DNA of 64,000 nt. It comes from Candidatus Bathyarchaeota archaeon (lineage in GTDB: Archaea; Thermoproteota; Bathyarchaeia; Bathyarchaeales; Bathycorpusculaceae). Under the pieces are notes generated by a model that saw nothing but the letters and a program-made list of their open reading frames with translations, made no database searches and had not been told where the DNA came from. Shown here in pieces: positions 1 to 64,000 of this stretch. The stretch lies in assembly GCA_963717465.1 (NCBI GenBank), contig OY970340.1, forward strand, positions 2,112,001 through 2,176,000, in the 5' to 3' direction. Position 1 is the stretch's first letter; the number at the start of each line of letters is the position of its first letter. The translations under genes and the position numbers were made by a program.

Positions 1-1
1 A

Positions 2-1868
2 GTTGGTGGCGGCAGTTTTAGTAGTTTCAATTATTTGGGCTGGGTCTCGGTGATAAATGCGTCTACGAACACGGTAGCGACAAACATAGTCGATCCTAAT
101 GAACCCAACAAGGTGGTCGTATCGCCCAACAACCAAAGCGTTTACGTTCTGAATGGCGATCCCGCTGGAGTCGCGGTGATAGATACTAATTCGAGCTCGC
201 CGACTTTCGACCAAGTGACGACCACAATAACACTCCCATATAATTATCCTGCTGATATAGCTATATCGTCCAACGGTGAATATGTCTATGTGTCAGGTGG
301 TGATGTGGTTACACAGATAAGCACATCTACCAACTCCATCGTGGAGTCAACTACGGACTTAACCAATTCGAACAATGACATTAGCGGTCTGGCTGTGACG
401 CCCAACGGTGAGTACGTCTATGTTGCAACTAGCGAGTCTGATATAGGGGTAGCTGTGATAAGCACTTCGACGATGACGCTGTCGACGACAATACTAGATC
501 CTCGTCCTGGTTTTCCGGGCGATTATGGTACACCTTATGGCGTGGCTATAACGCCCAGTGGCATTGCATACGTTGATAATTACTACGGTTCGGTGTTAGT
601 TATAGATACGGCTACGAACGAAGCGACGAGTTTAAACGAAACTGCAACAGGTATGTCTGATCCTACTGGTATGGCGATATCGCCCGACGGCAACTACGTC
701 TATTTTGCAACTAACGGTCCAGTCACTGTTATGAGCACCGCTACAAACACGGTGGTGGCGACAATAACCCCGCCAGGCATTACGTATCCTGATACTATTG
801 CTATAACACCCAACGGCGAATACTTCTATATCCCCGATTCAAACGGCGATGTGGTATATGCGATAAACACATATATAGCGCCAACTGTGTCTGTTTCGCC
901 TACATCGGCTACTTTGGATGTTGGGCATTCTCAACTGTTCACTGCTAATCCCAGCGGCGGTTCAGGCACTTTCTCATCTTATCAATGGTACGTAAATGGA
1001 ACCTCTCAGAGTGACCAGAATGCATCAACGTTCAGTTTTGCTCCTGCTTCCACAGGTTCTTACTCGATTACTGCAACGGTTAATGATAGTTCAGGCGCAA
1101 CTTCAGCTCAATCCAATGCTGCGTCGGTTACGGTGAATTCTGCTTTGGTTGCTCCCACGGTGACGCCTTCGCCGAGCACGGTTACTCAAGGTCAATATAA
1201 CAATTTGACTTCAACCGCGTTAATCACAGGCACTTCACCATATACATATCAATGGTTCAGTGAAGCACCTAGCGCATCCACTTACACGTTAATCAGCGAC
1301 GCGAATACGTCAAACTACAGCTTTGTAACCACAACCTCAACAACGGCAGGCACGTGGAACTTCATACTTCAAGCAACAGACAACACAGGCACGGCAGTAA
1401 ACTCAACTGCAACATCAGTAAATGTCAGCACGCTTGCAGCTACCGCTACTCCAACACCATCGCCAAGCCCAACAGCAACATCATCACCAACAGCAACAGC
1501 CACGCCGGTCAGCATCATCATTCACCATATCGCCTATTGATATGGTTGCAATCATAATTGTGATTGTTGCGGTTATTGTTTTGTTGCTTTTGTTGCTTTT
1601 GTTCATGGGTCGCCAAACTATTGACGCTTCAGCAGACAAAAATGGCACTATAACTCCGGATGGGAAAATACGCGTACGCCGCAATGCAAACAAAACCTTC
1701 GAAATCAAACCCAACGCGGGCTACCAGATATCCGATGTTCAAGTGGACGGAAAATCAGTTGAGGCCAAATCCACCTACACTTTCGAAAACGTCAAAGAAA
1801 ACCACACAATCTCAGCAACCTTCACAACAACGACAGAACAACCCGCTGGCAAAAACAAAAAAACTTAA
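2..1868 (+). CDS. YVTN-type beta-propeller surface protein with Ig/PKD-like domains, C-terminal TM helix and post-TM beta domain (5' truncated by window; frameshift near 1505)
   Basis: Frame is open from base 2 (VGGGSFSSFNYLGW, same as the paralog at 2181). Repeated 'vAiSPdG.yvYV' blades, YQWY Ig-like modules and a Pro/Thr linker. TM helix and tail continue in ORF 1422..1868. Confidence 0.8.
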
Positions 1869-2180
1869 CCACTTTTCCTTTTTTCATAGCACGTGCACGC
1901 TAATTGTTGAAGTCTTGTAACTCAATCTTTTCTTTCGTGTCTAAGATATTACGCTAAAAGTAAAACATCTATAAGCCTAGCTCAAAGATAACATTCAGCC
2001 ATTCGACACAGTAATTGATTGTAAAGTCTTTTATAGTTCCTCTATTCAAAAGATGAAACAACTGGGGATTATACGCATGTACAGGTTGCGGGGGAGGATG
2101 TTAGTAGTTTCTACAATTTTCGTTCTTTCTGCGAGCATGTCGTCGACATCAACGAAGGATTTGATTGGTGAGGTGAAAGA

Positions 2181-5100
2181 ATGAAGCATGGGACAACAAA
2201 GACTTTGAAAGTTAGCTGTATCTTCCTTGTATTCTTCTTGTTTAGTGCTATAGCATTTTTGCCTCAGCCAGTTCGAGCAGCCGGACCGACATTAATCAAC
2301 ACTGGTGGGGATGCTAGGGGTTGTGCAGCATCGCCCGACGGCAAATACGTCTATGTTGCAAATAATGGCGGCAGTTTTAGTAGTTTCAATTATTTGGGCT
2401 GGGTCTCGGTGATAGATACGTCTTCGAACACGGTGATAGCAAACATAGTTGATCCTAATGAACCTGCCCAGGTGGTTGTATCGCCTAACAACCAAAGCGT
2501 TTATGCTATGAATGGCGATCCCTCCGGGGTCTCGGTGATAGACACTGATCCAAACTCGCCGACTTTCGACCAAGTGACGACCACAATACCAATCACAAAT
2601 TCTCCCAGTGACATAGCTATATCGCCCGACGGTGAATATGTCTATGTTTCAGATGGATCTGAGGTTACAGAGATAAATGCATCTTCGAACACCATTGTAA
2701 ACACGATATCCGTAGTACTACCCACTGAGAACGGTAACGTTGTCGGATTGGCTGTAACGCCCAACGGCGAATATATCTATGCAGCATGTGGCATAACTGG
2801 CGGGTGCTACGTAAGGGCGATAAACATCGCTGACTGGTCGGTGACGACGAACATAACCGATAGTGACAGCCCTGAGGGGGTGACTATTACGCCAAGCGGC
2901 ATCGCCTACGTTGATAATTACTACGGTTCGGTGTTGGTGATAGACACCGCCACGAACGCGGTGACGACTTTATCCGCAGCTGCAACAGGTATGCCTGACC
3001 CTACTGGTATGGCGGTATCGCCCGACGGCGCATATGTCTATTTTGCAAATGCCGCTGGTGATCAGTTGACGCAGATGAGCACCGGTACGAACACAGTGAC
3101 GGCCACATATGCATTCGCTCACAGTGGTTTCTCTATTGGTATTGTTGCTTTAGCGAACGGTTACGCCTACGTTACAGATCCAGACAACACCGGAGTGTGG
3201 GTGATAAACGCACCAGAAGATTGGGTAATGTTCCGCTCAAATCCGATTCATACTGGTATAGGAATAGGTAATCCAGTGCTTAATGCAACGGTGCTCTGGA
3301 AAACCCAAACCGGCAGCATAGTTCGGTCGTCTCCTGCTGTTGTCGGTGGCGTAGTCTACATCGGCTCCGAGGACGGTAAAGTTTATGCTTTGAACGCCTC
3401 CACAGGCCTTATACTCTGGAGTTACCTCACCAACGCTGTACCTGACAGTGATGTTTATTCGTCTCCTGCTGTTGCAGGCGGCGTAGTCTACGTAGGCTCC
3501 GGTGATGGCGCCTTTTATGCTTTGAACGCTACCAACGGCCTTCAACTCTGGAACTATACTACAGACAATGGGTTTCTTTCGTCTCCTGCTGTTGTAGACA
3601 GCGTAGTCTACACCGGCGGCGGTTTAGACGTTTATGCTTTTGATGCAACAAACGGGACCATGCTCTGGAATTACCCCACTGGTGGCAGCGTTTATTCGTC
3701 TCCTGCTGTTGTCGGCGGCGTAGTTTACGTAGGATCTGAGAATGATCGTGTTTACGCTTTGAACGCAACAAACGGCGCTGTACTCTGGAGTTACCTTACC
3801 GGAGGCTGGGTTGATTCGTCTCCTGCTGTTGTCGGCGGCGCGGTCTATGTAGGATCCGATGATAACAACGTTTATGCTTTGAACGCTACCAACGGCTTCC
3901 AACTCTGGAATTACACCAGCTACAAGGTTGAGTCGTCTCCTGCTGTTGTAGACGGTGTGGTCTACATAGGCTCCGACGGTTTATATGGTGGTGCCGCTAA
4001 CGTTACCGCTTTAAACGCAACAGACGGAACTGTGCTCTGGAATTTCCCCACTGGCGCCAGCGTTGAGTCGTCTCCTGCTGTTGTGGGCGGCGTAGTCTAT
4101 GTAGGATCTGCCGACGATAACGTTTATGCTTTGAATGCTACAAACGGCGCAGAACTCTGGAATTACCCAACTGGCGACAATGTCTTGTCGTCTCCTGCTG
4201 TTGTCAACGGCACAGTCTACGTCGGCTCATGGGACTGGTACGTTTATGCTTTGGCTCCGAGTGCTCCAACTCCCACCGTTTCTATTTCGCCTACGTCGGC
4301 TACTTTGGATGTTGGGCAGTCTCAACTGTTCACTGCTAATCCCAGCGGCGGTTCAGGCACTTACTCATCTTATCAATGGTACGTAAATGGGTCTGCTCAG
4401 AGTGACCAGAATGCGTCAACGTTCAGTTTTGCTCCTGCTTTGGCAGATTCTTACTCGATTACTGCAACGGTTAATGATAGTTCAGGTGCTACATCAGCTC
4501 AATCCAATGCTGCGTCGGTTACGGTGAGTGCTTCGCCGACTGTTAGTGTCGCTCCTGCTGGTCCGTTTACTTTGGATATTGGGCAGTCTCAACTGTTTAC
4601 TGCTACTGCTTCTGGCGGTTCTGGTTCCATCTCTTATCAATGGTACTTGGATGGCGCTACCGTAGGTTCTAACAGTGCAAGCTATTCTTACACCGCTGCG
4701 TCGGGTTCACATTCGGTTACTTGTAACGTAACTGATAGCGCTACTACTCCAGTTACCTCTCCTACTTCTAACGCTGTTTCAATCACGGTGAATTCTGCTT
4801 TGGTTGCTCCCACAGTTTCTCCCTCGCTCAGTGCAGTTAATCAGAGCCAGACCTCGATTTTAACGCCCTCCACTGTAACATCGGGCACTTCACCATACAC
4901 TTACCGATGGTATGAGAAGGCGCCAGGCGCTTCCTCTTTTTCATTAATTAACGGTGCCGACTTAGGAAATTACTCGTTTGCACCTTCCAGTTCTACTGCA
5001 ACGGGAAACTGGTCATTTATAGTTCAAGTAACCGACAATGCAGGTTCAGCAGTGAACTCTACTGCCACAACAGTTGCTGTCAACACTTCTACGTCAACTA

Positions 5101-5426
5101 CTCCAGCATCTGGACTCTCATCTTGGGTAATTGGCCTGATAATCGCTATCGTCGTGATAGTGGTGGTGCTACTAATCCTGTTCATGTGGTTTAGACGCGG
5201 CAAAAAGAAGATAATCGCCTCAGCAGATGACAAAGGTACAATTAGCCCCAAGGGAACAGTCACGGTTAAACGTGGAGCAGACCAGACGTTTACTATTAAG
5301 GCTAACCCGCACTACCAAATATCTGATGTCCAAGTAGACGGCAAATCAGTCGGAGCCAAAACCGAATACACCTTCAACAAAGTAAAAGAAGACCACACAA
5401 TCACTGCAGTCTTCAAGCCTGAATAG
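2181..5426 (+). CDS. Surface protein: signal peptide, YVTN propeller, PQQ-like propeller, Ig/PKD-like domains, TM helix, post-TM beta domain
   Basis: GGTGAGGTGA RBS. Signal peptide ending PVRA. Eight SSPAVxxGxVYxG...YALNA repeats. Hydrophobic IGLIIAIVVIVVVLLILF followed by RRGKKK. Confidence 0.9.
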   Translation: MKHGTTKTLKVSCIFLVFFLFSAIAFLPQPVRAAGPTLINTGGDARGCAASPDGKYVYVANNGGSFSSFNYLGWVSVIDTSSNTVIANIVDPNEPAQVVVSPNNQSVYAMNGDPSGVSVIDTDPNSPTFDQVTTTIPITNSPSDIAISPDGEYVYVSDGSEVTEINASSNTIVNTISVVLPTENGNVVGLAVTPNGEYIYAACGITGGCYVRAINIADWSVTTNITDSDSPEGVTITPSGIAYVDNYYGSVLVIDTATNAVTTLSAAATGMPDPTGMAVSPDGAYVYFANAAGDQLTQMSTGTNTVTATYAFAHSGFSIGIVALANGYAYVTDPDNTGVWVINAPEDWVMFRSNPIHTGIGIGNPVLNATVLWKTQTGSIVRSSPAVVGGVVYIGSEDGKVYALNASTGLILWSYLTNAVPDSDVYSSPAVAGGVVYVGSGDGAFYALNATNGLQLWNYTTDNGFLSSPAVVDSVVYTGGGLDVYAFDATNGTMLWNYPTGGSVYSSPAVVGGVVYVGSENDRVYALNATNGAVLWSYLTGGWVDSSPAVVGGAVYVGSDDNNVYALNATNGFQLWNYTSYKVESSPAVVDGVVYIGSDGLYGGAANVTALNATDGTVLWNFPTGASVESSPAVVGGVVYVGSADDNVYALNATNGAELWNYPTGDNVLSSPAVVNGTVYVGSWDWYVYALAPSAPTPTVSISPTSATLDVGQSQLFTANPSGGSGTYSSYQWYVNGSAQSDQNASTFSFAPALADSYSITATVNDSSGATSAQSNAASVTVSASPTVSVAPAGPFTLDIGQSQLFTATASGGSGSISYQWYLDGATVGSNSASYSYTAASGSHSVTCNVTDSATTPVTSPTSNAVSITVNSALVAPTVSPSLSAVNQSQTSILTPSTVTSGTSPYTYRWYEKAPGASSFSLINGADLGNYSFAPSSSTATGNWSFIVQVTDNAGSAVNSTATTVAVNTSTSTTPASGLSSWVIGLIIAIVVIVVVLLILFMWFRRGKKKIIASADDKGTISPKGTVTVKRGADQTFTIKANPHYQISDVQVDGKSVGAKTEYTFNKVKEDHTITAVFKPE
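3320..4255 (+). repeat. Eight coding repeats of about 120 bp (PQQ-like blades) with core TCGTCTCCTGCTGTTG
   Basis: Core recurs in frame within CDS 2181..5426. Confidence 0.85.
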
Positions 5427-5817
5427 TAGACCGCGCTGCTGCATAGAATATAATGGTGGGCAACAGCCCTCCACTAACCTGACATATGCGTTTTAATCTA
5501 TTTGCCGTATGCAAAGTTGAAGAACAGCATTTGTTGAGAACGCCTTTATTTTGTGTGCAAGGGAGTGTTCCTTCCTTAACCAGTCGTGCGCTGAACGGAA
5601 AAAGTGAACCTGTGGCGCGCCCTAAGGAGTAGATCTCCCAAAAGAGGTTCAGGGTTGCGGTCGCGAGGACTCGAGTGCATTACAAGCGGCAGGGAAAAGA
5701 GACTTCAGAGATTCACGTTGTAGAAAAGATGATAACAGAGACATTACAGTCAGAGCGATTTTTCGAGTTTTCGACGAATAAACTTGTTTGTCTGAAAATA
5801 AAAGAAAAGCGTGCGTC

Positions 5818-6192
5818 TCACAATTTATGCTTGAGGCTTTTTTCAGCCATCTTTTCCAAGACAGCAATATCTTCTTGTGAAAGCTCTGCAATATGCAGCT
5901 TTATGAGGGCTATTCTCTTCCTATATTCTATTCTTCCACGTGCGGTCACATGGTATTTTTTTGTTCCACTTGGTTCTGCTTTAACAGCTATCTCTTTTCT
6001 CCTTTCTAACGCATTTAGATTCTCTTCGAGAACAGCTTTGCCCCCGACGTATCCACTTGCTTTGATTTTCTTTAGAAGCTCATTAAAAGTTAATGCTGTA
6101 TCACTTTTCTCAGGAAGATTCTTTACGATAATGTTAAATCTATGTCCAGTTCTTTGCTTTGCCTCATTGGCTACTTTCCAATCTTCACACAT
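5818..6192 (-). CDS. Putative winged-helix DNA-binding protein
   Basis: LTFNEL...LEENLNALERRKEI...KKYHVTARG resembles a PadR/MarR-type wHTH. Confidence 0.55.
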   Translation of the reverse strand: MCEDWKVANEAKQRTGHRFNIIVKNLPEKSDTALTFNELLKKIKASGYVGGKAVLEENLNALERRKEIAVKAEPSGTKKYHVTARGRIEYRKRIALIKLHIAELSQEDIAVLEKMAEKSLKHKL

Positions 6193-6490
6193 AATCGATA
6201 ACTCCTAAATTCAAAACAATTTCTCAACTATATAAAATTTAGCTAACGCAGGATTGGCCTTCAAAGGCATTCGCAGATAATGGATGTTCTTGAAAAGTTT
6301 GAAATAATACTTATAGCGTGCAAGTTTTTGCAACTCTTAAACTCTTGTAATTTTTCTTGGTTAGTTTTTCTCTTTTGCAACTCCCTCTAAAATATAAGGA
6401 AATGCAAAGAATTACATAGTTAAGAATGTAGGTTGAATTTTTACATGATAGAAATTTTGAGGTTAGAGTTCAGGGATAGAGACTTAGCAG

Positions 6491-6961
6491 GTGGTTCTCT
6501 TGATACGTAAGGTATTAGTAGCTACTGATTTTTCTGAAAACGCTAATAGAGCGTTAGATTTTGCTGCTGATATAGCAGAAGAATTAGGTGCCTCAGTAAC
6601 AGTCGTAAATGTCATTCAATATGTACCTGGAATTATTGCAGCTGCTGGAGTTGATACGGGCGGGTGTGGGTCAGAAGCGGGAATTACTATTCCAGAAAAC
6701 TATTTTGTTGAAATGAGGAAAATGAGTGAACAAGCAATGGCCAAGGTCGTTAATAAGATTCGGGACAATAAACCTAATTTGACTATTTCGCCGATAATAA
6801 AATCAGGGCATCCAGTGAATGAAATAATTGCCATGGCAGAAGATTTTGACGTCATAGTAATTGGTCATAGCGGTCAAGATAGTTTTCGTGAAGCCTTTAT
6901 GGGTGTCAATAGCGAAAGAATTGTTAATATCGTAAAACGCCCCGTCTTAGTTATTCCATAA
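6491..6961 (+). CDS. Universal stress protein (UspA family)
   Basis: KVLVATDFSENA...VIVIGHSG...MGVNSERIV...PVLVIP. Confidence 0.92.
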   Translation: MVLLIRKVLVATDFSENANRALDFAADIAEELGASVTVVNVIQYVPGIIAAAGVDTGGCGSEAGITIPENYFVEMRKMSEQAMAKVVNKIRDNKPNLTISPIIKSGHPVNEIIAMAEDFDVIVIGHSGQDSFREAFMGVNSERIVNIVKRPVLVIP

Positions 6962-7057
6962 GCGTGCGCTTAACTGCACAACCAAAGTCAACCTGTTTTT
7001 ATAAGTAGATATTTAAACTTCAATAAGGAGTAATGTAAAATAAATGGAGGCTTAACG

Positions 7058-8599
7058 TTGGTCGAAACACCAAACAATTCTCTTATAGCTTACAATCTTT
7101 TAGATAAAAAGATTATCAAGTCGGGTCTTTGCACGGCTTGTGGCGCGTGTGCGGCTGTTTGTCCCACCGACGCATTGCAGATTGAGGGTGAAAAAGTAAA
7201 GCGTGTACGTGATTGTTCAAAAGATTTGGATCTTTGTCCCATATGCTATGAAATCTGTCCTCACTCAGACCGGCTTCTTCTTAGAAGTTTACGTGCGGTT
7301 TCGGATGCACCAACCAGAAGTGAAGCGCTAGGATACTATAGGAAAATGCTCATCGCGCAGGCTGCTGACAAAAGGTTAAGAGAACAGAGCAGAGGAGCTG
7401 CTGTTGTTACTGCATTGTTGAAGTTCGGAATTGAGGAGAAAATTTTTGATAGTGCCATAGTTTGTGAAGGTGAAGCAGAGAACCCGTCCAAACCAAAGCC
7501 TTCGGTCGCTATAGTACCAGACGATATTTTATCTGCGACCGGCTCAAAGTTCTTTCCTTCAGCAGTTGCACAGGCGTTCGGAAGCGCCGTTACGGGATAT
7601 GGTAAATCAAATATTGCCTTTGTCGGCGTTCCTTGCCATGTACTGGCACTTCGCAAGATGGAAGCATGGCAACACAAATTCCATGCAAGTTTGAAAATGA
7701 CCATAGGACTCTTTTGCTTTGGCTCCTTTTCACTAACCCCATTACTGGAGCATATAACAAAGACTTACAAAATCAAACCTAACCAAATTAAGTCTATGCA
7801 TCTTTCAAAAGAATTCGTCGTAGAAACTGTGAAAGGCGAGATAAGAATACCTATGGAAGAAATCGAACAGCACATACTTCAAAGTTGTCGGACCTGTGTC
7901 GATTTTGCATCCGAACTAGCTGACATTTCTGTAGGGAGCGCATATCCAATGACGGATTGGTCCACAGTTATCATCAGAACCCAAGCAGGAGAAGACTTCT
8001 TCTACAATGCTGTAGAAAAAAACGTCATCAACACGTGGGCAATAGAAGGCGAACCCAAAGTATTCGAGCGTGTAGTCAGGGCTGCATTGACAAAGAGAAA
8101 GAACGCTCTCAAAGAAGTTAGCAAATGGGAGAAAACCCATGACTTCCTACCCGTAAGGTTGTTAAGGGAATCAGATTCATTAAACTATGTTAAAGTTAAA
8201 GACATAATGAAACCCAATCCAAAAACCGTCTTATCCACAATGCGAGTGAGTGAACTTCTAGAATTGATGGCAAAACATCAATTTACTGGTTATCCTGTAA
8301 CAGATGAAAAAGGCGAACTTGTAGGCATTGTGACCATGGAAGAAGCATCAAGAGTGGATAAGAAGAAGAGGACTGAAACTCTCGTTAGCGATATAGCCAG
8401 GAAAAACTATAATGTTGTCTACCCCGAGGAAACAGCGCTCCAAGCACTAAAGAAAATGAGCAAGCAGGAAACCGGCAGAGTAATAGTCCTTGATCCATCT
8501 GATCCTAAAAAAATGAAAAAAATGATAGGAATAGTCACTAAAGCTGACCTAATGCACGCGTTGGTGCAATCCAGTTTGTCTCAGGAAGACGAAAGTTAA
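7058..8599 (+). CDS. Coenzyme F420 hydrogenase/dehydrogenase beta-subunit (FrhB family) protein with N-terminal ferredoxin and C-terminal CBS pair
   Basis: CTACGACAAVCP, VGVPCH, IGLFC, CRTCVDF..ADISVG; then VKDIM...YPVTD...GIVT CBS motifs. Confidence 0.85.
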   Translation: MVETPNNSLIAYNLLDKKIIKSGLCTACGACAAVCPTDALQIEGEKVKRVRDCSKDLDLCPICYEICPHSDRLLLRSLRAVSDAPTRSEALGYYRKMLIAQAADKRLREQSRGAAVVTALLKFGIEEKIFDSAIVCEGEAENPSKPKPSVAIVPDDILSATGSKFFPSAVAQAFGSAVTGYGKSNIAFVGVPCHVLALRKMEAWQHKFHASLKMTIGLFCFGSFSLTPLLEHITKTYKIKPNQIKSMHLSKEFVVETVKGEIRIPMEEIEQHILQSCRTCVDFASELADISVGSAYPMTDWSTVIIRTQAGEDFFYNAVEKNVINTWAIEGEPKVFERVVRAALTKRKNALKEVSKWEKTHDFLPVRLLRESDSLNYVKVKDIMKPNPKTVLSTMRVSELLELMAKHQFTGYPVTDEKGELVGIVTMEEASRVDKKKRTETLVSDIARKNYNVVYPEETALQALKKMSKQETGRVIVLDPSDPKKMKKMIGIVTKADLMHALVQSSLSQEDES

Positions 8600-8766
8600 C
8601 TGCGGCAAGAGCATCAAAATCTGAATCTCTCAATTAAAAAGCGTAATACTGCTGTCTGGGAAAAATTTAACGGGAAATCTATTCCTCCTTTTTATTAGAA
8701 CTATACTTGCCCAAAAGTAAATTCCATTGGAGCATTTGCACTATTACCCTATTCAACAATTATTGA

Positions 8767-8892
8767 GCTTTGCCTGATTGGACCAACTACATAATTGCTG
8801 CATTTGTAGCCATAGTTGTTGTGCTCGGAGTTGTAGTAATTATCTTTAGAAGAAAGAAAAGTAAACCCGAAAATAGCGTAACAACGCCTTAA
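8767..8892 (+). pseudogene. Orphan membrane-anchor fragment or 40-aa single-TM microprotein
   Basis: Translates ALPDWTNYIIAAFVAIVVVLGVVVIIFRRKKSKPENSVTTP*, with an in-frame stop directly upstream. Not in the ORF track. Confidence 0.5.
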
Positions 8893-8930
8893 CTATCTTC
8901 TTTTTCTTAGGCAAAACAATGATTCGTTTT

Positions 8931-9527
8931 TCAGGGACATGAAGTCTTATCGCCTTTTTTCAAGTTATCGATAACACCTATAGTCCTAACCATCATTTTT
9001 CCTAAGTGCCTTGCGGAGTCCATACCTTCTTGATCTTTAGCAACTGCCCCTTTCTCTGCTCCAATGGCGTAAACTCTTCCACCGCTAGGAATAATCATTC
9101 CAACACCGGTCATGAACATGATCATCTGATGACAAGTGCTCGAAAGTCCAGATCGTCGAGCAACAGCAATTACCCCACCAACCTTCTCCACGAAATCTTT
9201 CTTTCCCCTAGCCAACGCCAAAAAACCTATCCTATCAATAAAAGTCTTCATTTGAGCAGTGACCCCTTGCATATAAGAAGGACTACCCATTATAATTCCG
9301 TCAGCCTTCACTATTTCCTGGTAAAGTTTCTCAACATCATCATCAATAACACATTTCTTAGATACAATGCACGCCATACAACCGTTACACGGCTGAAGAC
9401 GAAAATCAGAAATCCTGATTAAATCCACTTCTGCACCTTCAACTTTAGCCGCCGCCAAAGCCTCTTGAAGAATCAAATCCGTGTTGCCGCCACGCCTAGG
9501 ACTACCGCTTATTCCAACAATGCGCAT
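8931..9527 (-). CDS. Iron-sulfur flavoprotein / flavodoxin (NADPH-dependent FMN reductase) family protein
   Basis: GSPRRGGNT, CNGCMAC....C, GSPSY. Confidence 0.9.
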   Translation of the reverse strand: MRIVGISGSPRRGGNTDLILQEALAAAKVEGAEVDLIRISDFRLQPCNGCMACIVSKKCVIDDDVEKLYQEIVKADGIIMGSPSYMQGVTAQMKTFIDRIGFLALARGKKDFVEKVGGVIAVARRSGLSSTCHQMIMFMTGVGMIIPSGGRVYAIGAEKGAVAKDQEGMDSARHLGKMMVRTIGVIDNLKKGDKTSCP

Positions 9528-9731
9528 ATTTCAAGCCTCAAAAGCATTCCCATGACGCATCATATTAACTGATTGGTCTGGCAATGAAGATAATGAAAAA
9601 ATAGTTATCCAGTTTGTAAGCTATCTAATCGAAAATCCACTGATAGACTACAGTTTTATCTTTATGAACAATAGACTTAATTTTTCGTAGACGTTTAGTC
9701 TTATTTAGGATTCAAGGTTTGCTGGGTTTTT

Positions 9732-11823
9732 ATGGTTTTTACTAAAATTAGAAAGAGAGATGGTAGAATCGTTATTTTTGAGCCTTCATTGGTCAAGGAT
9801 GCGGTTCACAAAGCTTTGCTTGCCGTTGAGTTGGACGATGGAGGGAGAGCAGCAGATGTTGCAGATGAGGTTGTTAAGATTTTGCAGCAGAAATTCGGCG
9901 AGGAAATTCCAACGGTTGAAGATGTTCAGGACATGGTGGTTGAAGTTCTTGAAAGGAAAGGTTACAGTAAAGTGGCTAGAGAATACCGCGATTACCGAAA
10001 GAAGAAAGATGAGTTGCGAAATCTGCGGAGACTTTTTGGGATAGAACCAAAACTAACCGTGAATGCACTGGAGGTTTTGAAGAGTAGATACCTGCTTAGG
10101 GATGTAAAGAAAAACATTATTGAAACCCCAAGCATGCTTTTCCAAAGAGTTGCCCGTGCATTAGCTAAAGTTGACGTGTACTACAATGAAAACGCTGAAG
10201 AAACTGAAAAAACATTCTTCAATATGATGGCAAAACTAGAATTCCTTCCTAACACGCCTACGCTTTTTAATGCTGGAACTGATATTGGTCAACTTTCAGC
10301 ATGTTTTGTCTTGCCAGTTCCTGATTCGCTGGAAGGAATTTTTACTTCAGTAAAGAACATGGCGATGATTGAGCAAACAGGCGGAGGCGTCGGATTTGAC
10401 TTCTCAAAACTAAGACCAAAAGGCGACGTTGTGAGATCAACAAAAGGCGTAGCATCTGGACCAGTAAGCTTCATGCGAATCTTTGACTCCGCCACTGAAG
10501 TGATTAAAGCAGGCGGCAAACGAAGAGGCGCCATGATGGGCATTCTACGGATTGATCACCCTGACATACTAGAGTTTATAACTGCCAAACAAAACTCAAA
10601 GTATCTCTCAAACTTCAACATATCAGTTTCCGTTACAAGCGAGTTCCTAAACGCTTTAGAAAAAGACGAGACGTATTGGCTTGTTAATCCCCGAAACAAA
10701 GAACAAGTGAAACAGTTAAAGGCACGTGAAGTTTGGAATCTAATCGCCCATTCAGCATGGGCAAGCGGAGATCCAGGCGTTATTTTCATAGACGAAATTA
10801 ACAAGCATAACCCAACTCCTAAACTGGGCAGAATCGAATCAACTAACCCATGTGGAGAATTGCCTCTGCTCCCTTACGAAAGCTGCAATCTTGGCTCAAT
10901 AAATCTTTCAAAAATGGTCATCAACGGAGAAATAGATTGGGAAAAGCTTCGCGAAACAGTTCGGGACGCCGTTCACTTTTTAGATAACGTCATTGACGCA
11001 AATATATACCCATTGAAGGAAATCTCTGACATTACCGAGGATAATAGAAAAATCGGATTAGGCGTCATGGGTTTTTCAGACATGCTAATCATGCTCCGCA
11101 TACCATACGACTCCGATAAAGCGTTAGAGACTGGAGAGCAAGTGATGGAATTTGTTGAAAAAGAAGCACATAAAAAATCAGTAGAAACTCGCAATGAAAC
11201 GAGGCTCATTTTTAAATTTTAAAGGCAGTATCTGGGAGAACAAATACCCAGCATTGCGGAATGCAACATTGACGACAATCGCGCCTACAGGCACAATAAG
11301 TATTATTGCAGGTTGCTCCTCAGGAATCGAACCACTATTTGCCATCTCATTCATCCGCAACGCTCTGGGCGGAAAAAGACTCTTTGAAACAAATGCGTTG
11401 TTTGAGCAGACCGCAAAGGAAAGAGGCTTCTACAGCACCAAACTACTAGAGGAGATAGCAAGAACAGGCTCTGTTCAAAAAATAGCAGGCGTTCCAGATG
11501 ATGTTAAACGGTTATTTGTTACCGCACTTGACATCGATCCTGTTTGGCATGTCAAAATGCAGGCTGCCTTTCAAAAGCACACGGATAACGCGGTTTCAAA
11601 AACAGTAAACTTACCCAACAATTCTAAGGTTGAGGAAGTGCGCAACATTTTCGAGCTTGCTTGGAGGTTAAACTGCAAGGGAGTAACCGTCTTCAGATAC
11701 GGCAGCAAACTTGAACAAGTTTTATACATAGGCAAGATAAAAACAGAAAAAGGAACTTTTGTTTCAGCCCAATCTGATTATGCAGGCGGTTGCCCAACAA
11801 CGAATTGTCCATTTCCAGCCTAA
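9732..11823 (+). CDS. nrdJ: Adenosylcobalamin-dependent (class II) ribonucleotide reductase with ATP cone; one extra A near 11185
   Basis: KRDGR ATP cone, PNTPTLFNAG, LSACFV, TNPCGE, TIAPTGTIS, VSKTVNLP. Removing one A from GTAGAAACTCGCAATG joins the two ORFs (SVELAMKRGSF). Confidence 0.92.
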
Positions 11824-11862
11824 AGAATGGCTTTTTTATGATGAGTAAGTGGAGGTGAAAGT

Positions 11863-12381
11863 TTGGTTGAAGACAGAGGAACGATATATCTCTATACTGG
11901 AAATGGCGGTGGAAAAACAACGAATGCATTAGGCTTAGCTTTACGCTGTCTGGGGCACGGCTACAAAGTTGTTATTATCCAGTTTTTAAAATGGTGGAAA
12001 AACACAGGAGAGTACAAGATTAAAAATAAATTACCAAATTACGAAATTTACCAGTTTGGCCGAAAAGGCTGGAAAGGACTCAGCGAACTAGGCGAGAAAG
12101 ATAAACAACTATGCCAGAAGGCTATGAAGAAGGCAAGGCAAAAAGCAGATGAGAAACCAAGGCTTCTAGTGCTGGATGAAATCAACCTTGCATTAAACTG
12201 CAAACTGCTCGAGGTCGAAGAAGTTATAGCTTTTCTTAAGACCATCCCTAAAACAACCACTGTCGTTCTAACAGGAAGAAACGCCCCAAAAAAATTAATT
12301 GATTTTGCTGATTTCGTCAACGAAATAAAAGACATAAAACACCCAGATGAGATTCCCACAGTTAGGGGTATACAATACTAA
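11863..12381 (+). CDS. cobO: Cob(I)yrinic acid a,c-diamide / cob(I)alamin adenosyltransferase
   Basis: YTGNGGGKTTNALG, IQFLK, LVLDEIN, VLTGR. Confidence 0.92.
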   Translation: MVEDRGTIYLYTGNGGGKTTNALGLALRCLGHGYKVVIIQFLKWWKNTGEYKIKNKLPNYEIYQFGRKGWKGLSELGEKDKQLCQKAMKKARQKADEKPRLLVLDEINLALNCKLLEVEEVIAFLKTIPKTTTVVLTGRNAPKKLIDFADFVNEIKDIKHPDEIPTVRGIQY

Positions 12382-12509
12382 TCAATCGTGCGTTTGAGTG
12401 TTAAGAATGATTGTAGCTTAACAGTCACATATCTTTTTTACATTTTTTCAGTTTTTTCTAATTGAACGACTAGTAATCTTAAATTTTGAAAATGGAGGTG
12501 AATTAAGAA

Positions 12510-13092
12510 ATGTCTGAAGAAAAAAAGAAAATGTATTATGGTGGCAAAGAGAAAAAAGCTGGCGAGATCAAGAAAGCTGAGGAGCAGCCTACTCTGCCTG
12601 AAGAATGGGTTAGACCAATGCCTTACTGGTCAAGGGATGCTCAATTCCGTTTTGAAAGAATGATGGAGCAGTTTGAGAAAGAATTTGAAGATTTTTGGGA
12701 AGCATCTCCCAATGTTTAGACATGAGCATAGACATGCATGCCGTTTCCCGATGGTTCCGTTTAAGGAAACAATGAGCCTTCGGTTGACTTGGAAGATCGA
12801 GGAAGGGACTACCGTTTAACTGTGGACTTACCAGGTTTTAACAAAGAGGATGTTGAAGTTGAAGTTCAAGATGATTCAGTGATAATTCGGGCAAAAAAGG
12901 CTCAAGCTGAAGAAGAGAAAGAAGAGAAACTATGTTCGCCGAGAGAGAGTAACTAAAGCCTTTTACAGAAGAATGCAAGTGCCCGAAATGATTAAGACAG
13001 ACGAAGCTAAAGCCAATTTGTCCAATGGTACATTGGAGATTACTTTGCCAAAGAAGGAGCCTAAAGAAATAAAAAAACTAACAGTTGCATAA
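12510..13092 (+). CDS. Hsp20/alpha-crystallin small heat-shock protein (several frameshifts)
   Basis: Downstream frames give VDLEDRGRDYRLTVDLPGFNKEDVEVEV and AKANLSNGTLEITLPKKEP. Confidence 0.85.
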
Positions 13093-13120
13093 TTCAAACG
13101 CATTCAAGACACGTGCCTAA

Positions 13121-13891
13121 TTAGGTTTTGATTATTGCTTCGATTTTTATCTGCTTTACGTTTTCGATTCCATCCAAGGAAGAAAACATTCCTGAGAGCA
13201 TGTTCCATATTATTTTTGTAGGAAATTCTTTTAGAGGTATCTTGTTGCCGTTAACTTCGACAGTAACATCAGTTTTAGAAAGCAAGGGGCAATTAGTTTT
13301 CGCGTCGCCCTTCACTATTGCCTTAGCCAGTTCATAACATGATACATAGCCGCATTCGCCGCAGTGATTTAACTCCGGCAGTTTATCAAATGCTTTTTTT
13401 TCCACAATGTCGGCAATTTTTTCTGCTTGCCTTGTGCTGCTAAACATTGGGATTTCGAATTTGGACGCTTTTCCAATTTCAGTTTTCGAATCCAATATCA
13501 GTCCCGAGATTGCAATTGCTAATCCATCAGAAAATTCAGTGATTTCTTGATAATTTTTTGCGGCGATTATTTTTGGCATTGATTTTTCAGCTTCAAATCC
13601 TTCTAAAATCGCGTAGTCTAAACCTTGAAGAAAAGGTAAAATCTCGTTCATTTCAAGCCTTTTTTTGATAAAAATAACTGTTTCGCTACGGGGAACAGCT
13701 ACCACAATTCTTGCGCCCGCCTGCGTGTACCTTGCCGTTTCAGTGCCCGGAGTGTCAAGCGTTGGGATTCTAACCATTTCCTTTACTGTTCCAACGTGGT
13801 ATCCTCGACTTACAAGTTGCGGAATTAAATTCTCGATAATAGTTGTTTTTCCTGAGTGTTTCCCACCGACTACTGCTACAAACTTGGGCAT
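13121..13891 (-). CDS. mobB: Molybdopterin-guanine dinucleotide biosynthesis protein B with C-terminal Fe-S domain
   Basis: GGKHSGKTT, LDTPGTET, ILEGF, HCGECGYVSC...C. Confidence 0.85.
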   Translation of the reverse strand: MPKFVAVVGGKHSGKTTIIENLIPQLVSRGYHVGTVKEMVRIPTLDTPGTETARYTQAGARIVVAVPRSETVIFIKKRLEMNEILPFLQGLDYAILEGFEAEKSMPKIIAAKNYQEITEFSDGLAIAISGLILDSKTEIGKASKFEIPMFSSTRQAEKIADIVEKKAFDKLPELNHCGECGYVSCYELAKAIVKGDAKTNCPLLSKTDVTVEVNGNKIPLKEFPTKIIWNMLSGMFSSLDGIENVKQIKIEAIIKT

Positions 13892-14052
13892 TTTGTTTGC
13901 TCCTTAATTTTTCATTGCAAATGCCTCATATATGCGTTGAGTACGATGTCTCGGGACTAATTTAATGTTTAAATCGATTATTTGCGCTTAAACAAATCGT
14001 CTTGTTTATAAATAGCCCGTTAACTTATTCTGCAACAACGGAGTGAAATCAT

Positions 14053-14616
14053 ACGGTTTTAGTAGTTGCTGCCGTTGGAACAAGTGGTTCAGGAAAAACG
14101 ACTACACTTGAATTCTTAATTTCAAAATTATCTCAAGAAGGATACAAAGTAGGTGCCGTAAAACATGTTCATCATTCTGGATTTACAATGGATAAGGAAG
14201 GCACTAATACTTGGAGATACGCTAAGGCAGGATCAAAAGTAATAGTTGCTATTTCTCCAGAAGAGATAGCGATAATTAAAAAAACTAACGCTTGCCTAAA
14301 CGATTTAGACAACATAATTAAGCTACTAAAAACTGAAGACATCGACGTTGTTTTCATCGAAGGATTTCACAGCATCATCGCAAAAAAGAAAAATGTACCA
14401 AAAATAATAGTCGCAAAAGACATGGAAGACCTTAACAGAACAATTGAAGGCACAACCGAGCCCATATTGGCAATTACAGGAATAATAGCCAAACAAAAAC
14501 CTAAAATCAACGGGCTGAAAATTCCCATAATTGATTTACCCTCTGAAGGCGAACAGCTTCTAAAACTAATCAAAGACCGCCTCAGTTCGAATAAAAAATC
14601 AACTGCCAAAAACTGA
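14053..14616 (+). CDS. mobB: Molybdopterin-guanine dinucleotide biosynthesis protein B (second copy; apparent ACG start)
   Basis: Frame is open upstream of the track ATG: VLVVAAVGTSGSGKTT...VGAVKH...DKEGTNT, IEGF. RBS GGAGTGA precedes the ACG at 14053. Confidence 0.85.
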   Translation, partial: TVLVVAAVGTSGSGKTTTLEFLISKLSQEGYKVGAVKHVHHSGFTMDKEGTNTWRYAKAGSKVIVAISPEEIAIIKKTNACLNDLDNIIKLLKTEDIDVVFIEGFHSIIAKKKNVPKIIVAKDMEDLNRTIEGTTEPILAITGIIAKQKPKINGLKIPIIDLPSEGEQLLKLIKDRLSSNKKSTAKN

Positions 14617-14630
14617 ATAAGGGAAGAAAC

Positions 14631-15723
14631 ATGAAGGAACGGGCTGCGCTTATACTTGCAGGGGGAAAAGCCCGTAGATTTCAAAAAGACTTTTGCGAAT
14701 GGCAAGATAAAGCACTCGCCAGGCTTTCAGGAAAGCCGCTTATTGTTCATGATTTTGAATCTGTTAACGAAGTAGTGGATGAAATAGTTATATGCGTAAA
14801 TGATGAGACCCGAAAAGCTCGCTATTCTAAAATCTTATCTGAATACAACATAAAAGATGTGAAAATTGTTGCCGATGAGAAAATCAGCCATATAAGCGGT
14901 CCGAACGTGGCTATTCATACGGGTTTGAAATTCATTGAAGCAGCATACTGCTTTACTCTTCCATGCGACATGCCTATGTTTAAGCCCGCCGTAATCGAAT
15001 ATCTATTTAATAATGCAAAAAACTGCGATGTTCTTGTTCCAATGTGGCCTGACGGCAGACTTGAAACGCTTACTGCCATTCTTAAAACATCCAGTTCATT
15101 AAACATCACAAATGCATTATGTCATTTAAGACGCCCCCGTTCAGATGACATCATGAGAGGCGCATTAGATGTCCATTTTATCTCTCCACTTTACAGAATC
15201 AAAGCACTTGACCAACGATTAGAAAGTTTTGTAAACATCAACTGCTTCGATGACCTAACAAAACTGCAAACAAGGAAAATTAAGGGAAGACCAAGCAGCG
15301 AATATCGAACGACCGAAATTGGCGGCTTTACACAAACGAGAAATTAAGCGACTTCTTGAGGCTGATGCCTTTTGGGAGCAAGATGATTTAATGCAAGCTT
15401 CAGAAATTTTTTCTGAATGCGCAAGTCAGCTTGAAAAAGAAAAAAGTTATTTTTGGGCCGGTGTAAGCCGAGAATGCGAAGGAGAAACATTTTCTGGACG
15501 ATCAAAAAAACAACAGAATGAACCTAAAACAGTTGAATATGAAGGGTCCACTGCGAAAGAGGCATATTTGAAGGCAGCCAACAACTTTACTTTGGAATCT
15601 GAAATCTACGAAAAAACTCGATGCCATTATTTAATGGATATAGCAAGAGCTGACAGTCTATGGTGTAAATCGTGGGCCATCGGAAAACCTTTGCCGAGCC
15701 ATCGTTATCCCCCAAAGGGCTGA
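14631..15723 (+). CDS. mobA: Molybdenum cofactor guanylyltransferase with C-terminal helical extension (frameshift near 15300)
   Basis: LILAGGKARRF, DKALA, PCDMP, FVNIN. Overlapping ORF 15319..15723 probably continues it. Confidence 0.8.
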
Positions 15724-15732
15724 TTCATCCAT

Positions 15733-17001
15733 TTAAGAAAGTTGAGTTAGCTCTAGTTTACTAAATAATGTAACCGTTATTTTAGCGCCTTTCTCCAATT
15801 TTGTGTGAGGTGGAACAATGGCGTAACCGTTGGCTTTTACGATAGTGGTTAATGCACTTGAGCCGCCTTCAACGGGTGACGCAACAAGTCTTCCATTGGA
15901 TCTTTTGAGGCTAAGAAGTAGAAACCTAAATTGTGGACCATTTACGACTTCCTCGCTTATTTCTGCATCCATATTTGGAAGCAAATTCCAAATGCTCACC
16001 CCCATAAACTGTGCAATAAGCGGAACAACAAAAACGTAAAATCCCCCAATGCAGGAGCCTATGTGACCTGGAAGAATAATTATCGGTTTACCTTTCACTA
16101 TTCCAAAACCTGAAACTGCGCCTGGTCTAAGTGAAATGCCCTGAACAACAACTCCTGGTTTTCCCAATAAATTAATAGCGTCGGGAACAAAATCTTTCAC
16201 TCCAACTGAAGAGCCACCTATCGTGATAACGACGTCTGAAGTTTCAAGCGCCAAACCGATTTTTTCCGTAACTTTTTCCATTGCATCAGGCATTATTCCC
16301 TCAAGTTTAGGCATTGCACCAAGTTCAGAGACCAAACCAGCAACAACTAAAGCATAATTGTTCACAAATTTTTTCGGCTCACTCAAGTGTTGCTTGATTA
16401 GTTCGTCTCCGCCAGAAATAATTGAAACCACTGGTTTCTTGATGACATTTATTGTTGCCTCTTTTACAGAAGCCAACAATCCAACATCTTGAGACCTAAG
16501 CACCTGTCCCTTTTTAAGAACCAAAGCGTCCTTTTTCAAGTCGTCGCCAAGAGGAATTATGCCTTCGCCAGTCTTAATTTCTCGAACTATCTCGATTGTT
16601 CCTTCTTTAAGCCGTGTTTCTTCAACTTTCACAACGGCTGAGGCACCTTTTGGAATAGGAGCGCCAGTTGCAATGTACACTACTTCACCTCTATTAATAT
16701 GAGCTTCGCTTGGGTAATCGGCTGGAAAAATCTTTCCAACAATTCTGAAAGTAGCAGGATTTGCGATCGAAGCGCCGACAGTATCCTGCGGGGAAATTGC
16801 ATAGCCGTCTACGAAAGTTTTGTCGTAGCTTGGGATGTCTTTGTTAGAATACACGTCCTCTGTTAAAATTCTGCCTAAACAATCTTCAAAGGGTACGGTT
16901 TCGTTAGGTATAACAATTTTTTTGGTATATTCAAGCAGCATATTTGTTGCGTCTTGAGGGTTCGCGCGTTTGGGTAATCTTCTGATGTCCGGTCTATTCA
17001 T
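15733..17001 (-). CDS. moeA: Molybdopterin molybdotransferase
   Basis: GRIL.EDV, VDGYA, IATGAPIP, SGGDEL, GGSSVGVKDF, LPGH. Confidence 0.92.
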   Translation of the reverse strand: MNRPDIRRLPKRANPQDATNMLLEYTKKIVIPNETVPFEDCLGRILTEDVYSNKDIPSYDKTFVDGYAISPQDTVGASIANPATFRIVGKIFPADYPSEAHINRGEVVYIATGAPIPKGASAVVKVEETRLKEGTIEIVREIKTGEGIIPLGDDLKKDALVLKKGQVLRSQDVGLLASVKEATINVIKKPVVSIISGGDELIKQHLSEPKKFVNNYALVVAGLVSELGAMPKLEGIMPDAMEKVTEKIGLALETSDVVITIGGSSVGVKDFVPDAINLLGKPGVVVQGISLRPGAVSGFGIVKGKPIIILPGHIGSCIGGFYVFVVPLIAQFMGVSIWNLLPNMDAEISEEVVNGPQFRFLLLSLKRSNGRLVASPVEGGSSALTTIVKANGYAIVPPHTKLEKGAKITVTLFSKLELTQLS

Positions 17002-17163
17002 AAGAATACAGATTGTTTAGGGCATTTATTAGGAGTTTCTCTTTAGTGCCTGGTTTAGAAAAGGTATGAAAAGCGCGCGCGGCTCAAGAAAAAAACGCGC
17101 ACTATCGACTTTATTTAGGTTATTTGCGTTAAGTTTTTAAATAATCATTGATTATATTCCAAC

Positions 17164-17499
17164 ATGGAATTCGTCTTCCAGTTTAGTATAGCTTGGTATG
17201 GTCTTTTTGGAGGATTTCTTCTTGCTTGGATTGCATTGACTATCCTAAGAAGGAAACAGTTTACAAAAAGAGAAGCCAAAGAGCAATTCATCATCGGGTT
17301 ATTAGGATTGTGCGCCCTTGTACTGATGGAGCTTTTTGCAACTTCTACAAACTTATGGTATTATGTTCCTAACGACTGGCCAGTTATTCTATGGCCAACA
17401 TACTTTGTAGCCATACTCTTTGGTTATCAATTACTTCGAGTGGTTGAATATCACTTTGGTGATGTGCACCCATCCAAGCAAACAAGTAAAGTTACGTAA
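17164..17499 (+). CDS. Small membrane protein, 3 predicted TM helices
   Basis: Three hydrophobic segments; ATG start filling the intergenic gap. Confidence 0.65.
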   Translation: MEFVFQFSIAWYGLFGGFLLAWIALTILRRKQFTKREAKEQFIIGLLGLCALVLMELFATSTNLWYYVPNDWPVILWPTYFVAILFGYQLLRVVEYHFGDVHPSKQTSKVT

Positions 17500-17524
17500 G
17501 AATGTAGAATCGCATAAACAAGTC

Positions 17525-18889
17525 TTATTCATTTAGCAATTTCTTTCTTGCTAATGCCATTAATCTCAGAGTTTCCAAACGCCAAGGCTCAAAATCAATT
17601 GATGAATCAGGGTAGGTTTTGTAGTGCGTGCTTATCTGGTGCATCATAGTTACTGTAAAGCGCAGTTTGGTTAGGATCCTGATATGTCTCATGCCTCTAA
17701 AAATTCGCCGAGCAGTTTCAAAAGCACTTAAATGAAAATCGTCACCCATTCCAACTCTAAGTACATCTTCCTCGGTTACAATCTTCTCACTCATGCCATA
17801 ATTCAATTCTTCATCACTGCTCGAATGCAAAAATAAGCGAAATACCTCAGAACTTGCCTGCTTTTTTCCATAAGCCTCGACAAATTTTTTATTGTAACTC
17901 CATAATGCTTCTTTTGTAGGCTCACCTTTCCCGAGCGCTTCAACTATTGTCTGCCCTGCAAAGTATCCGCTAAGCATTGAAGGCATAATTCCACCACCAT
18001 GGACAGGATTAACCAGCGAAGCCGCATCGCCAACTAGCACAACACCATCGGAAACCATATTATCAAATGGTCTTCGCGTCGGATCAAACCACGAACCTGC
18101 CTTCAAAACTGACGAGCCGTCAAAAAGTGGCTTAGCAAACGTGTTAGCATAAAGTTGTTTCTTCGGATTAGGATATTTACCACGCATGCAAACCCCGATA
18201 CCTACATTAACCTTCGCGTCACCTTTAGGAAAAATCCAGACATACCCACCAGGTGAAACAAACTGATTAAGATAAATCTCGCAATACCGCGATTCCTGAT
18301 TTCTCTGTTTGAGCTGACGAATTTCTCTGTAACATGCTGAAACATCCTCGCTCTCTATTTCACGGTCAATCCCCATTTCAACTGGAAGACGATGTCTAAC
18401 AACACCCAAAAAGCCGCTGGCATCAACTACAACCTTGCTCTTAAAAGAAACATTTTGCCCTGTTTTCATGTCCCTTGCTAAAATACCCGCAACTGCACCT
18501 TTCTCAATAATTGGTTCACGAAAATTCATGTTATCCTTTAGAATTGCGCCTTTATCAATAGCTTTTTTTAAAAGCCATTGACCAAATAAGCGCCTATTCA
18601 AAACGTAACCAATAAAATCCTTATCCGCTATAGTAAACACTGTTTTTTCATCTGGAGAATAGATTTTAACTCCATCTATGCGAGATTCAAATTCACCACT
18701 ATTTGGCTTTTCCAAGCCAATAAATGATAATTGCTCCTCAGCTAATGCATCTCCACAGACCTTTTCTCCTATTTCATCCCTTTTCTTCTTTTCAATAATA
18801 CATACCGTTAAGCCTGACGCAGCAATGGTTTTTGCGGTTAAACAACCAGCTGTTCCAGCCCCAACAACAAGAGCGTCATAAATTTCCAT
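17525..18889 (-). CDS. Digeranylgeranylglycerophospholipid (geranylgeranyl) reductase family
   Basis: YDALVVGAGTAG, KVCGDA, PGGYVWIFPKG, VGDAA..VNPVHGGG. Start moved to MEIYD. Confidence 0.9.
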   Translation of the reverse strand: MEIYDALVVGAGTAGCLTAKTIAASGLTVCIIEKKKRDEIGEKVCGDALAEEQLSFIGLEKPNSGEFESRIDGVKIYSPDEKTVFTIADKDFIGYVLNRRLFGQWLLKKAIDKGAILKDNMNFREPIIEKGAVAGILARDMKTGQNVSFKSKVVVDASGFLGVVRHRLPVEMGIDREIESEDVSACYREIRQLKQRNQESRYCEIYLNQFVSPGGYVWIFPKGDAKVNVGIGVCMRGKYPNPKKQLYANTFAKPLFDGSSVLKAGSWFDPTRRPFDNMVSDGVVLVGDAASLVNPVHGGGIMPSMLSGYFAGQTIVEALGKGEPTKEALWSYNKKFVEAYGKKQASSEVFRLFLHSSSDEELNYGMSEKIVTEEDVLRVGMGDDFHLSAFETARRIFRGMRHIRILTKLRFTVTMMHQISTHYKTYPDSSIDFEPWRLETLRLMALARKKLLNE

Positions 18890-18961
18890 GCCCCTCCCCC
18901 AACTATAGAAAATATCATGCACCCGTTTAATAAGTACTAAGTAATGAAAAATCATAGGCGC

Positions 18962-19011
18962 GCAAAAAGCAGATTTTTAGCCATTTTTAACCATTTTTGG
19001 AACAAGCATGC
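18962..19011 (+). repeat. 50-bp dispersed intergenic repeat, copy 1
   Basis: 46/50 identical to 48046..48095. Confidence 0.85.
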
Positions 19012-19209
19012 GCTATCTGAAGATGGTTTAGCAAGGGTTTATTGGGCTCCGCAAAATCGACCGGAAGTAGAAGTGTTAAAACTTGAAAGTTCATAGTTTC
19101 AAATCAGCTAATGCTTAAAAAATAGACTTATTGTGCTTATTGGAGTAATATGTATATACGGGGTAAAGAGTGTTTTAAACGTTAAGTGGAACCAGCGTGC
19201 TTTGACCTC

Positions 19210-19250
19210 GTTTGAAAGTGGGTGGCGCACGTTTGTTTGAAAGTGGGTGG
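19210..19250 (+). promoter_or_regulatory. Direct repeat GTTTGAAAGTGGGTGG x2 upstream of the DUF116 gene
   Basis: Exact 16-mers at 19210 and 19235. A similar GTTTGGAAGTGGGTTGG precedes the paralog near 43872. Confidence 0.5.
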
Positions 19251-19277
19251 TTGAAATGATGGATGGAGGGATTAGGA

Positions 19278-19892
19278 GTGCCTTATCAGTTTAGTTTTGA
19301 TGTAACTCGCATTTCGCGAAGATTGTTTCGGGAAATAGCTTTGATTGCACAAGAGAAGAAAACTCATATGATAGTTGGGGCTAAAACTGTTGCCCTTGCA
19401 AAACGGTTAAAACTTCTTGAGATAACTGGCTTAGATGTTACGGAAGTGACCATTCTTCTTGAGGATCTTGTTGATATTTTTGCCAAAAATATATCAGATA
19501 GGCCGCTGTTCGAGAAAACTGATAAAAGAGTTCTCTTTCTGTCTCACTGTTCAAGAAAATATATGGATGGCAGGTGCAAAGCGCAATTTGATCCGCAAAA
19601 GGCAAGTTATATCTGTGCTCATTGTTCCCCAGATTGCCAGATAAATCAATCATGTGTACTAGCTGAAAGAAAAGGATATGACGTCTATGTTGTTGCAGGT
19701 GGGTCTTGCATTCCCGGAATACTTAAGAAAGGCGGCTATAATGGCGTGGTCGGGGTTGCTTGCAGTCAAGAACTCAAAATGGCAAGCAACATTCTTGAAT
19801 CAATGAAAATCAGTGGTCAAGGTATGCCTCTTCTTAAAAATGGCTGTTGCAGTACGCGGTTTAGTATTGATAGTCTTGAAAAGATTTTATAA
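19278..19892 (+). CDS. DUF116 family Cys-rich protein, copy 1
   Basis: LFLSHCSR..C, CAHCSPDC.I, VYVVAGGS, VVGVAC..EL, PLLKNGC. GTG start matches the paralog at 43916. Confidence 0.85.
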   Translation: MPYQFSFDVTRISRRLFREIALIAQEKKTHMIVGAKTVALAKRLKLLEITGLDVTEVTILLEDLVDIFAKNISDRPLFEKTDKRVLFLSHCSRKYMDGRCKAQFDPQKASYICAHCSPDCQINQSCVLAERKGYDVYVVAGGSCIPGILKKGGYNGVVGVACSQELKMASNILESMKISGQGMPLLKNGCCSTRFSIDSLEKIL

Positions 19893-20093
19893 AATGAAAA
19901 TTCCCATGTTTTGTAAAAAGGTTTGGATTTGAGGCTTAAAATTTAAGCCTCTCGTTCGGACTCCTTCTCTTTTACACTAATTCTCTGATTCTCACACATA
20001 AAGACATACACAGACACACAATGGAGGAGGGAAAAGCACACAGAGGAAGGCGCCAGTTCATTGGTAAATTAGCTTTTTTCTGTTAATTTCTGC

Positions 20094-20339
20094 TCATTTT
20101 GCGAGTAATGTTATGGACCGTGTTTTTTCCACCATTTGCAACCTAAGGGCAGGAACCGCATTTAGAAGCATAGCAATCAAACAGAACAATGCGTGAACTT
20201 CGATTCTTTTAAGACCTTTTACCCGATGCCATTCCAGACACAACTGATCTTTCAGCCTTGAATTCATCCGCTCAACCGAAGACCTTGACCTGTAAATCCG
20301 CTTCTTGACGGACAACCCGTGAGTTCGGTAAAATACCAA
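20094..20339 (-). mobile_element. C-terminal remnant of a DDE transposase (IS5/IS1182-like)
   Basis: IYRSRSSVERMNSRLK...HRVKGLKRIEVH matches the YxxRxxxE signature. The N-terminal part is missing. Confidence 0.75.
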
Positions 20340-20374
20340 TCATCAAAAATGTCCATTGCAGCGCGCTAATATTC

Positions 20375-21403
20375 TTAAGTTGAACGGGAGATCGAAGATA
20401 TGGCACTTGAGAACGCTTGTAAGATACTGTTAATATCGCCTGCAATGTTGTTGACAAGAGTTACTCCAGCGGGAGTGAGCGTTCCACCTGACGTGTTGCT
20501 TATTGTCGTTGTTGTGGAGTTCTGGGTTAAATTGCAGTTTCCATGATTTGTTGTAGTTGAGTTTCCATGGCTTGTTGTAGTGGAACTTACAGTTTGCGTT
20601 GATGTTGCGTTTACTGGAGTGACATAGTATGATAGAACAGCATTTGCGAAAGAAAGAGTCCCGTCAATCAGATTTGCGATATTTGTAACTAATAGTGTTC
20701 CAGTGGGCGTAAGAGTTGAACCTGAAGTGCCGTTTCCAGAATTTACAAAAATGGATAATACGCCATTTGCCACAGTAAGAGTTGAATCTATCAGCTTTGC
20801 AATACCTGTTCCTATTGATGCGATAGTTGGGTTGATTTGACCATAATCCGGAGTTGATTGGCTTGGATTCGAAGGTGCAAGGCTGCTTCCGCTTAGAAGA
20901 AATGTTGTGCCTGACGTTTGCAAACTCGCGTAAGCAGTTGCGTTACATAGAACTTGTCTTGAGGAACTATTCATGAATGATAATGATGAGAAAATGATTG
21001 AGAGGGTCACTGATTGTGAATAATAGTATATAGAGTATATAGAACAGCCGTTCATTGTATAATTTGAGTTGTAAGAACCAAACTGACCTTCAATGCTTCC
21101 TGCTAAAGCGATTATATTTTCCAGATATATTTGGCCGGATGGCATCGTTATAAACTGGTTAATCTCTGAATTTGAACTGTACGCTGAAGAAGAGTTTGCA
21201 ATGCTGTACGTGGACGATTCAATTGTTACGCTTCCTGATGTTATGTTAAAAACTCCGCCGTTGACAGGCCCGGAAAAATTACCTTGAAAACGGAAAAAAA
21301 AGTTTGGTAAAATTGTTTCCTTGGCTATTACCTTAGGCATCATTATTGTGCACATTGACATTAAAAGAATACATGTTAAAGCTAGAGTAAATATTCGCTT
21401 CAT
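20375..21403 (-). CDS. Secreted Ser/Thr/Asn-rich protein with C-terminal helix-LTPxG-helix repeats
   Basis: Signal peptide MKRIFTLALTC...VIA. Many N-x-S/T sequons. TLTPTG and TLTPAG motifs. Confidence 0.8.
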   Translation of the reverse strand: MKRIFTLALTCILLMSMCTIMMPKVIAKETILPNFFFRFQGNFSGPVNGGVFNITSGSVTIESSTYSIANSSSAYSSNSEINQFITMPSGQIYLENIIALAGSIEGQFGSYNSNYTMNGCSIYSIYYYSQSVTLSIIFSSLSFMNSSSRQVLCNATAYASLQTSGTTFLLSGSSLAPSNPSQSTPDYGQINPTIASIGTGIAKLIDSTLTVANGVLSIFVNSGNGTSGSTLTPTGTLLVTNIANLIDGTLSFANAVLSYYVTPVNATSTQTVSSTTTSHGNSTTTNHGNCNLTQNSTTTTISNTSGGTLTPAGVTLVNNIAGDINSILQAFSSAISSISRST

Positions 21404-21814
21404 AGTCTCTCGCTTCTCTTTAACCCATCCGAAAAAATGCTTTGAATGTTATTTAAGCTTGTGCAGTATTGATCAATTTTTTAAATACTAATACAAAATA
21501 TTGATTAAAAGGTTTTGTTTTAATTCAATTTTTATTAAGCTTTTTTAATGAAAGCAACAATCATTGCTTATCCATGTTATTAGCTGTTAAACGGTTAGTT
21601 TTCCATTATTCGATTAAACATTAGCCTAAATAACATAAATTACATTTTTAATATGCTTAAGGCGTTTAATCTTAATGCAGGTCAATGGTTGCAATGGAAA
21701 AAAGATATCAGCATGCCGTTAAGGCGGAACAATCTCCTTTAAATAACCACTAGACGATTTGATAAAGCCTGTTAGATCATCTTTAATCAGGAGATTAATG
21801 GCGTGGGAATTCGG

Positions 21815-22624
21815 TTATTGAAATAATATTCTTTCAGCTCCAGTGTAAATGTTCATGCGTTCTCCTCTTACAAACCCGACTAAGGCAATGTTTGCTTTTT
21901 CAGCTGAAGTTATACCTGAAGAAGTCACGGCTGCCATGGAAGCAACGATTGGTAAGCCTACTTTTGCAGCTTTGTAAATCATATCGCCAGGAACCCGTCC
22001 AGTTATAGTCATAAAGCATTCGCTAAAGTCCACGTTGCTTAACGCTGCCATGCCGATTACTTTATCCACTGTGTTGTGTCGGCCGATATCCTCGGCGAAG
22101 GCGACAAGTGAGCCGTCGCTCTTGTAGATTGCACTATCGTGAAGGCCGCCTGTCTTTACAAAGCCCTTAGCAATTGTATTCATTGCTGTGACGCTTTTTA
22201 GGATTATTTGGGCTTTAACTTTTAATTTTGATTGAACTTTTTGGATTTTTTCGTCACGTTGATACGGCGAAGTGCTTTTCTTAATTAATGAAACTATTTT
22301 TGCATGTCCTGATAGTCTTTCTTCCATGTTAATGTTGTCTTTTAACTTGATTTGGCAAGCGTATTTGCCTTTTTCCCCTTCTTCTAAAATTAAGTTTTGA
22401 ATTTCGTTAATCGTTTTAATTATGTCTTCTGTTAGCAAATAGCCGACTGCAAGCTCTTTTAGCTGCATTGGTGAACACCAGATTACAAAGGAATAGTTTG
22501 AGTTTACAGTTAGGTGAAAAGGTACTTCAGATGCGACGTAATCAGTAGTTTTTTGGGCTTTTCCAGTTGAGAGATCGAGTTTTATTAGTTCGGTTGAAAG
22601 CATGCGTCTATTCACTCCAACCAT
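21815..22624 (-). CDS. fdhD: Formate dehydrogenase accessory sulfurtransferase
   Basis: ELAVGYL, TGGLH, EDIGRHNTVDKVIG, TGRV, GFVRGERMNIY. Confidence 0.92.
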   Translation of the reverse strand: MVGVNRRMLSTELIKLDLSTGKAQKTTDYVASEVPFHLTVNSNYSFVIWCSPMQLKELAVGYLLTEDIIKTINEIQNLILEEGEKGKYACQIKLKDNINMEERLSGHAKIVSLIKKSTSPYQRDEKIQKVQSKLKVKAQIILKSVTAMNTIAKGFVKTGGLHDSAIYKSDGSLVAFAEDIGRHNTVDKVIGMAALSNVDFSECFMTITGRVPGDMIYKAAKVGLPIVASMAAVTSSGITSAEKANIALVGFVRGERMNIYTGAERILFQ

Positions 22625-22707
22625 TTCTTAAATCTTGCTATCTGTTTAGCTCGCTAAGATAATCTAATGTTATAAATTGTGAATATGCAATAATTCTGCA
22701 GTATTTA

Positions 22708-24696
22708 TTATGTGTTTTCAAGTTCTAATACGACTACTTCAGGATTGTTCGTTGGTGACGAGTAAACTTTTGTTAACCCGTCTTCTGATGTCGTGTTTCC
22801 AAACAAGAATCGGTAGTAGACCGAGTTTTGCATATTACTAGGCACTGAAACTCCATTGCCGTAAGCATGCCCTAATGCGTAATTTGATATTGTTGGAAGG
22901 ATTGGTACTTCCAGTGTTGAGAAAATGATGTAGGTAGCTCCATATTCTTTCATAATTTGAACCGTTGTAGAAGTATCATTGGTGCAATAAGCTAATGCTA
23001 CGTCTTTTAGCTGGGCTGCTGTTTGCACTGAGCCGTCAAAAACAGGGGTTCTATACGCTATATCATCAATCCAATATCCATAATCCCACCAAGTCATAAT
23101 TGTTGCATTAGTTGGCGTATGCTGGTTGCAATAAATTAATGCGTTGTTCCAATTAGTATCGATCGACATTGGTCTGGCAGTTTCCATAGTAAAGCTCGCA
23201 AAAGAAGTTAGAATAACACCGATTAGAAAAATTGTAATCAAGATTTTGTCTCTGGCTCGGAATGTTCTGAATTTTAAAAACATGGGCACAAATATGAAGC
23301 TAATTAAAGCGGCTGCTGCTGGTGCCATGTCAGTAATGAATCTTTGGGCAAAGAAGGCTAAAATGAAAGTGGTAAGGAACCAGCCTAACCAAAAGAGGTC
23401 TCCTTCGCTGCGTCGTTTGAGGGCGACAACGAACCCTGAGAATAATGGGATTAGCAATAGAGCGTAGCTCCATAAGTTTCCACCTTGGCTCTGCACTAGA
23501 CCTTGTGCTTCAGCGGCAGTGCTTGTTCCTCCAACAGCAAATTCAGTCATACCCACCAGTAAAGAGAGCATGTTAGGGAGACTTATTAAAATCAAAACAT
23601 TAACTAAAGTTACAAATAGAAATAGCTTCCAATGTGTCTGTTTTGTCGCTTTGATAAATCTTTTAGGTATGGTTTTTAAGCCGCCAACCACGAATTTCGA
23701 ATTTATCCTAAGATGACTTATTTCTGTTGGATGGTAGCCTTTAAAAGCGCCCTGCGAAAAGTAGCTGATGAATTCAAAGATTAAACATCCAAATATAATA
23801 GCGAACATTAGGGGTGGTCCAGCATTCCACTCCCAGAAAAGTACCCCTTCTATGCCCAAGAAGGCTATTCCCGCTATTAACCAACTCAAATTCCACTTTC
23901 CAATATTAAAATGCCAATTTCTCTGCAAATAATACACAAAAACCCCAAGCATAATTAGCAGCATGCTTAGCGCGTCACGGGTAAGGTATCCTGAAGCCTG
24001 AATAAGATAATCTGATGGGATTATTGCCATGGAAAAAGCAGCAAAAACACCTATAATCCAATTGTGAGTTTTAGTGGCCATTGCAAACATCAATAAGATT
24101 GTAGCAACAGCTAACACTAAAGGCAATACTTCTCCTGCTAAAACTAAAGCGCTTGAAGTGGAAATGTGAAAAATGGAAACAAAAACTATTGAAGTGTAAG
24201 CAAGCGGATAAGCTAAGCCAGTTCCTAAAGTAGGAGCAGGAAAGGCAGTGCTTCCTGAAATGATTATTTCGGCCATTCGATTAAAAAGGTATGAGTCAGG
24301 ACTAATTATGTAGTAATAATTTCCATCGAGAAGATGCCCAGTTCGCAGAATAATCGCGTAGATAATGATGCCTAAAAGAGCAGCAACCAGCACTATCTTT
24401 CTGGGAGGATGCAAGAGTCTTCTTTTGTATAACTCGTTATTAATAGTGGCTTTTTTGGCTTTTAGTGCCTTAATTTGTTCAACAGTAGCCTTTTTGGCTT
24501 TTAGTGCCTTAACTTTCTCGATAGTAACCTTTTTATCTCTTAATGCCTTGGCTTTCTCAATAGTAGTCTTTTTGACATTTAGAGCCTTAATTTGAGCGTC
24601 TGTTTCTTTCAGTTGACTCTTAAGATCTTCATCTGAACGTTTTTCAAGCGGGATTTCCACTTCTTCTATAGAACTCTCATCTTCCTCGCCGCTCAA
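22708..24696 (-). CDS. AglB/STT3-like oligosaccharyltransferase, copy 1
   Basis: Multi-TM body, SPDSY, GYLTRD, AAEAQ, QRF and IMTWWDYGYWI motifs. Confidence 0.8.
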   Translation of the reverse strand: MSGEEDESSIEEVEIPLEKRSDEDLKSQLKETDAQIKALNVKKTTIEKAKALRDKKVTIEKVKALKAKKATVEQIKALKAKKATINNELYKRRLLHPPRKIVLVAALLGIIIYAIILRTGHLLDGNYYYIISPDSYLFNRMAEIIISGSTAFPAPTLGTGLAYPLAYTSIVFVSIFHISTSSALVLAGEVLPLVLAVATILLMFAMATKTHNWIIGVFAAFSMAIIPSDYLIQASGYLTRDALSMLLIMLGVFVYYLQRNWHFNIGKWNLSWLIAGIAFLGIEGVLFWEWNAGPPLMFAIIFGCLIFEFISYFSQGAFKGYHPTEISHLRINSKFVVGGLKTIPKRFIKATKQTHWKLFLFVTLVNVLILISLPNMLSLLVGMTEFAVGGTSTAAEAQGLVQSQGGNLWSYALLLIPLFSGFVVALKRRSEGDLFWLGWFLTTFILAFFAQRFITDMAPAAAALISFIFVPMFLKFRTFRARDKILITIFLIGVILTSFASFTMETARPMSIDTNWNNALIYCNQHTPTNATIMTWWDYGYWIDDIAYRTPVFDGSVQTAAQLKDVALAYCTNDTSTTVQIMKEYGATYIIFSTLEVPILPTISNYALGHAYGNGVSVPSNMQNSVYYRFLFGNTTSEDGLTKVYSSPTNNPEVVVLELENT
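24444..24590 (-). repeat. 39-bp (13-aa) degenerate coding repeats, KKxTIExxKAL
   Basis: KKTTIEKAKALRD/KKVTIEKVKALKA/KKATVEQIKALKA/KKATI. Confidence 0.75.
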
Positions 24697-25066
24697 AGAC
24701 GTCCCCCACCAACTGTATAATTCTTGTAGGACGCATTATAAGAAAGATGGCGATATAAAAAGGAAGCTGTAATTCAAAGCATTAAATTGATTGTATCAGT
24801 GAAGAGCATGTTGAGCATGCAAATTAAAGATATTCAAGAAAAAGTATGATGATGTGCGAGTCAGGTTTTTAGTTTTCTATGCCTTTGATTCGTATAACTT
24901 ATTTCGTCTTTAATGGGTCGGTTTCCTCTCAAGTTGATTTAGCGTTGGATCTTGATTTTATTGCAATTGATTCTAAAAAATCGTGGAAATTTCAAAAACG
25001 GAATAAGTTTTAATACCTCCCGCGTTCCTATTAGTTTTCTCTGCATAATGGAAGGAGAGAGGGCGC

Positions 25067-25507
25067 ATGTCGAGTCATTCATCTCTTGAACATGTTAAGT
25101 TCGACGGGTATGCTGATTCTCATTCGTCTTTTTTGCGGGGTAATCAAGTTCTCTCTGTTGGGAAGCTGTTAAAAGTTAAGAATTTCGCTTTACGTCGTGG
25201 TGTCTGGTTTAGAGTCTTGAGCCGCCTTGAGCGGGGAGTCATAGATCTTACCATAAAATGTGTTGACAGCGTTAAGAGTCTAAGGCTGGCTGGAGTGTTG
25301 GCAGCCATTGTTCAGAAGCTACAACAAGCAACAGAAAGCCTAATTGAGCGGCTAACAAGAACTATTGGCGTCCCCTTTGCGGAAAGAATTAGTGGAATAG
25401 CTGTAAGTTGGGGTAATAAGACGGCTAAAAACTGGTCAAGTGATTTATCTTTTGCAGCTTTTTTAGCTGTGATGAAAATAAGCGATGAGCATATTGAATG
25501 TATTTGA
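25067..25507 (+). CDS. Hypothetical protein heading the glycosyltransferase operon
   Basis: RBS-like GGAGAGAGGG and ATG. Ends 7 bp before the next gene. Confidence 0.7.
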   Translation: MSSHSSLEHVKFDGYADSHSSFLRGNQVLSVGKLLKVKNFALRRGVWFRVLSRLERGVIDLTIKCVDSVKSLRLAGVLAAIVQKLQQATESLIERLTRTIGVPFAERISGIAVSWGNKTAKNWSSDLSFAAFLAVMKISDEHIECI

Positions 25508-25514
25508 AGGATAA

Positions 25515-26492
25515 ATGAATTTGAAGAAAGTTTTGATTACTGGTAGCGAGGACGCCCAAGTTTTGGAAGCTAATAAAGGTGGTTTGCTTGTTGTTGCGGG
25601 TATTCCAGCATATAATGAAGAAAAAACCATTGCGCAGGTTATATTGGTTGCTCAAAGATATGCTGACGTTGTGGTTGTTTGTGATGATGGGTCATCTGAC
25701 TTAACGGGAGAAATCGCAAGCAAGCTTGGAGCGGTCGTTGTACGCCACGAGAAAAATCGAGGTTATGGGGCAGCTTTGCAAAGCCTTTTCAAGAAAGCAA
25801 AAGAATTAAATGCAGATGTTTTGGTTACTTTAGATTCGGATGGGCAGCATGATCCTGCTGAAATTCCGCGACTAGTAAAGCCCATCGAAGACGGGTTTGC
25901 GGAGGTTGTTTTGGGTAGTCGATTCATGGATGCGAAAGGGTCTGCTGACATGCCTGCCTATAGGCAATTGGGCGTGAAAGTTATTACTAGGTTAAGTAAT
26001 GGGTCCGGGAAGAACGCTGTCAGCGATGCCCAAAGCGGTTTTAGAGCTTATAGTAAGGTTGCTATGGAAAAGTTAAGTGGTATATATGAAAATGGTATGA
26101 GTGCCAGCATAGAAATTATCCGTGCAATTAACAAAAGTGGGTTGAAAGTTTATGAGGTTCCAATTTCTTGCAGTTATGGCGATGTGGTAGGCGTGAAAAC
26201 TTCAACAGAAAATCCGTTTAGACATGGTGTAAGTATCATTATGTCAATTGTACGGCTTGTGGTCGAAGATAGACCGATAACATGCTTAGGAATACCTGGG
26301 ATAATGTCACTAGTGGTAGGTATTTTTTTTGGAGTTTGGATGCTAAATCTATATGCACTTGAAAATAGAATAGTAACAAACATAGCATTGGCCGCTATTT
26401 CTTTTATTTTCATAGGTTTCTTCTTGATGTCTACGGCTATCATGTTATACGGGATGGCACGTCTCAGCCAAAAAATAGCAAAAAATCAATAG
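25515..26492 (+). CDS. GT2 glycosyltransferase, dolichol-phosphate glycosyltransferase (DPM1-like) with 2 C-terminal TMs
   Basis: IPAYNEE, DDGSSD, NRGYG, LDSDGQH, DAQSGFRA. Confidence 0.9.
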   Translation: MNLKKVLITGSEDAQVLEANKGGLLVVAGIPAYNEEKTIAQVILVAQRYADVVVVCDDGSSDLTGEIASKLGAVVVRHEKNRGYGAALQSLFKKAKELNADVLVTLDSDGQHDPAEIPRLVKPIEDGFAEVVLGSRFMDAKGSADMPAYRQLGVKVITRLSNGSGKNAVSDAQSGFRAYSKVAMEKLSGIYENGMSASIEIIRAINKSGLKVYEVPISCSYGDVVGVKTSTENPFRHGVSIIMSIVRLVVEDRPITCLGIPGIMSLVVGIFFGVWMLNLYALENRIVTNIALAAISFIFIGFFLMSTAIMLYGMARLSQKIAKNQ

Positions 26493-26529
26493 GCTAAACT
26501 TATATTTTATTTTTTTAGCGAAGTTCAGG

Positions 26530-27523
26530 ATGGGCATTAACTATTCAAAGCGAAAAGCCAAGTCGTCCTTCAATTTCAGTTGTCATTGTGGTAAAGAATG
26601 GAGAAAAAACCGTTCGTGAGTGTCTCGATTCAGTATTTGATCAGGATAGACTTGATGAGACTTTTGAAGTTATTGTTGTGGACGGAGGCTCTACAGACAA
26701 AACTCTGACTATTGTCCAAAATTATCCCATTCGGATTATCGTAGAAAATGGCGGAACAATTGGTCACTGTAGAAATCTTGGCGTTCAAGCTTCTTTAGGT
26801 AAATACATTGCGTTTACTGATTCGGATTGCGTAGTTGCAAAAGACTGGCTAAAATCTCTTCTTTTTGAGTTGAGAAGTAAGCCTGATATTGTAGCTGTTG
26901 GTGGTCCCAATTTGGTGCTTGATTTGGATTTCCCTTTAAGTAAAGTTATAGGGTACATGCAAGGAACCTTTCTTGGCTCAGGGGGGTCGCCGCAGTCTTA
27001 TAATTTAAAAGATTTAAAATATGTTTATTCTCTTGCTAATTGTAATGCAATGTATAGAAAAGAAGTTCTTCTTAAAGAAAGCTTTGATGACTCGTTTAAT
27101 GTTGGCGAAGATTTGGAGCTAAACTTTAGGCTTTCGCAAAAAGGGTGCTCTTTTCTTTATCTCCCTACCGCTGTAGTATGGCACAAGCGACCGAACGGCT
27201 TTCACAAATTTTTCAATAAGATGTTCATTTATGGCAAGGCGATGGCTGAAGTGTGTAAAAAACATAAAAAGTTGGTTCGACTTTATGCTCCAGTTCCATC
27301 CCTTTCCTTTATTGCCTTGCTTGCTATGCTTCTTTCTATCAGCCTTTTTCCGGTAATGGCATATGTAGTCTTAGGTGCGCTGTTAATTTACGTTGGAATT
27401 TTATTTGCCTGTACTATTGAGGTACACTCAAAATTTCGTAGTAAAGCATCCATGCAGGTGATTTTTCTTTTGCCCCTTCAGCATATAGGATATGCTTTCG
27501 GTTTTTTAAAGGGTTTACTATGA
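26530..27523 (+). CDS. GT2 glycosyltransferase with C-terminal TMs (start uncertain; possible extra G after ATG at 26530)
   Basis: ISVVIVVKNGE, VDGGSTD, RNLG, FTDSD, GEDLE. Confidence 0.88.
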
Positions 27524-27550
27524 AGTTTTCGATAGTGTGGAGGATACAAG

Positions 27551-28594
27551 GTTACGACTTCTAAACTTGCATTTGTCAGTGTGGTAGTGCTTAATTACAA
27601 TGGCAAACCCTTTCTCGACAAATGCTTCACTGCTCTTTCACGATTAAGCTATCCTGCTTCTCTTTATGAAGTTATAATGGTAGATAATGCATCCACAGAC
27701 GGAAGCGTTGCGTATGTACAAAAATTCTATCCCTCGGTGCGTATTTTATCTTTAAACAGAAATTTGGGTTATACAGGCGGAAATAATAAGGGAGCTGAGG
27801 TAGCAAAGGGCGACTTGATAGCTTTTCTTAACAGCGACACTTCTGTGGATAAAGATTGGTTGAGTGAATTGGTTAGTGTTTTGATTAAGGATGAAAGAAT
27901 TGGGGTTTGTGGTAGTAAGATAGTTTTTGCTGAAAGCAACGAAATTCAGTATGATGGCGGTTTTGTAAATCTTATGGGGAGTGTTGTTTTTCACCCAGTG
28001 CAGAAGAGGGCTGTTGATGGCTTTTATCTGGTTGGTTCAATTTGTGGAGCTGCCTTCCTAATTAAAAAGAAAATACTTAAGGAATTAGGTTACTTCGATG
28101 AAGATTTTTTTATGTATTCAGATGAAAGTGACCTCTGTTTGAGAGCATGGCTTTATGGTTACAGAGTTGCGTACGTTCCTAGTTCAGTTATTTATCATTA
28201 CAGCGGAGGCTCCCAGTCAGAATTCAGCAACGAAAAAAACTTGTTGACCGCTCGATTAAGGTCTGATATGACTATTTTTCATGGAAACAAGAATTCATTG
28301 TCTTCGATTATAAAAAATTTTGAGCCAAAGCAAATCGTAATCGGCACTTTGGTTTCGTTCTTTTACATTTTCTTCCAAAATCTAATGTTGCTAAAAAATT
28401 CAGAGCCTAAAAAAATTAAGCTTTTAATTTCAGCCTCCATATGGCCTATAAGGCACTTTAGATTGCTGTGGAAGAAGCGTTTAATCATTCAGCGAAAGCG
28501 AATAGTGAGTGACAAGTGGCTTCTTGGAAATGGGTTGTTAATTTCAATGCATAATACTTTAATTTTACTTTTAAGAAGTCGATCCAATGTTTAA
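27551..28594 (+). CDS. GT2 glycosyltransferase (start uncertain)
   Basis: FVSVVVLNYNG, VDNASTD, NLGYTGGNN, FLNSD, FDEDFFMY. Confidence 0.88.
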   Translation, partial: VTTSKLAFVSVVVLNYNGKPFLDKCFTALSRLSYPASLYEVIMVDNASTDGSVAYVQKFYPSVRILSLNRNLGYTGGNNKGAEVAKGDLIAFLNSDTSVDKDWLSELVSVLIKDERIGVCGSKIVFAESNEIQYDGGFVNLMGSVVFHPVQKRAVDGFYLVGSICGAAFLIKKKILKELGYFDEDFFMYSDESDLCLRAWLYGYRVAYVPSSVIYHYSGGSQSEFSNEKNLLTARLRSDMTIFHGNKNSLSSIIKNFEPKQIVIGTLVSFFYIFFQNLMLLKNSEPKKIKLLISASIWPIRHFRLLWKKRLIIQRKRIVSDKWLLGNGLLISMHNTLILLLRSRSNV

Positions 28595-28670
28595 TTGAAA
28601 TGGGAAAGTCAATTACCTGATATTTCCTCAAAATATTACTCAATTTAACGCGCTTTTAGACTAAAAGCTT

Positions 28671-29300
28671 CTAAAGATTTTTTGCAACCTTTATGAAGTT
28701 GTCAATGTCATGTGACAGCATAAAAGGAAGCATTCTTTTCACTTTATCGTCGGGCCAATCCCACCATGAAATTCTTAAAAGATCGAGGATTTGTTCAGGC
28801 GAAAAACGATACTTGATGATTTTTGCAGGATTACCTCCAACTATGGCGTAGGGCGGGACATCTTTTACTACAAGAGAATCCATTGCTATGACAGCTCCAT
28901 TTCTAACCGTTACACCTTGCCTTATAGTTGTTCCATTGCCAATCCAGACGTCATTATTTATTATGATAGGTGCTGCTGGAATTTTAGAAGCGTCTATGAC
29001 TCCCTTATTATAATATGGATTCGCTGGCGTGTCTGTTTGCCACTTTTTATAAAATTCAACAAAAGGGTAAGTTGTTACCAAATCATAATCATGCTTTCCT
29101 AAAAATGCAAAAGTGATGTTCGAGCCAAAAGAACAGTATTTGCCTATCCTACTGCCGCTCATAAGATACGGAAGCCAAGGCATATAACCTGCAATCTTCG
29201 GTTGTGGACCATAGGAATGTTTTCCAAATACTATTTTGACCCCCGGCTTTTTGTTTTCAAGTTCTATTAGATAACGACCCAAACGAGCTAAACTTGACAA
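28671..29300 (-). CDS. CatB/Vat-like hexapeptide-repeat O-acetyltransferase
   Basis: IGKYCSF, NDVWIG, DVPPYAIVGGNPAKIIKYRF, WWDW. Confidence 0.9.
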   Translation of the reverse strand: MSSLARLGRYLIELENKKPGVKIVFGKHSYGPQPKIAGYMPWLPYLMSGSRIGKYCSFGSNITFAFLGKHDYDLVTTYPFVEFYKKWQTDTPANPYYNKGVIDASKIPAAPIIINNDVWIGNGTTIRQGVTVRNGAVIAMDSLVVKDVPPYAIVGGNPAKIIKYRFSPEQILDLLRISWWDWPDDKVKRMLPFMLSHDIDNFIKVAKNL

Positions 29301-29886
29301 GACTTATTCTCCTTCCATTAAGTCTGATGCATGCTATTACTTTTTTGAGTTTCGGTATATGCTTTTTAGTTTTTTAATTTTTACTTACAGCGTGCTAAAA
29401 AGTGACCGAGTAAGATATTTTCATCCGTTTGGTTGATGTCAACCTAAACATTTTCCCTTTTTATTGGAGGCTCATTTGTTGGAATTTAGTAAGGATTTTG
29501 TCATTAAATCTTTCCGACCTCGCAAACATAGATCATGAAGCGACAAGGGAAAACACTACGAGTTATCCAAAAAATCGCAAAAAATGGACGCAATAAATCT
29601 GTTCTCATATTTATTTGAAATCCATCGTAATTTAACTGGTAAGGATTAATTAGAATTTTTAAAACGATTTAAAAAAGTATATTTTTAAACATATTAAATT
29701 TCAATTGAATTTCAATTCTTATTAATAATATTTTCTAAGATAAGATAGCATATCAGGCTTAGAAAACTCTTAAAAAGCACTTGATTGCCAATTAAGTAGG
29801 AAGCTAAAACGGCAAGGTTGAAGGCTAGTTTAAGACGCTCATAATATTATCGAAAACCGAGAAATTGAGGTGGAAAAACGACTGAG

Positions 29887-30981
29887 TTGAAACGTAAAAA
29901 AGGATTAGCTTTTCTTTTTGATCGTTCAGTTAAAAAAATACGACAAAACGGGTTTTCTGGATTATTTTCTTATATTTCTGACCGTATTAGCAAAAATGTC
30001 CAAAATAAGTTGGCTTTTTATGGTTTTGGCACGCCAAGGCTTCAGATGGTATGTCTCGAGTTGACTAGTGATTGTAATTTGGGTTGTAAGATGTGTTTTT
30101 CGGCAAAGTATAGGGAAACAAATAAGCCCAGATATATTAAACTTGAAGATTGTAAACGTATTTTGAATGAGTTGGCCCTGCTTAAATGCTCCCTCGCCTT
30201 AAATTTTAGCGGTGAAAGTACGCTTCATCCTGATTTCAAGGAAATTATTAAATATGCTAGTAGTTTACGGTCTTTAGGTTTAAAGAGTGTAGGTTTCATC
30301 ACTAATGGCATGTTGTTTGATGAGGAAATAGCTAAGGTATGTGTTAAGGCTAAGGTTGATAATATCACTTTTAGCTTAAATGGTATCGGCAAGGTTAATG
30401 ATGACTGGCGTGTTGGTGCTGATTACCAAGTTATCTCGGATAATATTAAACAACTTATCAGTTTAAGAGACAAAAATACTGTTCCGCGAGTGGAGATTAA
30501 TCTTATTGATTTTGGCAATAAACAAGCAAATAATGAGTTTTTGAAGGCTTGGTTGCCGATTGTAGATGCCATTGAAGTTTCGCCTTTGCAGAATCCGCAG
30601 AGAAAAACGGCTTATGATAACTTTTTTGATGATTCAGAATTTTGTTCTGTCAAGGTTTGTCCTTTTCCAAGTTATTTCATGGGTATTTTAGCTAATGGTC
30701 AAGCGACCACCTGCTGTGCTGATGATAATGCTGAGTTGAATTTGGGGAATGTTATTGAAACTTCAGTTAAGGATGTTTGGTATAACACAAAATATTCTTT
30801 GTTAAGACGGAATCTTAGGAAAGACAAGCCTTCGGGGATTTGTTGTGGTTGTAATTTTTGGAGTAAGAAATTCATAAGTAAGATTAGTATCACTTCTGAT
30901 TTTGAGGTTTTGTACAGTGATTGGTTCAAGTTTTATTCAAAGCATTATGGAACTCAAAATGACAAGGAGATAAAAAATTAA
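29887..30981 (+). CDS. Radical SAM/SPASM domain protein
   Basis: CNLGCKMC, SGESTLHPDF, ITNG, CPFP...CC.D...LGNV...C.GC. Confidence 0.9.
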   Translation: MKRKKGLAFLFDRSVKKIRQNGFSGLFSYISDRISKNVQNKLAFYGFGTPRLQMVCLELTSDCNLGCKMCFSAKYRETNKPRYIKLEDCKRILNELALLKCSLALNFSGESTLHPDFKEIIKYASSLRSLGLKSVGFITNGMLFDEEIAKVCVKAKVDNITFSLNGIGKVNDDWRVGADYQVISDNIKQLISLRDKNTVPRVEINLIDFGNKQANNEFLKAWLPIVDAIEVSPLQNPQRKTAYDNFFDDSEFCSVKVCPFPSYFMGILANGQATTCCADDNAELNLGNVIETSVKDVWYNTKYSLLRRNLRKDKPSGICCGCNFWSKKFISKISITSDFEVLYSDWFKFYSKHYGTQNDKEIKN

Positions 30982-31297
30982 GTTTAATAGTATTGCGTTG
31001 CGTGTAGCAAGCTTGCCCTTGGTAAAAACAATTTTTCTTTTCTTCATTGTCTTGTTCTAAAACATGCATTTGTTTTCTTGGCACGTTCCAAGTTTATAAA
31101 TTTTCAAGCGAAGATTTAACTTTGCTAATTCCAATTCGCTATCAACGACTTTGTACACATTGAACAATTCGCTGATTTTGCTTTGTTGAAAAAATCTTGT
31201 TTGTTAATCGTGTTGATATTTTTTTGAAACTAGATGTCTTGAGGCTGCCGATGGGTCCTACTTATTTAGGATTTCTTTCTTCTTGTGCCCGATGGTT

Positions 31298-32095
31298 TCA
31301 TGATTTAATTTCAATTTTTCTGCTTGTTTCTTTTGTTAATCCGCTTTTCAAATCACGGTACTTCAATCCTTTCAAATGCTCCAATACAAAAGCTAAATAA
31401 TGATAATAAGGGAAATACTTAGTTAATAATTTGTTAAATGCTTGCTTGCGTGCGGCTTCACTGTTGACACTTTTGCCATGAAGACGATAAAGATGCAAGG
31501 GTTCTCCGACGCTCAAGCCGCAGAATCCAGCCTTCAAAGCGCGAAGACACCAATCATAATCTTCGCATCCGTCCAATGTTTCATCTAAGCCGCCAACTTC
31601 ATTAAAAACGTTTTTAGGAATTAAAGCTGCGCCTAGTTGACCGCCTACATAACGCCAGCCTAAAAGCCACGTTATCTTCGACATGCTAGGCAAATCTACA
31701 AGTGATTTGTCGCCGAAACCTTGAAAGCCTGTCCATACGAATCCGACTCTGCTATTATTCTTTTCACTTAAGTAACGATTCAGGCAAGCTTCAACATATC
31801 GCGGTTTAAGTTTGTCGTCCGCGCCTAAAAATATGAGAAATTTGCCATGTGCAAGCGTTGCGCCGAAGTTACTTGCATGTGCAGGAGTTCGCTTGCCCTC
31901 ATGTTTAATACGAACATAGGCAACGTCACTATAACGCTTTGCTACTCTTGCGATGTCCTCAGTGCTCTCATCATCCACGACTATCAATTCAACATTGTGA
32001 TAAGTCTGAACTTGCACACTGTCAATCGTTTCCATTAAATAATTAGCATAATTAAAAGTTGGAATAATAACAGAGATTAAAGGCTTATACTGCAT
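31298..32095 (-). CDS. GT2 glycosyltransferase
   Basis: ISVIIPTFN, VVDDESTE, FLGADD, CEDYD. Confidence 0.9.
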   Translation of the reverse strand: MQYKPLISVIIPTFNYANYLMETIDSVQVQTYHNVELIVVDDESTEDIARVAKRYSDVAYVRIKHEGKRTPAHASNFGATLAHGKFLIFLGADDKLKPRYVEACLNRYLSEKNNSRVGFVWTGFQGFGDKSLVDLPSMSKITWLLGWRYVGGQLGAALIPKNVFNEVGGLDETLDGCEDYDWCLRALKAGFCGLSVGEPLHLYRLHGKSVNSEAARKQAFNKLLTKYFPYYHYLAFVLEHLKGLKYRDLKSGLTKETSRKIEIKS

Positions 32096-32303
32096 TGTGT
32101 TCTTGGAATGGATGATGTAAATTTCCCCCTCAAGCGTTTAATCACTCATTAATCAGTAAATCTCGTTGCAAAACTCATTATAGAACGTTGCGATAAACGA
32201 CGAGATATTAAAAAAGTCGAAGAAAAACGGTTTTTCCGAACGACTTAATAATTATAATAGACTAATGAAGTTACAAAAAAATGAACATCCGCAGTGATAC
32301 CTT

Positions 32304-33238
32304 TTGCCACTAGTGAGCGTTCTAATGCCTTCATATAATCATGGAAAATACCTCTCAGAAACTATTGAGAGTATTCTCAACCAAACCTTTCAGGATCTTG
32401 AACTGATAATTATCGATGATTTCTCAAAAGATAATTCAAAAGCCATAATCGAAACATACCAGGAAAAAGATGGACGAATAAAGGCTTTTTTCCACGAAAA
32501 AAACATCGGCATAACACCAACAACAAATGAACTCATAGCAAAATCGTCAGGTAAATATATCGCCCGAATCGACTCAGACGACGTTTGGATGAAATCAAAA
32601 CTTGCAAAACAATTAGCCATACTTCAAAAGAATGAATCGCTCATCGTCTGGTCTGAAGGCGAAGTAATAGATGAGAAAAGCAAACCTACAGGGAAAACAT
32701 TCTCACAAAGACTAGCAGCTCTCACAAGAAGAAAAGCGGCAACATCTTTGCAGAATTGATACATGATAACTACATTTTGGGGTCAAGCCTAATTTACAAT
32801 CGATCAAGCGCTGAAGGCCTTCGCTATGACGAAAAATTGCGATACGTTAGCGACCACAAGTTTTTCGTAGACTTAGCCCGCCATCATGATTATTTTTACA
32901 TAAAAGAACCTTTAGCGCAATACCGGATTCACCCCAAAAACACTATATCTAGCGACCGCAAGGGCTTAGGTATTGACGTAACCGCCATTAACGAGTACTT
33001 CTTGAAAGCATATGGCAAAGAACTACCCAGAGCAATACAGGGCGCACTTTACTTCAACCTAGTTAAAGCTCACTTCGCTACCGGAGACAAGAAATCAGCC
33101 AAATACTTCTTAATAAAAGCAATAAAATGCAACTATATTCAATTTCAGATAAAATCCGCATTCGCTCATCCTAAGAACAGCCTAATAATCATCCAACAGC
33201 TCTGCCTCTTAATCAGGAATTCTCGACTTAAAATCTAA
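32304..33238 (+). CDS. GT2 glycosyltransferase (frameshift near 32720)
   Basis: VSVLMPSYN, IDDFSKD, IDSDD. Second ORF 32756..33238 supplies SDHKF and EPLAQYRIH. Confidence 0.85.
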
Positions 33239-33419
33239 TCAGTCACAAAAGGCTAACTGAAAACCACTTCAGATGCAACGGAAAAATCAACGTTTATAAC
33301 TTCAATTCAGTTGATAGCATGCGTCCATTCTTTCAAGATGTTTTTTTAAATTTTACTATTCACTTTTCAAGCAAGCTTTTAGAATTTCAATATGCGATTT
33401 GCATTTAACTTGCGAACTA

Positions 33420-34130
33420 TCATTCGAGTATCATCCTAGCATCCACAGTTTTGGCACCTTTCCGATAAGCTATTATTGGGTTCAAATCTAACTCCTTGAT
33501 TTCAGGGTGATCCATAACCAGTTTTGAAGTGCAGCATAGTATGTTTACTAGGGCATCTATGTCTGCTGGAGGATTGCCTCTATAACCTTTTAGCAGTGGG
33601 TATGCTTTGAGTTCAGTAATCATGTCTTTAGCATCCTGCAGCGTTAAGGGTGCAACTTTAAAATTCACGTCCTTTAGCACTTCAACAAATATTCCACCCA
33701 ATCCAAACATTAATGTCTGCCCAAACTGAGGATCTTTAATTGCGCCGACTATAACTTCTGTTGATTGAGGCGCCATCTCTTCAACCAAAATACCCACTAT
33801 TTTTGCTTTAGCATTATGGCTTTTTGCACTGTTAATGATTGTCAAATAAGCTTCTTTAACTTCAGAGGCGCTCTTAACGTTAAGCTTGACGCCTCCAACA
33901 TCAGATTTGTGAATAACATCAGGCGAAACAATCTTCAAAACCACAGGAAAACCAATCTTCTCCGCAAACCTCACCGCTTGCTTCTCATCAGTAGCCAAAC
34001 TAAATTTGGTAACCGGAATATCATATTCCAAGCATACCGTTTTTGCCTCCGGCTCCAACAAAGCTTTTCGACCCCTGCTTAATGCTTCATTAATAATCTT
34101 AGAAGTTTTATTCACGCCTAAAACCGCCAA
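33420..34130 (-). CDS. acdB: Acetate--CoA ligase (ADP-forming) beta subunit
   Basis: GFPVVLKIVSPDVIHKSDVGGV, DPQFG..LMFGLGG, ELDLNP, VDAR. Confidence 0.9.
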   Translation of the reverse strand: MAVLGVNKTSKIINEALSRGRKALLEPEAKTVCLEYDIPVTKFSLATDEKQAVRFAEKIGFPVVLKIVSPDVIHKSDVGGVKLNVKSASEVKEAYLTIINSAKSHNAKAKIVGILVEEMAPQSTEVIVGAIKDPQFGQTLMFGLGGIFVEVLKDVNFKVAPLTLQDAKDMITELKAYPLLKGYRGNPPADIDALVNILCCTSKLVMDHPEIKELDLNPIIAYRKGAKTVDARMILE

Positions 34131-34178
34131 CTAATTTCATGTAATAATTAGTTAAAATGGTTTATCAAAACTTCCCAA

Positions 34179-35405
34179 TTAAATCATAGCTAACAACGCA
34201 AATATCTTTGCATCCGCAATCATATTAGCCACTTTTGAATACTCATCAGACTGATGAGCCACTTCATCCATCGTACTCCACACTGCAGCAGGAATGCCAA
34301 TTTGCCTAAAGAACGCGGCACATGAACCTCCGCCAATTCCTCCTACATCAGCATCCAAGCCTCTTGCCTGCTTGATGGCTTTCATAAGTAAAGGCACAAT
34401 TTCCCCGTCTTTAATGGCTAAATTAGGGGAAGCCTGTTTCTGCAAAATCTCCATCTGAATATTGGCGCCTGTTTTAGCCTCAAACTCCAAAAGAACAAAT
34501 TTTATATCGCTAATAACCTGGTCAAGACTGTAACTTGGGTGAACTCGGCAATCAAAATAAAGAACATCCTCACCTGGAATAATATTTACACTATCAACAT
34601 TCTTTTCCTTCTTAGTAGGCTCAAAAGTGCTCTCAGGAACATCAAACTGGTCATCCTGCAAAAAATATTTTTCATGCAACATCCGATCTAAAGCCAATGC
34701 AACCTGCATTCCGATTCGATGAGCATTTAAACCTTTAGTCGGCAAACTTCCATGCGTCTGCTTTCCAATCGTGTGAATCTTAAACCACAAAATACTCTTT
34801 TCCGCGACCTCGATAAAACTTCCATTCTCATTACCTGAATCCGGAACCAAAATCAAATCATCTTTCTTGAAAAGTTCCATGGCAATCAAGTGCTGAATGC
34901 CAAAGGTGCTGCCTTGCTCTTCGTCGGCTACAAACGCCAACGCAACAGTACGCTTCGGTTTAATTCTTAACTGATTGAGGGCTTTTACCGCAAAAATAGA
35001 AGCGATAAGCGATTGCCCATTATCTTCACTTCCACGACCATAAATGCGCCCTTCTTTCAAGGTCGGCTCAAATGGCTTAGTAACCTTCCAAAGCGATTCG
35101 TCGCCGGATTGAACTGTATCCAAATGAGTTATAATCCAAAGCCGCGGATAGGCAGATTCCCCATAACAATATGCAATTAAATTTGGCCTCTTACCCGATG
35201 AAACCCTTGTGTCATCAGCATCTAACCGGTCTATTTTATCAAAACCTACACTACTAAGCATGAGCAATAATTTCTTGGCCCTTTCATCTTCACCATCACC
35301 GCCATTTTCAGGCGACAAAGCAGGAACTCTAATCAATTCCATCAAGGCTTCTTCCATTTCATGTTTAAGACAGTCAATTTGACCAAAAACATCTCGGCTA
35401 TTCAA
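34179..35405 (-). CDS. M20 family metallohydrolase (ArgE/DapE-like)
   Basis: HLDTV, GRGSEDNG, ADEE, AHQSDE. Start estimated from an AGGTG RBS. Confidence 0.88.
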   Translation of the reverse strand: MNSRDVFGQIDCLKHEMEEALMELIRVPALSPENGGDGEDERAKKLLLMLSSVGFDKIDRLDADDTRVSSGKRPNLIAYCYGESAYPRLWIITHLDTVQSGDESLWKVTKPFEPTLKEGRIYGRGSEDNGQSLIASIFAVKALNQLRIKPKRTVALAFVADEEQGSTFGIQHLIAMELFKKDDLILVPDSGNENGSFIEVAEKSILWFKIHTIGKQTHGSLPTKGLNAHRIGMQVALALDRMLHEKYFLQDDQFDVPESTFEPTKKEKNVDSVNIIPGEDVLYFDCRVHPSYSLDQVISDIKFVLLEFEAKTGANIQMEILQKQASPNLAIKDGEIVPLLMKAIKQARGLDADVGGIGGGSCAAFFRQIGIPAAVWSTMDEVAHQSDEYSKVANMIADAKIFALLAMI

Positions 35406-35571
35406 GACAACACCTAGCATTAATGTTGATACAGCAAGTGCTTTAATGCTTTTCACAAGCTGTAAGCAGCTGCAAGCACAGTTTAGTTCTTGTAGATCAC
35501 GCAATGCAATCACTTAACAACATCAGAATGAGTTGAAAGGTATGCATTCTATCGATAAATTGTCGCTTGAA

Positions 35572-36390
35572 CTATACATGATGCCCTATCACAATTAACC
35601 TCTTAGATTCAGGACCAAATGCTTCGTCTTCGTAGCCACCAAAAACCCTTTCAACGATAAAGTTTGCTTGCCCCAAAATAGCTTTCAACTGGCATAAATT
35701 GAACAAGCGTACTGTATGCCAGTAAACCCTGATTTTCCCATCGGACTTATCACGCACAACCCACAAATCATTAAGCCTCCTCTCATTCATCACAATAGTT
35801 CGCTTAGATAACAAAGTGAAACTCGAATATTCCTTATGCCTCAGTAGACTAAAAAGAAATCGGCTCATCAACCCATTTGGATACTGCACAAAAAACCAAA
35901 ACGGAAAATTCTCCAAACGATTAGTAATTCTGCGAATGGGTCTATGATGCTTTAAAACTAAGTTTTCAATGTTGAAAACATCCAGAACAAATGTTCCCTC
36001 TTTTTTCAGGATTCTTGACGCTTCTCTTAAGCTTTGAAGATCCTCTTGCTCAGAGGGCAAATACCCAAAACTTGTATCCATGCTCAATATACACGAAAAA
36101 ACACTCCTCTTAAAAGGTAAATATCGTATGTCTCCTCGCACGAGGTGACTTTGACCTGATTTTCGCGCTATCCTAAGCAGACTAGAAGAAACATCAACGC
36201 CAACAATGAAGTAGCCTTCTCTGCTTAATGGATTAGTGTGCCTTCCAGTTCCACACGCCAAGTCAAGAACTAAATCCTGCTTTTCCACGGTTCTCTTAAT
36301 AAAGTTCACTTGAACCTCTGAAAAATTCTTAGCTGCCATTTCTGCCCAATAAGCACCCATTTCATCAAAAACATTCGGCGTTTCCTTCAT
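35572..36390 (-). CDS. Class I SAM-dependent methyltransferase
   Basis: VLDLACGTGRH, GVDVS, GDIRYLP, TSFGY. Confidence 0.9.
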   Translation of the reverse strand: MKETPNVFDEMGAYWAEMAAKNFSEVQVNFIKRTVEKQDLVLDLACGTGRHTNPLSREGYFIVGVDVSSSLLRIARKSGQSHLVRGDIRYLPFKRSVFSCILSMDTSFGYLPSEQEDLQSLREASRILKKEGTFVLDVFNIENLVLKHHRPIRRITNRLENFPFWFFVQYPNGLMSRFLFSLLRHKEYSSFTLLSKRTIVMNERRLNDLWVVRDKSDGKIRVYWHTVRLFNLCQLKAILGQANFIVERVFGGYEDEAFGPESKRLIVIGHHV

Positions 36391-36515
36391 TGCTATGTAC
36401 TTCGCTTTTAGAGTCTAATTTGCTTGGCATATTTTCAGATTTACGCTATACTCTTAATGTTTCGAGCCGCTTAAATATCAATCATTCATACCTAATAATG
36501 ATTGGAGAGTTAAGC

Positions 36516-37205
36516 GTGACTGAAAAACGCAAATGGCAGCATATTTACATGCTCTTTAAGCTTGCTGAGATGGGAGCTTACAGGCGAATTGCCAAAATTT
36601 CAACCGAGTATTTGGCTGAAAAACTATCAATCTCCCAACAAACAGCTTCACGCAATTTGATAGAACTTGAACGCGAAGGATTGATAACCAGAGAAATAAC
36701 TCCTGAGGGAAGCCTGATAAAAGTTGACGATAAAGGCATCGTGGAACTTCAAAAGCTTTACAGTAGTCTTAAAGTTCTAATGGAAAAATCTTACCCGCCA
36801 TCAATAACTTTGGAAGGCATAGTATTTTCAGGGTTAGGCGAAGGGGCATATTACATTTCTAAAGAGCAATACAAGAAGCAATTTTTAGAAAAACTTGGTT
36901 TTGAACCGTACCCAGGCACTCTTAATCTAAAGCTCATAACGGATTATGATCTTAAAGCTCGCATGGAATTGGAAGCTTATCCAGCGATTGAAGCCCCCGG
37001 TTTTAAAAATGAAGATCGCACTTTCGGAGTCGTTAAATGTTACCCTGCAATTATCGAAAACAAAGTCAAAGGTGCCCTAATATCCGCACTACGGACGCAT
37101 TACGATTATTCTGTTTTGGAGATAATTGCGCCTGTTTGCTTAAGAAAATTGCTTACGCTTAAGGATGGAACTAAAGTTAAGGTAGAAATACTAACGCTTC
37201 CATAA
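36516..37205 (+). CDS. ribK: CTP-dependent riboflavin kinase with N-terminal HTH
   Basis: ISQQTASR HTH; SGLGEGAYY, PYPGTLN, RTHY, EIIAP. Confidence 0.92.
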   Translation: MTEKRKWQHIYMLFKLAEMGAYRRIAKISTEYLAEKLSISQQTASRNLIELEREGLITREITPEGSLIKVDDKGIVELQKLYSSLKVLMEKSYPPSITLEGIVFSGLGEGAYYISKEQYKKQFLEKLGFEPYPGTLNLKLITDYDLKARMELEAYPAIEAPGFKNEDRTFGVVKCYPAIIENKVKGALISALRTHYDYSVLEIIAPVCLRKLLTLKDGTKVKVEILTLP

Positions 37206-37817
37206 CTAAAAAGGAAAGCTAGAATAGCGTGGAGAATATGAATAATCCGGTTTGCGTCTAGATCCTATAACATATCCGATTAGTAAACCCATAGCAAGAC
37301 CGCCTAAATGTGCAAAGTAATTCACTTCTGGTCCGTAAGAAAGTAAAAATAGGAAAAAACCATAAACGAACGCGCCGATTATTGATTGTCCTATAGAGCG
37401 TCGGGAGAAGATTACCACGGCACCGAACAAGGCGAAAATAGCTCCTGATGCTCCAAGAGAGGGAACGAGCGGATTCAAAAACGCAAGAGTCAAGAGATTT
37501 CCTGCTAATCCGCCTACGAAGTAAATCAGTAGGTATTCTGGCAACGAGAACATTTCTTCTGCTCTTAATCCAAAGATGAACAGGAAAAGCATGTTGCCTG
37601 CAAGGTGTAATATTGAGGCATGAATAAATATTGAGGTTATTAGTTGCCAATAAAAACCATGGTAAACAAGCCAATTTACTTGGACAAGATAGAGTACTTG
37701 AGAGTTTATGTTGGTGTTTAGGAAGTCGCCTCCAATTAAAGATGTATAAACATATGCAATTATGTTTAAGGCAATTAGAATGTATGTTATTCTAAACTTT
37801 ACTGAATTCTTAGACAT
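37206..37817 (-). CDS. Rhomboid family intramembrane serine protease
   Basis: HLAGNM, GASGA, AHLGG. Confidence 0.92.
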   Translation of the reverse strand: MSKNSVKFRITYILIALNIIAYVYTSLIGGDFLNTNINSQVLYLVQVNWLVYHGFYWQLITSIFIHASILHLAGNMLFLFIFGLRAEEMFSLPEYLLIYFVGGLAGNLLTLAFLNPLVPSLGASGAIFALFGAVVIFSRRSIGQSIIGAFVYGFFLFLLSYGPEVNYFAHLGGLAMGLLIGYVIGSRRKPDYSYSPRYSSFPF

Positions 37818-37824
37818 TTTTAAT

Positions 37825-38286
37825 TCATCTATTGAATTTCTCGATGATCCTTTGTTTTATTTTAGAGGAACTGTCCAAGTCTTCGCCGAACTTGCCAACT
37901 CTTACAACTTTAACGTTTATTTTTTGTTTTCCTATGTAGTCTTCGACGTTCTTAGCCATATCCGACTGATCATATCCTAATGCAATTATGTCCGGTTTAA
38001 TTTTCTCGATAATTTCACCAATTTCCAGTTCCTCGTATCCAAGCACTGCCTTATCTACTACTTTCAATGATTCAACCAATGCACGGCGTTGATCTTCAGG
38101 CATTATGGGTTTTTTTCCTTTCATCCTTTCGACTGTGCTATCCCGTGCGATAACAACGATTAATTCTGCGTTTTTTCCTCCGGCTTTTTTAGCTTCTTCC
38201 AAGAATTTTACGTGACCCAAATGTAACAAATCGAAAACGCCTGATGCCAAAACTACTTTTCTGTTTTTCTTGGTATTGTTGGCCAT
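37825..38286 (-). CDS. ribL: Archaeal FAD synthase
   Basis: GVFDLLHLGH, VVIARD, ALGYDQ, SSSKI. Confidence 0.88.
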   Translation of the reverse strand: MANNTKKNRKVVLASGVFDLLHLGHVKFLEEAKKAGGKNAELIVVIARDSTVERMKGKKPIMPEDQRRALVESLKVVDKAVLGYEELEIGEIIEKIKPDIIALGYDQSDMAKNVEDYIGKQKINVKVVRVGKFGEDLDSSSKIKQRIIEKFNR

Positions 38287-38534
38287 TCGAATTTCACTGC
38301 TCCCAATAGTCTTAATGCGTCAAGTATTCCCTCACAATAAGCAATTGATGTTAGGCTGGTTTCAAGCTTGCCTTCAGCCTTATAATATTTTGCGTCCTTC
38401 AAGTAATCCATGGCATGGAGCAGAAGGTTATTCGCAGATTCATCGGTTATACTTGTTGGCGTGTTTTTCTGCATTTTTTGAAAAACTTTCTCTGCAGAAC
38501 TTATGTACCTGGATGTTAACTCTTCCAAGCTCAT
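38253..38534 (-). CDS. DUF357 family protein
   Basis: YLKDAKYY...SIAYCEGILDALRLLG, immediately downstream of dph5. Confidence 0.8.
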   Translation of the reverse strand: MSLEELTSRYISSAEKVFQKMQKNTPTSITDESANNLLLHAMDYLKDAKYYKAEGKLETSLTSIAYCEGILDALRLLGAVKFEWPTIPRKTEK

Positions 38535-39337
38535 TTCGCAAGCCTCCTAATTGAGGCTGGGGCTCCAGCAAGCGTTATTAGGGCTTCGATTTCCATAAAG
38601 TGCAAGCTTCCAGTAAAAACTAGACTGTACGGTGGCTCGCCAAAATCATGCTTGGCCAAGTTTAATATGTAATCTGCTTTAACAATTGGGCATTCGCTTC
38701 CGATTCGTGCAAAGCCGACAGCTACGGTTTTATCAGATATTACCTGCTCTTTCTTTGTTTCTTCAACTAATAGCAAAGATTTGACTGCTTCGCTTAGGCT
38801 TAAGAAGCGGTTTTCTTCTGTGTTCAAGTCAAGTAGGCAAAGTGTGTGAAGTCCTAGTTCTTTGTTTTGGGCAATAACATTATATGGTGTTTCATAAAAA
38901 TTCTCTTGAAAAGGGATAGTTACGGTTTTTCCAAACTTATAATTGTGCAGTCCGGAAGAGCTTATTACCGCCGATATTATTGATGCTCCATGGACAATGT
39001 GGGTTTTTATTCCTAGTTTTTCTGCTTCGATGCGTAACGTTACGTGTGTTGTGGCGATAAATGGATCTCCGGGAATAAGTAGAACGGTTTTTCCTTTTTG
39101 TGCTGCGTTGAGAATTTTTTTGCCGTTTTCTTCTTCCAGTTCTTTTCGGGAGACCGCGTGGATTTGTTTGTCGCATAGAACTTGAAGTTTTTCCAGTGAA
39201 AAGTTAGGCATTAAACTTGTGTAAAGCTCGATGAAGACTTCATCAGCGGCTTTGGCTTCTTGTAAGCCTTTTAGACTTATGCCTTTTTCATCGTTTAAGC
39301 CTAAGCCAACAAAGAATAGCTCCTTCAATGTTATCAC
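38531..39337 (-). CDS. dph5: Diphthine synthase
   Basis: FVGLGL, ELYTS, GDPFIATTH, YKFGKTVT, GLHTLCLLD. Confidence 0.95.
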   Translation of the reverse strand: MITLKELFFVGLGLNDEKGISLKGLQEAKAADEVFIELYTSLMPNFSLEKLQVLCDKQIHAVSRKELEEENGKKILNAAQKGKTVLLIPGDPFIATTHVTLRIEAEKLGIKTHIVHGASIISAVISSSGLHNYKFGKTVTIPFQENFYETPYNVIAQNKELGLHTLCLLDLNTEENRFLSLSEAVKSLLLVEETKKEQVISDKTVAVGFARIGSECPIVKADYILNLAKHDFGEPPYSLVFTGSLHFMEIEALITLAGAPASIRRLAK

Positions 39338-39531
39338 TTCTTGATTGTCAATGCATCTATTCTTAGACTGCTCGCTGTTTTAAATGGTTCTTTTTTCGAA
39401 AAGCATTTCAATTTCTCGTTGCTTAAATGGTTTATTCGAGAATTGGTCTTGCAACTTAGTTTTGGCGCTTGTAGAGTTTTGGATTTCTAGCCTAAAAATT
39501 ACTGGCAAAAAAAGTTAGACTGTGCCTGTTT

Positions 39532-39729
39532 TTAGCCCGTGCCTGTTGAATTTTCTTCGTTTGATGGATGATGGGTCATTGTCATGTGGGATTTCAGTTC
39601 AATTACGTCTCGAAACAGCCCGCCGCATTCTGGGCATCGTACCATCAGTTTTTCTAGTGTGATTAATTTTTTCTCTAGCGAAAGTATTTTTTCTAATTCA
39701 ATTTTTTGAGTTTTTTGATTTTGAGACAT
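39532..39729 (-). CDS. Small C2H2 zinc-finger protein
   Basis: CPECGGLF.....LKSHMTMTH; GGGAG RBS. Confidence 0.7.
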   Translation of the reverse strand: MSQNQKTQKIELEKILSLEKKLITLEKLMVRCPECGGLFRDVIELKSHMTMTHHPSNEENSTGTG

Positions 39730-39961
39730 TAGACTCCCCTTCGATGTAGCGGTTTAAACATTAAAAATGAATGAATAAATGTGTATGTGGTTGTGCAGTG
39801 CCTACTATTTGATTTAAGTGTCAGGATGAAGACTTCTTGGCGATGGGTTGTTTAATTTGAGTTTGTGTGCCTTTAGGGGCTGCTGTTAAGCTTTGTTTTG
39901 GGAATATTTTGTGTGTTGGAGCAAATTTTAAATATTTAGAAACGAAATAAACAGAAGCCGA

Positions 39962-40846
39962 GTGGATTCATTGCGACTTTTCAAGTTTTCAAGACCGACT
40001 CTTAGTAGAGGCAAAAAAGAGAAATTGCCGGATGCCAAGCTTCAATCTGATTCTAAAAAGCTTCAATCTGATTCTAAAAAGATTAATCAGTTCAAGAAGA
40101 AATCCAATATTAAAGCTTTAATGAAGATGTTTAACACGTCTCCGAGAGTTGAAACACGCGTTGAAGCGGTTAAGGCTTTAGCTGAAATTCGTAGCGTAAA
40201 GGCGCTTCTTGCCCTCCATGGGCTTTCTAACATGCCAATTTATCCTTATTTGCATGATGAAATCCAAGCTCAGCTATCACTGGCTATGGATTCTTACAAA
40301 CAATCACAACGCACGCCCATGATAGTAAAAGGAAAAGGTCGTTTGGGTGGTTTTGCTTTTTGGAGGAAAACAGTGTTAGGTCAAAATATAGTGCAGCCTG
40401 CGCCGCATCCTGTTGATTCTGAGTCGATACAAGCTGAGCCCGTTAAAGAGGAGAGTCGTTTAAGTCGTTTTGCGTTTTGGAAAAAAATAGGCTTAGGTCA
40501 CAAAATGTCAAAGCCTAGTGTTTCTGAATCTGTACAGGCTGAACCGGCTAGAGTGAAGGGTAGTTTGGGTCGTTTAGCTTTCTGGAAAGGATTAAGGTCG
40601 CGTCAAAAAGTGTCTCAGACTGTTGAATCCGCACCATCCCAAGGTAAGCTGGCTAGAGTGAAGGGTAGTTTGGGTCGTTTAGCTTTCTGGAAAGGATTAA
40701 GGTCGCGTCAAAAAGTGTCTCAGACTGTTGAATCCGCACCATCCCAAGGTAAGCTGGCTAGAGTGAAGGGTAGTTTGGGTCGTTTAGCTTTCTGGAAAAA
40801 GTTGCGGTCACGTAGTAAGAAGGCAAAGGCAGCAAAGAATACATAA
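39962..40846 (+). CDS. Basic protein with a HEAT-like helix pair and five 'RLAFWK'-type repeats
   Basis: TRVEAVKALAEIRSVKALLAL; FAFWRK, FAFWKK and LAFWK x3. Confidence 0.75.
   Translation: MDSLRLFKFSRPTLSRGKKEKLPDAKLQSDSKKLQSDSKKINQFKKKSNIKALMKMFNTSPRVETRVEAVKALAEIRSVKALLALHGLSNMPIYPYLHDEIQAQLSLAMDSYKQSQRTPMIVKGKGRLGGFAFWRKTVLGQNIVQPAPHPVDSESIQAEPVKEESRLSRFAFWKKIGLGHKMSKPSVSESVQAEPARVKGSLGRLAFWKGLRSRQKVSQTVESAPSQGKLARVKGSLGRLAFWKGLRSRQKVSQTVESAPSQGKLARVKGSLGRLAFWKKLRSRSKKAKAAKNT
40546..40798 (+). repeat. Perfect 105-bp tandem repeat, about 2.4 copies (35-aa unit)
   Basis: GGCTAGAGTGAAGGG starts at 40546, 40651 and 40756. Confidence 0.95.
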
Positions 40847-41121
40847 TTTACAGGTTGAGTGTTCAAGCCAGTACCTTTTGTATTGTTTGTGCTATTTGTT
40901 TGGGAAAACTTTTGTTTGCGAAAGCTTTTTATGCAAGTTGGCATTTTATTAGCCAAATAACAATCCGCTTGCTTGAATATTGTGAACTAAAGTAACATTT
41001 GATACTAGTTATTGCTTATTAATTGCTTTTTGATGTACCTATTTTTCTAGTATTGCGCCAACGGGAGCAAGAATTAAATGGGAGTGGCGCAGAATTAATT
41101 AAGAGAGAGGGTAAGGGAACA

Positions 41122-41514
41122 ATGTCTTATGGTACAAAAACAATAAAGGGCGCGGCAGAAAATCTAAATAGTTTTGCAAATGTACTGATGTCACAGTTAA
41201 CTGTTGTAGGTCTCAAGCCTAAGCATGAAATTACTAATTTAGGCAATTGCTTTAGGCTTGGTCGTGGGCTTGTGATGGTTGGGGTTACTGCTCGAATTTA
41301 CTATAAAGTGGTTGGAGATGATATTGTTGTTACGCCTGAGATTACGAGGTCATTTTGGTATAACTTCCTTCTTCCAATCCTGCTTTGTATATTATTCGTA
41401 GTTCCTGGAGTAATATACTATATTTGGACAAATAGGAATATGAGTAGAGCAATTGCAAGGGTATCTTTCGCTATTGAATCTTCGATGTCAATGTATAACG
41501 ATATCAACGGTTAA
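41122..41514 (+). CDS. Hypothetical membrane protein
   Basis: ATG after a purine-rich RBS; C-terminal hydrophobic FLLPILLCILFVVPGVIYYIW. Confidence 0.7.
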   Translation: MSYGTKTIKGAAENLNSFANVLMSQLTVVGLKPKHEITNLGNCFRLGRGLVMVGVTARIYYKVVGDDIVVTPEITRSFWYNFLLPILLCILFVVPGVIYYIWTNRNMSRAIARVSFAIESSMSMYNDING

Positions 41515-41548
41515 ATCTTCCTTTTAAGGGTGTATAAGTCTGGGAAAT

Positions 41549-41995
41549 TTGGAAGATGGTGTTAAAGAGGACTCTCTCTCTTTTCTTGTGCTGTCCCATC
41601 ACACCAGGGCTAATTTGAATAGAACCTGGAAACTGCGTGTTAGAGGAAAGGACTTGTACATTTGTTCCAGATGCACGGGGGTGGCAATTGGGTTTGTTGC
41701 CGCCTTGTTATTTAGACAAGCGGTATTATTATTTTCTCAAAATTCCATATTGCTTCTTGCACTTCCAGCTTTTGCAATGGCTGATTGGGTTCTGCAGACT
41801 TTAAAATTGCATGAAAGCAAAAATCCGGTGAGAATAGCGTCTGGGTTTTTTTTAGGATTATGCTGGGCAAGCATGTTTTATCTGCTCTTCTTTGACTGGA
41901 CCAATATCATGCTGTGGATTACGGCAGTTTTATATGTTGCAGTTTTTGTGGTAGTTTTACCATTTCGGATGAGACAGATGGGAGGAAAGTTTTGA
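41549..41995 (+). CDS. DUF2085-like membrane protein
   Basis: HH....RT, ICSRCTG, P...DW.LQ, ESKN.VR..SG..LG. Confidence 0.75.
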   Translation: MEDGVKEDSLSFLVLSHHTRANLNRTWKLRVRGKDLYICSRCTGVAIGFVAALLFRQAVLLFSQNSILLLALPAFAMADWVLQTLKLHESKNPVRIASGFFLGLCWASMFYLLFFDWTNIMLWITAVLYVAVFVVVLPFRMRQMGGKF

Positions 41996-43742
41996 GCAGA
42001 AACGCTAAAAAGAGTTCAAACGATGAACTCCAAGGCAAACAAGGAAAAGTTGAGACTAAAATTGGGGAACCGCGAAAGGTTGCCTTGATTGTTGCATTAT
42101 GTATTATAATTGGTTATGCTGTTTTTTTGAGAGCTTGGCATCTTTTGGATACCAATTATTATTATATTATTGGTCCTAACTCGTTTCTTTACAATAGAAT
42201 GGCTGAACTCATCATATCAGGGGCTCCTCCTCTTCCCATTCCTGAAGTTGCCAGCATCACGAGTACTGGTGGTTCTGGATTAGCTTATCCTCTTGCATAT
42301 ACTGCTTACATATTAGCCTTCATTTTTCACACTTCGACCACGAGTGGACTGGTGTTAGCTGGAGAAATCTTGCCATTAGTGCTAACTGTAGTGACTTTGC
42401 TGATTATGTATTTTGTTGTTTCTAAAACTAATAATCGGCTTGTTGGTGTTTCTTCAGTTCTTGCCATGGCAATTATGCCTTTAGTTTACCTGGTTCAGGC
42501 TTCTGGATATCTTGACAGGGACGCTCTGAGTTTGTTATTAGTTATGGTTGGAGTTTTTGCGTATTACTTCTTGAGAAAGTGGCATTTCAAGCGAGAAAAT
42601 CGTGATTATGGTTGGATTATAAGCGCCATACCTATTTTGAGTATTGAATACTTACTTTTTTCGGAGTGGAATTTTGGAGCATTTATCATGATTGCTATAA
42701 TTAGTGGAAGTTTTACCTCAGAGTTTATTGGCGACTTCCTGAAAGATTTTCTAAAAGGCTATGACAAAAAAGTGTTGCCGTATCTTTTACGAAGCCCAGA
42801 ATTCGTAGTTGCTGGTTTGGAAAAGGTGCCAAATCAGCGCGAGCGGCAATTAAGCAAGTGAATTGGAAGTTATTCGTTCTGATTATCTTGATAAATGTTG
42901 TAGTTGCAATAGTACTTCCCGACCCTTTTTCTCTTGCTACAAATATTGTGGCTCAAAATTTTTCTATAACTCTTGCTTACATAATAGCTGGTTGCCTTAT
43001 CCTGTGTATTCCTTTAGTGATTGGTTTCTTTATACCATTTATAAGAAGGAGTGAGGGAGACATCTTTTGGTTAGGCTGGTTTCTTACCGCACTTATTTTA
43101 TGCTTTCTTAATTCGGAATCACTTATTTTTCTAACACCTGCCGCTGCTGTATTAATTGCCTACGTAATCTGGCCTATTGGAAAATTCAAAACATTACGTT
43201 GGAAAGGAAAAACAGCACTTACGATGTTTATGATCATAGCAATTTTCATATCCATTTCAGCCTACGATGCCCCCCTAACGCAAGGCTCTCCAACCAATAA
43301 CTGGACTCAAGCGCTTGTTTGGTGTAATCAAAATACTCCAGCAAACGCGTCTATTCTAACCTTGCCGAGTTATTCCTATTGGGTTATAGATATAGCGCAT
43401 AGAACGCCCGTCTTTAGTTATTCAGGGCTAAATTCCTCAAAAACAAGCGATTTAGCATTAGCTTACTGTACGAATGATACTAGTACGACAATTCAAATCA
43501 TGAACAAGTATGGAGCGACGTACATTATTTTCTCAACAGATGAAGTTGCAGTTCTTCCACAGTTAACAAAACTGGCGTTTGGCCAATCGTATGGTAATGG
43601 GCAAACAGTGCCTGATAACATGATTAATTCGGTTTATTATCGCTTCGTATTTGGAAATGTTAGCTCTGATGATGGTCTGACCAAGGTTTATTATGCATCG
43701 CAAAATCAACAGGAGGTAGTAGTGTTAAAACTTGAAGCCTAG
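41992..43742 (+). CDS. AglB/STT3-like membrane protein, copy 2, degenerate motifs (frameshift near 42830-42858)
   Basis: Collinear with 22708..24696 (YYYII, GLAYPLAYT, QASGYL.RDALS, ALAYCTNDTSTT). WWDYG is replaced by LPSYS. Confidence 0.8.
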
Positions 43743-43915
43743 TATCAAATTGTGTAATGTTTGGAAGAAAAGAATTATTATGCTTATCAGAGTAAAGTGT
43801 ATAAGTTATTGGATAGGTAATATGTTAAAAGTAGTTCATGCATCGTGCTCGAAGCGTTGTGATTTGTTGCCGTTTGGAAGTGGGTTGGCTGAACTGGTAG
43901 ATGGAGTGAATAAAG

Positions 43916-44530
43916 GTGCCTTATCAGTTTAGTTTTGATATATCTCGTATTTCACGAAAATTGTTTCAGGAAATAGCTCTAATTGCGCAAGAGCGAAAAA
44001 CGCATATGGTAATTGGAGCTAAAACCGTCGCCCTTGCAAAACGGTTAAAACTTCTTGAAATAACAGGCTTAGATGTTACGGAAGCGGCCATTCTTCTCGA
44101 AGATCTGGTCGATATTTTTGCGAAGAATATTTCAGATAGACCATTGTTCGATAAGACGAATAAAAGAGTTCTCTTTCTATCGCATTGTTCAAGAAAATAT
44201 ATGGATAACCAGTGCAAAGCGCAATTTGATCCTAAAAAGACAACTTATGTTTGTGCTCATTGTTCCCCAGATTGCTTGATAAATCAATCGTGCGCACTGG
44301 GTGAAAAGAAAGGGTATGATGTCTATGTTGTTCCGGGAGGATCATGCATTCCTGGAATACTTAAGGCTGGAGGCTATAATGGGGTTGTTGGAGTTGCTTG
44401 TAGTCAAGAACTTAAAATGGCAAGCAATATCGTTGAAAAGATGAATGTTCATGGTCAAGGGATGCCTCTTCTTAAGAATGGATGCTGTAATACGCGGTTT
44501 AGTGTGGACAGTCTTGAAAAGATATTATAG
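43916..44530 (+). CDS. DUF116 family Cys-rich protein, copy 2
   Basis: Near-identical to 19278..19892 over its full length. Confidence 0.85.
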   Translation: MPYQFSFDISRISRKLFQEIALIAQERKTHMVIGAKTVALAKRLKLLEITGLDVTEAAILLEDLVDIFAKNISDRPLFDKTNKRVLFLSHCSRKYMDNQCKAQFDPKKTTYVCAHCSPDCLINQSCALGEKKGYDVYVVPGGSCIPGILKAGGYNGVVGVACSQELKMASNIVEKMNVHGQGMPLLKNGCCNTRFSVDSLEKIL

Positions 44531-44586
44531 GTGGGACATATTATGTATTCAATGGTATTGGAAGAGTGAGGGGGTAAAAGCAAGGT

Positions 44587-45291
44587 ATGGCTCTGAATAA
44601 AGCACTTGCTATTCTAGTCTGCTCTATATTTTTGTTATCAGCAATTGTGATGGTTGCTCCGGTTAAGGCTGCGCCATCGACTGAATCCAGTAGCGTTGCC
44701 AACTTTACTTTAACAGGGTGGGTTTGGGGACTTGATTATGCGCAGGATGGTATTGGAAATGCCACTCTAACTGTAACAAATGGTCAAGTAACTTATAATT
44801 CAAATACTCAGACGTGGAGCTTTAATTTTCCGAATTGCCAATTAACCTTCACCTTCGAAGATTCAACTACTCAAACTCCGGTGTCTCAAACGCTTACGAT
44901 TAACCTGGTGGGTTCTGAAACAGAATCCATTTTCCAACTGGGCGAACTTGATTATCCTACGAGCTCTAGTTTTTCAGGCGTATGGTTAAGTAGCGGTTAT
45001 ATCGCGATTATAGGTTATATTTATCTACCGCCTATCAGTGGTGGAGTTTTAAAATCTGCATCACCCTACTATTTTGCTATGAAGACACCAAATGTTAACA
45101 TTCCATTTTCTACTTCTTATAATAATGGTTTTGCTGGTGGTATAGATTCCATAATTAATAATAGCTTTATTTTAATTGATGAATTTGATAGTCAAGTATA
45201 TCAGCTGCGTGGAGTATTATCAAGCGTTCTATATGAACTGATGGTTCTTTTTTCAGGAGTACGCAACCTTATTACGCCATATATTCCTTAA
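44587..45291 (+). CDS. Secreted protein with beta-rich N-terminal domain and amphipathic C-terminal helices
   Basis: Signal peptide ending PVKA; sequons NFT, NAT, NNS. Confidence 0.8.
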   Translation: MALNKALAILVCSIFLLSAIVMVAPVKAAPSTESSSVANFTLTGWVWGLDYAQDGIGNATLTVTNGQVTYNSNTQTWSFNFPNCQLTFTFEDSTTQTPVSQTLTINLVGSETESIFQLGELDYPTSSSFSGVWLSSGYIAIIGYIYLPPISGGVLKSASPYYFAMKTPNVNIPFSTSYNNGFAGGIDSIINNSFILIDEFDSQVYQLRGVLSSVLYELMVLFSGVRNLITPYIP

Positions 45292-45430
45292 CAAATAACC
45301 TAAAATCCGTAACTTAATTATAAAACTTAAGTTGAAACTTAATATTTAATTTTAGACGTGTGCATAATTTTATATCTTAGCGCTTTTGCATCGCGCGCTT
45401 TCAGCAGTTGTTTTTCTTTTTTCTAAACGT

Positions 45431-45820
45431 TTACAGTAATGCTGTTGCTATCTCGGTCACTATGTGAATTATGAACTTTACTATAGTAACGGTACTCGCA
45501 ATGATAATGGGTATCCCGGTTACAATTCCTCCCGCTAATGTACTGCTGTTTCCAGCGTAATATATTGTATTATTCGCTGCATCAGCTGTCATGGATAGTA
45601 TGGGGCACGTAGATGAAATGTAAGCAGCTATACTTGCTGGGTAGGCCATTACGTAATTCAAGGCTACTAATGAGTTCATTACAAGAACTGATATTTCAGC
45701 AGGGGCATTCGCCATTATGCTCACACCGAGGGCGCTATTCGCAGTAAGTGAATTGCTTCCGATAGTTACTAAGTTGATCGTAAAAGCTATTAAGTCATTG
45801 AGAAAAGCTATTAGTGACGT
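45431..45820 (-). CDS. Small hydrophobic protein, paralog of 46394..46771
   Basis: Frame is open to 45820 (ACG where the paralog has ATG). Same upstream AGGAGGGAAGAATGAAAAA. Confidence 0.8.
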   Translation of the reverse strand, partial: TSLIAFLNDLIAFTINLVTIGSNSLTANSALGVSIMANAPAEISVLVMNSLVALNYVMAYPASIAAYISSTCPILSMTADAANNTIYYAGNSSTLAGGIVTGIPIIIASTVTIVKFIIHIVTEIATALL

Positions 45821-45945
45821 TTTTTCATTCTTCCCTCCTTAGTGCGCTAACCTCTTGCCATTGACCTCGCGTTTGAATATCCAAAAACAAAGCCTATTTG
45901 TTGTGCGCGCGCAAGTCATGAGGATAAAAAATATGGCTCATGATA

Positions 45946-46284
45946 TCAGGAACCTGTTAGAATATACGTTAAGATATTATTCATAACTGCGACGGTATTT
46001 TGTAATACGCCGGCTAAATTACTAGCCAGAGTTTGCCCAGGCGAAGTAAGGGTATTGCCATTAACAAATTGTGCAAGTACAGCATTTGCTAGCGTGAGCA
46101 AATAGTCCAAAAGAATTGTCACTTGCTTAATTAAATATGATGATTCATTAACCAGAATTTGCCCAGACGGAGTAAGGGTATTGCCATTAACAAATTGTGC
46201 AAGTACAGCATTTGCTAGCGTGAGCAAATAACTCGAAAGAATTGCAAATTGCTGATTTAAAGATGTTAAAGCTGCAGTACTCAT
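45946..46284 (-). CDS. Small hydrophobic protein with two 42-aa helix-LTPxG-helix repeats
   Basis: YLLTLANAVLAQFVNGNTLT x2; identical 60-bp blocks at 46045 and 46171. Confidence 0.8.
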   Translation of the reverse strand: MSTAALTSLNQQFAILSSYLLTLANAVLAQFVNGNTLTPSGQILVNESSYLIKQVTILLDYLLTLANAVLAQFVNGNTLTSPGQTLASNLAGVLQNTVAVMNNILTYILTGS

Positions 46285-46393
46285 TTTATTTCACTTCTTG
46301 TTTCTTCTCCGACTTAATAGCAAGTGTTACGAAAAAGGGGAATATTTGATATTTTCATCGGTTAGCGCATGCGCTATCCTTTTTTCTAAATGC

Positions 46394-46771
46394 TTAAATA
46401 ACCGTTGCTAGCCACTTCATTAAAGCGCTTAATACAGTAACGCAATTCCCCACGATACCGCCTATCCCGGTTACAATTCCTCCCGCTAATGTACTGCTGT
46501 TTCCAGCGTAAGCTACTGTATTATTCGCTGCATCAGTTGCAAAGCTGGGAACTGGGCACGTAGATGAAATGTAAGCAGCTATACTTGCTGGGTAGGCCAT
46601 TACGTAATTCAAGGCTACTAATGAGTTCATTACAAGAACTGATATTTCAGCAGGGGCATTCGCCATTATGCTCACACCGAGGGCGCTATTCGCAGTAAGT
46701 GAATTGCTTAGGATAGAGAATAAGCTGGCCAGAAAATTTACTAAGCTATTTGCTAGATCTATTAGAGACAT
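46394..46771 (-). CDS. Small hydrophobic protein, paralog of 45431..45820
   Basis: MSLIDLANSL...; 156-bp block 46554..46709 identical to 45603..45758. Confidence 0.8.
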   Translation of the reverse strand: MSLIDLANSLVNFLASLFSILSNSLTANSALGVSIMANAPAEISVLVMNSLVALNYVMAYPASIAAYISSTCPVPSFATDAANNTVAYAGNSSTLAGGIVTGIGGIVGNCVTVLSALMKWLATVI

Positions 46772-46993
46772 TTTTTCATTCTTCCCTCCTTTCATTTTTT
46801 TAACTCTAACTTGATTAGTTAGAGTTGACACGAATATACTTACATCAAGCTTTAAGTTATAAGCAGTAGGTAGTAACAAACGTAACTAAAGAATTTCCAA
46901 AAAAAATTCACTTTTCAAACTCAAAAAGTGGGATTTATGGCGTTCAACTCGAAAGCAAATTATTTAGCGGTTGAAATGTCACGGAAGGACAAT

Positions 46994-47776
46994 TTAGAAT
47001 TCAGTTTCTTTGCTGATTGCTTTCATAGCCTCTGACTGACGCCCTAAAGCTTTTTGGTTCCTCATTGCCTTCATCATATTGAGCTTTAGTTTAGCTTTCT
47101 GCGGGTTAATCTCACCTCTAGCTATACCCGCATGCATAGCATAAGTAGCGGTTGAACCGAACTCAGTTTCTTTATTACTAAGATCAGCTGCCTTAGCCTC
47201 GCTAACTGTTCCCTTCCCATTATCAAACTTCATCAGAAAAGCTCTCGGCTGCCCATCTGGACCCACAACATCAGAATAGACATACATAAAACTTGTAGTA
47301 AGCGCTGCTTTCATCCATTCTTGATCATTGTTTAACCAATCAGCCATTTTCTGATACCACTCCAATGTTCCAAATTTAAGCCGCATTTGAGTGGATTCCA
47401 TTTGAACAGGCTCTGCTGATGAAGGCTCAATTATGGCAGATTCCGCAAGATCGGGTTCTTTTGGAGTAGGTTCTGCTTGAACAGACTCGCCTTGAAAAGG
47501 CACCGTTAATGTTGGTTCTGTTTTAACAGCTGTTGGTGCAGATTCTGTTTTAACAGGTTCATCCTTTTTAAGCTCCTTTTTTTCTTCAAGGCTCCTTTTA
47601 ACATCACTTAAGGGCTTTTTGAAAATTGCAGTATTATTAACGCGAGTTCCAGATACTGTTGAAAAAGTAGCTATTAATTCCCAACCATCCAATCCAAGTT
47701 GTCTAAACTCTCTTTCATTTTCTTCCTGATACGAGTACGGTTTCAGTTTAAAAAATTTATATTGCCAACCTTTCAA
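46994..47776 (-). CDS. DUF4177-like N-terminal domain, acidic Pro-rich linker and SCP2 (sterol carrier)-like C-terminal domain
   Basis: WQYK...LGLDGWELI...IFKKP; KFGTLEW....D.LNND...GEINP..A.LK. Confidence 0.7.
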   Translation of the reverse strand: MKGWQYKFFKLKPYSYQEENEREFRQLGLDGWELIATFSTVSGTRVNNTAIFKKPLSDVKRSLEEKKELKKDEPVKTESAPTAVKTEPTLTVPFQGESVQAEPTPKEPDLAESAIIEPSSAEPVQMESTQMRLKFGTLEWYQKMADWLNNDQEWMKAALTTSFMYVYSDVVGPDGQPRAFLMKFDNGKGTVSEAKAADLSNKETEFGSTATYAMHAGIARGEINPQKAKLKLNMMKAMRNQKALGRQSEAMKAISKETEF

Positions 47777-48045
47777 GTTAACCCTTCCCCTTTTCTCTAA
47801 TTCCTAAACAGCATATTTCTATTATAACAACTATAAAATTTTTGTTCTTTTTCGCATACGCACGCCAACAACTAAACATCCATCAACAGGCAAATCCATC
47901 TACTTCTCAAAACCACCCAACATCCCCAAAGACCACAATCGCCCCTTTTACCCCTGACAAACGCGCGGTGCGTGCACTACGACGCTTGTTTTATTTTCCA
48001 TCATGAACCTGTACTTGAACCTATACTCTGAAGCAGAGTCCATAA

Positions 48046-48095
48046 GCAAAAAGCAGACTTTTAATCATTTTTAACCATTTTTGGAACAGGCATGC
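48046..48095 (+). repeat. 50-bp dispersed intergenic repeat, copy 2
   Basis: 46/50 identical to 18962..19011. Confidence 0.85.
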
Positions 48096-48186
48096 TCGCT
48101 ACAGCCGTCTAATCCGTAAATCTCTATTTTTCTTCAAGTTTTGAAGTTCATAACACTTATAGTCTTTACAGTTGATATTTTAGCGC

Positions 48187-50601
48187 ATGAGCAATAAAAA
48201 AGCTCACCAAGAGGCAAAACCTCAAACTATCCAGGCAACTTCACCCGTATTGATCGATTCGACAGTTACTGGCAAGAAGGAATGTCTTCACATTTTACAC
48301 GTTGATGATGATGTTTCTCTTCTGGAAGTTTCAAAACAGATACTATCTATGGAGAACAATTTCCAGATTGATACAGCCCTATCAGTTGACGAAGCTTTCA
48401 GAAAAATGGAGAAGCAACCATATGACGTGATTGTTTCCGACTATGAAATGCCTCTAAAAACCGGATTGGAATTTCTGAAAGACCTAAGAGAGCAGAAGAA
48501 TGAAGTACCTTTTATTTTATTTACGGGAAAAGGCAGAGAAGAAGTTGCAGTTAAAGCTTTGAATTTAAGCGCTGACAGCTACATCAATAAAAATGGCTCG
48601 CCAGAAACGGTATATTGCGAATTGACGGATGCTATTAACAAGGCGGCGGAGCGAAAAAAGTCGAGACAGTTACTTACAAAGTCAGAATTAAAGTACCGTA
48701 CACTAGTTGAGAAATCACTCCAAGGAATACTGGTTGCACTACCAAAGCCGCTAAAGTATGTTTTTGCTAACAGTGCGATAGAAAAGATGTTAGGTTATTC
48801 TTCTCAAGAGCTAATGTCGCTTTCGCCCGAAGAAATTATGAGTTTAGTGTATTCTGAGGATAGAACAATTTTCTTTAAGCGCCTGGAAGACCGCTTGAAT
48901 GGTGAACCGGCGAATTCTTGCTATGAGTTTCGTGCAGTCCGCAAAGATGGCTCGATAATCTGGCTAAGTGTACTCTCTGAGAGAGTTGATTATGATGGGC
49001 AGCCAGCCGTGATGGGTATGTTCTTGGATATTACTGAAAGCAGAAAGCATGAGGAGAGTGTGAGAAAAAGTGAGCAGAGGTATCGAGATCTTGCCAACTT
49101 TTTGCCGGGGCTTGTTTATGAATCAGATCTAACTAAGGTTACTTTCGTTAATAAACGAGTTTTCGAAGTGACAGGCTATACAGAGGAAGAGATCAATGAT
49201 GCTATGAATACGCTGGCGTTCATTGCCCCCGAGGACCAAGAAAGGCTGAGGGAAATGTGGGTGAAAACATTGAACCCAGTGATTGAAGAATGCCCTGATA
49301 GAAAAGGCCCTGATAAAAGCCTTGATATTGAATGTGAGTTTACGCTCGTGAAAAAAGACGGCACCAGATATCCTGCGCTTATTATGTCCAGTCCCATTAT
49401 TTCTGAAAACGAACTGACAGGGTTCAGAGGGTTGGTCATAGACATCACAGAACGCAAGAAGGCTGAAGAGAACGTAAGAAAAAGTGAGCAGAGGTATCGA
49501 GATCTTGCCAACTTTTTGCCAGGGGTTGTTTTTGAGAGAGATCTAAACGGGGTTACTTACGTCAATCGACATGCTTTCGAAATGACAGGCTATACGACAG
49601 AGGAGCTCCAATCGGACTCGGACATGATGCTGTTTGTTCTTCCCGAGGATCAAGAAAAAGTAATAGAAAACGTAAAGAAGATACTGATTGCAGAAAATCT
49701 TGGCATTGTCGAGTTTACAATCGTAAAAAAAGACGGCACCACTTTCCCCGCGCTTATCATGATCAGCCCTGTTATTTCTGAAGGTGAAGTGACAGGGTTT
49801 AGAGGCGTGGTCATGGACATCACAGAACGCAAGAAGGCTGAAGAAGCCCTAAATCAGACAATGAATAAGTTGGCGATAGTAAACGAGAAACTCAGAGTTG
49901 TGGGCAGCCTAACTAGGCATGACGTACGAAACAAGCTCTCCATAGTGACTGGAAACGCGTTCTTGCTCAAAAAGAAGCATGCAGATCAGCCGGACATCAT
50001 TGATAGGATTGGCAAAATAGAGCAAGCTAGCAAAGAAATTGAGAGAATTTTAGACTTCGCTAAAATGTATGAGCAACTAGGAGTTGAAGAACTAACATTT
50101 ATCGACGTCGAGGCCAAACTGAAAGAAGCGTATTCTCTCTTTTCCTACCCGCTCCCACAGATAATTAATGAATGCCAAGGATTAACTGTTTTAGCGGATT
50201 CATTTCTAAGACAACTGTTCTACAATTTCATCGATAATACCTTGAAATATGGCAAGAAAACCACAACTATAAATGTATACTTCGAAAAAACTGATCAAGA
50301 CAGCCTAAAACTAGTATATGAAGATGACGGCATAGGAATATCCTTTGAGAATAAAAAGAGTCTTTTCACTGAAGGTTTCAGCACGGGCGGCAGCACCGGC
50401 TTTGGACTATTCTTATCAAAAAAGATGATGGATGTTTATGACTGGAAAATTGAAGAGAATGGTGAGCCGGGCAAAGGCGCAAAATTCACCATGACAATTC
50501 CCAGGTTCAACAAAAACGGAAAGGAAACCTTTCAAATTAAAAGCAAAAACATGATCCTAAGGAATGATGATGCTGTACCACTACGATTGGAAAAAGGCTG
50601 A
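48187..50601 (+). CDS. Hybrid sensor histidine kinase: receiver, 3 PAS domains, HATPase
   Basis: ILHVDDD, VSDYEMP, FTGKG; three DITE-ending PAS/PAC units; RHDVRN, N..KYG, DDGIG, GFGL. Confidence 0.92.
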   Translation: MSNKKAHQEAKPQTIQATSPVLIDSTVTGKKECLHILHVDDDVSLLEVSKQILSMENNFQIDTALSVDEAFRKMEKQPYDVIVSDYEMPLKTGLEFLKDLREQKNEVPFILFTGKGREEVAVKALNLSADSYINKNGSPETVYCELTDAINKAAERKKSRQLLTKSELKYRTLVEKSLQGILVALPKPLKYVFANSAIEKMLGYSSQELMSLSPEEIMSLVYSEDRTIFFKRLEDRLNGEPANSCYEFRAVRKDGSIIWLSVLSERVDYDGQPAVMGMFLDITESRKHEESVRKSEQRYRDLANFLPGLVYESDLTKVTFVNKRVFEVTGYTEEEINDAMNTLAFIAPEDQERLREMWVKTLNPVIEECPDRKGPDKSLDIECEFTLVKKDGTRYPALIMSSPIISENELTGFRGLVIDITERKKAEENVRKSEQRYRDLANFLPGVVFERDLNGVTYVNRHAFEMTGYTTEELQSDSDMMLFVLPEDQEKVIENVKKILIAENLGIVEFTIVKKDGTTFPALIMISPVISEGEVTGFRGVVMDITERKKAEEALNQTMNKLAIVNEKLRVVGSLTRHDVRNKLSIVTGNAFLLKKKHADQPDIIDRIGKIEQASKEIERILDFAKMYEQLGVEELTFIDVEAKLKEAYSLFSYPLPQIINECQGLTVLADSFLRQLFYNFIDNTLKYGKKTTTINVYFEKTDQDSLKLVYEDDGIGISFENKKSLFTEGFSTGGSTGFGLFLSKKMMDVYDWKIEENGEPGKGAKFTMTIPRFNKNGKETFQIKSKNMILRNDDAVPLRLEKG

Positions 50602-51007
50602 TGTAGTGCGTTAAAAAAGAGGAAAAAACTTACCACCAACACAAAAAAGCCGGCACAAGGCAGCGCGCCTTCAAAACAGTCCACTTCAAAAAAAAAAAAC
50701 ATAAAAAAAGCAATCCTGAACAAAAGAAAACTAATTAGTAACTAATTAGCAGCCGACAAATAACCCTAAACCGCTTCCTTAACCATGCAAAAAGTTCAAA
50801 CAACACCACCCATAACCATAAAAAGGTTCAAAACGCACAACGCTTCAAGACTAAGACTAACGCACTTTTGCAAAAACAAGCCCAAATAAACCGTTTTCAA
50901 ACTAAAAAAATTCTTAAAATTGAACAAAAAAGTTCAAAATTCCACTCCACCACACGTGAACAATACCAACCACACAAAAACCATGACCCAAAAACTCACA
51001 GTGGCAT

Positions 51008-51775
51008 TCAGCTTAAACTAAACGACGGTTCAAAAGCAACTGAACTCCAAAGCTTCTCAGCAGCCTCCTCTTGCTCTTTAGACCCAGTAACTAAAAGCCA
51101 AACACATCCCTCAGCACCACATACGCCGCCAGCCGAAAGCAATTCAGCACATGCACCCGTCAACTGATTTATTGCATCAAGTTCAGTAAACACCTCACCA
51201 GCTACAGAAAACAACCGGTAACCACCTGCACCTGGAGAATTCACCTTCTCTGCCAAAGCATTCAAATCACAATCGAGACGCTTCTCAAGGCCAACGGGCA
51301 AAATCAACTTAACTCGACGACCTAAAACCGCAGGCAAAGCAACACCTATAGTTCCAGCTTTCGGATGACCAATCAAAATAGCCGCCTGCTTAAGCCTAAC
51401 GTTCAATGCATTAGCGCCTTTCAAGATAACATCACCTTCCTTAAGCGAATCAACAACATCCATGATTGTTTTGCCTTTTTGCCAAACACCTTTCATTATT
51501 ACAATATCTCCAGGAAATCTGCTTTCATCCCCAAGACGCCCTTCAGATGTTACCGCTTTGCCTGGAGGCAATGTTATTCCACGAAAAAAATGTTGACGCG
51601 AAAAATCATTAACCCCCATAGTTTTCAGTATTTCTTCAGCAACATAACCGTTAGTGGTGCCTGCAACAATAACAACAGTACCATTTCCCAATGCTTTAAC
51701 GACTAAAGGATGTTTAGCTAACGCCTTAGCGATTAACCGTTTACCTGCAGAAGGAGTTACAATAAACTGCTTCAT
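51008..51775 (-). CDS. Conserved hypothetical protein
   Basis: Long ORF with [35 protein letters not shown] motifs. Confidence 0.75.
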
Positions 51776-52069
51776 CAAACACTCACCCATCAGTTTAGAC
51801 ACTACTAATATCGACAGTATGCAATAAAAGGTCTATTAGCAAACTACCGTTAACACACTAAAGTTACAAAACCTTAGGCCAACATTTTACCTTTCTCAAA
51901 CAAAACAATCATCAATAAACGCTGATTCTAACAATCCAGATGCTTCAAAGAAGGCTAAAGATCTTAATTAAATAAACCCTAAAATACCACAACGATAAGC
52001 CAACATCTCATATTTTGGCTCATTAAAATCAAGAAATCCAACAAATATGCCTTACAAACCAAGGAATTC

Positions 52070-52240
52070 TTACCATCCTGAAGTTGCATCTTCCCCAGTT
52101 TGATCTAAAGCCTTTTTCTCTTCATCCCCAACATCAGGGGGAATATCTGCTTTTTTGTTGCCTTCTTGAATCGTTTCCTTCTTCTTTTTCTTTTCAATAA
52201 TGGTAAATTGACCTTTTTCTTCACGATTTTTCTTCGTCAT
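52070..52240 (-). CDS. Possible 56-aa charged microprotein
   Basis: MTKKNREEKGQFTIIEKKKKKETIQ...DATSGW*, downstream of the 52311 gene on the same strand. Confidence 0.4.
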   Translation of the reverse strand: MTKKNREEKGQFTIIEKKKKKETIQEGNKKADIPPDVGDEEKKALDQTGEDATSGW

Positions 52241-52310
52241 TTCATTTCAAACCGTACAATCCTTGTTTACTCATCTTATTTAAAAGAATAAAACGCTGAC
52301 ATTCGATTAA

Positions 52311-52622
52311 TTACACCATTAACATCGCTGTCAGCACTTGGTTAATGAAGTACACTGTATTTTGCACCATAAGACTCAAACTACTAAGAAGACTTGCACC
52401 TGCAGGAGTAAGAGCACCCGTGCTAGGTACAACCCAAATCGACAGCAAACTATCCACAAGCGATAAAACAGACAACAACATCGTCGAACTCAAGTAGACT
52501 AACTGACTGCCAGCAGGAGTAAGATAACCCGTGCCAGGTACAACCCAGAACGAAAGGATACCATTCATGAGAACCATGATAGAAGATATCATATTTACCA
52601 TCTGAACAATTATAACCGACAA
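52311..52622 (-). CDS. Small hydrophobic protein with two 37-aa helix-LTPAG-helix repeats
   Basis: WVVPGTGYLTPAG / WVVPSTGALTPAG with a 111-bp DNA period. RBS AGGAGGG before TTG at 52622. Confidence 0.8.
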   Translation of the reverse strand: MSVIIVQMVNMISSIMVLMNGILSFWVVPGTGYLTPAGSQLVYLSSTMLLSVLSLVDSLLSIWVVPSTGALTPAGASLLSSLSLMVQNTVYFINQVLTAMLMV

Positions 52623-52897
52623 ATTTTTCCCTCCTAACACATTTTTAAGCGAACCAAGAAGCCTAAAATCTCTTCAAAATCACAAAAAAGGAAAGAAACA
52701 ATCTAACGACAAGTCAGAAAGCCTGATGTCACTTTTCACGTCACTTTTGCTGCGCGCGCACATTCAAGCCAGCCAAATCCATCCGTCATCCGCCGTATTC
52801 TTGACTTCCATCAGTTTTCGCCAATAAGGATGAGTAACACAGAATTATTAACATGAGTGACTGTGATAAGTCAGCAACAAAACTATTACTTCAATTG

Positions 52898-54871
52898 TTA
52901 TTTTACTCTTTCAAGACGCAAAGAATTTAGCAAAAGAAGCAAAGTTAACCCATCGTCGCCGGATGCAACAGTAAACCATAACGGAATTAAACCTAAAAAT
53001 CCCAAGGAGCCCAAAATCATTTTTATAATCAGAGAAGCTGCAATGTTCTGCTTCGAGATAGCCATTGTCTTCTCGCTCAGTTCAATCAAGTATGGAATCT
53101 GCGCCAATTCATCATTAACCAGTACAATATCAGCTGATTCTAAGGCAATATCAACTTTTTTCCCGCCCATCGCAATACCTACATCTGAAGCAGCAAGCGC
53201 TGGAGCATCATTTACTCCATCTCCAACCATGGCAACTAAAGCTTCTTTACCCCTCATTTCTTCGACGAGTCTAAGCTTATCTTCCGGAAGCAAATCAGCA
53301 TAAACCTCATCAATTGATAATGTTCGAGCTGTCTCATTTGCGATTTCCTTTTTATCCCCAGTCAATATGGCGGTCTTAATACCTGATTCTTTTAGTGAAC
53401 GAACAGCTTTCAAAGCGTCTTCCCTAACTTCATCCTCAACGCAAACTGATGCCAAGCCTTCTCTACCGATAGAAACACATACTGCAGTGTGAATATCCTC
53501 TGAAGCGATTTCAAAGGCCTCAGTACAATCGCAGCCAAACTCCCTCATCAATTCAACGTTTCCAATAGCCACGTGTTTGCCGTCAACTAGTCCTACAATT
53601 CCTTTGCCAGGTACTTCTGCAACGTCAGAAACATGAATTTTGCTAAGATCAATCCCTTGCTCAAGTGCTCTCCTTACGATAGCTTGAGCTACAGGATGAT
53701 TCGAGTACTGATCTAAGGCTGCAGCGTAAGCTAACGCCTCCTCTTTTGTCCTATGAATGTCCACTTGTTTGAACTCATGAACCGATGGTCGACCCAACGT
53801 CAACGTGCCAGTCTTGTCAAAAACAACGGTCTTAACGTGTGCAAGTTTTTCTATGTATATGCCTCCTTTTATTATGATTCCCCGCTTAGCAGCGACTGTT
53901 ACCGCCATTAAAACGGTTGCTGGAACAGAAATAATAAACGCGCTTGGGCACGAAACAACCAAAAGGATAAGCGAACGGTAAAACCAAGTTTGAAAAGAAC
54001 CCCCTGTAATCAAAGGCAAGGCTAAAGCGGTAAAAATTGCAAGAGCTATCACAATCGGCACATAAATCCTTGCAAACCTGTCAATTAGTTTTTCCACCGA
54101 CGCCTTTTTCTTGCTGGACTCTATAACAAGCTGCGCTATTCTAGATACTAAGGCTTCACTAGCCTTTTTTGTGACAGATATCTTCAGGACGCCATCAGTA
54201 TTGAACGTGCCCCCATAGACGCTATCGTTTACCTTTTTTGGAACTGGAATTGATTCTCCAGTAACTAAGGCTTGATCAACATGCGAAAACCCATCAATTA
54301 CGGTGCCGTCTAAAGGGATTCTTTCTCCTGGACGAACAAGCAATACTACGCCTGGCTCAACCGCATTAACAAACACATTTCTTTCTTTGCCGTCAATTAT
54401 AACATGCGCTCGGTCAGGCAGGAACTTTTCAAGTTTTTCAACTGTTCGCCTAGCTCGATCTTGAATGTAACCTTCAAAGTATTCAGCTATGCAATATAGG
54501 AATAGTACAGTTGCTGCTTCAAAGCGATAACCCAAGAATAGGGCACCCAAACCAGCAACTGCCATTAAGAATTCCACAGAGAACCGTCTTTCTATAGCAA
54601 GTTCCTGTAAACCTATAACACCGATGTAAACTGCCGCGGTCAATATTGCAGCATAATACAAAATGAACGACACTGTTAAGCTTACGTTCAAGACTGGAAT
54701 GCTTTGATGCAAAGGAATCCCAGCGACGAAAAGATCCAACAAACCGCCAATAAGCATGGTTACGCCTAACCAGACTATGAAGAATACAAGCGTTTTTCTT
54801 GTAAGTCCCCTTTCACCTAATGCCGACTGCTCTTCATTTGCTTCTTCAGCGATATTCATTTTCATCTCCAA
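52898..54871 (-). CDS. Heavy-metal translocating P1B-type ATPase (ZntA/CadA-like)
   Basis: TGES, SCPSA, DKTGT, HP, TGD, GDGVNDAP. Confidence 0.92.
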   Translation of the reverse strand: MEMKMNIAEEANEEQSALGERGLTRKTLVFFIVWLGVTMLIGGLLDLFVAGIPLHQSIPVLNVSLTVSFILYYAAILTAAVYIGVIGLQELAIERRFSVEFLMAVAGLGALFLGYRFEAATVLFLYCIAEYFEGYIQDRARRTVEKLEKFLPDRAHVIIDGKERNVFVNAVEPGVVLLVRPGERIPLDGTVIDGFSHVDQALVTGESIPVPKKVNDSVYGGTFNTDGVLKISVTKKASEALVSRIAQLVIESSKKKASVEKLIDRFARIYVPIVIALAIFTALALPLITGGSFQTWFYRSLILLVVSCPSAFIISVPATVLMAVTVAAKRGIIIKGGIYIEKLAHVKTVVFDKTGTLTLGRPSVHEFKQVDIHRTKEEALAYAAALDQYSNHPVAQAIVRRALEQGIDLSKIHVSDVAEVPGKGIVGLVDGKHVAIGNVELMREFGCDCTEAFEIASEDIHTAVCVSIGREGLASVCVEDEVREDALKAVRSLKESGIKTAILTGDKKEIANETARTLSIDEVYADLLPEDKLRLVEEMRGKEALVAMVGDGVNDAPALAASDVGIAMGGKKVDIALESADIVLVNDELAQIPYLIELSEKTMAISKQNIAASLIIKMILGSLGFLGLIPLWFTVASGDDGLTLLLLLNSLRLERVK

Positions 54872-54978
54872 GCTAGCTTCTTCTAATATTAGCTTAGTGC
54901 TAAAATTCTATCAAAAAATATTTGCTTAATACTAATGGGCAAGTATAATATTAATATATAATTTAAGGTGAAAAATCA

Positions 54979-55377
54979 TTGACGGTTATCAGTATAACTT
55001 TGCCTCTTGAACTTTTAAGAAGATTTGACGCTTTCATGAATTCACGAGGGTATTACAGTAGGTCAGAGGCTTTCCGTGATGCAGTTAGAAGCCTTATGGG
55101 CGAGTCAGAACTTGCAAAACTTGAAACTGAAAGTGTTGCTGCAACAATAATGGTAACCTGTGATTATGCGAGGAAAGACGTTGATTTGAAAATGACGGAG
55201 CTAAGACATGAGTTCGACGATGTAGTAATAGAGAATGTGCATCGACATATTGGCGAAAAATATTGCTTGGAAATATTCATCACGCAGGGAAACAACGACA
55301 GAATCCTGAATCTGATCAACCGACTTCGTGGAATGCACGGGATTCAACAAGTGAAAGCCATGTTCATGGTGCTTTAA
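54979..55377 (+). CDS. NikR-family ribbon-helix-helix regulator
   Basis: ISITLP..LL..FD...GYYSRSEAFRDAVR; H....HRH....CLE. Confidence 0.85.
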   Translation: MTVISITLPLELLRRFDAFMNSRGYYSRSEAFRDAVRSLMGESELAKLETESVAATIMVTCDYARKDVDLKMTELRHEFDDVVIENVHRHIGEKYCLEIFITQGNNDRILNLINRLRGMHGIQQVKAMFMVL

Positions 55378-56375
55378 TGTTTTTGCATAAATTGTTTATA
55401 AACTGGGTGGCCTTTAAAGCGCAGATTTGTTTCAGATTTTTCAGTTGTCCCGCTTGGTAATCGCATGCAGATGGATTGAACGATTGCGCCTTCATGAATT
55501 AATCTAACACCGTCCAAGAGTTCTCCCTTTGTAATTCCTGAAGCTGCAAAAACTAGCTCCTTGCCTTTTGCTAGTTCATCCTGATTATATATTTTATCCA
55601 CATCCACTCCCTCGTTCTTTAAACGATCCATTCTTCGCGCATCATCTTTTTTGTCTTTCCAAACTTTAATCAGCATACTTCCTCCTAAGCATTTTACAGC
55701 TGTAGCAGCAATAGTTGCTTCAGGTCCTGCACCTGCACCAATTAATAGATCAATGCCTGATTGAGGAATACAAGATACAACTGCGCCTGCAATATCACCA
55801 TCTGGAATAAGTATTATTCTTACGCCTAACTTGCGCAGTGTTTTTAGTAATTCTGTGTGTCTTTCGCGTTCAAGCATTATAACCGTAAGGTTTCCAATGG
55901 GTAAATTTTTTTGCCGTGCTACTGTGCTAACAATTTCTTCAATAGACATATCTAAAGATAATTTCCCAGCTGACTGATAATCTGTGGCTATTTTAAAATA
56001 ATACCCATCATCCGGCAAGACTTGGAAGCAGCCTACAGGTGCGCAAGCTAAAGCGGAAATTGCGTCTTTGCTTCCTTTACTAACTGCTGTAGTGCCATCT
56101 ACGGGGTCAACTACGAATTCTAATCTTGGACCTTGACCAGTCCCCACTTTTTCCCTGAATTGGAAAGCGGGTGCATTATCTTTTGGTCCTTCACAGCAAA
56201 TTATGTTACCATCCATGTCTGTCTGAGCCAGAACAGCTCGCGAAAACTCTATTGCAGTTGCGTCGATTAGGTCGCAGTCGCCCTGTCCTATGTGGAGAGC
56301 TGCCCCTATTGCTGCCGCAACTGTTATTCTTGTTAAAGATGGAGCCAAAGCTCTAAGAGAAACCAAGATATTCAA
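55374..56375 (-). CDS. glpX: Class II fructose-1,6-bisphosphatase (GlpX family)
   Basis: EGPKDNAP, VDPVDGT, RERH, DGDI, GPEA, GITKGELLDGV. Confidence 0.88.
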   Translation of the reverse strand: MNILVSLRALAPSLTRITVAAAIGAALHIGQGDCDLIDATAIEFSRAVLAQTDMDGNIICCEGPKDNAPAFQFREKVGTGQGPRLEFVVDPVDGTTAVSKGSKDAISALACAPVGCFQVLPDDGYYFKIATDYQSAGKLSLDMSIEEIVSTVARQKNLPIGNLTVIMLERERHTELLKTLRKLGVRIILIPDGDIAGAVVSCIPQSGIDLLIGAGAGPEATIAATAVKCLGGSMLIKVWKDKKDDARRMDRLKNEGVDVDKIYNQDELAKGKELVFAASGITKGELLDGVRLIHEGAIVQSICMRLPSGTTEKSETNLRFKGHPVYKQFMQKH

Positions 56376-56515
56376 CTCCTAATACTCTGAAAATGTACCT
56401 TTTCCTAATAAATTAATATTCTGCCAGCATGATTAATTTTTGAAGCGAAGAGAAATCATTTTTTGCAGCTTCATTAAACTGGCTAAAATAGACTTGATGT
56501 AGTACATAAAAGGAT

Positions 56516-57116
56516 TCATTTTAATGTGTAATATGACTCGCTGAAACATGGTTTACAGTAAACTTTTCCGTCAAAGGTATTTGATAAATCTGAAGGACAC
56601 AACTCGTTGCACTTGGAGCACAAAGAGATTTTACCTGACTCGAGGCAGCTAGTTTGTAATTTATCTACGTGAATTTCTTGAATCACCAAGTATTTTTCTT
56701 CTAAATTTAAAAGTTGATTAGACAAATTATGTTCTTCTTCTTTTGTTAACCTTCCAAGGCGCATCATCCAATTATTCAACAGTGAAGAATGTTTTTTTGC
56801 ATCTTCTTTCAATGCTATGCGAATGCCTTTTTTGGTTGTTGAATCTGCTAACGTAAGAGCAAGTTTACCATAATTCACAAGATTAATGCTGTTATGCCCA
56901 AGAGTGCAGACCCGTAGCAACTTGAATTGCATCAGGAAGACATCTGTTTGTCTCGCTTACAGCAATAAGCGCTTTATTGCCTTTTGTCATTTTCAATCTT
57001 TGCAAAGCAATTTCGCTCATTCTAAGACCTAAAGCGATGCCGGGTGAGAGATGACCATGCAAGGCAACTGCAGTTTCAATTGTCGCGTTATCCATTGAAT
57101 TATCAGTCCGCTTCAA
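56516..57116 (-). CDS. FmdE family protein (frameshift near 56900)
   Basis: LHGHLSPGIALG..M, ET.RCLPDAIQVATG, CTLG, CSKC.E...C.PC. Confidence 0.85.
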
Positions 57117-57310
57117 AAATACTTGAATTCAAAATATATGTTTTTGGCTTCGAATTTGTCAGCGCGTTAATTAACATTTTTGAGGATGCACTCTGGCGTC
57201 GTAGTGGGGATAAGAGATCGCATAAAAACAGGTTCCTGAAAAATCATCGAGACAATTCAATCGCTGAATGGTAATAATCTTTTATTAGTTTGTTTCATAT
57301 AATTTTAACT

Positions 57311-57730
57311 ATGTACGAAGGATACGTACTTTTCTGCAACAAGAAATCTCAACAAGAATGCTTGACGAAAAAGCTTTTTGCGTGTGCAGATCAAAAGGCT
57401 TCAAGCAGAATCAGAGTTGGTGACATCGTTTTTTTGTATAATGTAGAAAGCAGAAGTTTGATTGGACCTTTTACAGCTTTGACTCCTAGAGGTGACGAGT
57501 TAGATTCGGGTGCGTGGGCAATGGATGTTGAAGAGCGCATTCCCTACGAAGATATAAAAGTAACCTGGGAAGACCTTCACATACTCTATGACGCTCCATC
57601 TGTTCTTCCTTTTCTTGAAAATCTTAAAACGTGCGTTTTGACGCAGAATCAGACCCAGCGAATATTAGATTTGCTGAAGAATAGTGAATTCTACGTTAAC
57701 TCAAAGCAAAGAGAAGCTGCTATGCCTTAG
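57311..57730 (+). CDS. DCD (development and cell death)-like domain protein
   Basis: GYVLFCN..SQQECL.KKLF...GDIVFLYN...LIGPF.A resembles the plant DCD consensus. Confidence 0.6.
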   Translation: MYEGYVLFCNKKSQQECLTKKLFACADQKASSRIRVGDIVFLYNVESRSLIGPFTALTPRGDELDSGAWAMDVEERIPYEDIKVTWEDLHILYDAPSVLPFLENLKTCVLTQNQTQRILDLLKNSEFYVNSKQREAAMP

Positions 57731-57902
57731 AATCAGCTATTTTCTTCGTTTGTAAACATAAAATCTTGTGGCAGTTAATGCACCTAGTGAGAACAAGCTC
57801 AAAACCATTTAGAATGTCTAGACGATTCTGCGTATAATGTCTCTCTCGTGCATGATTGCAGTTTAGCTGCTTTACTAAAAACGCATCTTTCTCCTCGTCC
57901 AT
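57720..57902 (-). CDS. Small putative zinc-binding protein
   Basis: CNH...RCINCHK. Confidence 0.55.
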   Translation of the reverse strand: MDEEKDAFLVKQLNCNHARERHYTQNRLDILNGFELVLTRCINCHKILCLQTKKIADSKA

Positions 57903-58227
57903 TTCTACCTACTCATAAAAAATCAGATTTAAGAGCTTAAAAAGCTTATTAAAAAAATCGAAATATTAAAACGAGTCAACTTAAAATTCATTTTTGATTT
58001 CGCTTTCTCAGTAGTTTTAAGCTTTAGCTTCTTGAAAAATTTGCTATACTAAGCAACATAGGAAAGATTTCAGAAGAAAATATGATGATCTTAAAAGAAT
58101 AATGTGCGTAAAGTAAAGCGTTATTTTGTAGTAAAATCGGAGGCAAAAAAGCTCAATTAACTGGTTAGCGGTGAAACCGCAAACCTTATTTAACGATGTA
58201 AGCGCATTATTAAAACACGTGATAAAT

Positions 58228-59953
58228 ATGGTTAATGATGTTAAAAAATGGGACATGGAAGTGGACGTTGTTGTCGTGGGTTCTGGGGCTTCTGGTTTAT
58301 CCGCAGCTAACGTAGCGCATCTTGAAGGCTCAAAGAAGGTCGTCGTTCTGGAGAAGACTGATCTGATTGGCGGAGCTACAACTTATTCTGGAGCTGGCGC
58401 GTGGGTTCCTAATAATAAATTCCTCCGAATGGGCTTCAAAGTGGAGGTTTGGGATCCGGTAAAGAAAGTCTGGAATTGGAAGCGAATCGATAACGAAGAA
58501 GGCCGACAGATGGCACTAAGGTACGCAAAAAGATGCTCACTCGGATATTCAACTGATGAACTCATAGAAACTTATGTGGATAATGCGTGGAAGATGGCTG
58601 ACTATCTTGAAGAGCATACTCATCTGAAATGGGCTCATACGAGATTTATGCCTGAGTACTATCCTGAATGGGATGGCGCAATAAAAGCAGGAAGAACCAT
58701 CGAGCCTATATGCTTTGACACTAAGACTATGCCGCCTGAACTGGTTGAGAAACTTCGTATTATGCCACAGGGCTTTCCAGTTCTGATTGATGAAAATGAC
58801 AAGTGGGGAGGACTTAACACCATTGGCACCGAAGGCGCATGGGACTTTGGAATTGTAATGGAAAGAGGTAACAATCAAATTGTCTCCATGGGGCTTGCTT
58901 TGATAGGGCTGTTAGCCTGGTCATGTTGGGATAATAAAATCGACATCATGACTAAAACTCCTGCTAAACGATTAGTCGTTGAGAATGGTAGGGTTATCGG
59001 CTTAGTCGCAGAGAAAGATGGCAAGGACTTCGCAATCCGTGCAAAGAAAGGAGTAATCATGTGCGCTGGAGGATTTGAATGGAACCCGAAATTTGTCAAG
59101 ACCTTTACAAGAGGACCATATGATGGACCAATGCCTGGGCCACACAACACTGGCGATGGACAACGTATGGGCATGGAAGTTGGAGCACAAATGTCACAGA
59201 TGCAGGATGCATGGTATTTCCCGACATGTTACTACCCTGGAGATACATATGAAGGTAAACCATCTTACAGAACCATCATGTACGATAAAGTTGCTCCTGG
59301 AACAATATGGGTCAACAAATATGGAAAACGATTCACAGACGAAGGTCAAAACTACAGAAGTGTAATGAGAACATTGCAACAATACGATGCAATAAAACAT
59401 GAATGGACGAACCATCCGTCCTACATGATTTGTGACGAGTTTGCCCATAAAACTCATTTGATCGCACAGATTCCATTTGACCAAGACCTGCCAGATCCTC
59501 CGTTCAAGAAAGGAAATACGCTAAAAGAGTTGGCTGAGAAGTGCGGTATGGATCCAGCTGGCTTAGAGGAGACAGTGAAGAACTTTAACAAGTTTGCTAA
59601 GCAAGGCAAGGACCCAGAGTTCCATCGCGGCGAAAGCTATTATGACTGGTTCTACGGAGACAAAATAGGTGAAGCACGAGGCATTTACAAGCATTCAGCC
59701 TTAGCACCAATTGAAAAACCACCGTTCTATGCAATTCAGGTTCTTCCAGGATGCTCTTGGCACAGCAGGCGGCATAGCGATTAACAAAGATGGTCAAGCG
59801 CTCGATTGGAATGATAAACCAATACCAGGTCTGTATCAGCAGGAAACACTCAGTGGATGTGTTTTAGGCTGGGGCTATCCAGGTGGCGGCTCCACAATTG
59901 GGCCAGCTTTAACAATGGGTTACTTAGCAGGCAAAGCAATCAATAAACAATAA
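58228..59953 (+). CDS. FAD-dependent oxidoreductase, FAD_binding_2 family (3-ketosteroid delta-1-dehydrogenase / fumarate reductase flavoprotein-like); frameshift near 59755
   Basis: DVVVVGSGASG, GGATTYSG, AGGFEWN, NTGDG, G.RF.DE, G.DPEFHRG, YPGGGSTIG. Confidence 0.88.
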
Positions 59954-60304
59954 AAATAAATCCTAGTTGGCTTTTTACTTTTAAATACTCATTGCGTTTC
60001 ATCTTAAATCAAAGCTATTTATTAATTTGCTCAATTTTTTTAGACTTCTTGAGAATAAATGAGAAATTCCGTTTTAACAATCTAGTTTTACGGCTTCAAT
60101 TATTCCTGATGATTCTTGTCAGAGGATATTGTTCTTAACATTGCCCCAATCATAAATTAAATCTAAGCAAGAAAAATAATCAGATTAACTTCCAAGTAAC
60201 AAAGCTGAAGTCAGAAAAACCAAGCTTCTAAGAAATAAATCAATAACTTTTAAATTAAAATAAAATAAAAAAAGATAAAGAACGAGTATTTTTCTCTTTG
60301 TCGC

Positions 60305-61670
60305 TTATCCCCAAGCTGGGTAATCAAAGCCTAGGTCTTTGAATTCTTTTGTCATTCTCTTATAGAGATCGGCGTAACTTGGTTTCATTTTTAGAGTTTC
60401 TGCGTCATAGTAGTCGTACAAGCTGGCTGGTTTAATTTCATAGAAAGGCGCAACATGAGGTTCATATTTTTTGAGAAGGTCTTTTATTACCTTTACTCCT
60501 TCGCTTACTTTCATTCCGGCTGCTGCTCTTGTTACTTCACTTCCAAATCTTGCCTCTAAAGCAGGTTGACCGCCAATCATCCACATTCCTTCCATACCGG
60601 ATATGCATGAAGTAATGCAACTGCATGCTGCTGCATACCAACTGATGTCCGTGGTAAATTGTGGAGTTATGCCTAATCCACTTGAAATCCATGGTGATCC
60701 TATGTTTCTGTCTGCGGACTAAAGCCATTGCTGAGTTAGTCCAGAAAACATCATACCCTTCAAATCGAGTGTTAATTGTGTTGCTCATAGCTTGTGTAAA
60801 TGAACCGTCTGCATAAGCCATTTGACCTAATGAGTGAGCCATTCCTTCAACGGCTGCTGTTTCAGGGCAACTGATATAGGCGTATAAGTGTAGGGCTGCA
60901 ACTCTGCCAAGGAATGATTTGATGCTGCATAGCAAAGTAGGCAAGATTAACTCTGTCAAGAACAATCTCATATCTTGCAATATGTGTACTGGCATCATCA
61001 TGTTCTCTTTAGTGTAGTATCCAGGATCAAAGGCTGAGATTAATGCAATCATGCTTGTTGCTGTCTGAGGAATGCCTAAATGCAGACCAGGCCTTCCTGC
61101 AGCGCGTGCTCCTGCAGTCATTAATTCTGCTTCAGTGTGAACCATGAGTGACTCTGTAGGTGTTCCTCCTGTAGGTTTTTGACCAAAGGATGCCTCGATT
61201 ACAGCAGGCATCATTCCGTCCGTCGTCGGCTCTTTAGCAGTTAGATAAACAGAATCTCTCCATTGTTGTATGTCGCTTCCTCTCCACCCGCCAGCGTTAA
61301 GGCAGTATGGATGTTGCTTATCCTCTGGATGTCTCGGACGCCAATGTATTGTATCTCTGCCTGATCCAAACACCAACTCCTTCTTTCGTGTTTTGGCAAC
61401 TTCTCTAAGTTCATTTTCTTGGAATTTGACAATGTGTTTAGTTTCTTTACAGTATAATCCGGCTTGAACTAGTAATTGTATGCCTGCTTCAAATATAGCA
61501 TCAGCCATTTGATTATCAGTCAAAATTGGCTCGCCTGGCTCCCATTTAATCTTGAAATCTTTAACGATCTGCTCTAGTATTCCTGGAAGATACGTTGTCT
61601 CAAATTCGTCTTCTTTCATTATCTGACCAGTTCTGCTTCTTTCTAAAACTTCCCATAATAAATGACCCAT
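60305..61670 (-). CDS. Monomethylamine:corrinoid methyltransferase (MtmB) family homolog lacking pyrrolysine; several indels
   Basis: ERSRTG..M.E..F, D..MADAIFEAG, GTPTE, AGRPG, ARF..EV, YD..TL. Confidence 0.8.
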
Positions 61671-61901
61671 ATTTTTCACCTTTAGGTGATGGAAAGGTTC
61701 GCAAGCAGGTATATAATTTTTTTGCAAATCACATTTTTAATGATAATGAGCATGCGTTGCACTTATCTGTATCATGCTACCAACTTTGTCAACCAAAGGA
61801 GTTCGCGATAGAACTTTTGAGAGACAGACACAAAAATTCTAAACCGCAAAATATAATAATAGAACAATTATAAAATGATTGCACAAACGGATGTGTCATA
61901 A

Positions 61902-62096
61902 ATGGTCGATTTAAAACCAAAATATTATGTAATAAAAGATAAAGTGCACATAATGCCAACTCCGCCTAACTGTTGGGAATCGTACACTGGACTAGAGAAA
62001 TTATACGAGTCCATACCTGCTGGAAAAGAAAAATGCAAAGAATGCTTTGAGAAACCCTATTCCAGGAGTTTGCCAGATAATCCTAACTTAAAATAA
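61902..62096 (+). CDS. Small Cys-containing protein
   Basis: VH......C...CKECF. Confidence 0.5.
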   Translation: MVDLKPKYYVIKDKVHIMPTPPNCWESYTGLEKLYESIPAGKEKCKECFEKPYSRSLPDNPNLK

Positions 62097-62145
62097 ATTC
62101 TTAAACTTTAAGAGACTGTCACATTTACATTACAGGTGACGATGG

Positions 62146-62598
62146 ATGCCGAAATATCAAGAAACATGGACTGTAAAAGCGCCGTCAGATAAATGCTGGG
62201 CTTTCTTTAGCGACTTGAAGAATCTCGCTTCATGCATGCCCGGTTTCATTAATTTAGAAATAATTGACGATAAAAGCCAAATTTGGACAATAGACGTTGA
62301 AGTATCGAGAATGAAAAGACAAGCAACATTTAAAGGGTTTATCCAGGAAATGAAACCGCCGACCTATGCAAAATTCACATTAGAAGGCATATCTGAAAAA
62401 TTAAGTGGAAGTGGAACTGCAAGTGTAGAGGCTGCTGGTCCAAACGAAACCAAAGTTTCATTCTTCCTCGACGTTGAAGCTACAGGACTCTTGAGAGCCG
62501 TAATAAACCCTGCAATCAAGGGAACCGTGGAAAAGATGGGCAAGGGTTTCGTTGCAAATTCAACAGCCGCGCTGGAAGGCAAACCAAAACCGAAATAA
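62146..62598 (+). CDS. CoxG/SRPBCC (START-like) ligand-binding protein
   Basis: V.AP.DKCWAFFSD..NLASCMPG. Confidence 0.85.
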   Translation: MPKYQETWTVKAPSDKCWAFFSDLKNLASCMPGFINLEIIDDKSQIWTIDVEVSRMKRQATFKGFIQEMKPPTYAKFTLEGISEKLSGSGTASVEAAGPNETKVSFFLDVEATGLLRAVINPAIKGTVEKMGKGFVANSTAALEGKPKPK

Positions 62599-62859
62599 AT
62601 TCCTTGAAGAGTCTAAATTTAAAACTCGAAATAAACTCCAATTTTCTGGCTCTCCTTTTTTGTGTTTTAGAAAATTCTTGTTGTGTTGATACGTTGACTG
62701 TATCTTTGCTTCGATATTGCATGTCAAAACAAGTACCTATCTGCCTACATATCGTCAATACCTTTATCTCAATCTTTCGATTGCTTAAACTTTACGCAAA
62801 ATTTTTATAAGGGACGCTAACATACCTGACGAACAGCGAATCTAAAATGGTGAAAATTT

Positions 62860-63495
62860 ATGGTCGAAATTGAAGATCTTAGAAAAGTGACAGCAGACGT
62901 AAAAATGGAAGAAATGGAAAAAATGACAAATGAACTCATTGCCAAAGGCGTTGACCCAGTTAAAATCCTTAACGACGGCATTGTAAGAGGTCTCTATGAT
63001 TTAGGCGATAAATTTGAAAAGAGAAAGGCCTTCATCCCAGATCTAGTAAGAGGTGAAAAAGCAGCCAGAAAATGCATCGAAATATTAACAAAACTCCTCC
63101 CAGCACAATCAAGTAAAATTTCCAAGAAAATAGTTATTGGAACCATGCTCAGCCAGCATAACATTGGCAAAAACCTTGTGAGCACCTTCCTATCAATCAA
63201 CGGATTCGACGTGATTGACATCGGCGAGAAAAAGGAGCCGTGGGATTTCTATGAAAAAGCCGAGCAAGTTCACGCAGACATGATTGCGGTCTCATGCATC
63301 TTTTTGCCATCCCTGACTAAGTTCCCAGAGTTGATTGACGTGTTAAAGCAAATGAAAGTACGCGACAAATACAAGGTCATTGTAGGCGGGACTTTAACCT
63401 CAAAGAAATGGGCTGAAGAGAACGGTGCTGACGGCTGGGGCTTTGACGCAAACGAAGGTGTACAAGTAGCAAAGAAATTACTCGGCGTGGCCTAA
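62860..63495 (+). CDS. Corrinoid (cobalamin-binding) methyltransferase partner protein
   Basis: B12 cap (G...LG.KFE....FIPDL), IVIGT..QHNIGKNLV, GF.VID.G, VGG, GAD. Confidence 0.9.
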   Translation: MVEIEDLRKVTADVKMEEMEKMTNELIAKGVDPVKILNDGIVRGLYDLGDKFEKRKAFIPDLVRGEKAARKCIEILTKLLPAQSSKISKKIVIGTMLSQHNIGKNLVSTFLSINGFDVIDIGEKKEPWDFYEKAEQVHADMIAVSCIFLPSLTKFPELIDVLKQMKVRDKYKVIVGGTLTSKKWAEENGADGWGFDANEGVQVAKKLLGVA

Positions 63496-63548
63496 AAAAC
63501 CAAGCGCTGACGAAAACTGTTCATTACTGCTTGAGAAGTGAATTACTG

Positions 63549-64000
63549 ATGGTTCTTAGGTTTAAACGAGAACAGCTAACTTATGATATTTCAGGCACTA
63601 AAATCGGTGGACAACCTGGCGAGTATCCGACTGCTCTGGTTGGAAGCATATTCTATTCTGGTGGCAAAATGGTAAAAGACCCACAAAAAGGAATTTTTGA
63701 CCACGACAAAGCTAGAGCCACAATTGCCAAGCAAGATGAAATGTCACAGAAAACAGGAATTCCCGCCATAGTAGATGTTGTCGCCTCGACAGGGGAAGCA
63801 ATGGCAAATTACATCGAATTCGTCGCTGACGTTACAAAGGCACCAATGTTCATTGACTCTCCACAACCTGATGTTCGTCTTCATGCTTGCAAACATGCTG
63901 TCCAAGTTGGTCTGCGTAGTCGCATTGTATACAGTTCCATTACTCCTGCGTTCAAGATAAAGAGCTTGAAGCAATAAAGGAGTTAGGTCTTGAATCATGT
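63549..64000 (+). CDS. MtrH/MtgA-family pterin-binding methyltransferase (3' truncated; probable frameshift near 63957)
   Basis: IGGQPGEYPTALVGSIFY, P.FIDS, IVYSSI. Confidence 0.88.

Follow-up and report, generated by a model that had tools for sequence, protein, structure and literature searches.

Analysis of an archaeal stretch of 64,000 nucleotides (the window, taken at its full length) revealed a conserved module of three genes, coding for an AglB/STT3-like transferase, a small helical hairpin protein and a secreted beta-barrel protein. These genes are neighbours across many loci, and the module crosses domains. Its subunits have no match in Pfam or PDB, and the hairpins belong to no catalogued family. 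We consider it an even call that a divergent STT3-like enzyme N-glycosylates the exposed hairpin loops, with the hairpins predicted to assemble into a filament or coat at the cell surface and the local enzyme copy likely inactive. A wider interpretation, which we hold only tentatively, is that of a new class of surface polymer in Dehalococcoidia and one archaeon: glycosylated hairpins would self-assemble without ATPase or peptidase, take up cargo through C-terminal hairpins and be served by their own oligosaccharyltransferase (OST), and a clade of enzymes with a remodelled pocket would represent an OST freed from N-x-S/T.

Every open reading frame listed by the first-pass annotation between positions 39962 and 47776 was found at the given position and strand. 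The annotation had proposed an operon; the transferase, barrel and hairpin genes proved to be conserved, but the DUF116, DUF2085, SCP2-like, membrane and repeat proteins are not conserved parts of the module. No homologues of the DUF116, DUF2085, membrane and SCP2-like proteins were found in the related loci. Hairpin genes accompany 45 of the 83 STT3-clade loci and none of the 59 control loci. Where at least 3 kb of upstream sequence was available, they occurred in 26 of 30 clade loci and were absent from four. The taxonomically titled genome records with the module were all from Chloroflexota, mostly Dehalococcoidia. The anticipated conservation of the neighbourhood was observed in Dehalococcoidia-type bacteria but was absent among the archaeal relatives of the host, in whose class the module is rare (2 of 401 genomes). 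Hairpins were detected in one of 400 other genomes of the class, on a short contig, and the STT3 clade in none of 300 other genomes of the host family. The genes read around the module loci were housekeeping genes. Promoter and terminator scans gave results at chance level.

The three small proteins of the region had been taken as one set. They are indeed poor in charged residues (5/129, 3/112 and 4/125) and contain sequons (NNT+NSS, NES and NNT+NSS, respectively), but 45431-45820 and 46394-46771 form a pair of tandem duplicates, and only 45946-46284 belongs to the hairpin family (family HMM E 6e-19). This core protein of 112 aa, encoded on the minus strand, consists of two tandem helix-loop-helix units that end with an L-T-x-x-G helix cap. 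Its AF2 model shows three helices (pLDDT 73), its NES sequon lies where a predicted helix begins, and both loops are devoid of sequons. In the family, the helices are amphipathic, with a median 19-residue hydropathy of 1.4-1.5, and their polar stripe is conserved (Lys at position 13 of the profile, Asp/Asn at position 19). At least two Cys were present in 35 of 96 hairpin units, and a crude pattern indicated a Sec-like leader in 10 of 87 hairpin ORFs; the Cys content and the leaders suggest that the hairpins are located outside the cell. A pattern search for class III signal peptides gave 0 of 87. Hairpins also form the C-terminal ends of large secreted proteins, some are repeated in tandem and have sequons on successive loops, and some hairpin genes are remote from any STT3.

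A match of the small proteins to a characterised family would have spoken against the proposed system, and for the hairpin no Pfam, PDB or Foldseek family was matched. No Pfam family was common to more than one of 79 hairpin members (E up to 0.05), and there was no gas-vesicle match either there or among the window proteins, in agreement with the first-pass statement that GvpA is not visible. NCBIfam gave no match for four small proteins of the window and two locus hairpins, the PDB sequence search of hairpins gave nothing at E up to 10, and Foldseek with the hairpin and barrel models gave nothing at E up to 0.001. Fold searches of the hairpin returned generic helical bundles alone. Single-sequence searches with 45946-46284 retrieved only the query itself, and the ESM Atlas yielded no usable match. 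Five of the 15 matches from the search with representatives (P0027, P0028, P0032, P0033 and P0036) were spurious repeat or compositional matches and were dropped.

The same enzyme-substrate pairing could serve a simpler arrangement, in which the hairpins are dispersed two-pass membrane glycoproteins that form a glycan carpet or anchor surface domains, without any ordered polymer. Among first helices, hydropathy exceeded 1.6 in 39 of 115, and among second helices in 33 of 113; this third or so fits membrane-spanning hairpins. Most hairpin ORFs have no recognisable leader, as is evident from the count above, and in 45 loci, many of them on short contigs, the surrounding 6 kb contained no ORF with a Walker-A motif, in line with the first-pass remark that no secretion ATPase is visible. 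However, the conserved polar stripe crosses the would-be membrane segment. Moreover, in a plain membrane-spanning topology the sequons on consecutive loops would come to lie on opposite sides, and together with the coexistence of leader and leaderless forms they would lead to conflicting topologies. We regard dispersed membrane hairpins as rather unlikely, and packing into a filament or coat is the reading we prefer.

The secreted protein of the core (44587-45291, plus strand) has a signal peptide, a predicted 8-stranded beta-barrel and a C-terminal helix pair. It matched a protein of a Dehalococcoidia locus over its full length (E 7e-17). There were 21 non-identical homologues of the barrel protein, with the same gene order recurring, and they often possess extra N-terminal repeat domains. 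The AF2 model (pLDDT 69) gave a best VIA Z of 11.7 with an rmsd of 3.2 over 124 residues, and its closest structural neighbours were outer-membrane barrels and avidin/lipocalin folds. The identity of an outer-membrane porin was rejected, as the outward strand faces appear mostly polar in the alignment. Profile comparison of the C-terminal helices with the hairpins revealed no link (probability 6%).

The STT3 clade is separate from the housekeeping AglB of the host (support 100), and its members score below the family cut-offs of PF02516 and TIGR04154. The AglB/STT3 label of the local gene did not stand on its direct Pfam STT3 match, which was below the cut-off (E 0.013), but the ancestry was recovered through the family profile: it aligned to human STT3A (E 1e-21) and A. 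fulgidus AglB (E 2e-18) over both domains. The clade resembles the AglB/STT3/PglB oligosaccharyltransferases in this alignment and in its catalytic acids and Arg, which hardly vary across 79 members. The clade differs from the known enzymes in that its genes adjoin the apparent substrates and WWD is often replaced, in more than half of the members by Q-W-S/G-type motifs.

Instead of the single AglB-like gene described initially, the locus contains two ORFs on the plus strand, mostly without catalytic motifs, which code for the N-terminal half (41914-42861) and the C-terminal half (42858-43742) of the transferase. At a short A run, their reading frames differ by one base; this frame break is probably an assembly error, and the true start of the first ORF probably lies some codons downstream. 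The D134, E396, R452 and WWDYG columns of the clade align to the DXD, SVSE/TIXE, Arg and WWDYG of STT3A, the roles of which are given in the available text of PMC8342417. In 41914-43742, the first DXD Asp on EL1 (D134; Asp in 78 of 79 clade members) is Asn, and the second DXD is retained as D-R-D. The EL5 Glu (E396, 79 of 79) aligns to Gln in a shortened EL5, the conserved Arg (R452, 79 of 79) is changed to Glu, and in the WWDYG Ser/Thr pocket Tyr alone is kept, with W537 (76 of 79) and G540 (79 of 79) lost. Because the Asp, Glu, Arg and WWDYG are lost, the product is likely, judging from its residues, a catalytically inactive pseudo-enzyme. The proposal that an AglB-type enzyme is dedicated to small helical subunits of an unrecognised surface structure is supported by the conservation of the neighbourhood across domains and the enrichment of loop sequons; the local enzyme is predicted to be inactive.

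A frame break and the loss of five conserved residues would also be expected of a decaying duplicate island in this archaeon, in which the enzyme is a pseudogene and its neighbours are unrelated and functionless. The rarity of the STT3 clade and the hairpins among the relatives of the host, together with DUF116, DUF2085 and SCP2 being unlinked elsewhere, is in line with such decay. Nevertheless, we find it improbable. The copy diverges from its paralog by ~50%, yet it contains no premature stop and one 1-base break, and ~10% of the paralog loci in this assembly are frameshift-split anyway (22 split versus 187 intact). Retention of residues is graded by the conservation of the columns: 43 of 60 columns conserved at ≥90% and 54 of 115 conserved at 70-90% are kept, versus 52 of 60 and 57 of 115 in the paralog at 22708-24696. 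In addition, the barrel and hairpin genes are intact. A pseudo-enzyme within the module is the reading that we favour.

The window also has the module a second time (19263-24696), and another hairpin gene lies at 52311-52640; the first-pass annotation missed both. The AglB/STT3-like paralog (22708-24696, minus strand) is uninterrupted and has the first DXD Asp, the EL5 Glu, the Arg and WWDYG. In its second DXD, Thr replaces the first Asp, which is present in 78 of 79 members and kept in P0003, a protein 72% identical to the paralog. The paralog may be impaired because of this Thr, which may itself be an assembly error. The copy includes a secreted 342-aa protein (20375-21403, minus strand) with a signal peptide, a beta-rich domain and C-terminal hairpin repeats with 1 and 5 sequons in its two loops, and a second DUF116 copy (19263-19892, plus strand, 85% identical). 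The stand-alone hairpin-family protein (52311-52640, minus strand; family HMM E 9e-15) has two units and no loop sequons. Within this genome, sequon-rich loops are found beside the WWDYG copy and none beside the catalytically degenerate copy.

The loops beside WWD enzymes contained 62 sequons versus 19.0 ± 3.7 expected from within-loop shuffles (none of 2000 shuffles reached the observed number), and the loops beside enzymes with a remodelled pocket contained 6 versus 6.3 ± 2.2 expected. A loop sequon was present in 32 of 38 hairpins beside WWD enzymes versus 5 of 42 beside remodelled ones. The exceptions were L101 and L139, which have a remodelled pocket yet contain sequons, and L076, which has WWDYG without sequons. 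The association of sequons with the pocket is essentially one clade split: on the tree, each trait changed 3 times, the sign test had 2 independent pairs to compare (p = 1), and the pairs that differed went the opposite way. As the remodelled-pocket clade keeps every catalytic residue, has the pocket rebuilt and has lost the hairpin sequons, it would be an OST that does not need N-x-S/T.

In the proposed mechanism, the hairpins would be inserted into the membrane or exported by Sec, with the loop outside the cell, and the enzyme, by its putative activity, would transfer a lipid-linked glycan to the loop Asn. The helices, whose hydrophobic face is wide and whose polar stripe is narrow, would stack side by side, perhaps with lipid, and could do so without an ATPase or prepilin peptidase. 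Cargo, such as the barrel or the larger secreted domains ending in a hairpin, may be incorporated in the form of minor subunits. The module is duplicated in this archaeon; the 20-25 kb copy or the housekeeping AglB would glycosylate, and the 41914-43742 copy would persist as a fold-retaining pseudo-enzyme acting as a scaffold or chaperone.

CedA1/TedC pili, as described in the available text of PMC9905601, are likewise built from small hydrophobic helical subunits, of which some have a signal peptide and others lack one, and the hairpins might be pilins of a conjugative or Ced/Ted-like protein-lipid tube with its ATPase encoded elsewhere. This is quite improbable. No VirB4/CedB ATPase adjoins the module, consistent with the Walker-A search above; in this genome, matches to HerA/VirB4-type proteins (DUF87) are located well away from the module, and in five bacterial genomes they are on other contigs or at a long distance. 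The hairpins have no sequence match to these pili or, as stated, in the PDB, and the module differs further in its dedicated transferase and hypervariable sequon-rich loops. Hairpins as domesticated capsid proteins of a spindle- or rod-shaped archaeal virus are very improbable: the capsids of SMV1, SSV1 and APBV1, in the available text of PMC10866085, likewise have two hydrophobic helices and N-glycosylation sites at the turn, matched here by the loop sequons, but this feature is generic, no PHROG family was matched by more than 2 of 103 hairpin members, neither the enzyme nor the barrel turned up in IMG/VR contigs, BFVD gave no match at E up to 0.001, and the hairpins stand in a cellular context of housekeeping genes with several divergent paralogs per locus.

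For the glycosylated filament or coat, the archaellum shared by Archaea and Chloroflexota is a precedent of surface machinery crossing between archaea and Dehalococcoidia/Anaerolineae (PMC12488501, available text). The same text describes the archaellum as likely O-glycosylated and does not use the words AglB or oligosaccharyl; the module differs in having neither class III signal peptides nor an ATPase. In the openly available literature, we found nothing on N-glycosylation by an oligosaccharyltransferase/STT3 in Dehalococcoidia, and no title or abstract opening among the papers listed describes the module. The data suggest that uncultured sediment Chloroflexota and one archaeon have an envelope or appendage system absent from existing catalogues, and name concrete subunits for cryo-EM and glycoproteomics searches. 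They also provide a bacterial STT3 clade whose likely substrates are encoded by adjoining genes. With the non-WWD branch of this clade, the standing question of whether an OST can work without the +2 Ser/Thr becomes directly testable, which would matter for glycoengineering, and 41914-43742 is a candidate natural pseudo-OST.

The remaining genes of the region stand outside the conserved core. The DUF116 and DUF2085 labels were confirmed above the Pfam cut-offs. The Cys-rich DUF116 protein (43916-44530, plus strand; E 1e-25) adjoins both module copies here and in relatives is often beside TFB; it was not found in the module-bearing bacteria. The DUF2085 membrane protein (41549-41995, plus strand; E 5e-13) and the small membrane protein of 163 aa (41023-41514, plus strand) are passengers and have paired homologues in one other relative, which is without the module. 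The 294-aa protein (39962-40846, plus strand) has basic C-terminal repeats containing Trp/Phe, and its HEAT-like N-part gave a weak HEAT_2 match (E 0.0097, below the Pfam cut-off); in profile comparison, the repeats showed no match to the membrane protein with repeats that the bacterial loci contain. The protein at 46994-47776 (minus strand) has a DUF4177-like N-part, a Pro/Glu linker and an SCP2-like domain, one among many in the genome, and is a further passenger. The domain has no PF02036 match itself; its label is only transitive, through three distant paralogs that pass the cut-off. The charge-poor orphans A (45431-45820) and C (46394-46771), both on the minus strand and with two sequons each, are 74% identical, with a DNA identity of 89% over 300 nt. 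Profile comparison linked them neither to the hairpins nor to the second small family HP15, and no homologue was found outside this pair. Orphan A has an upstream ATG at 45828 behind GGAGG, shifted from its reading frame by one base at an A6 run.

The hairpin proteins, small proteins with a helix-loop-helix unit, were found with an iterated profile in 46 of 85 retrieved loci. When two duplicate records were dropped, hairpins were present in 45 of 83 loci of the STT3 clade, some near-identical loci still being included, and in 0 of 59 control loci (407 kb). Among loci with at least 3 kb of upstream sequence, the proportion was 26/30. The hairpin genes mostly point away from the enzyme gene, often two to four per locus, and yielded 117 unique units. 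In the window, the profile matched the products of 45946-46284 (E 6e-19) and of a lone gene at 52311-52640 (E 9e-15), and a genome-wide scan added a 342-aa protein (E 2e-9). The three small proteins treated as one set in the first-pass annotation do not belong together, as only 45946-46284 is matched; protein A (45431-45820, minus strand) and protein C (46394-46771, minus strand) lie outside the profile. Some large secreted proteins also terminate in hairpins (740 aa in locus L208, 337 aa in L205).

The AF2 model of 45946-46284 consists of three long helices with short turns between them (pLDDT 73). The hairpin helices combine a broad hydrophobic face with a thin polar stripe. Structure searches returned only generic fold matches; the family has no common Pfam or PHROG family, and a PDB sequence search gave no match. 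Neighbors in hairpin loci include a barrel protein, a CFI-box-CTERM protein, a repeat-bearing membrane protein and what we take to be DUF4352-like lipoproteins. At L200:9628-11419, a secreted protein whose leader is presumably of TasA/SipW type is encoded after a lone hairpin gene. A second small hydrophobic family, HP15, is interspersed with hairpin genes in the non-WWD clade (L079:1737-1967, L082, L108, L115, L117, L119, L136 and L199), and profile comparison revealed no link between the two families. An 80-aa charge-poor ORF, predicted to be helical, at C1:856398-856685 of this genome is also not matched by the hairpin profile.

All ORFs listed in the first-pass annotation are present. Its DUF2085 and DUF116 labels scored above Pfam cut-offs, while the HEAT and STT3 matches fell below threshold. 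The AglB-like gene is there, but as two ORFs (41914-42861 and 42858-43742), which alignment to the paralog showed to be offset by one base at a short A run. The assembly is a single 3.05-Mb contig with completeness rated 88%. Since 22 paralog loci are split by frameshifts against 187 intact ones (sample of 450 ORFs from this genome), the frame break is probably an assembly error.

The uninterrupted paralog at 22708-24696 gave four full-length homologues among 8000 candidates scored. Their alignment retrieved 23 genome loci, eight of them close (28-34% identity) and all eight titled Dehalococcoidia, Chloroflexi or Chloroflexota; a wider transferase alignment retrieved 77 metagenome loci, which carry no taxonomy. 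The family profile aligns with human STT3A (E 1e-21) and A. fulgidus AglB (E 2e-18), and the family residues D134, D239/D241, E396, R452 and WWDYG fall on known motifs of these enzymes, to which the part of PMC8342417 consulted assigns metal binding, amide activation, the phosphate site and the Ser/Thr pocket. The transferase belongs to a known family, within which it forms a new branch. The motif residues are near-invariant across 79 full-length members, except at the WWD positions, where the first Trp is replaced by Gln in 39 and Asp is retained in only 28. More than half of the STT3 clade has Q-W-S/G-type motifs instead of WWD and keeps the catalytic Asp, Glu and Arg (L072, L075, L086, L108, L121, L199 and others), and at several loci two non-WWD enzymes stand in tandem. 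In the case of the copy at 41914-43742, D134 is replaced by Asn, E396 by Gln and R452 by Glu, and only the Tyr of WWDYG is left. This copy agrees with 43 of 60 columns conserved at 90% or more (paralog, 52/60) and with 54 of 115 columns conserved at 70-90% (paralog, 57/115). Because the catalytic residues are replaced and the conserved columns largely kept, we infer a selected pseudo-enzyme; the Thr of the paralog at D239 counts against a simple picture.

The loops were compared with the enzyme pocket. Beside W-W/Y-D/E enzymes, a loop sequon (N-x-S/T) occurs in 32/38 hairpins and 13/14 loci, and beside remodelled enzymes in 5/42 hairpins and 3/25 loci. The WWD clade has 62 loop sequons against 19.0 +/- 3.7 in within-loop shuffles (0/2000 as high), and because of this excess its loops are, judged from sequence, under selection as glycan acceptors. 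Beside remodelled enzymes, 6 were observed against 6.3 +/- 2.2 in such shuffles. Whole units, with clade ignored, have a modest excess (50/96 with a sequon against 41 +/- 5 by chance). The association of sequon loss with a lost pocket comes down to roughly a single split between clades (2 independent pairs, p = 1). In this genome, the loops neighboring the WWDYG copy bear 1 and 5 sequons; next to the predicted inactive copy, no loop bears any.

Two tests speak against a type IV or Ced/Ted system: across 45 loci no ATPase was encoded within 6 kb, and a class III leader is missing from all 87 hairpin ORFs. We consider it likely that the hairpin loops undergo dedicated glycosylation. That the glycosylated subunits would assemble into a filament or coat on the cell surface is the prediction we favor, at about even odds. 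Spindle-shaped virus capsids are glycosylated hairpins according to the portion of PMC10866085 consulted, and the module resembles them in architecture only. The module matches no system tested, and the literature searched, with subscription journals and supplements outside its reach, yielded no published description of it.

The product of 44587-45291 matches a protein from a Dehalococcoidia locus over its full length (E 7e-17) and has 21 non-identical homologues, many with additional N-terminal repeats. It was modelled as an eight-strand barrel followed by two C-terminal helices (pLDDT 69), its top structural matches being small beta-barrels (Z 11.7 to about 9); the helices gave no profile match to the hairpins. 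We read the protein as a putative soluble minor subunit or adhesin. A membrane protein encoded 3' of the barrel gene (L051:493-1599, L139:14499-15698 and L198:12934-14097) has repeated basic amphipathic motifs within a Pro-rich tail. These repeats resemble those of the 294-aa protein (39962-40846, plus strand), but profile comparison detected no homology.

The window also contains a paralogous module. It comprises a second DUF116 gene (19263-19892), the gene for the secreted 342-aa protein with C-terminal hairpin repeats (20375-21403) and the uninterrupted AglB-like gene; the housekeeping AglB is elsewhere, at C1:159519. Between the DUF116 and 342-aa genes is what we take to be a short transposase-like remnant (20094-20339). 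Adjoining the near-intact transferase, 25515-33238 presumably holds a glycosyltransferase-like cluster with an acetyltransferase-like and a radical-SAM-like gene, which could be the source of the donor glycan for this enzyme.

Hairpins were found in 2/401 genomes of the host class, this one and G145, where the gene is on a short contig (G145:C318, L164) that is either native or mis-binned. They occur in 1/301 genomes of the phylum and in 18/401 of the class of genome G061; the enzyme clade occurs in 1/301 genomes of the family. In trees, the window enzyme copies form, with homologues P0003 and P0004, a third lineage in a clade apart from the housekeeping AglB. The phylogeny shows an enzyme shared across domains, the donor not being fixed by the tree's basal order. 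The archaellum is a precedent for transfer between Archaea and Chloroflexota, as described in the part of PMC12488501 consulted.

The proposed operon of DUF116, AglB-like and DUF2085 genes is not conserved as a whole in related loci, where DUF116, DUF2085, the SCP2-like protein, the 163-aa membrane protein (41023-41514, plus strand), A and C have no homologue and the 294-aa protein has one weak match. DUF116 and DUF2085 went undetected in 5/5 hairpin-bearing bacterial genomes searched, all possibly incomplete. DUF116 is present in 54/60 relatives, and many of the listed loci from the same genus have it beside TFB; its position next to both module copies in this genome may nonetheless reflect a local link. 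For DUF2085 the figure is 6/60 relatives; in one of them it pairs with a homologue of the 163-aa protein, and the module is missing there. SCP2-like domains are expanded across this genome, with 11 PF02036 matches and about 10 paralogs of the window domain. A and C, a recently duplicated pair, have no homologues elsewhere, and their composition and sequons would fit accessory glycoprotein subunits, without linking them to the module. At both starts (45820-45828 and 46771-46779), GGAGG is followed by ATG and six As one base off the ORF frame, which is either one homopolymer error occurring twice or a slippery start.
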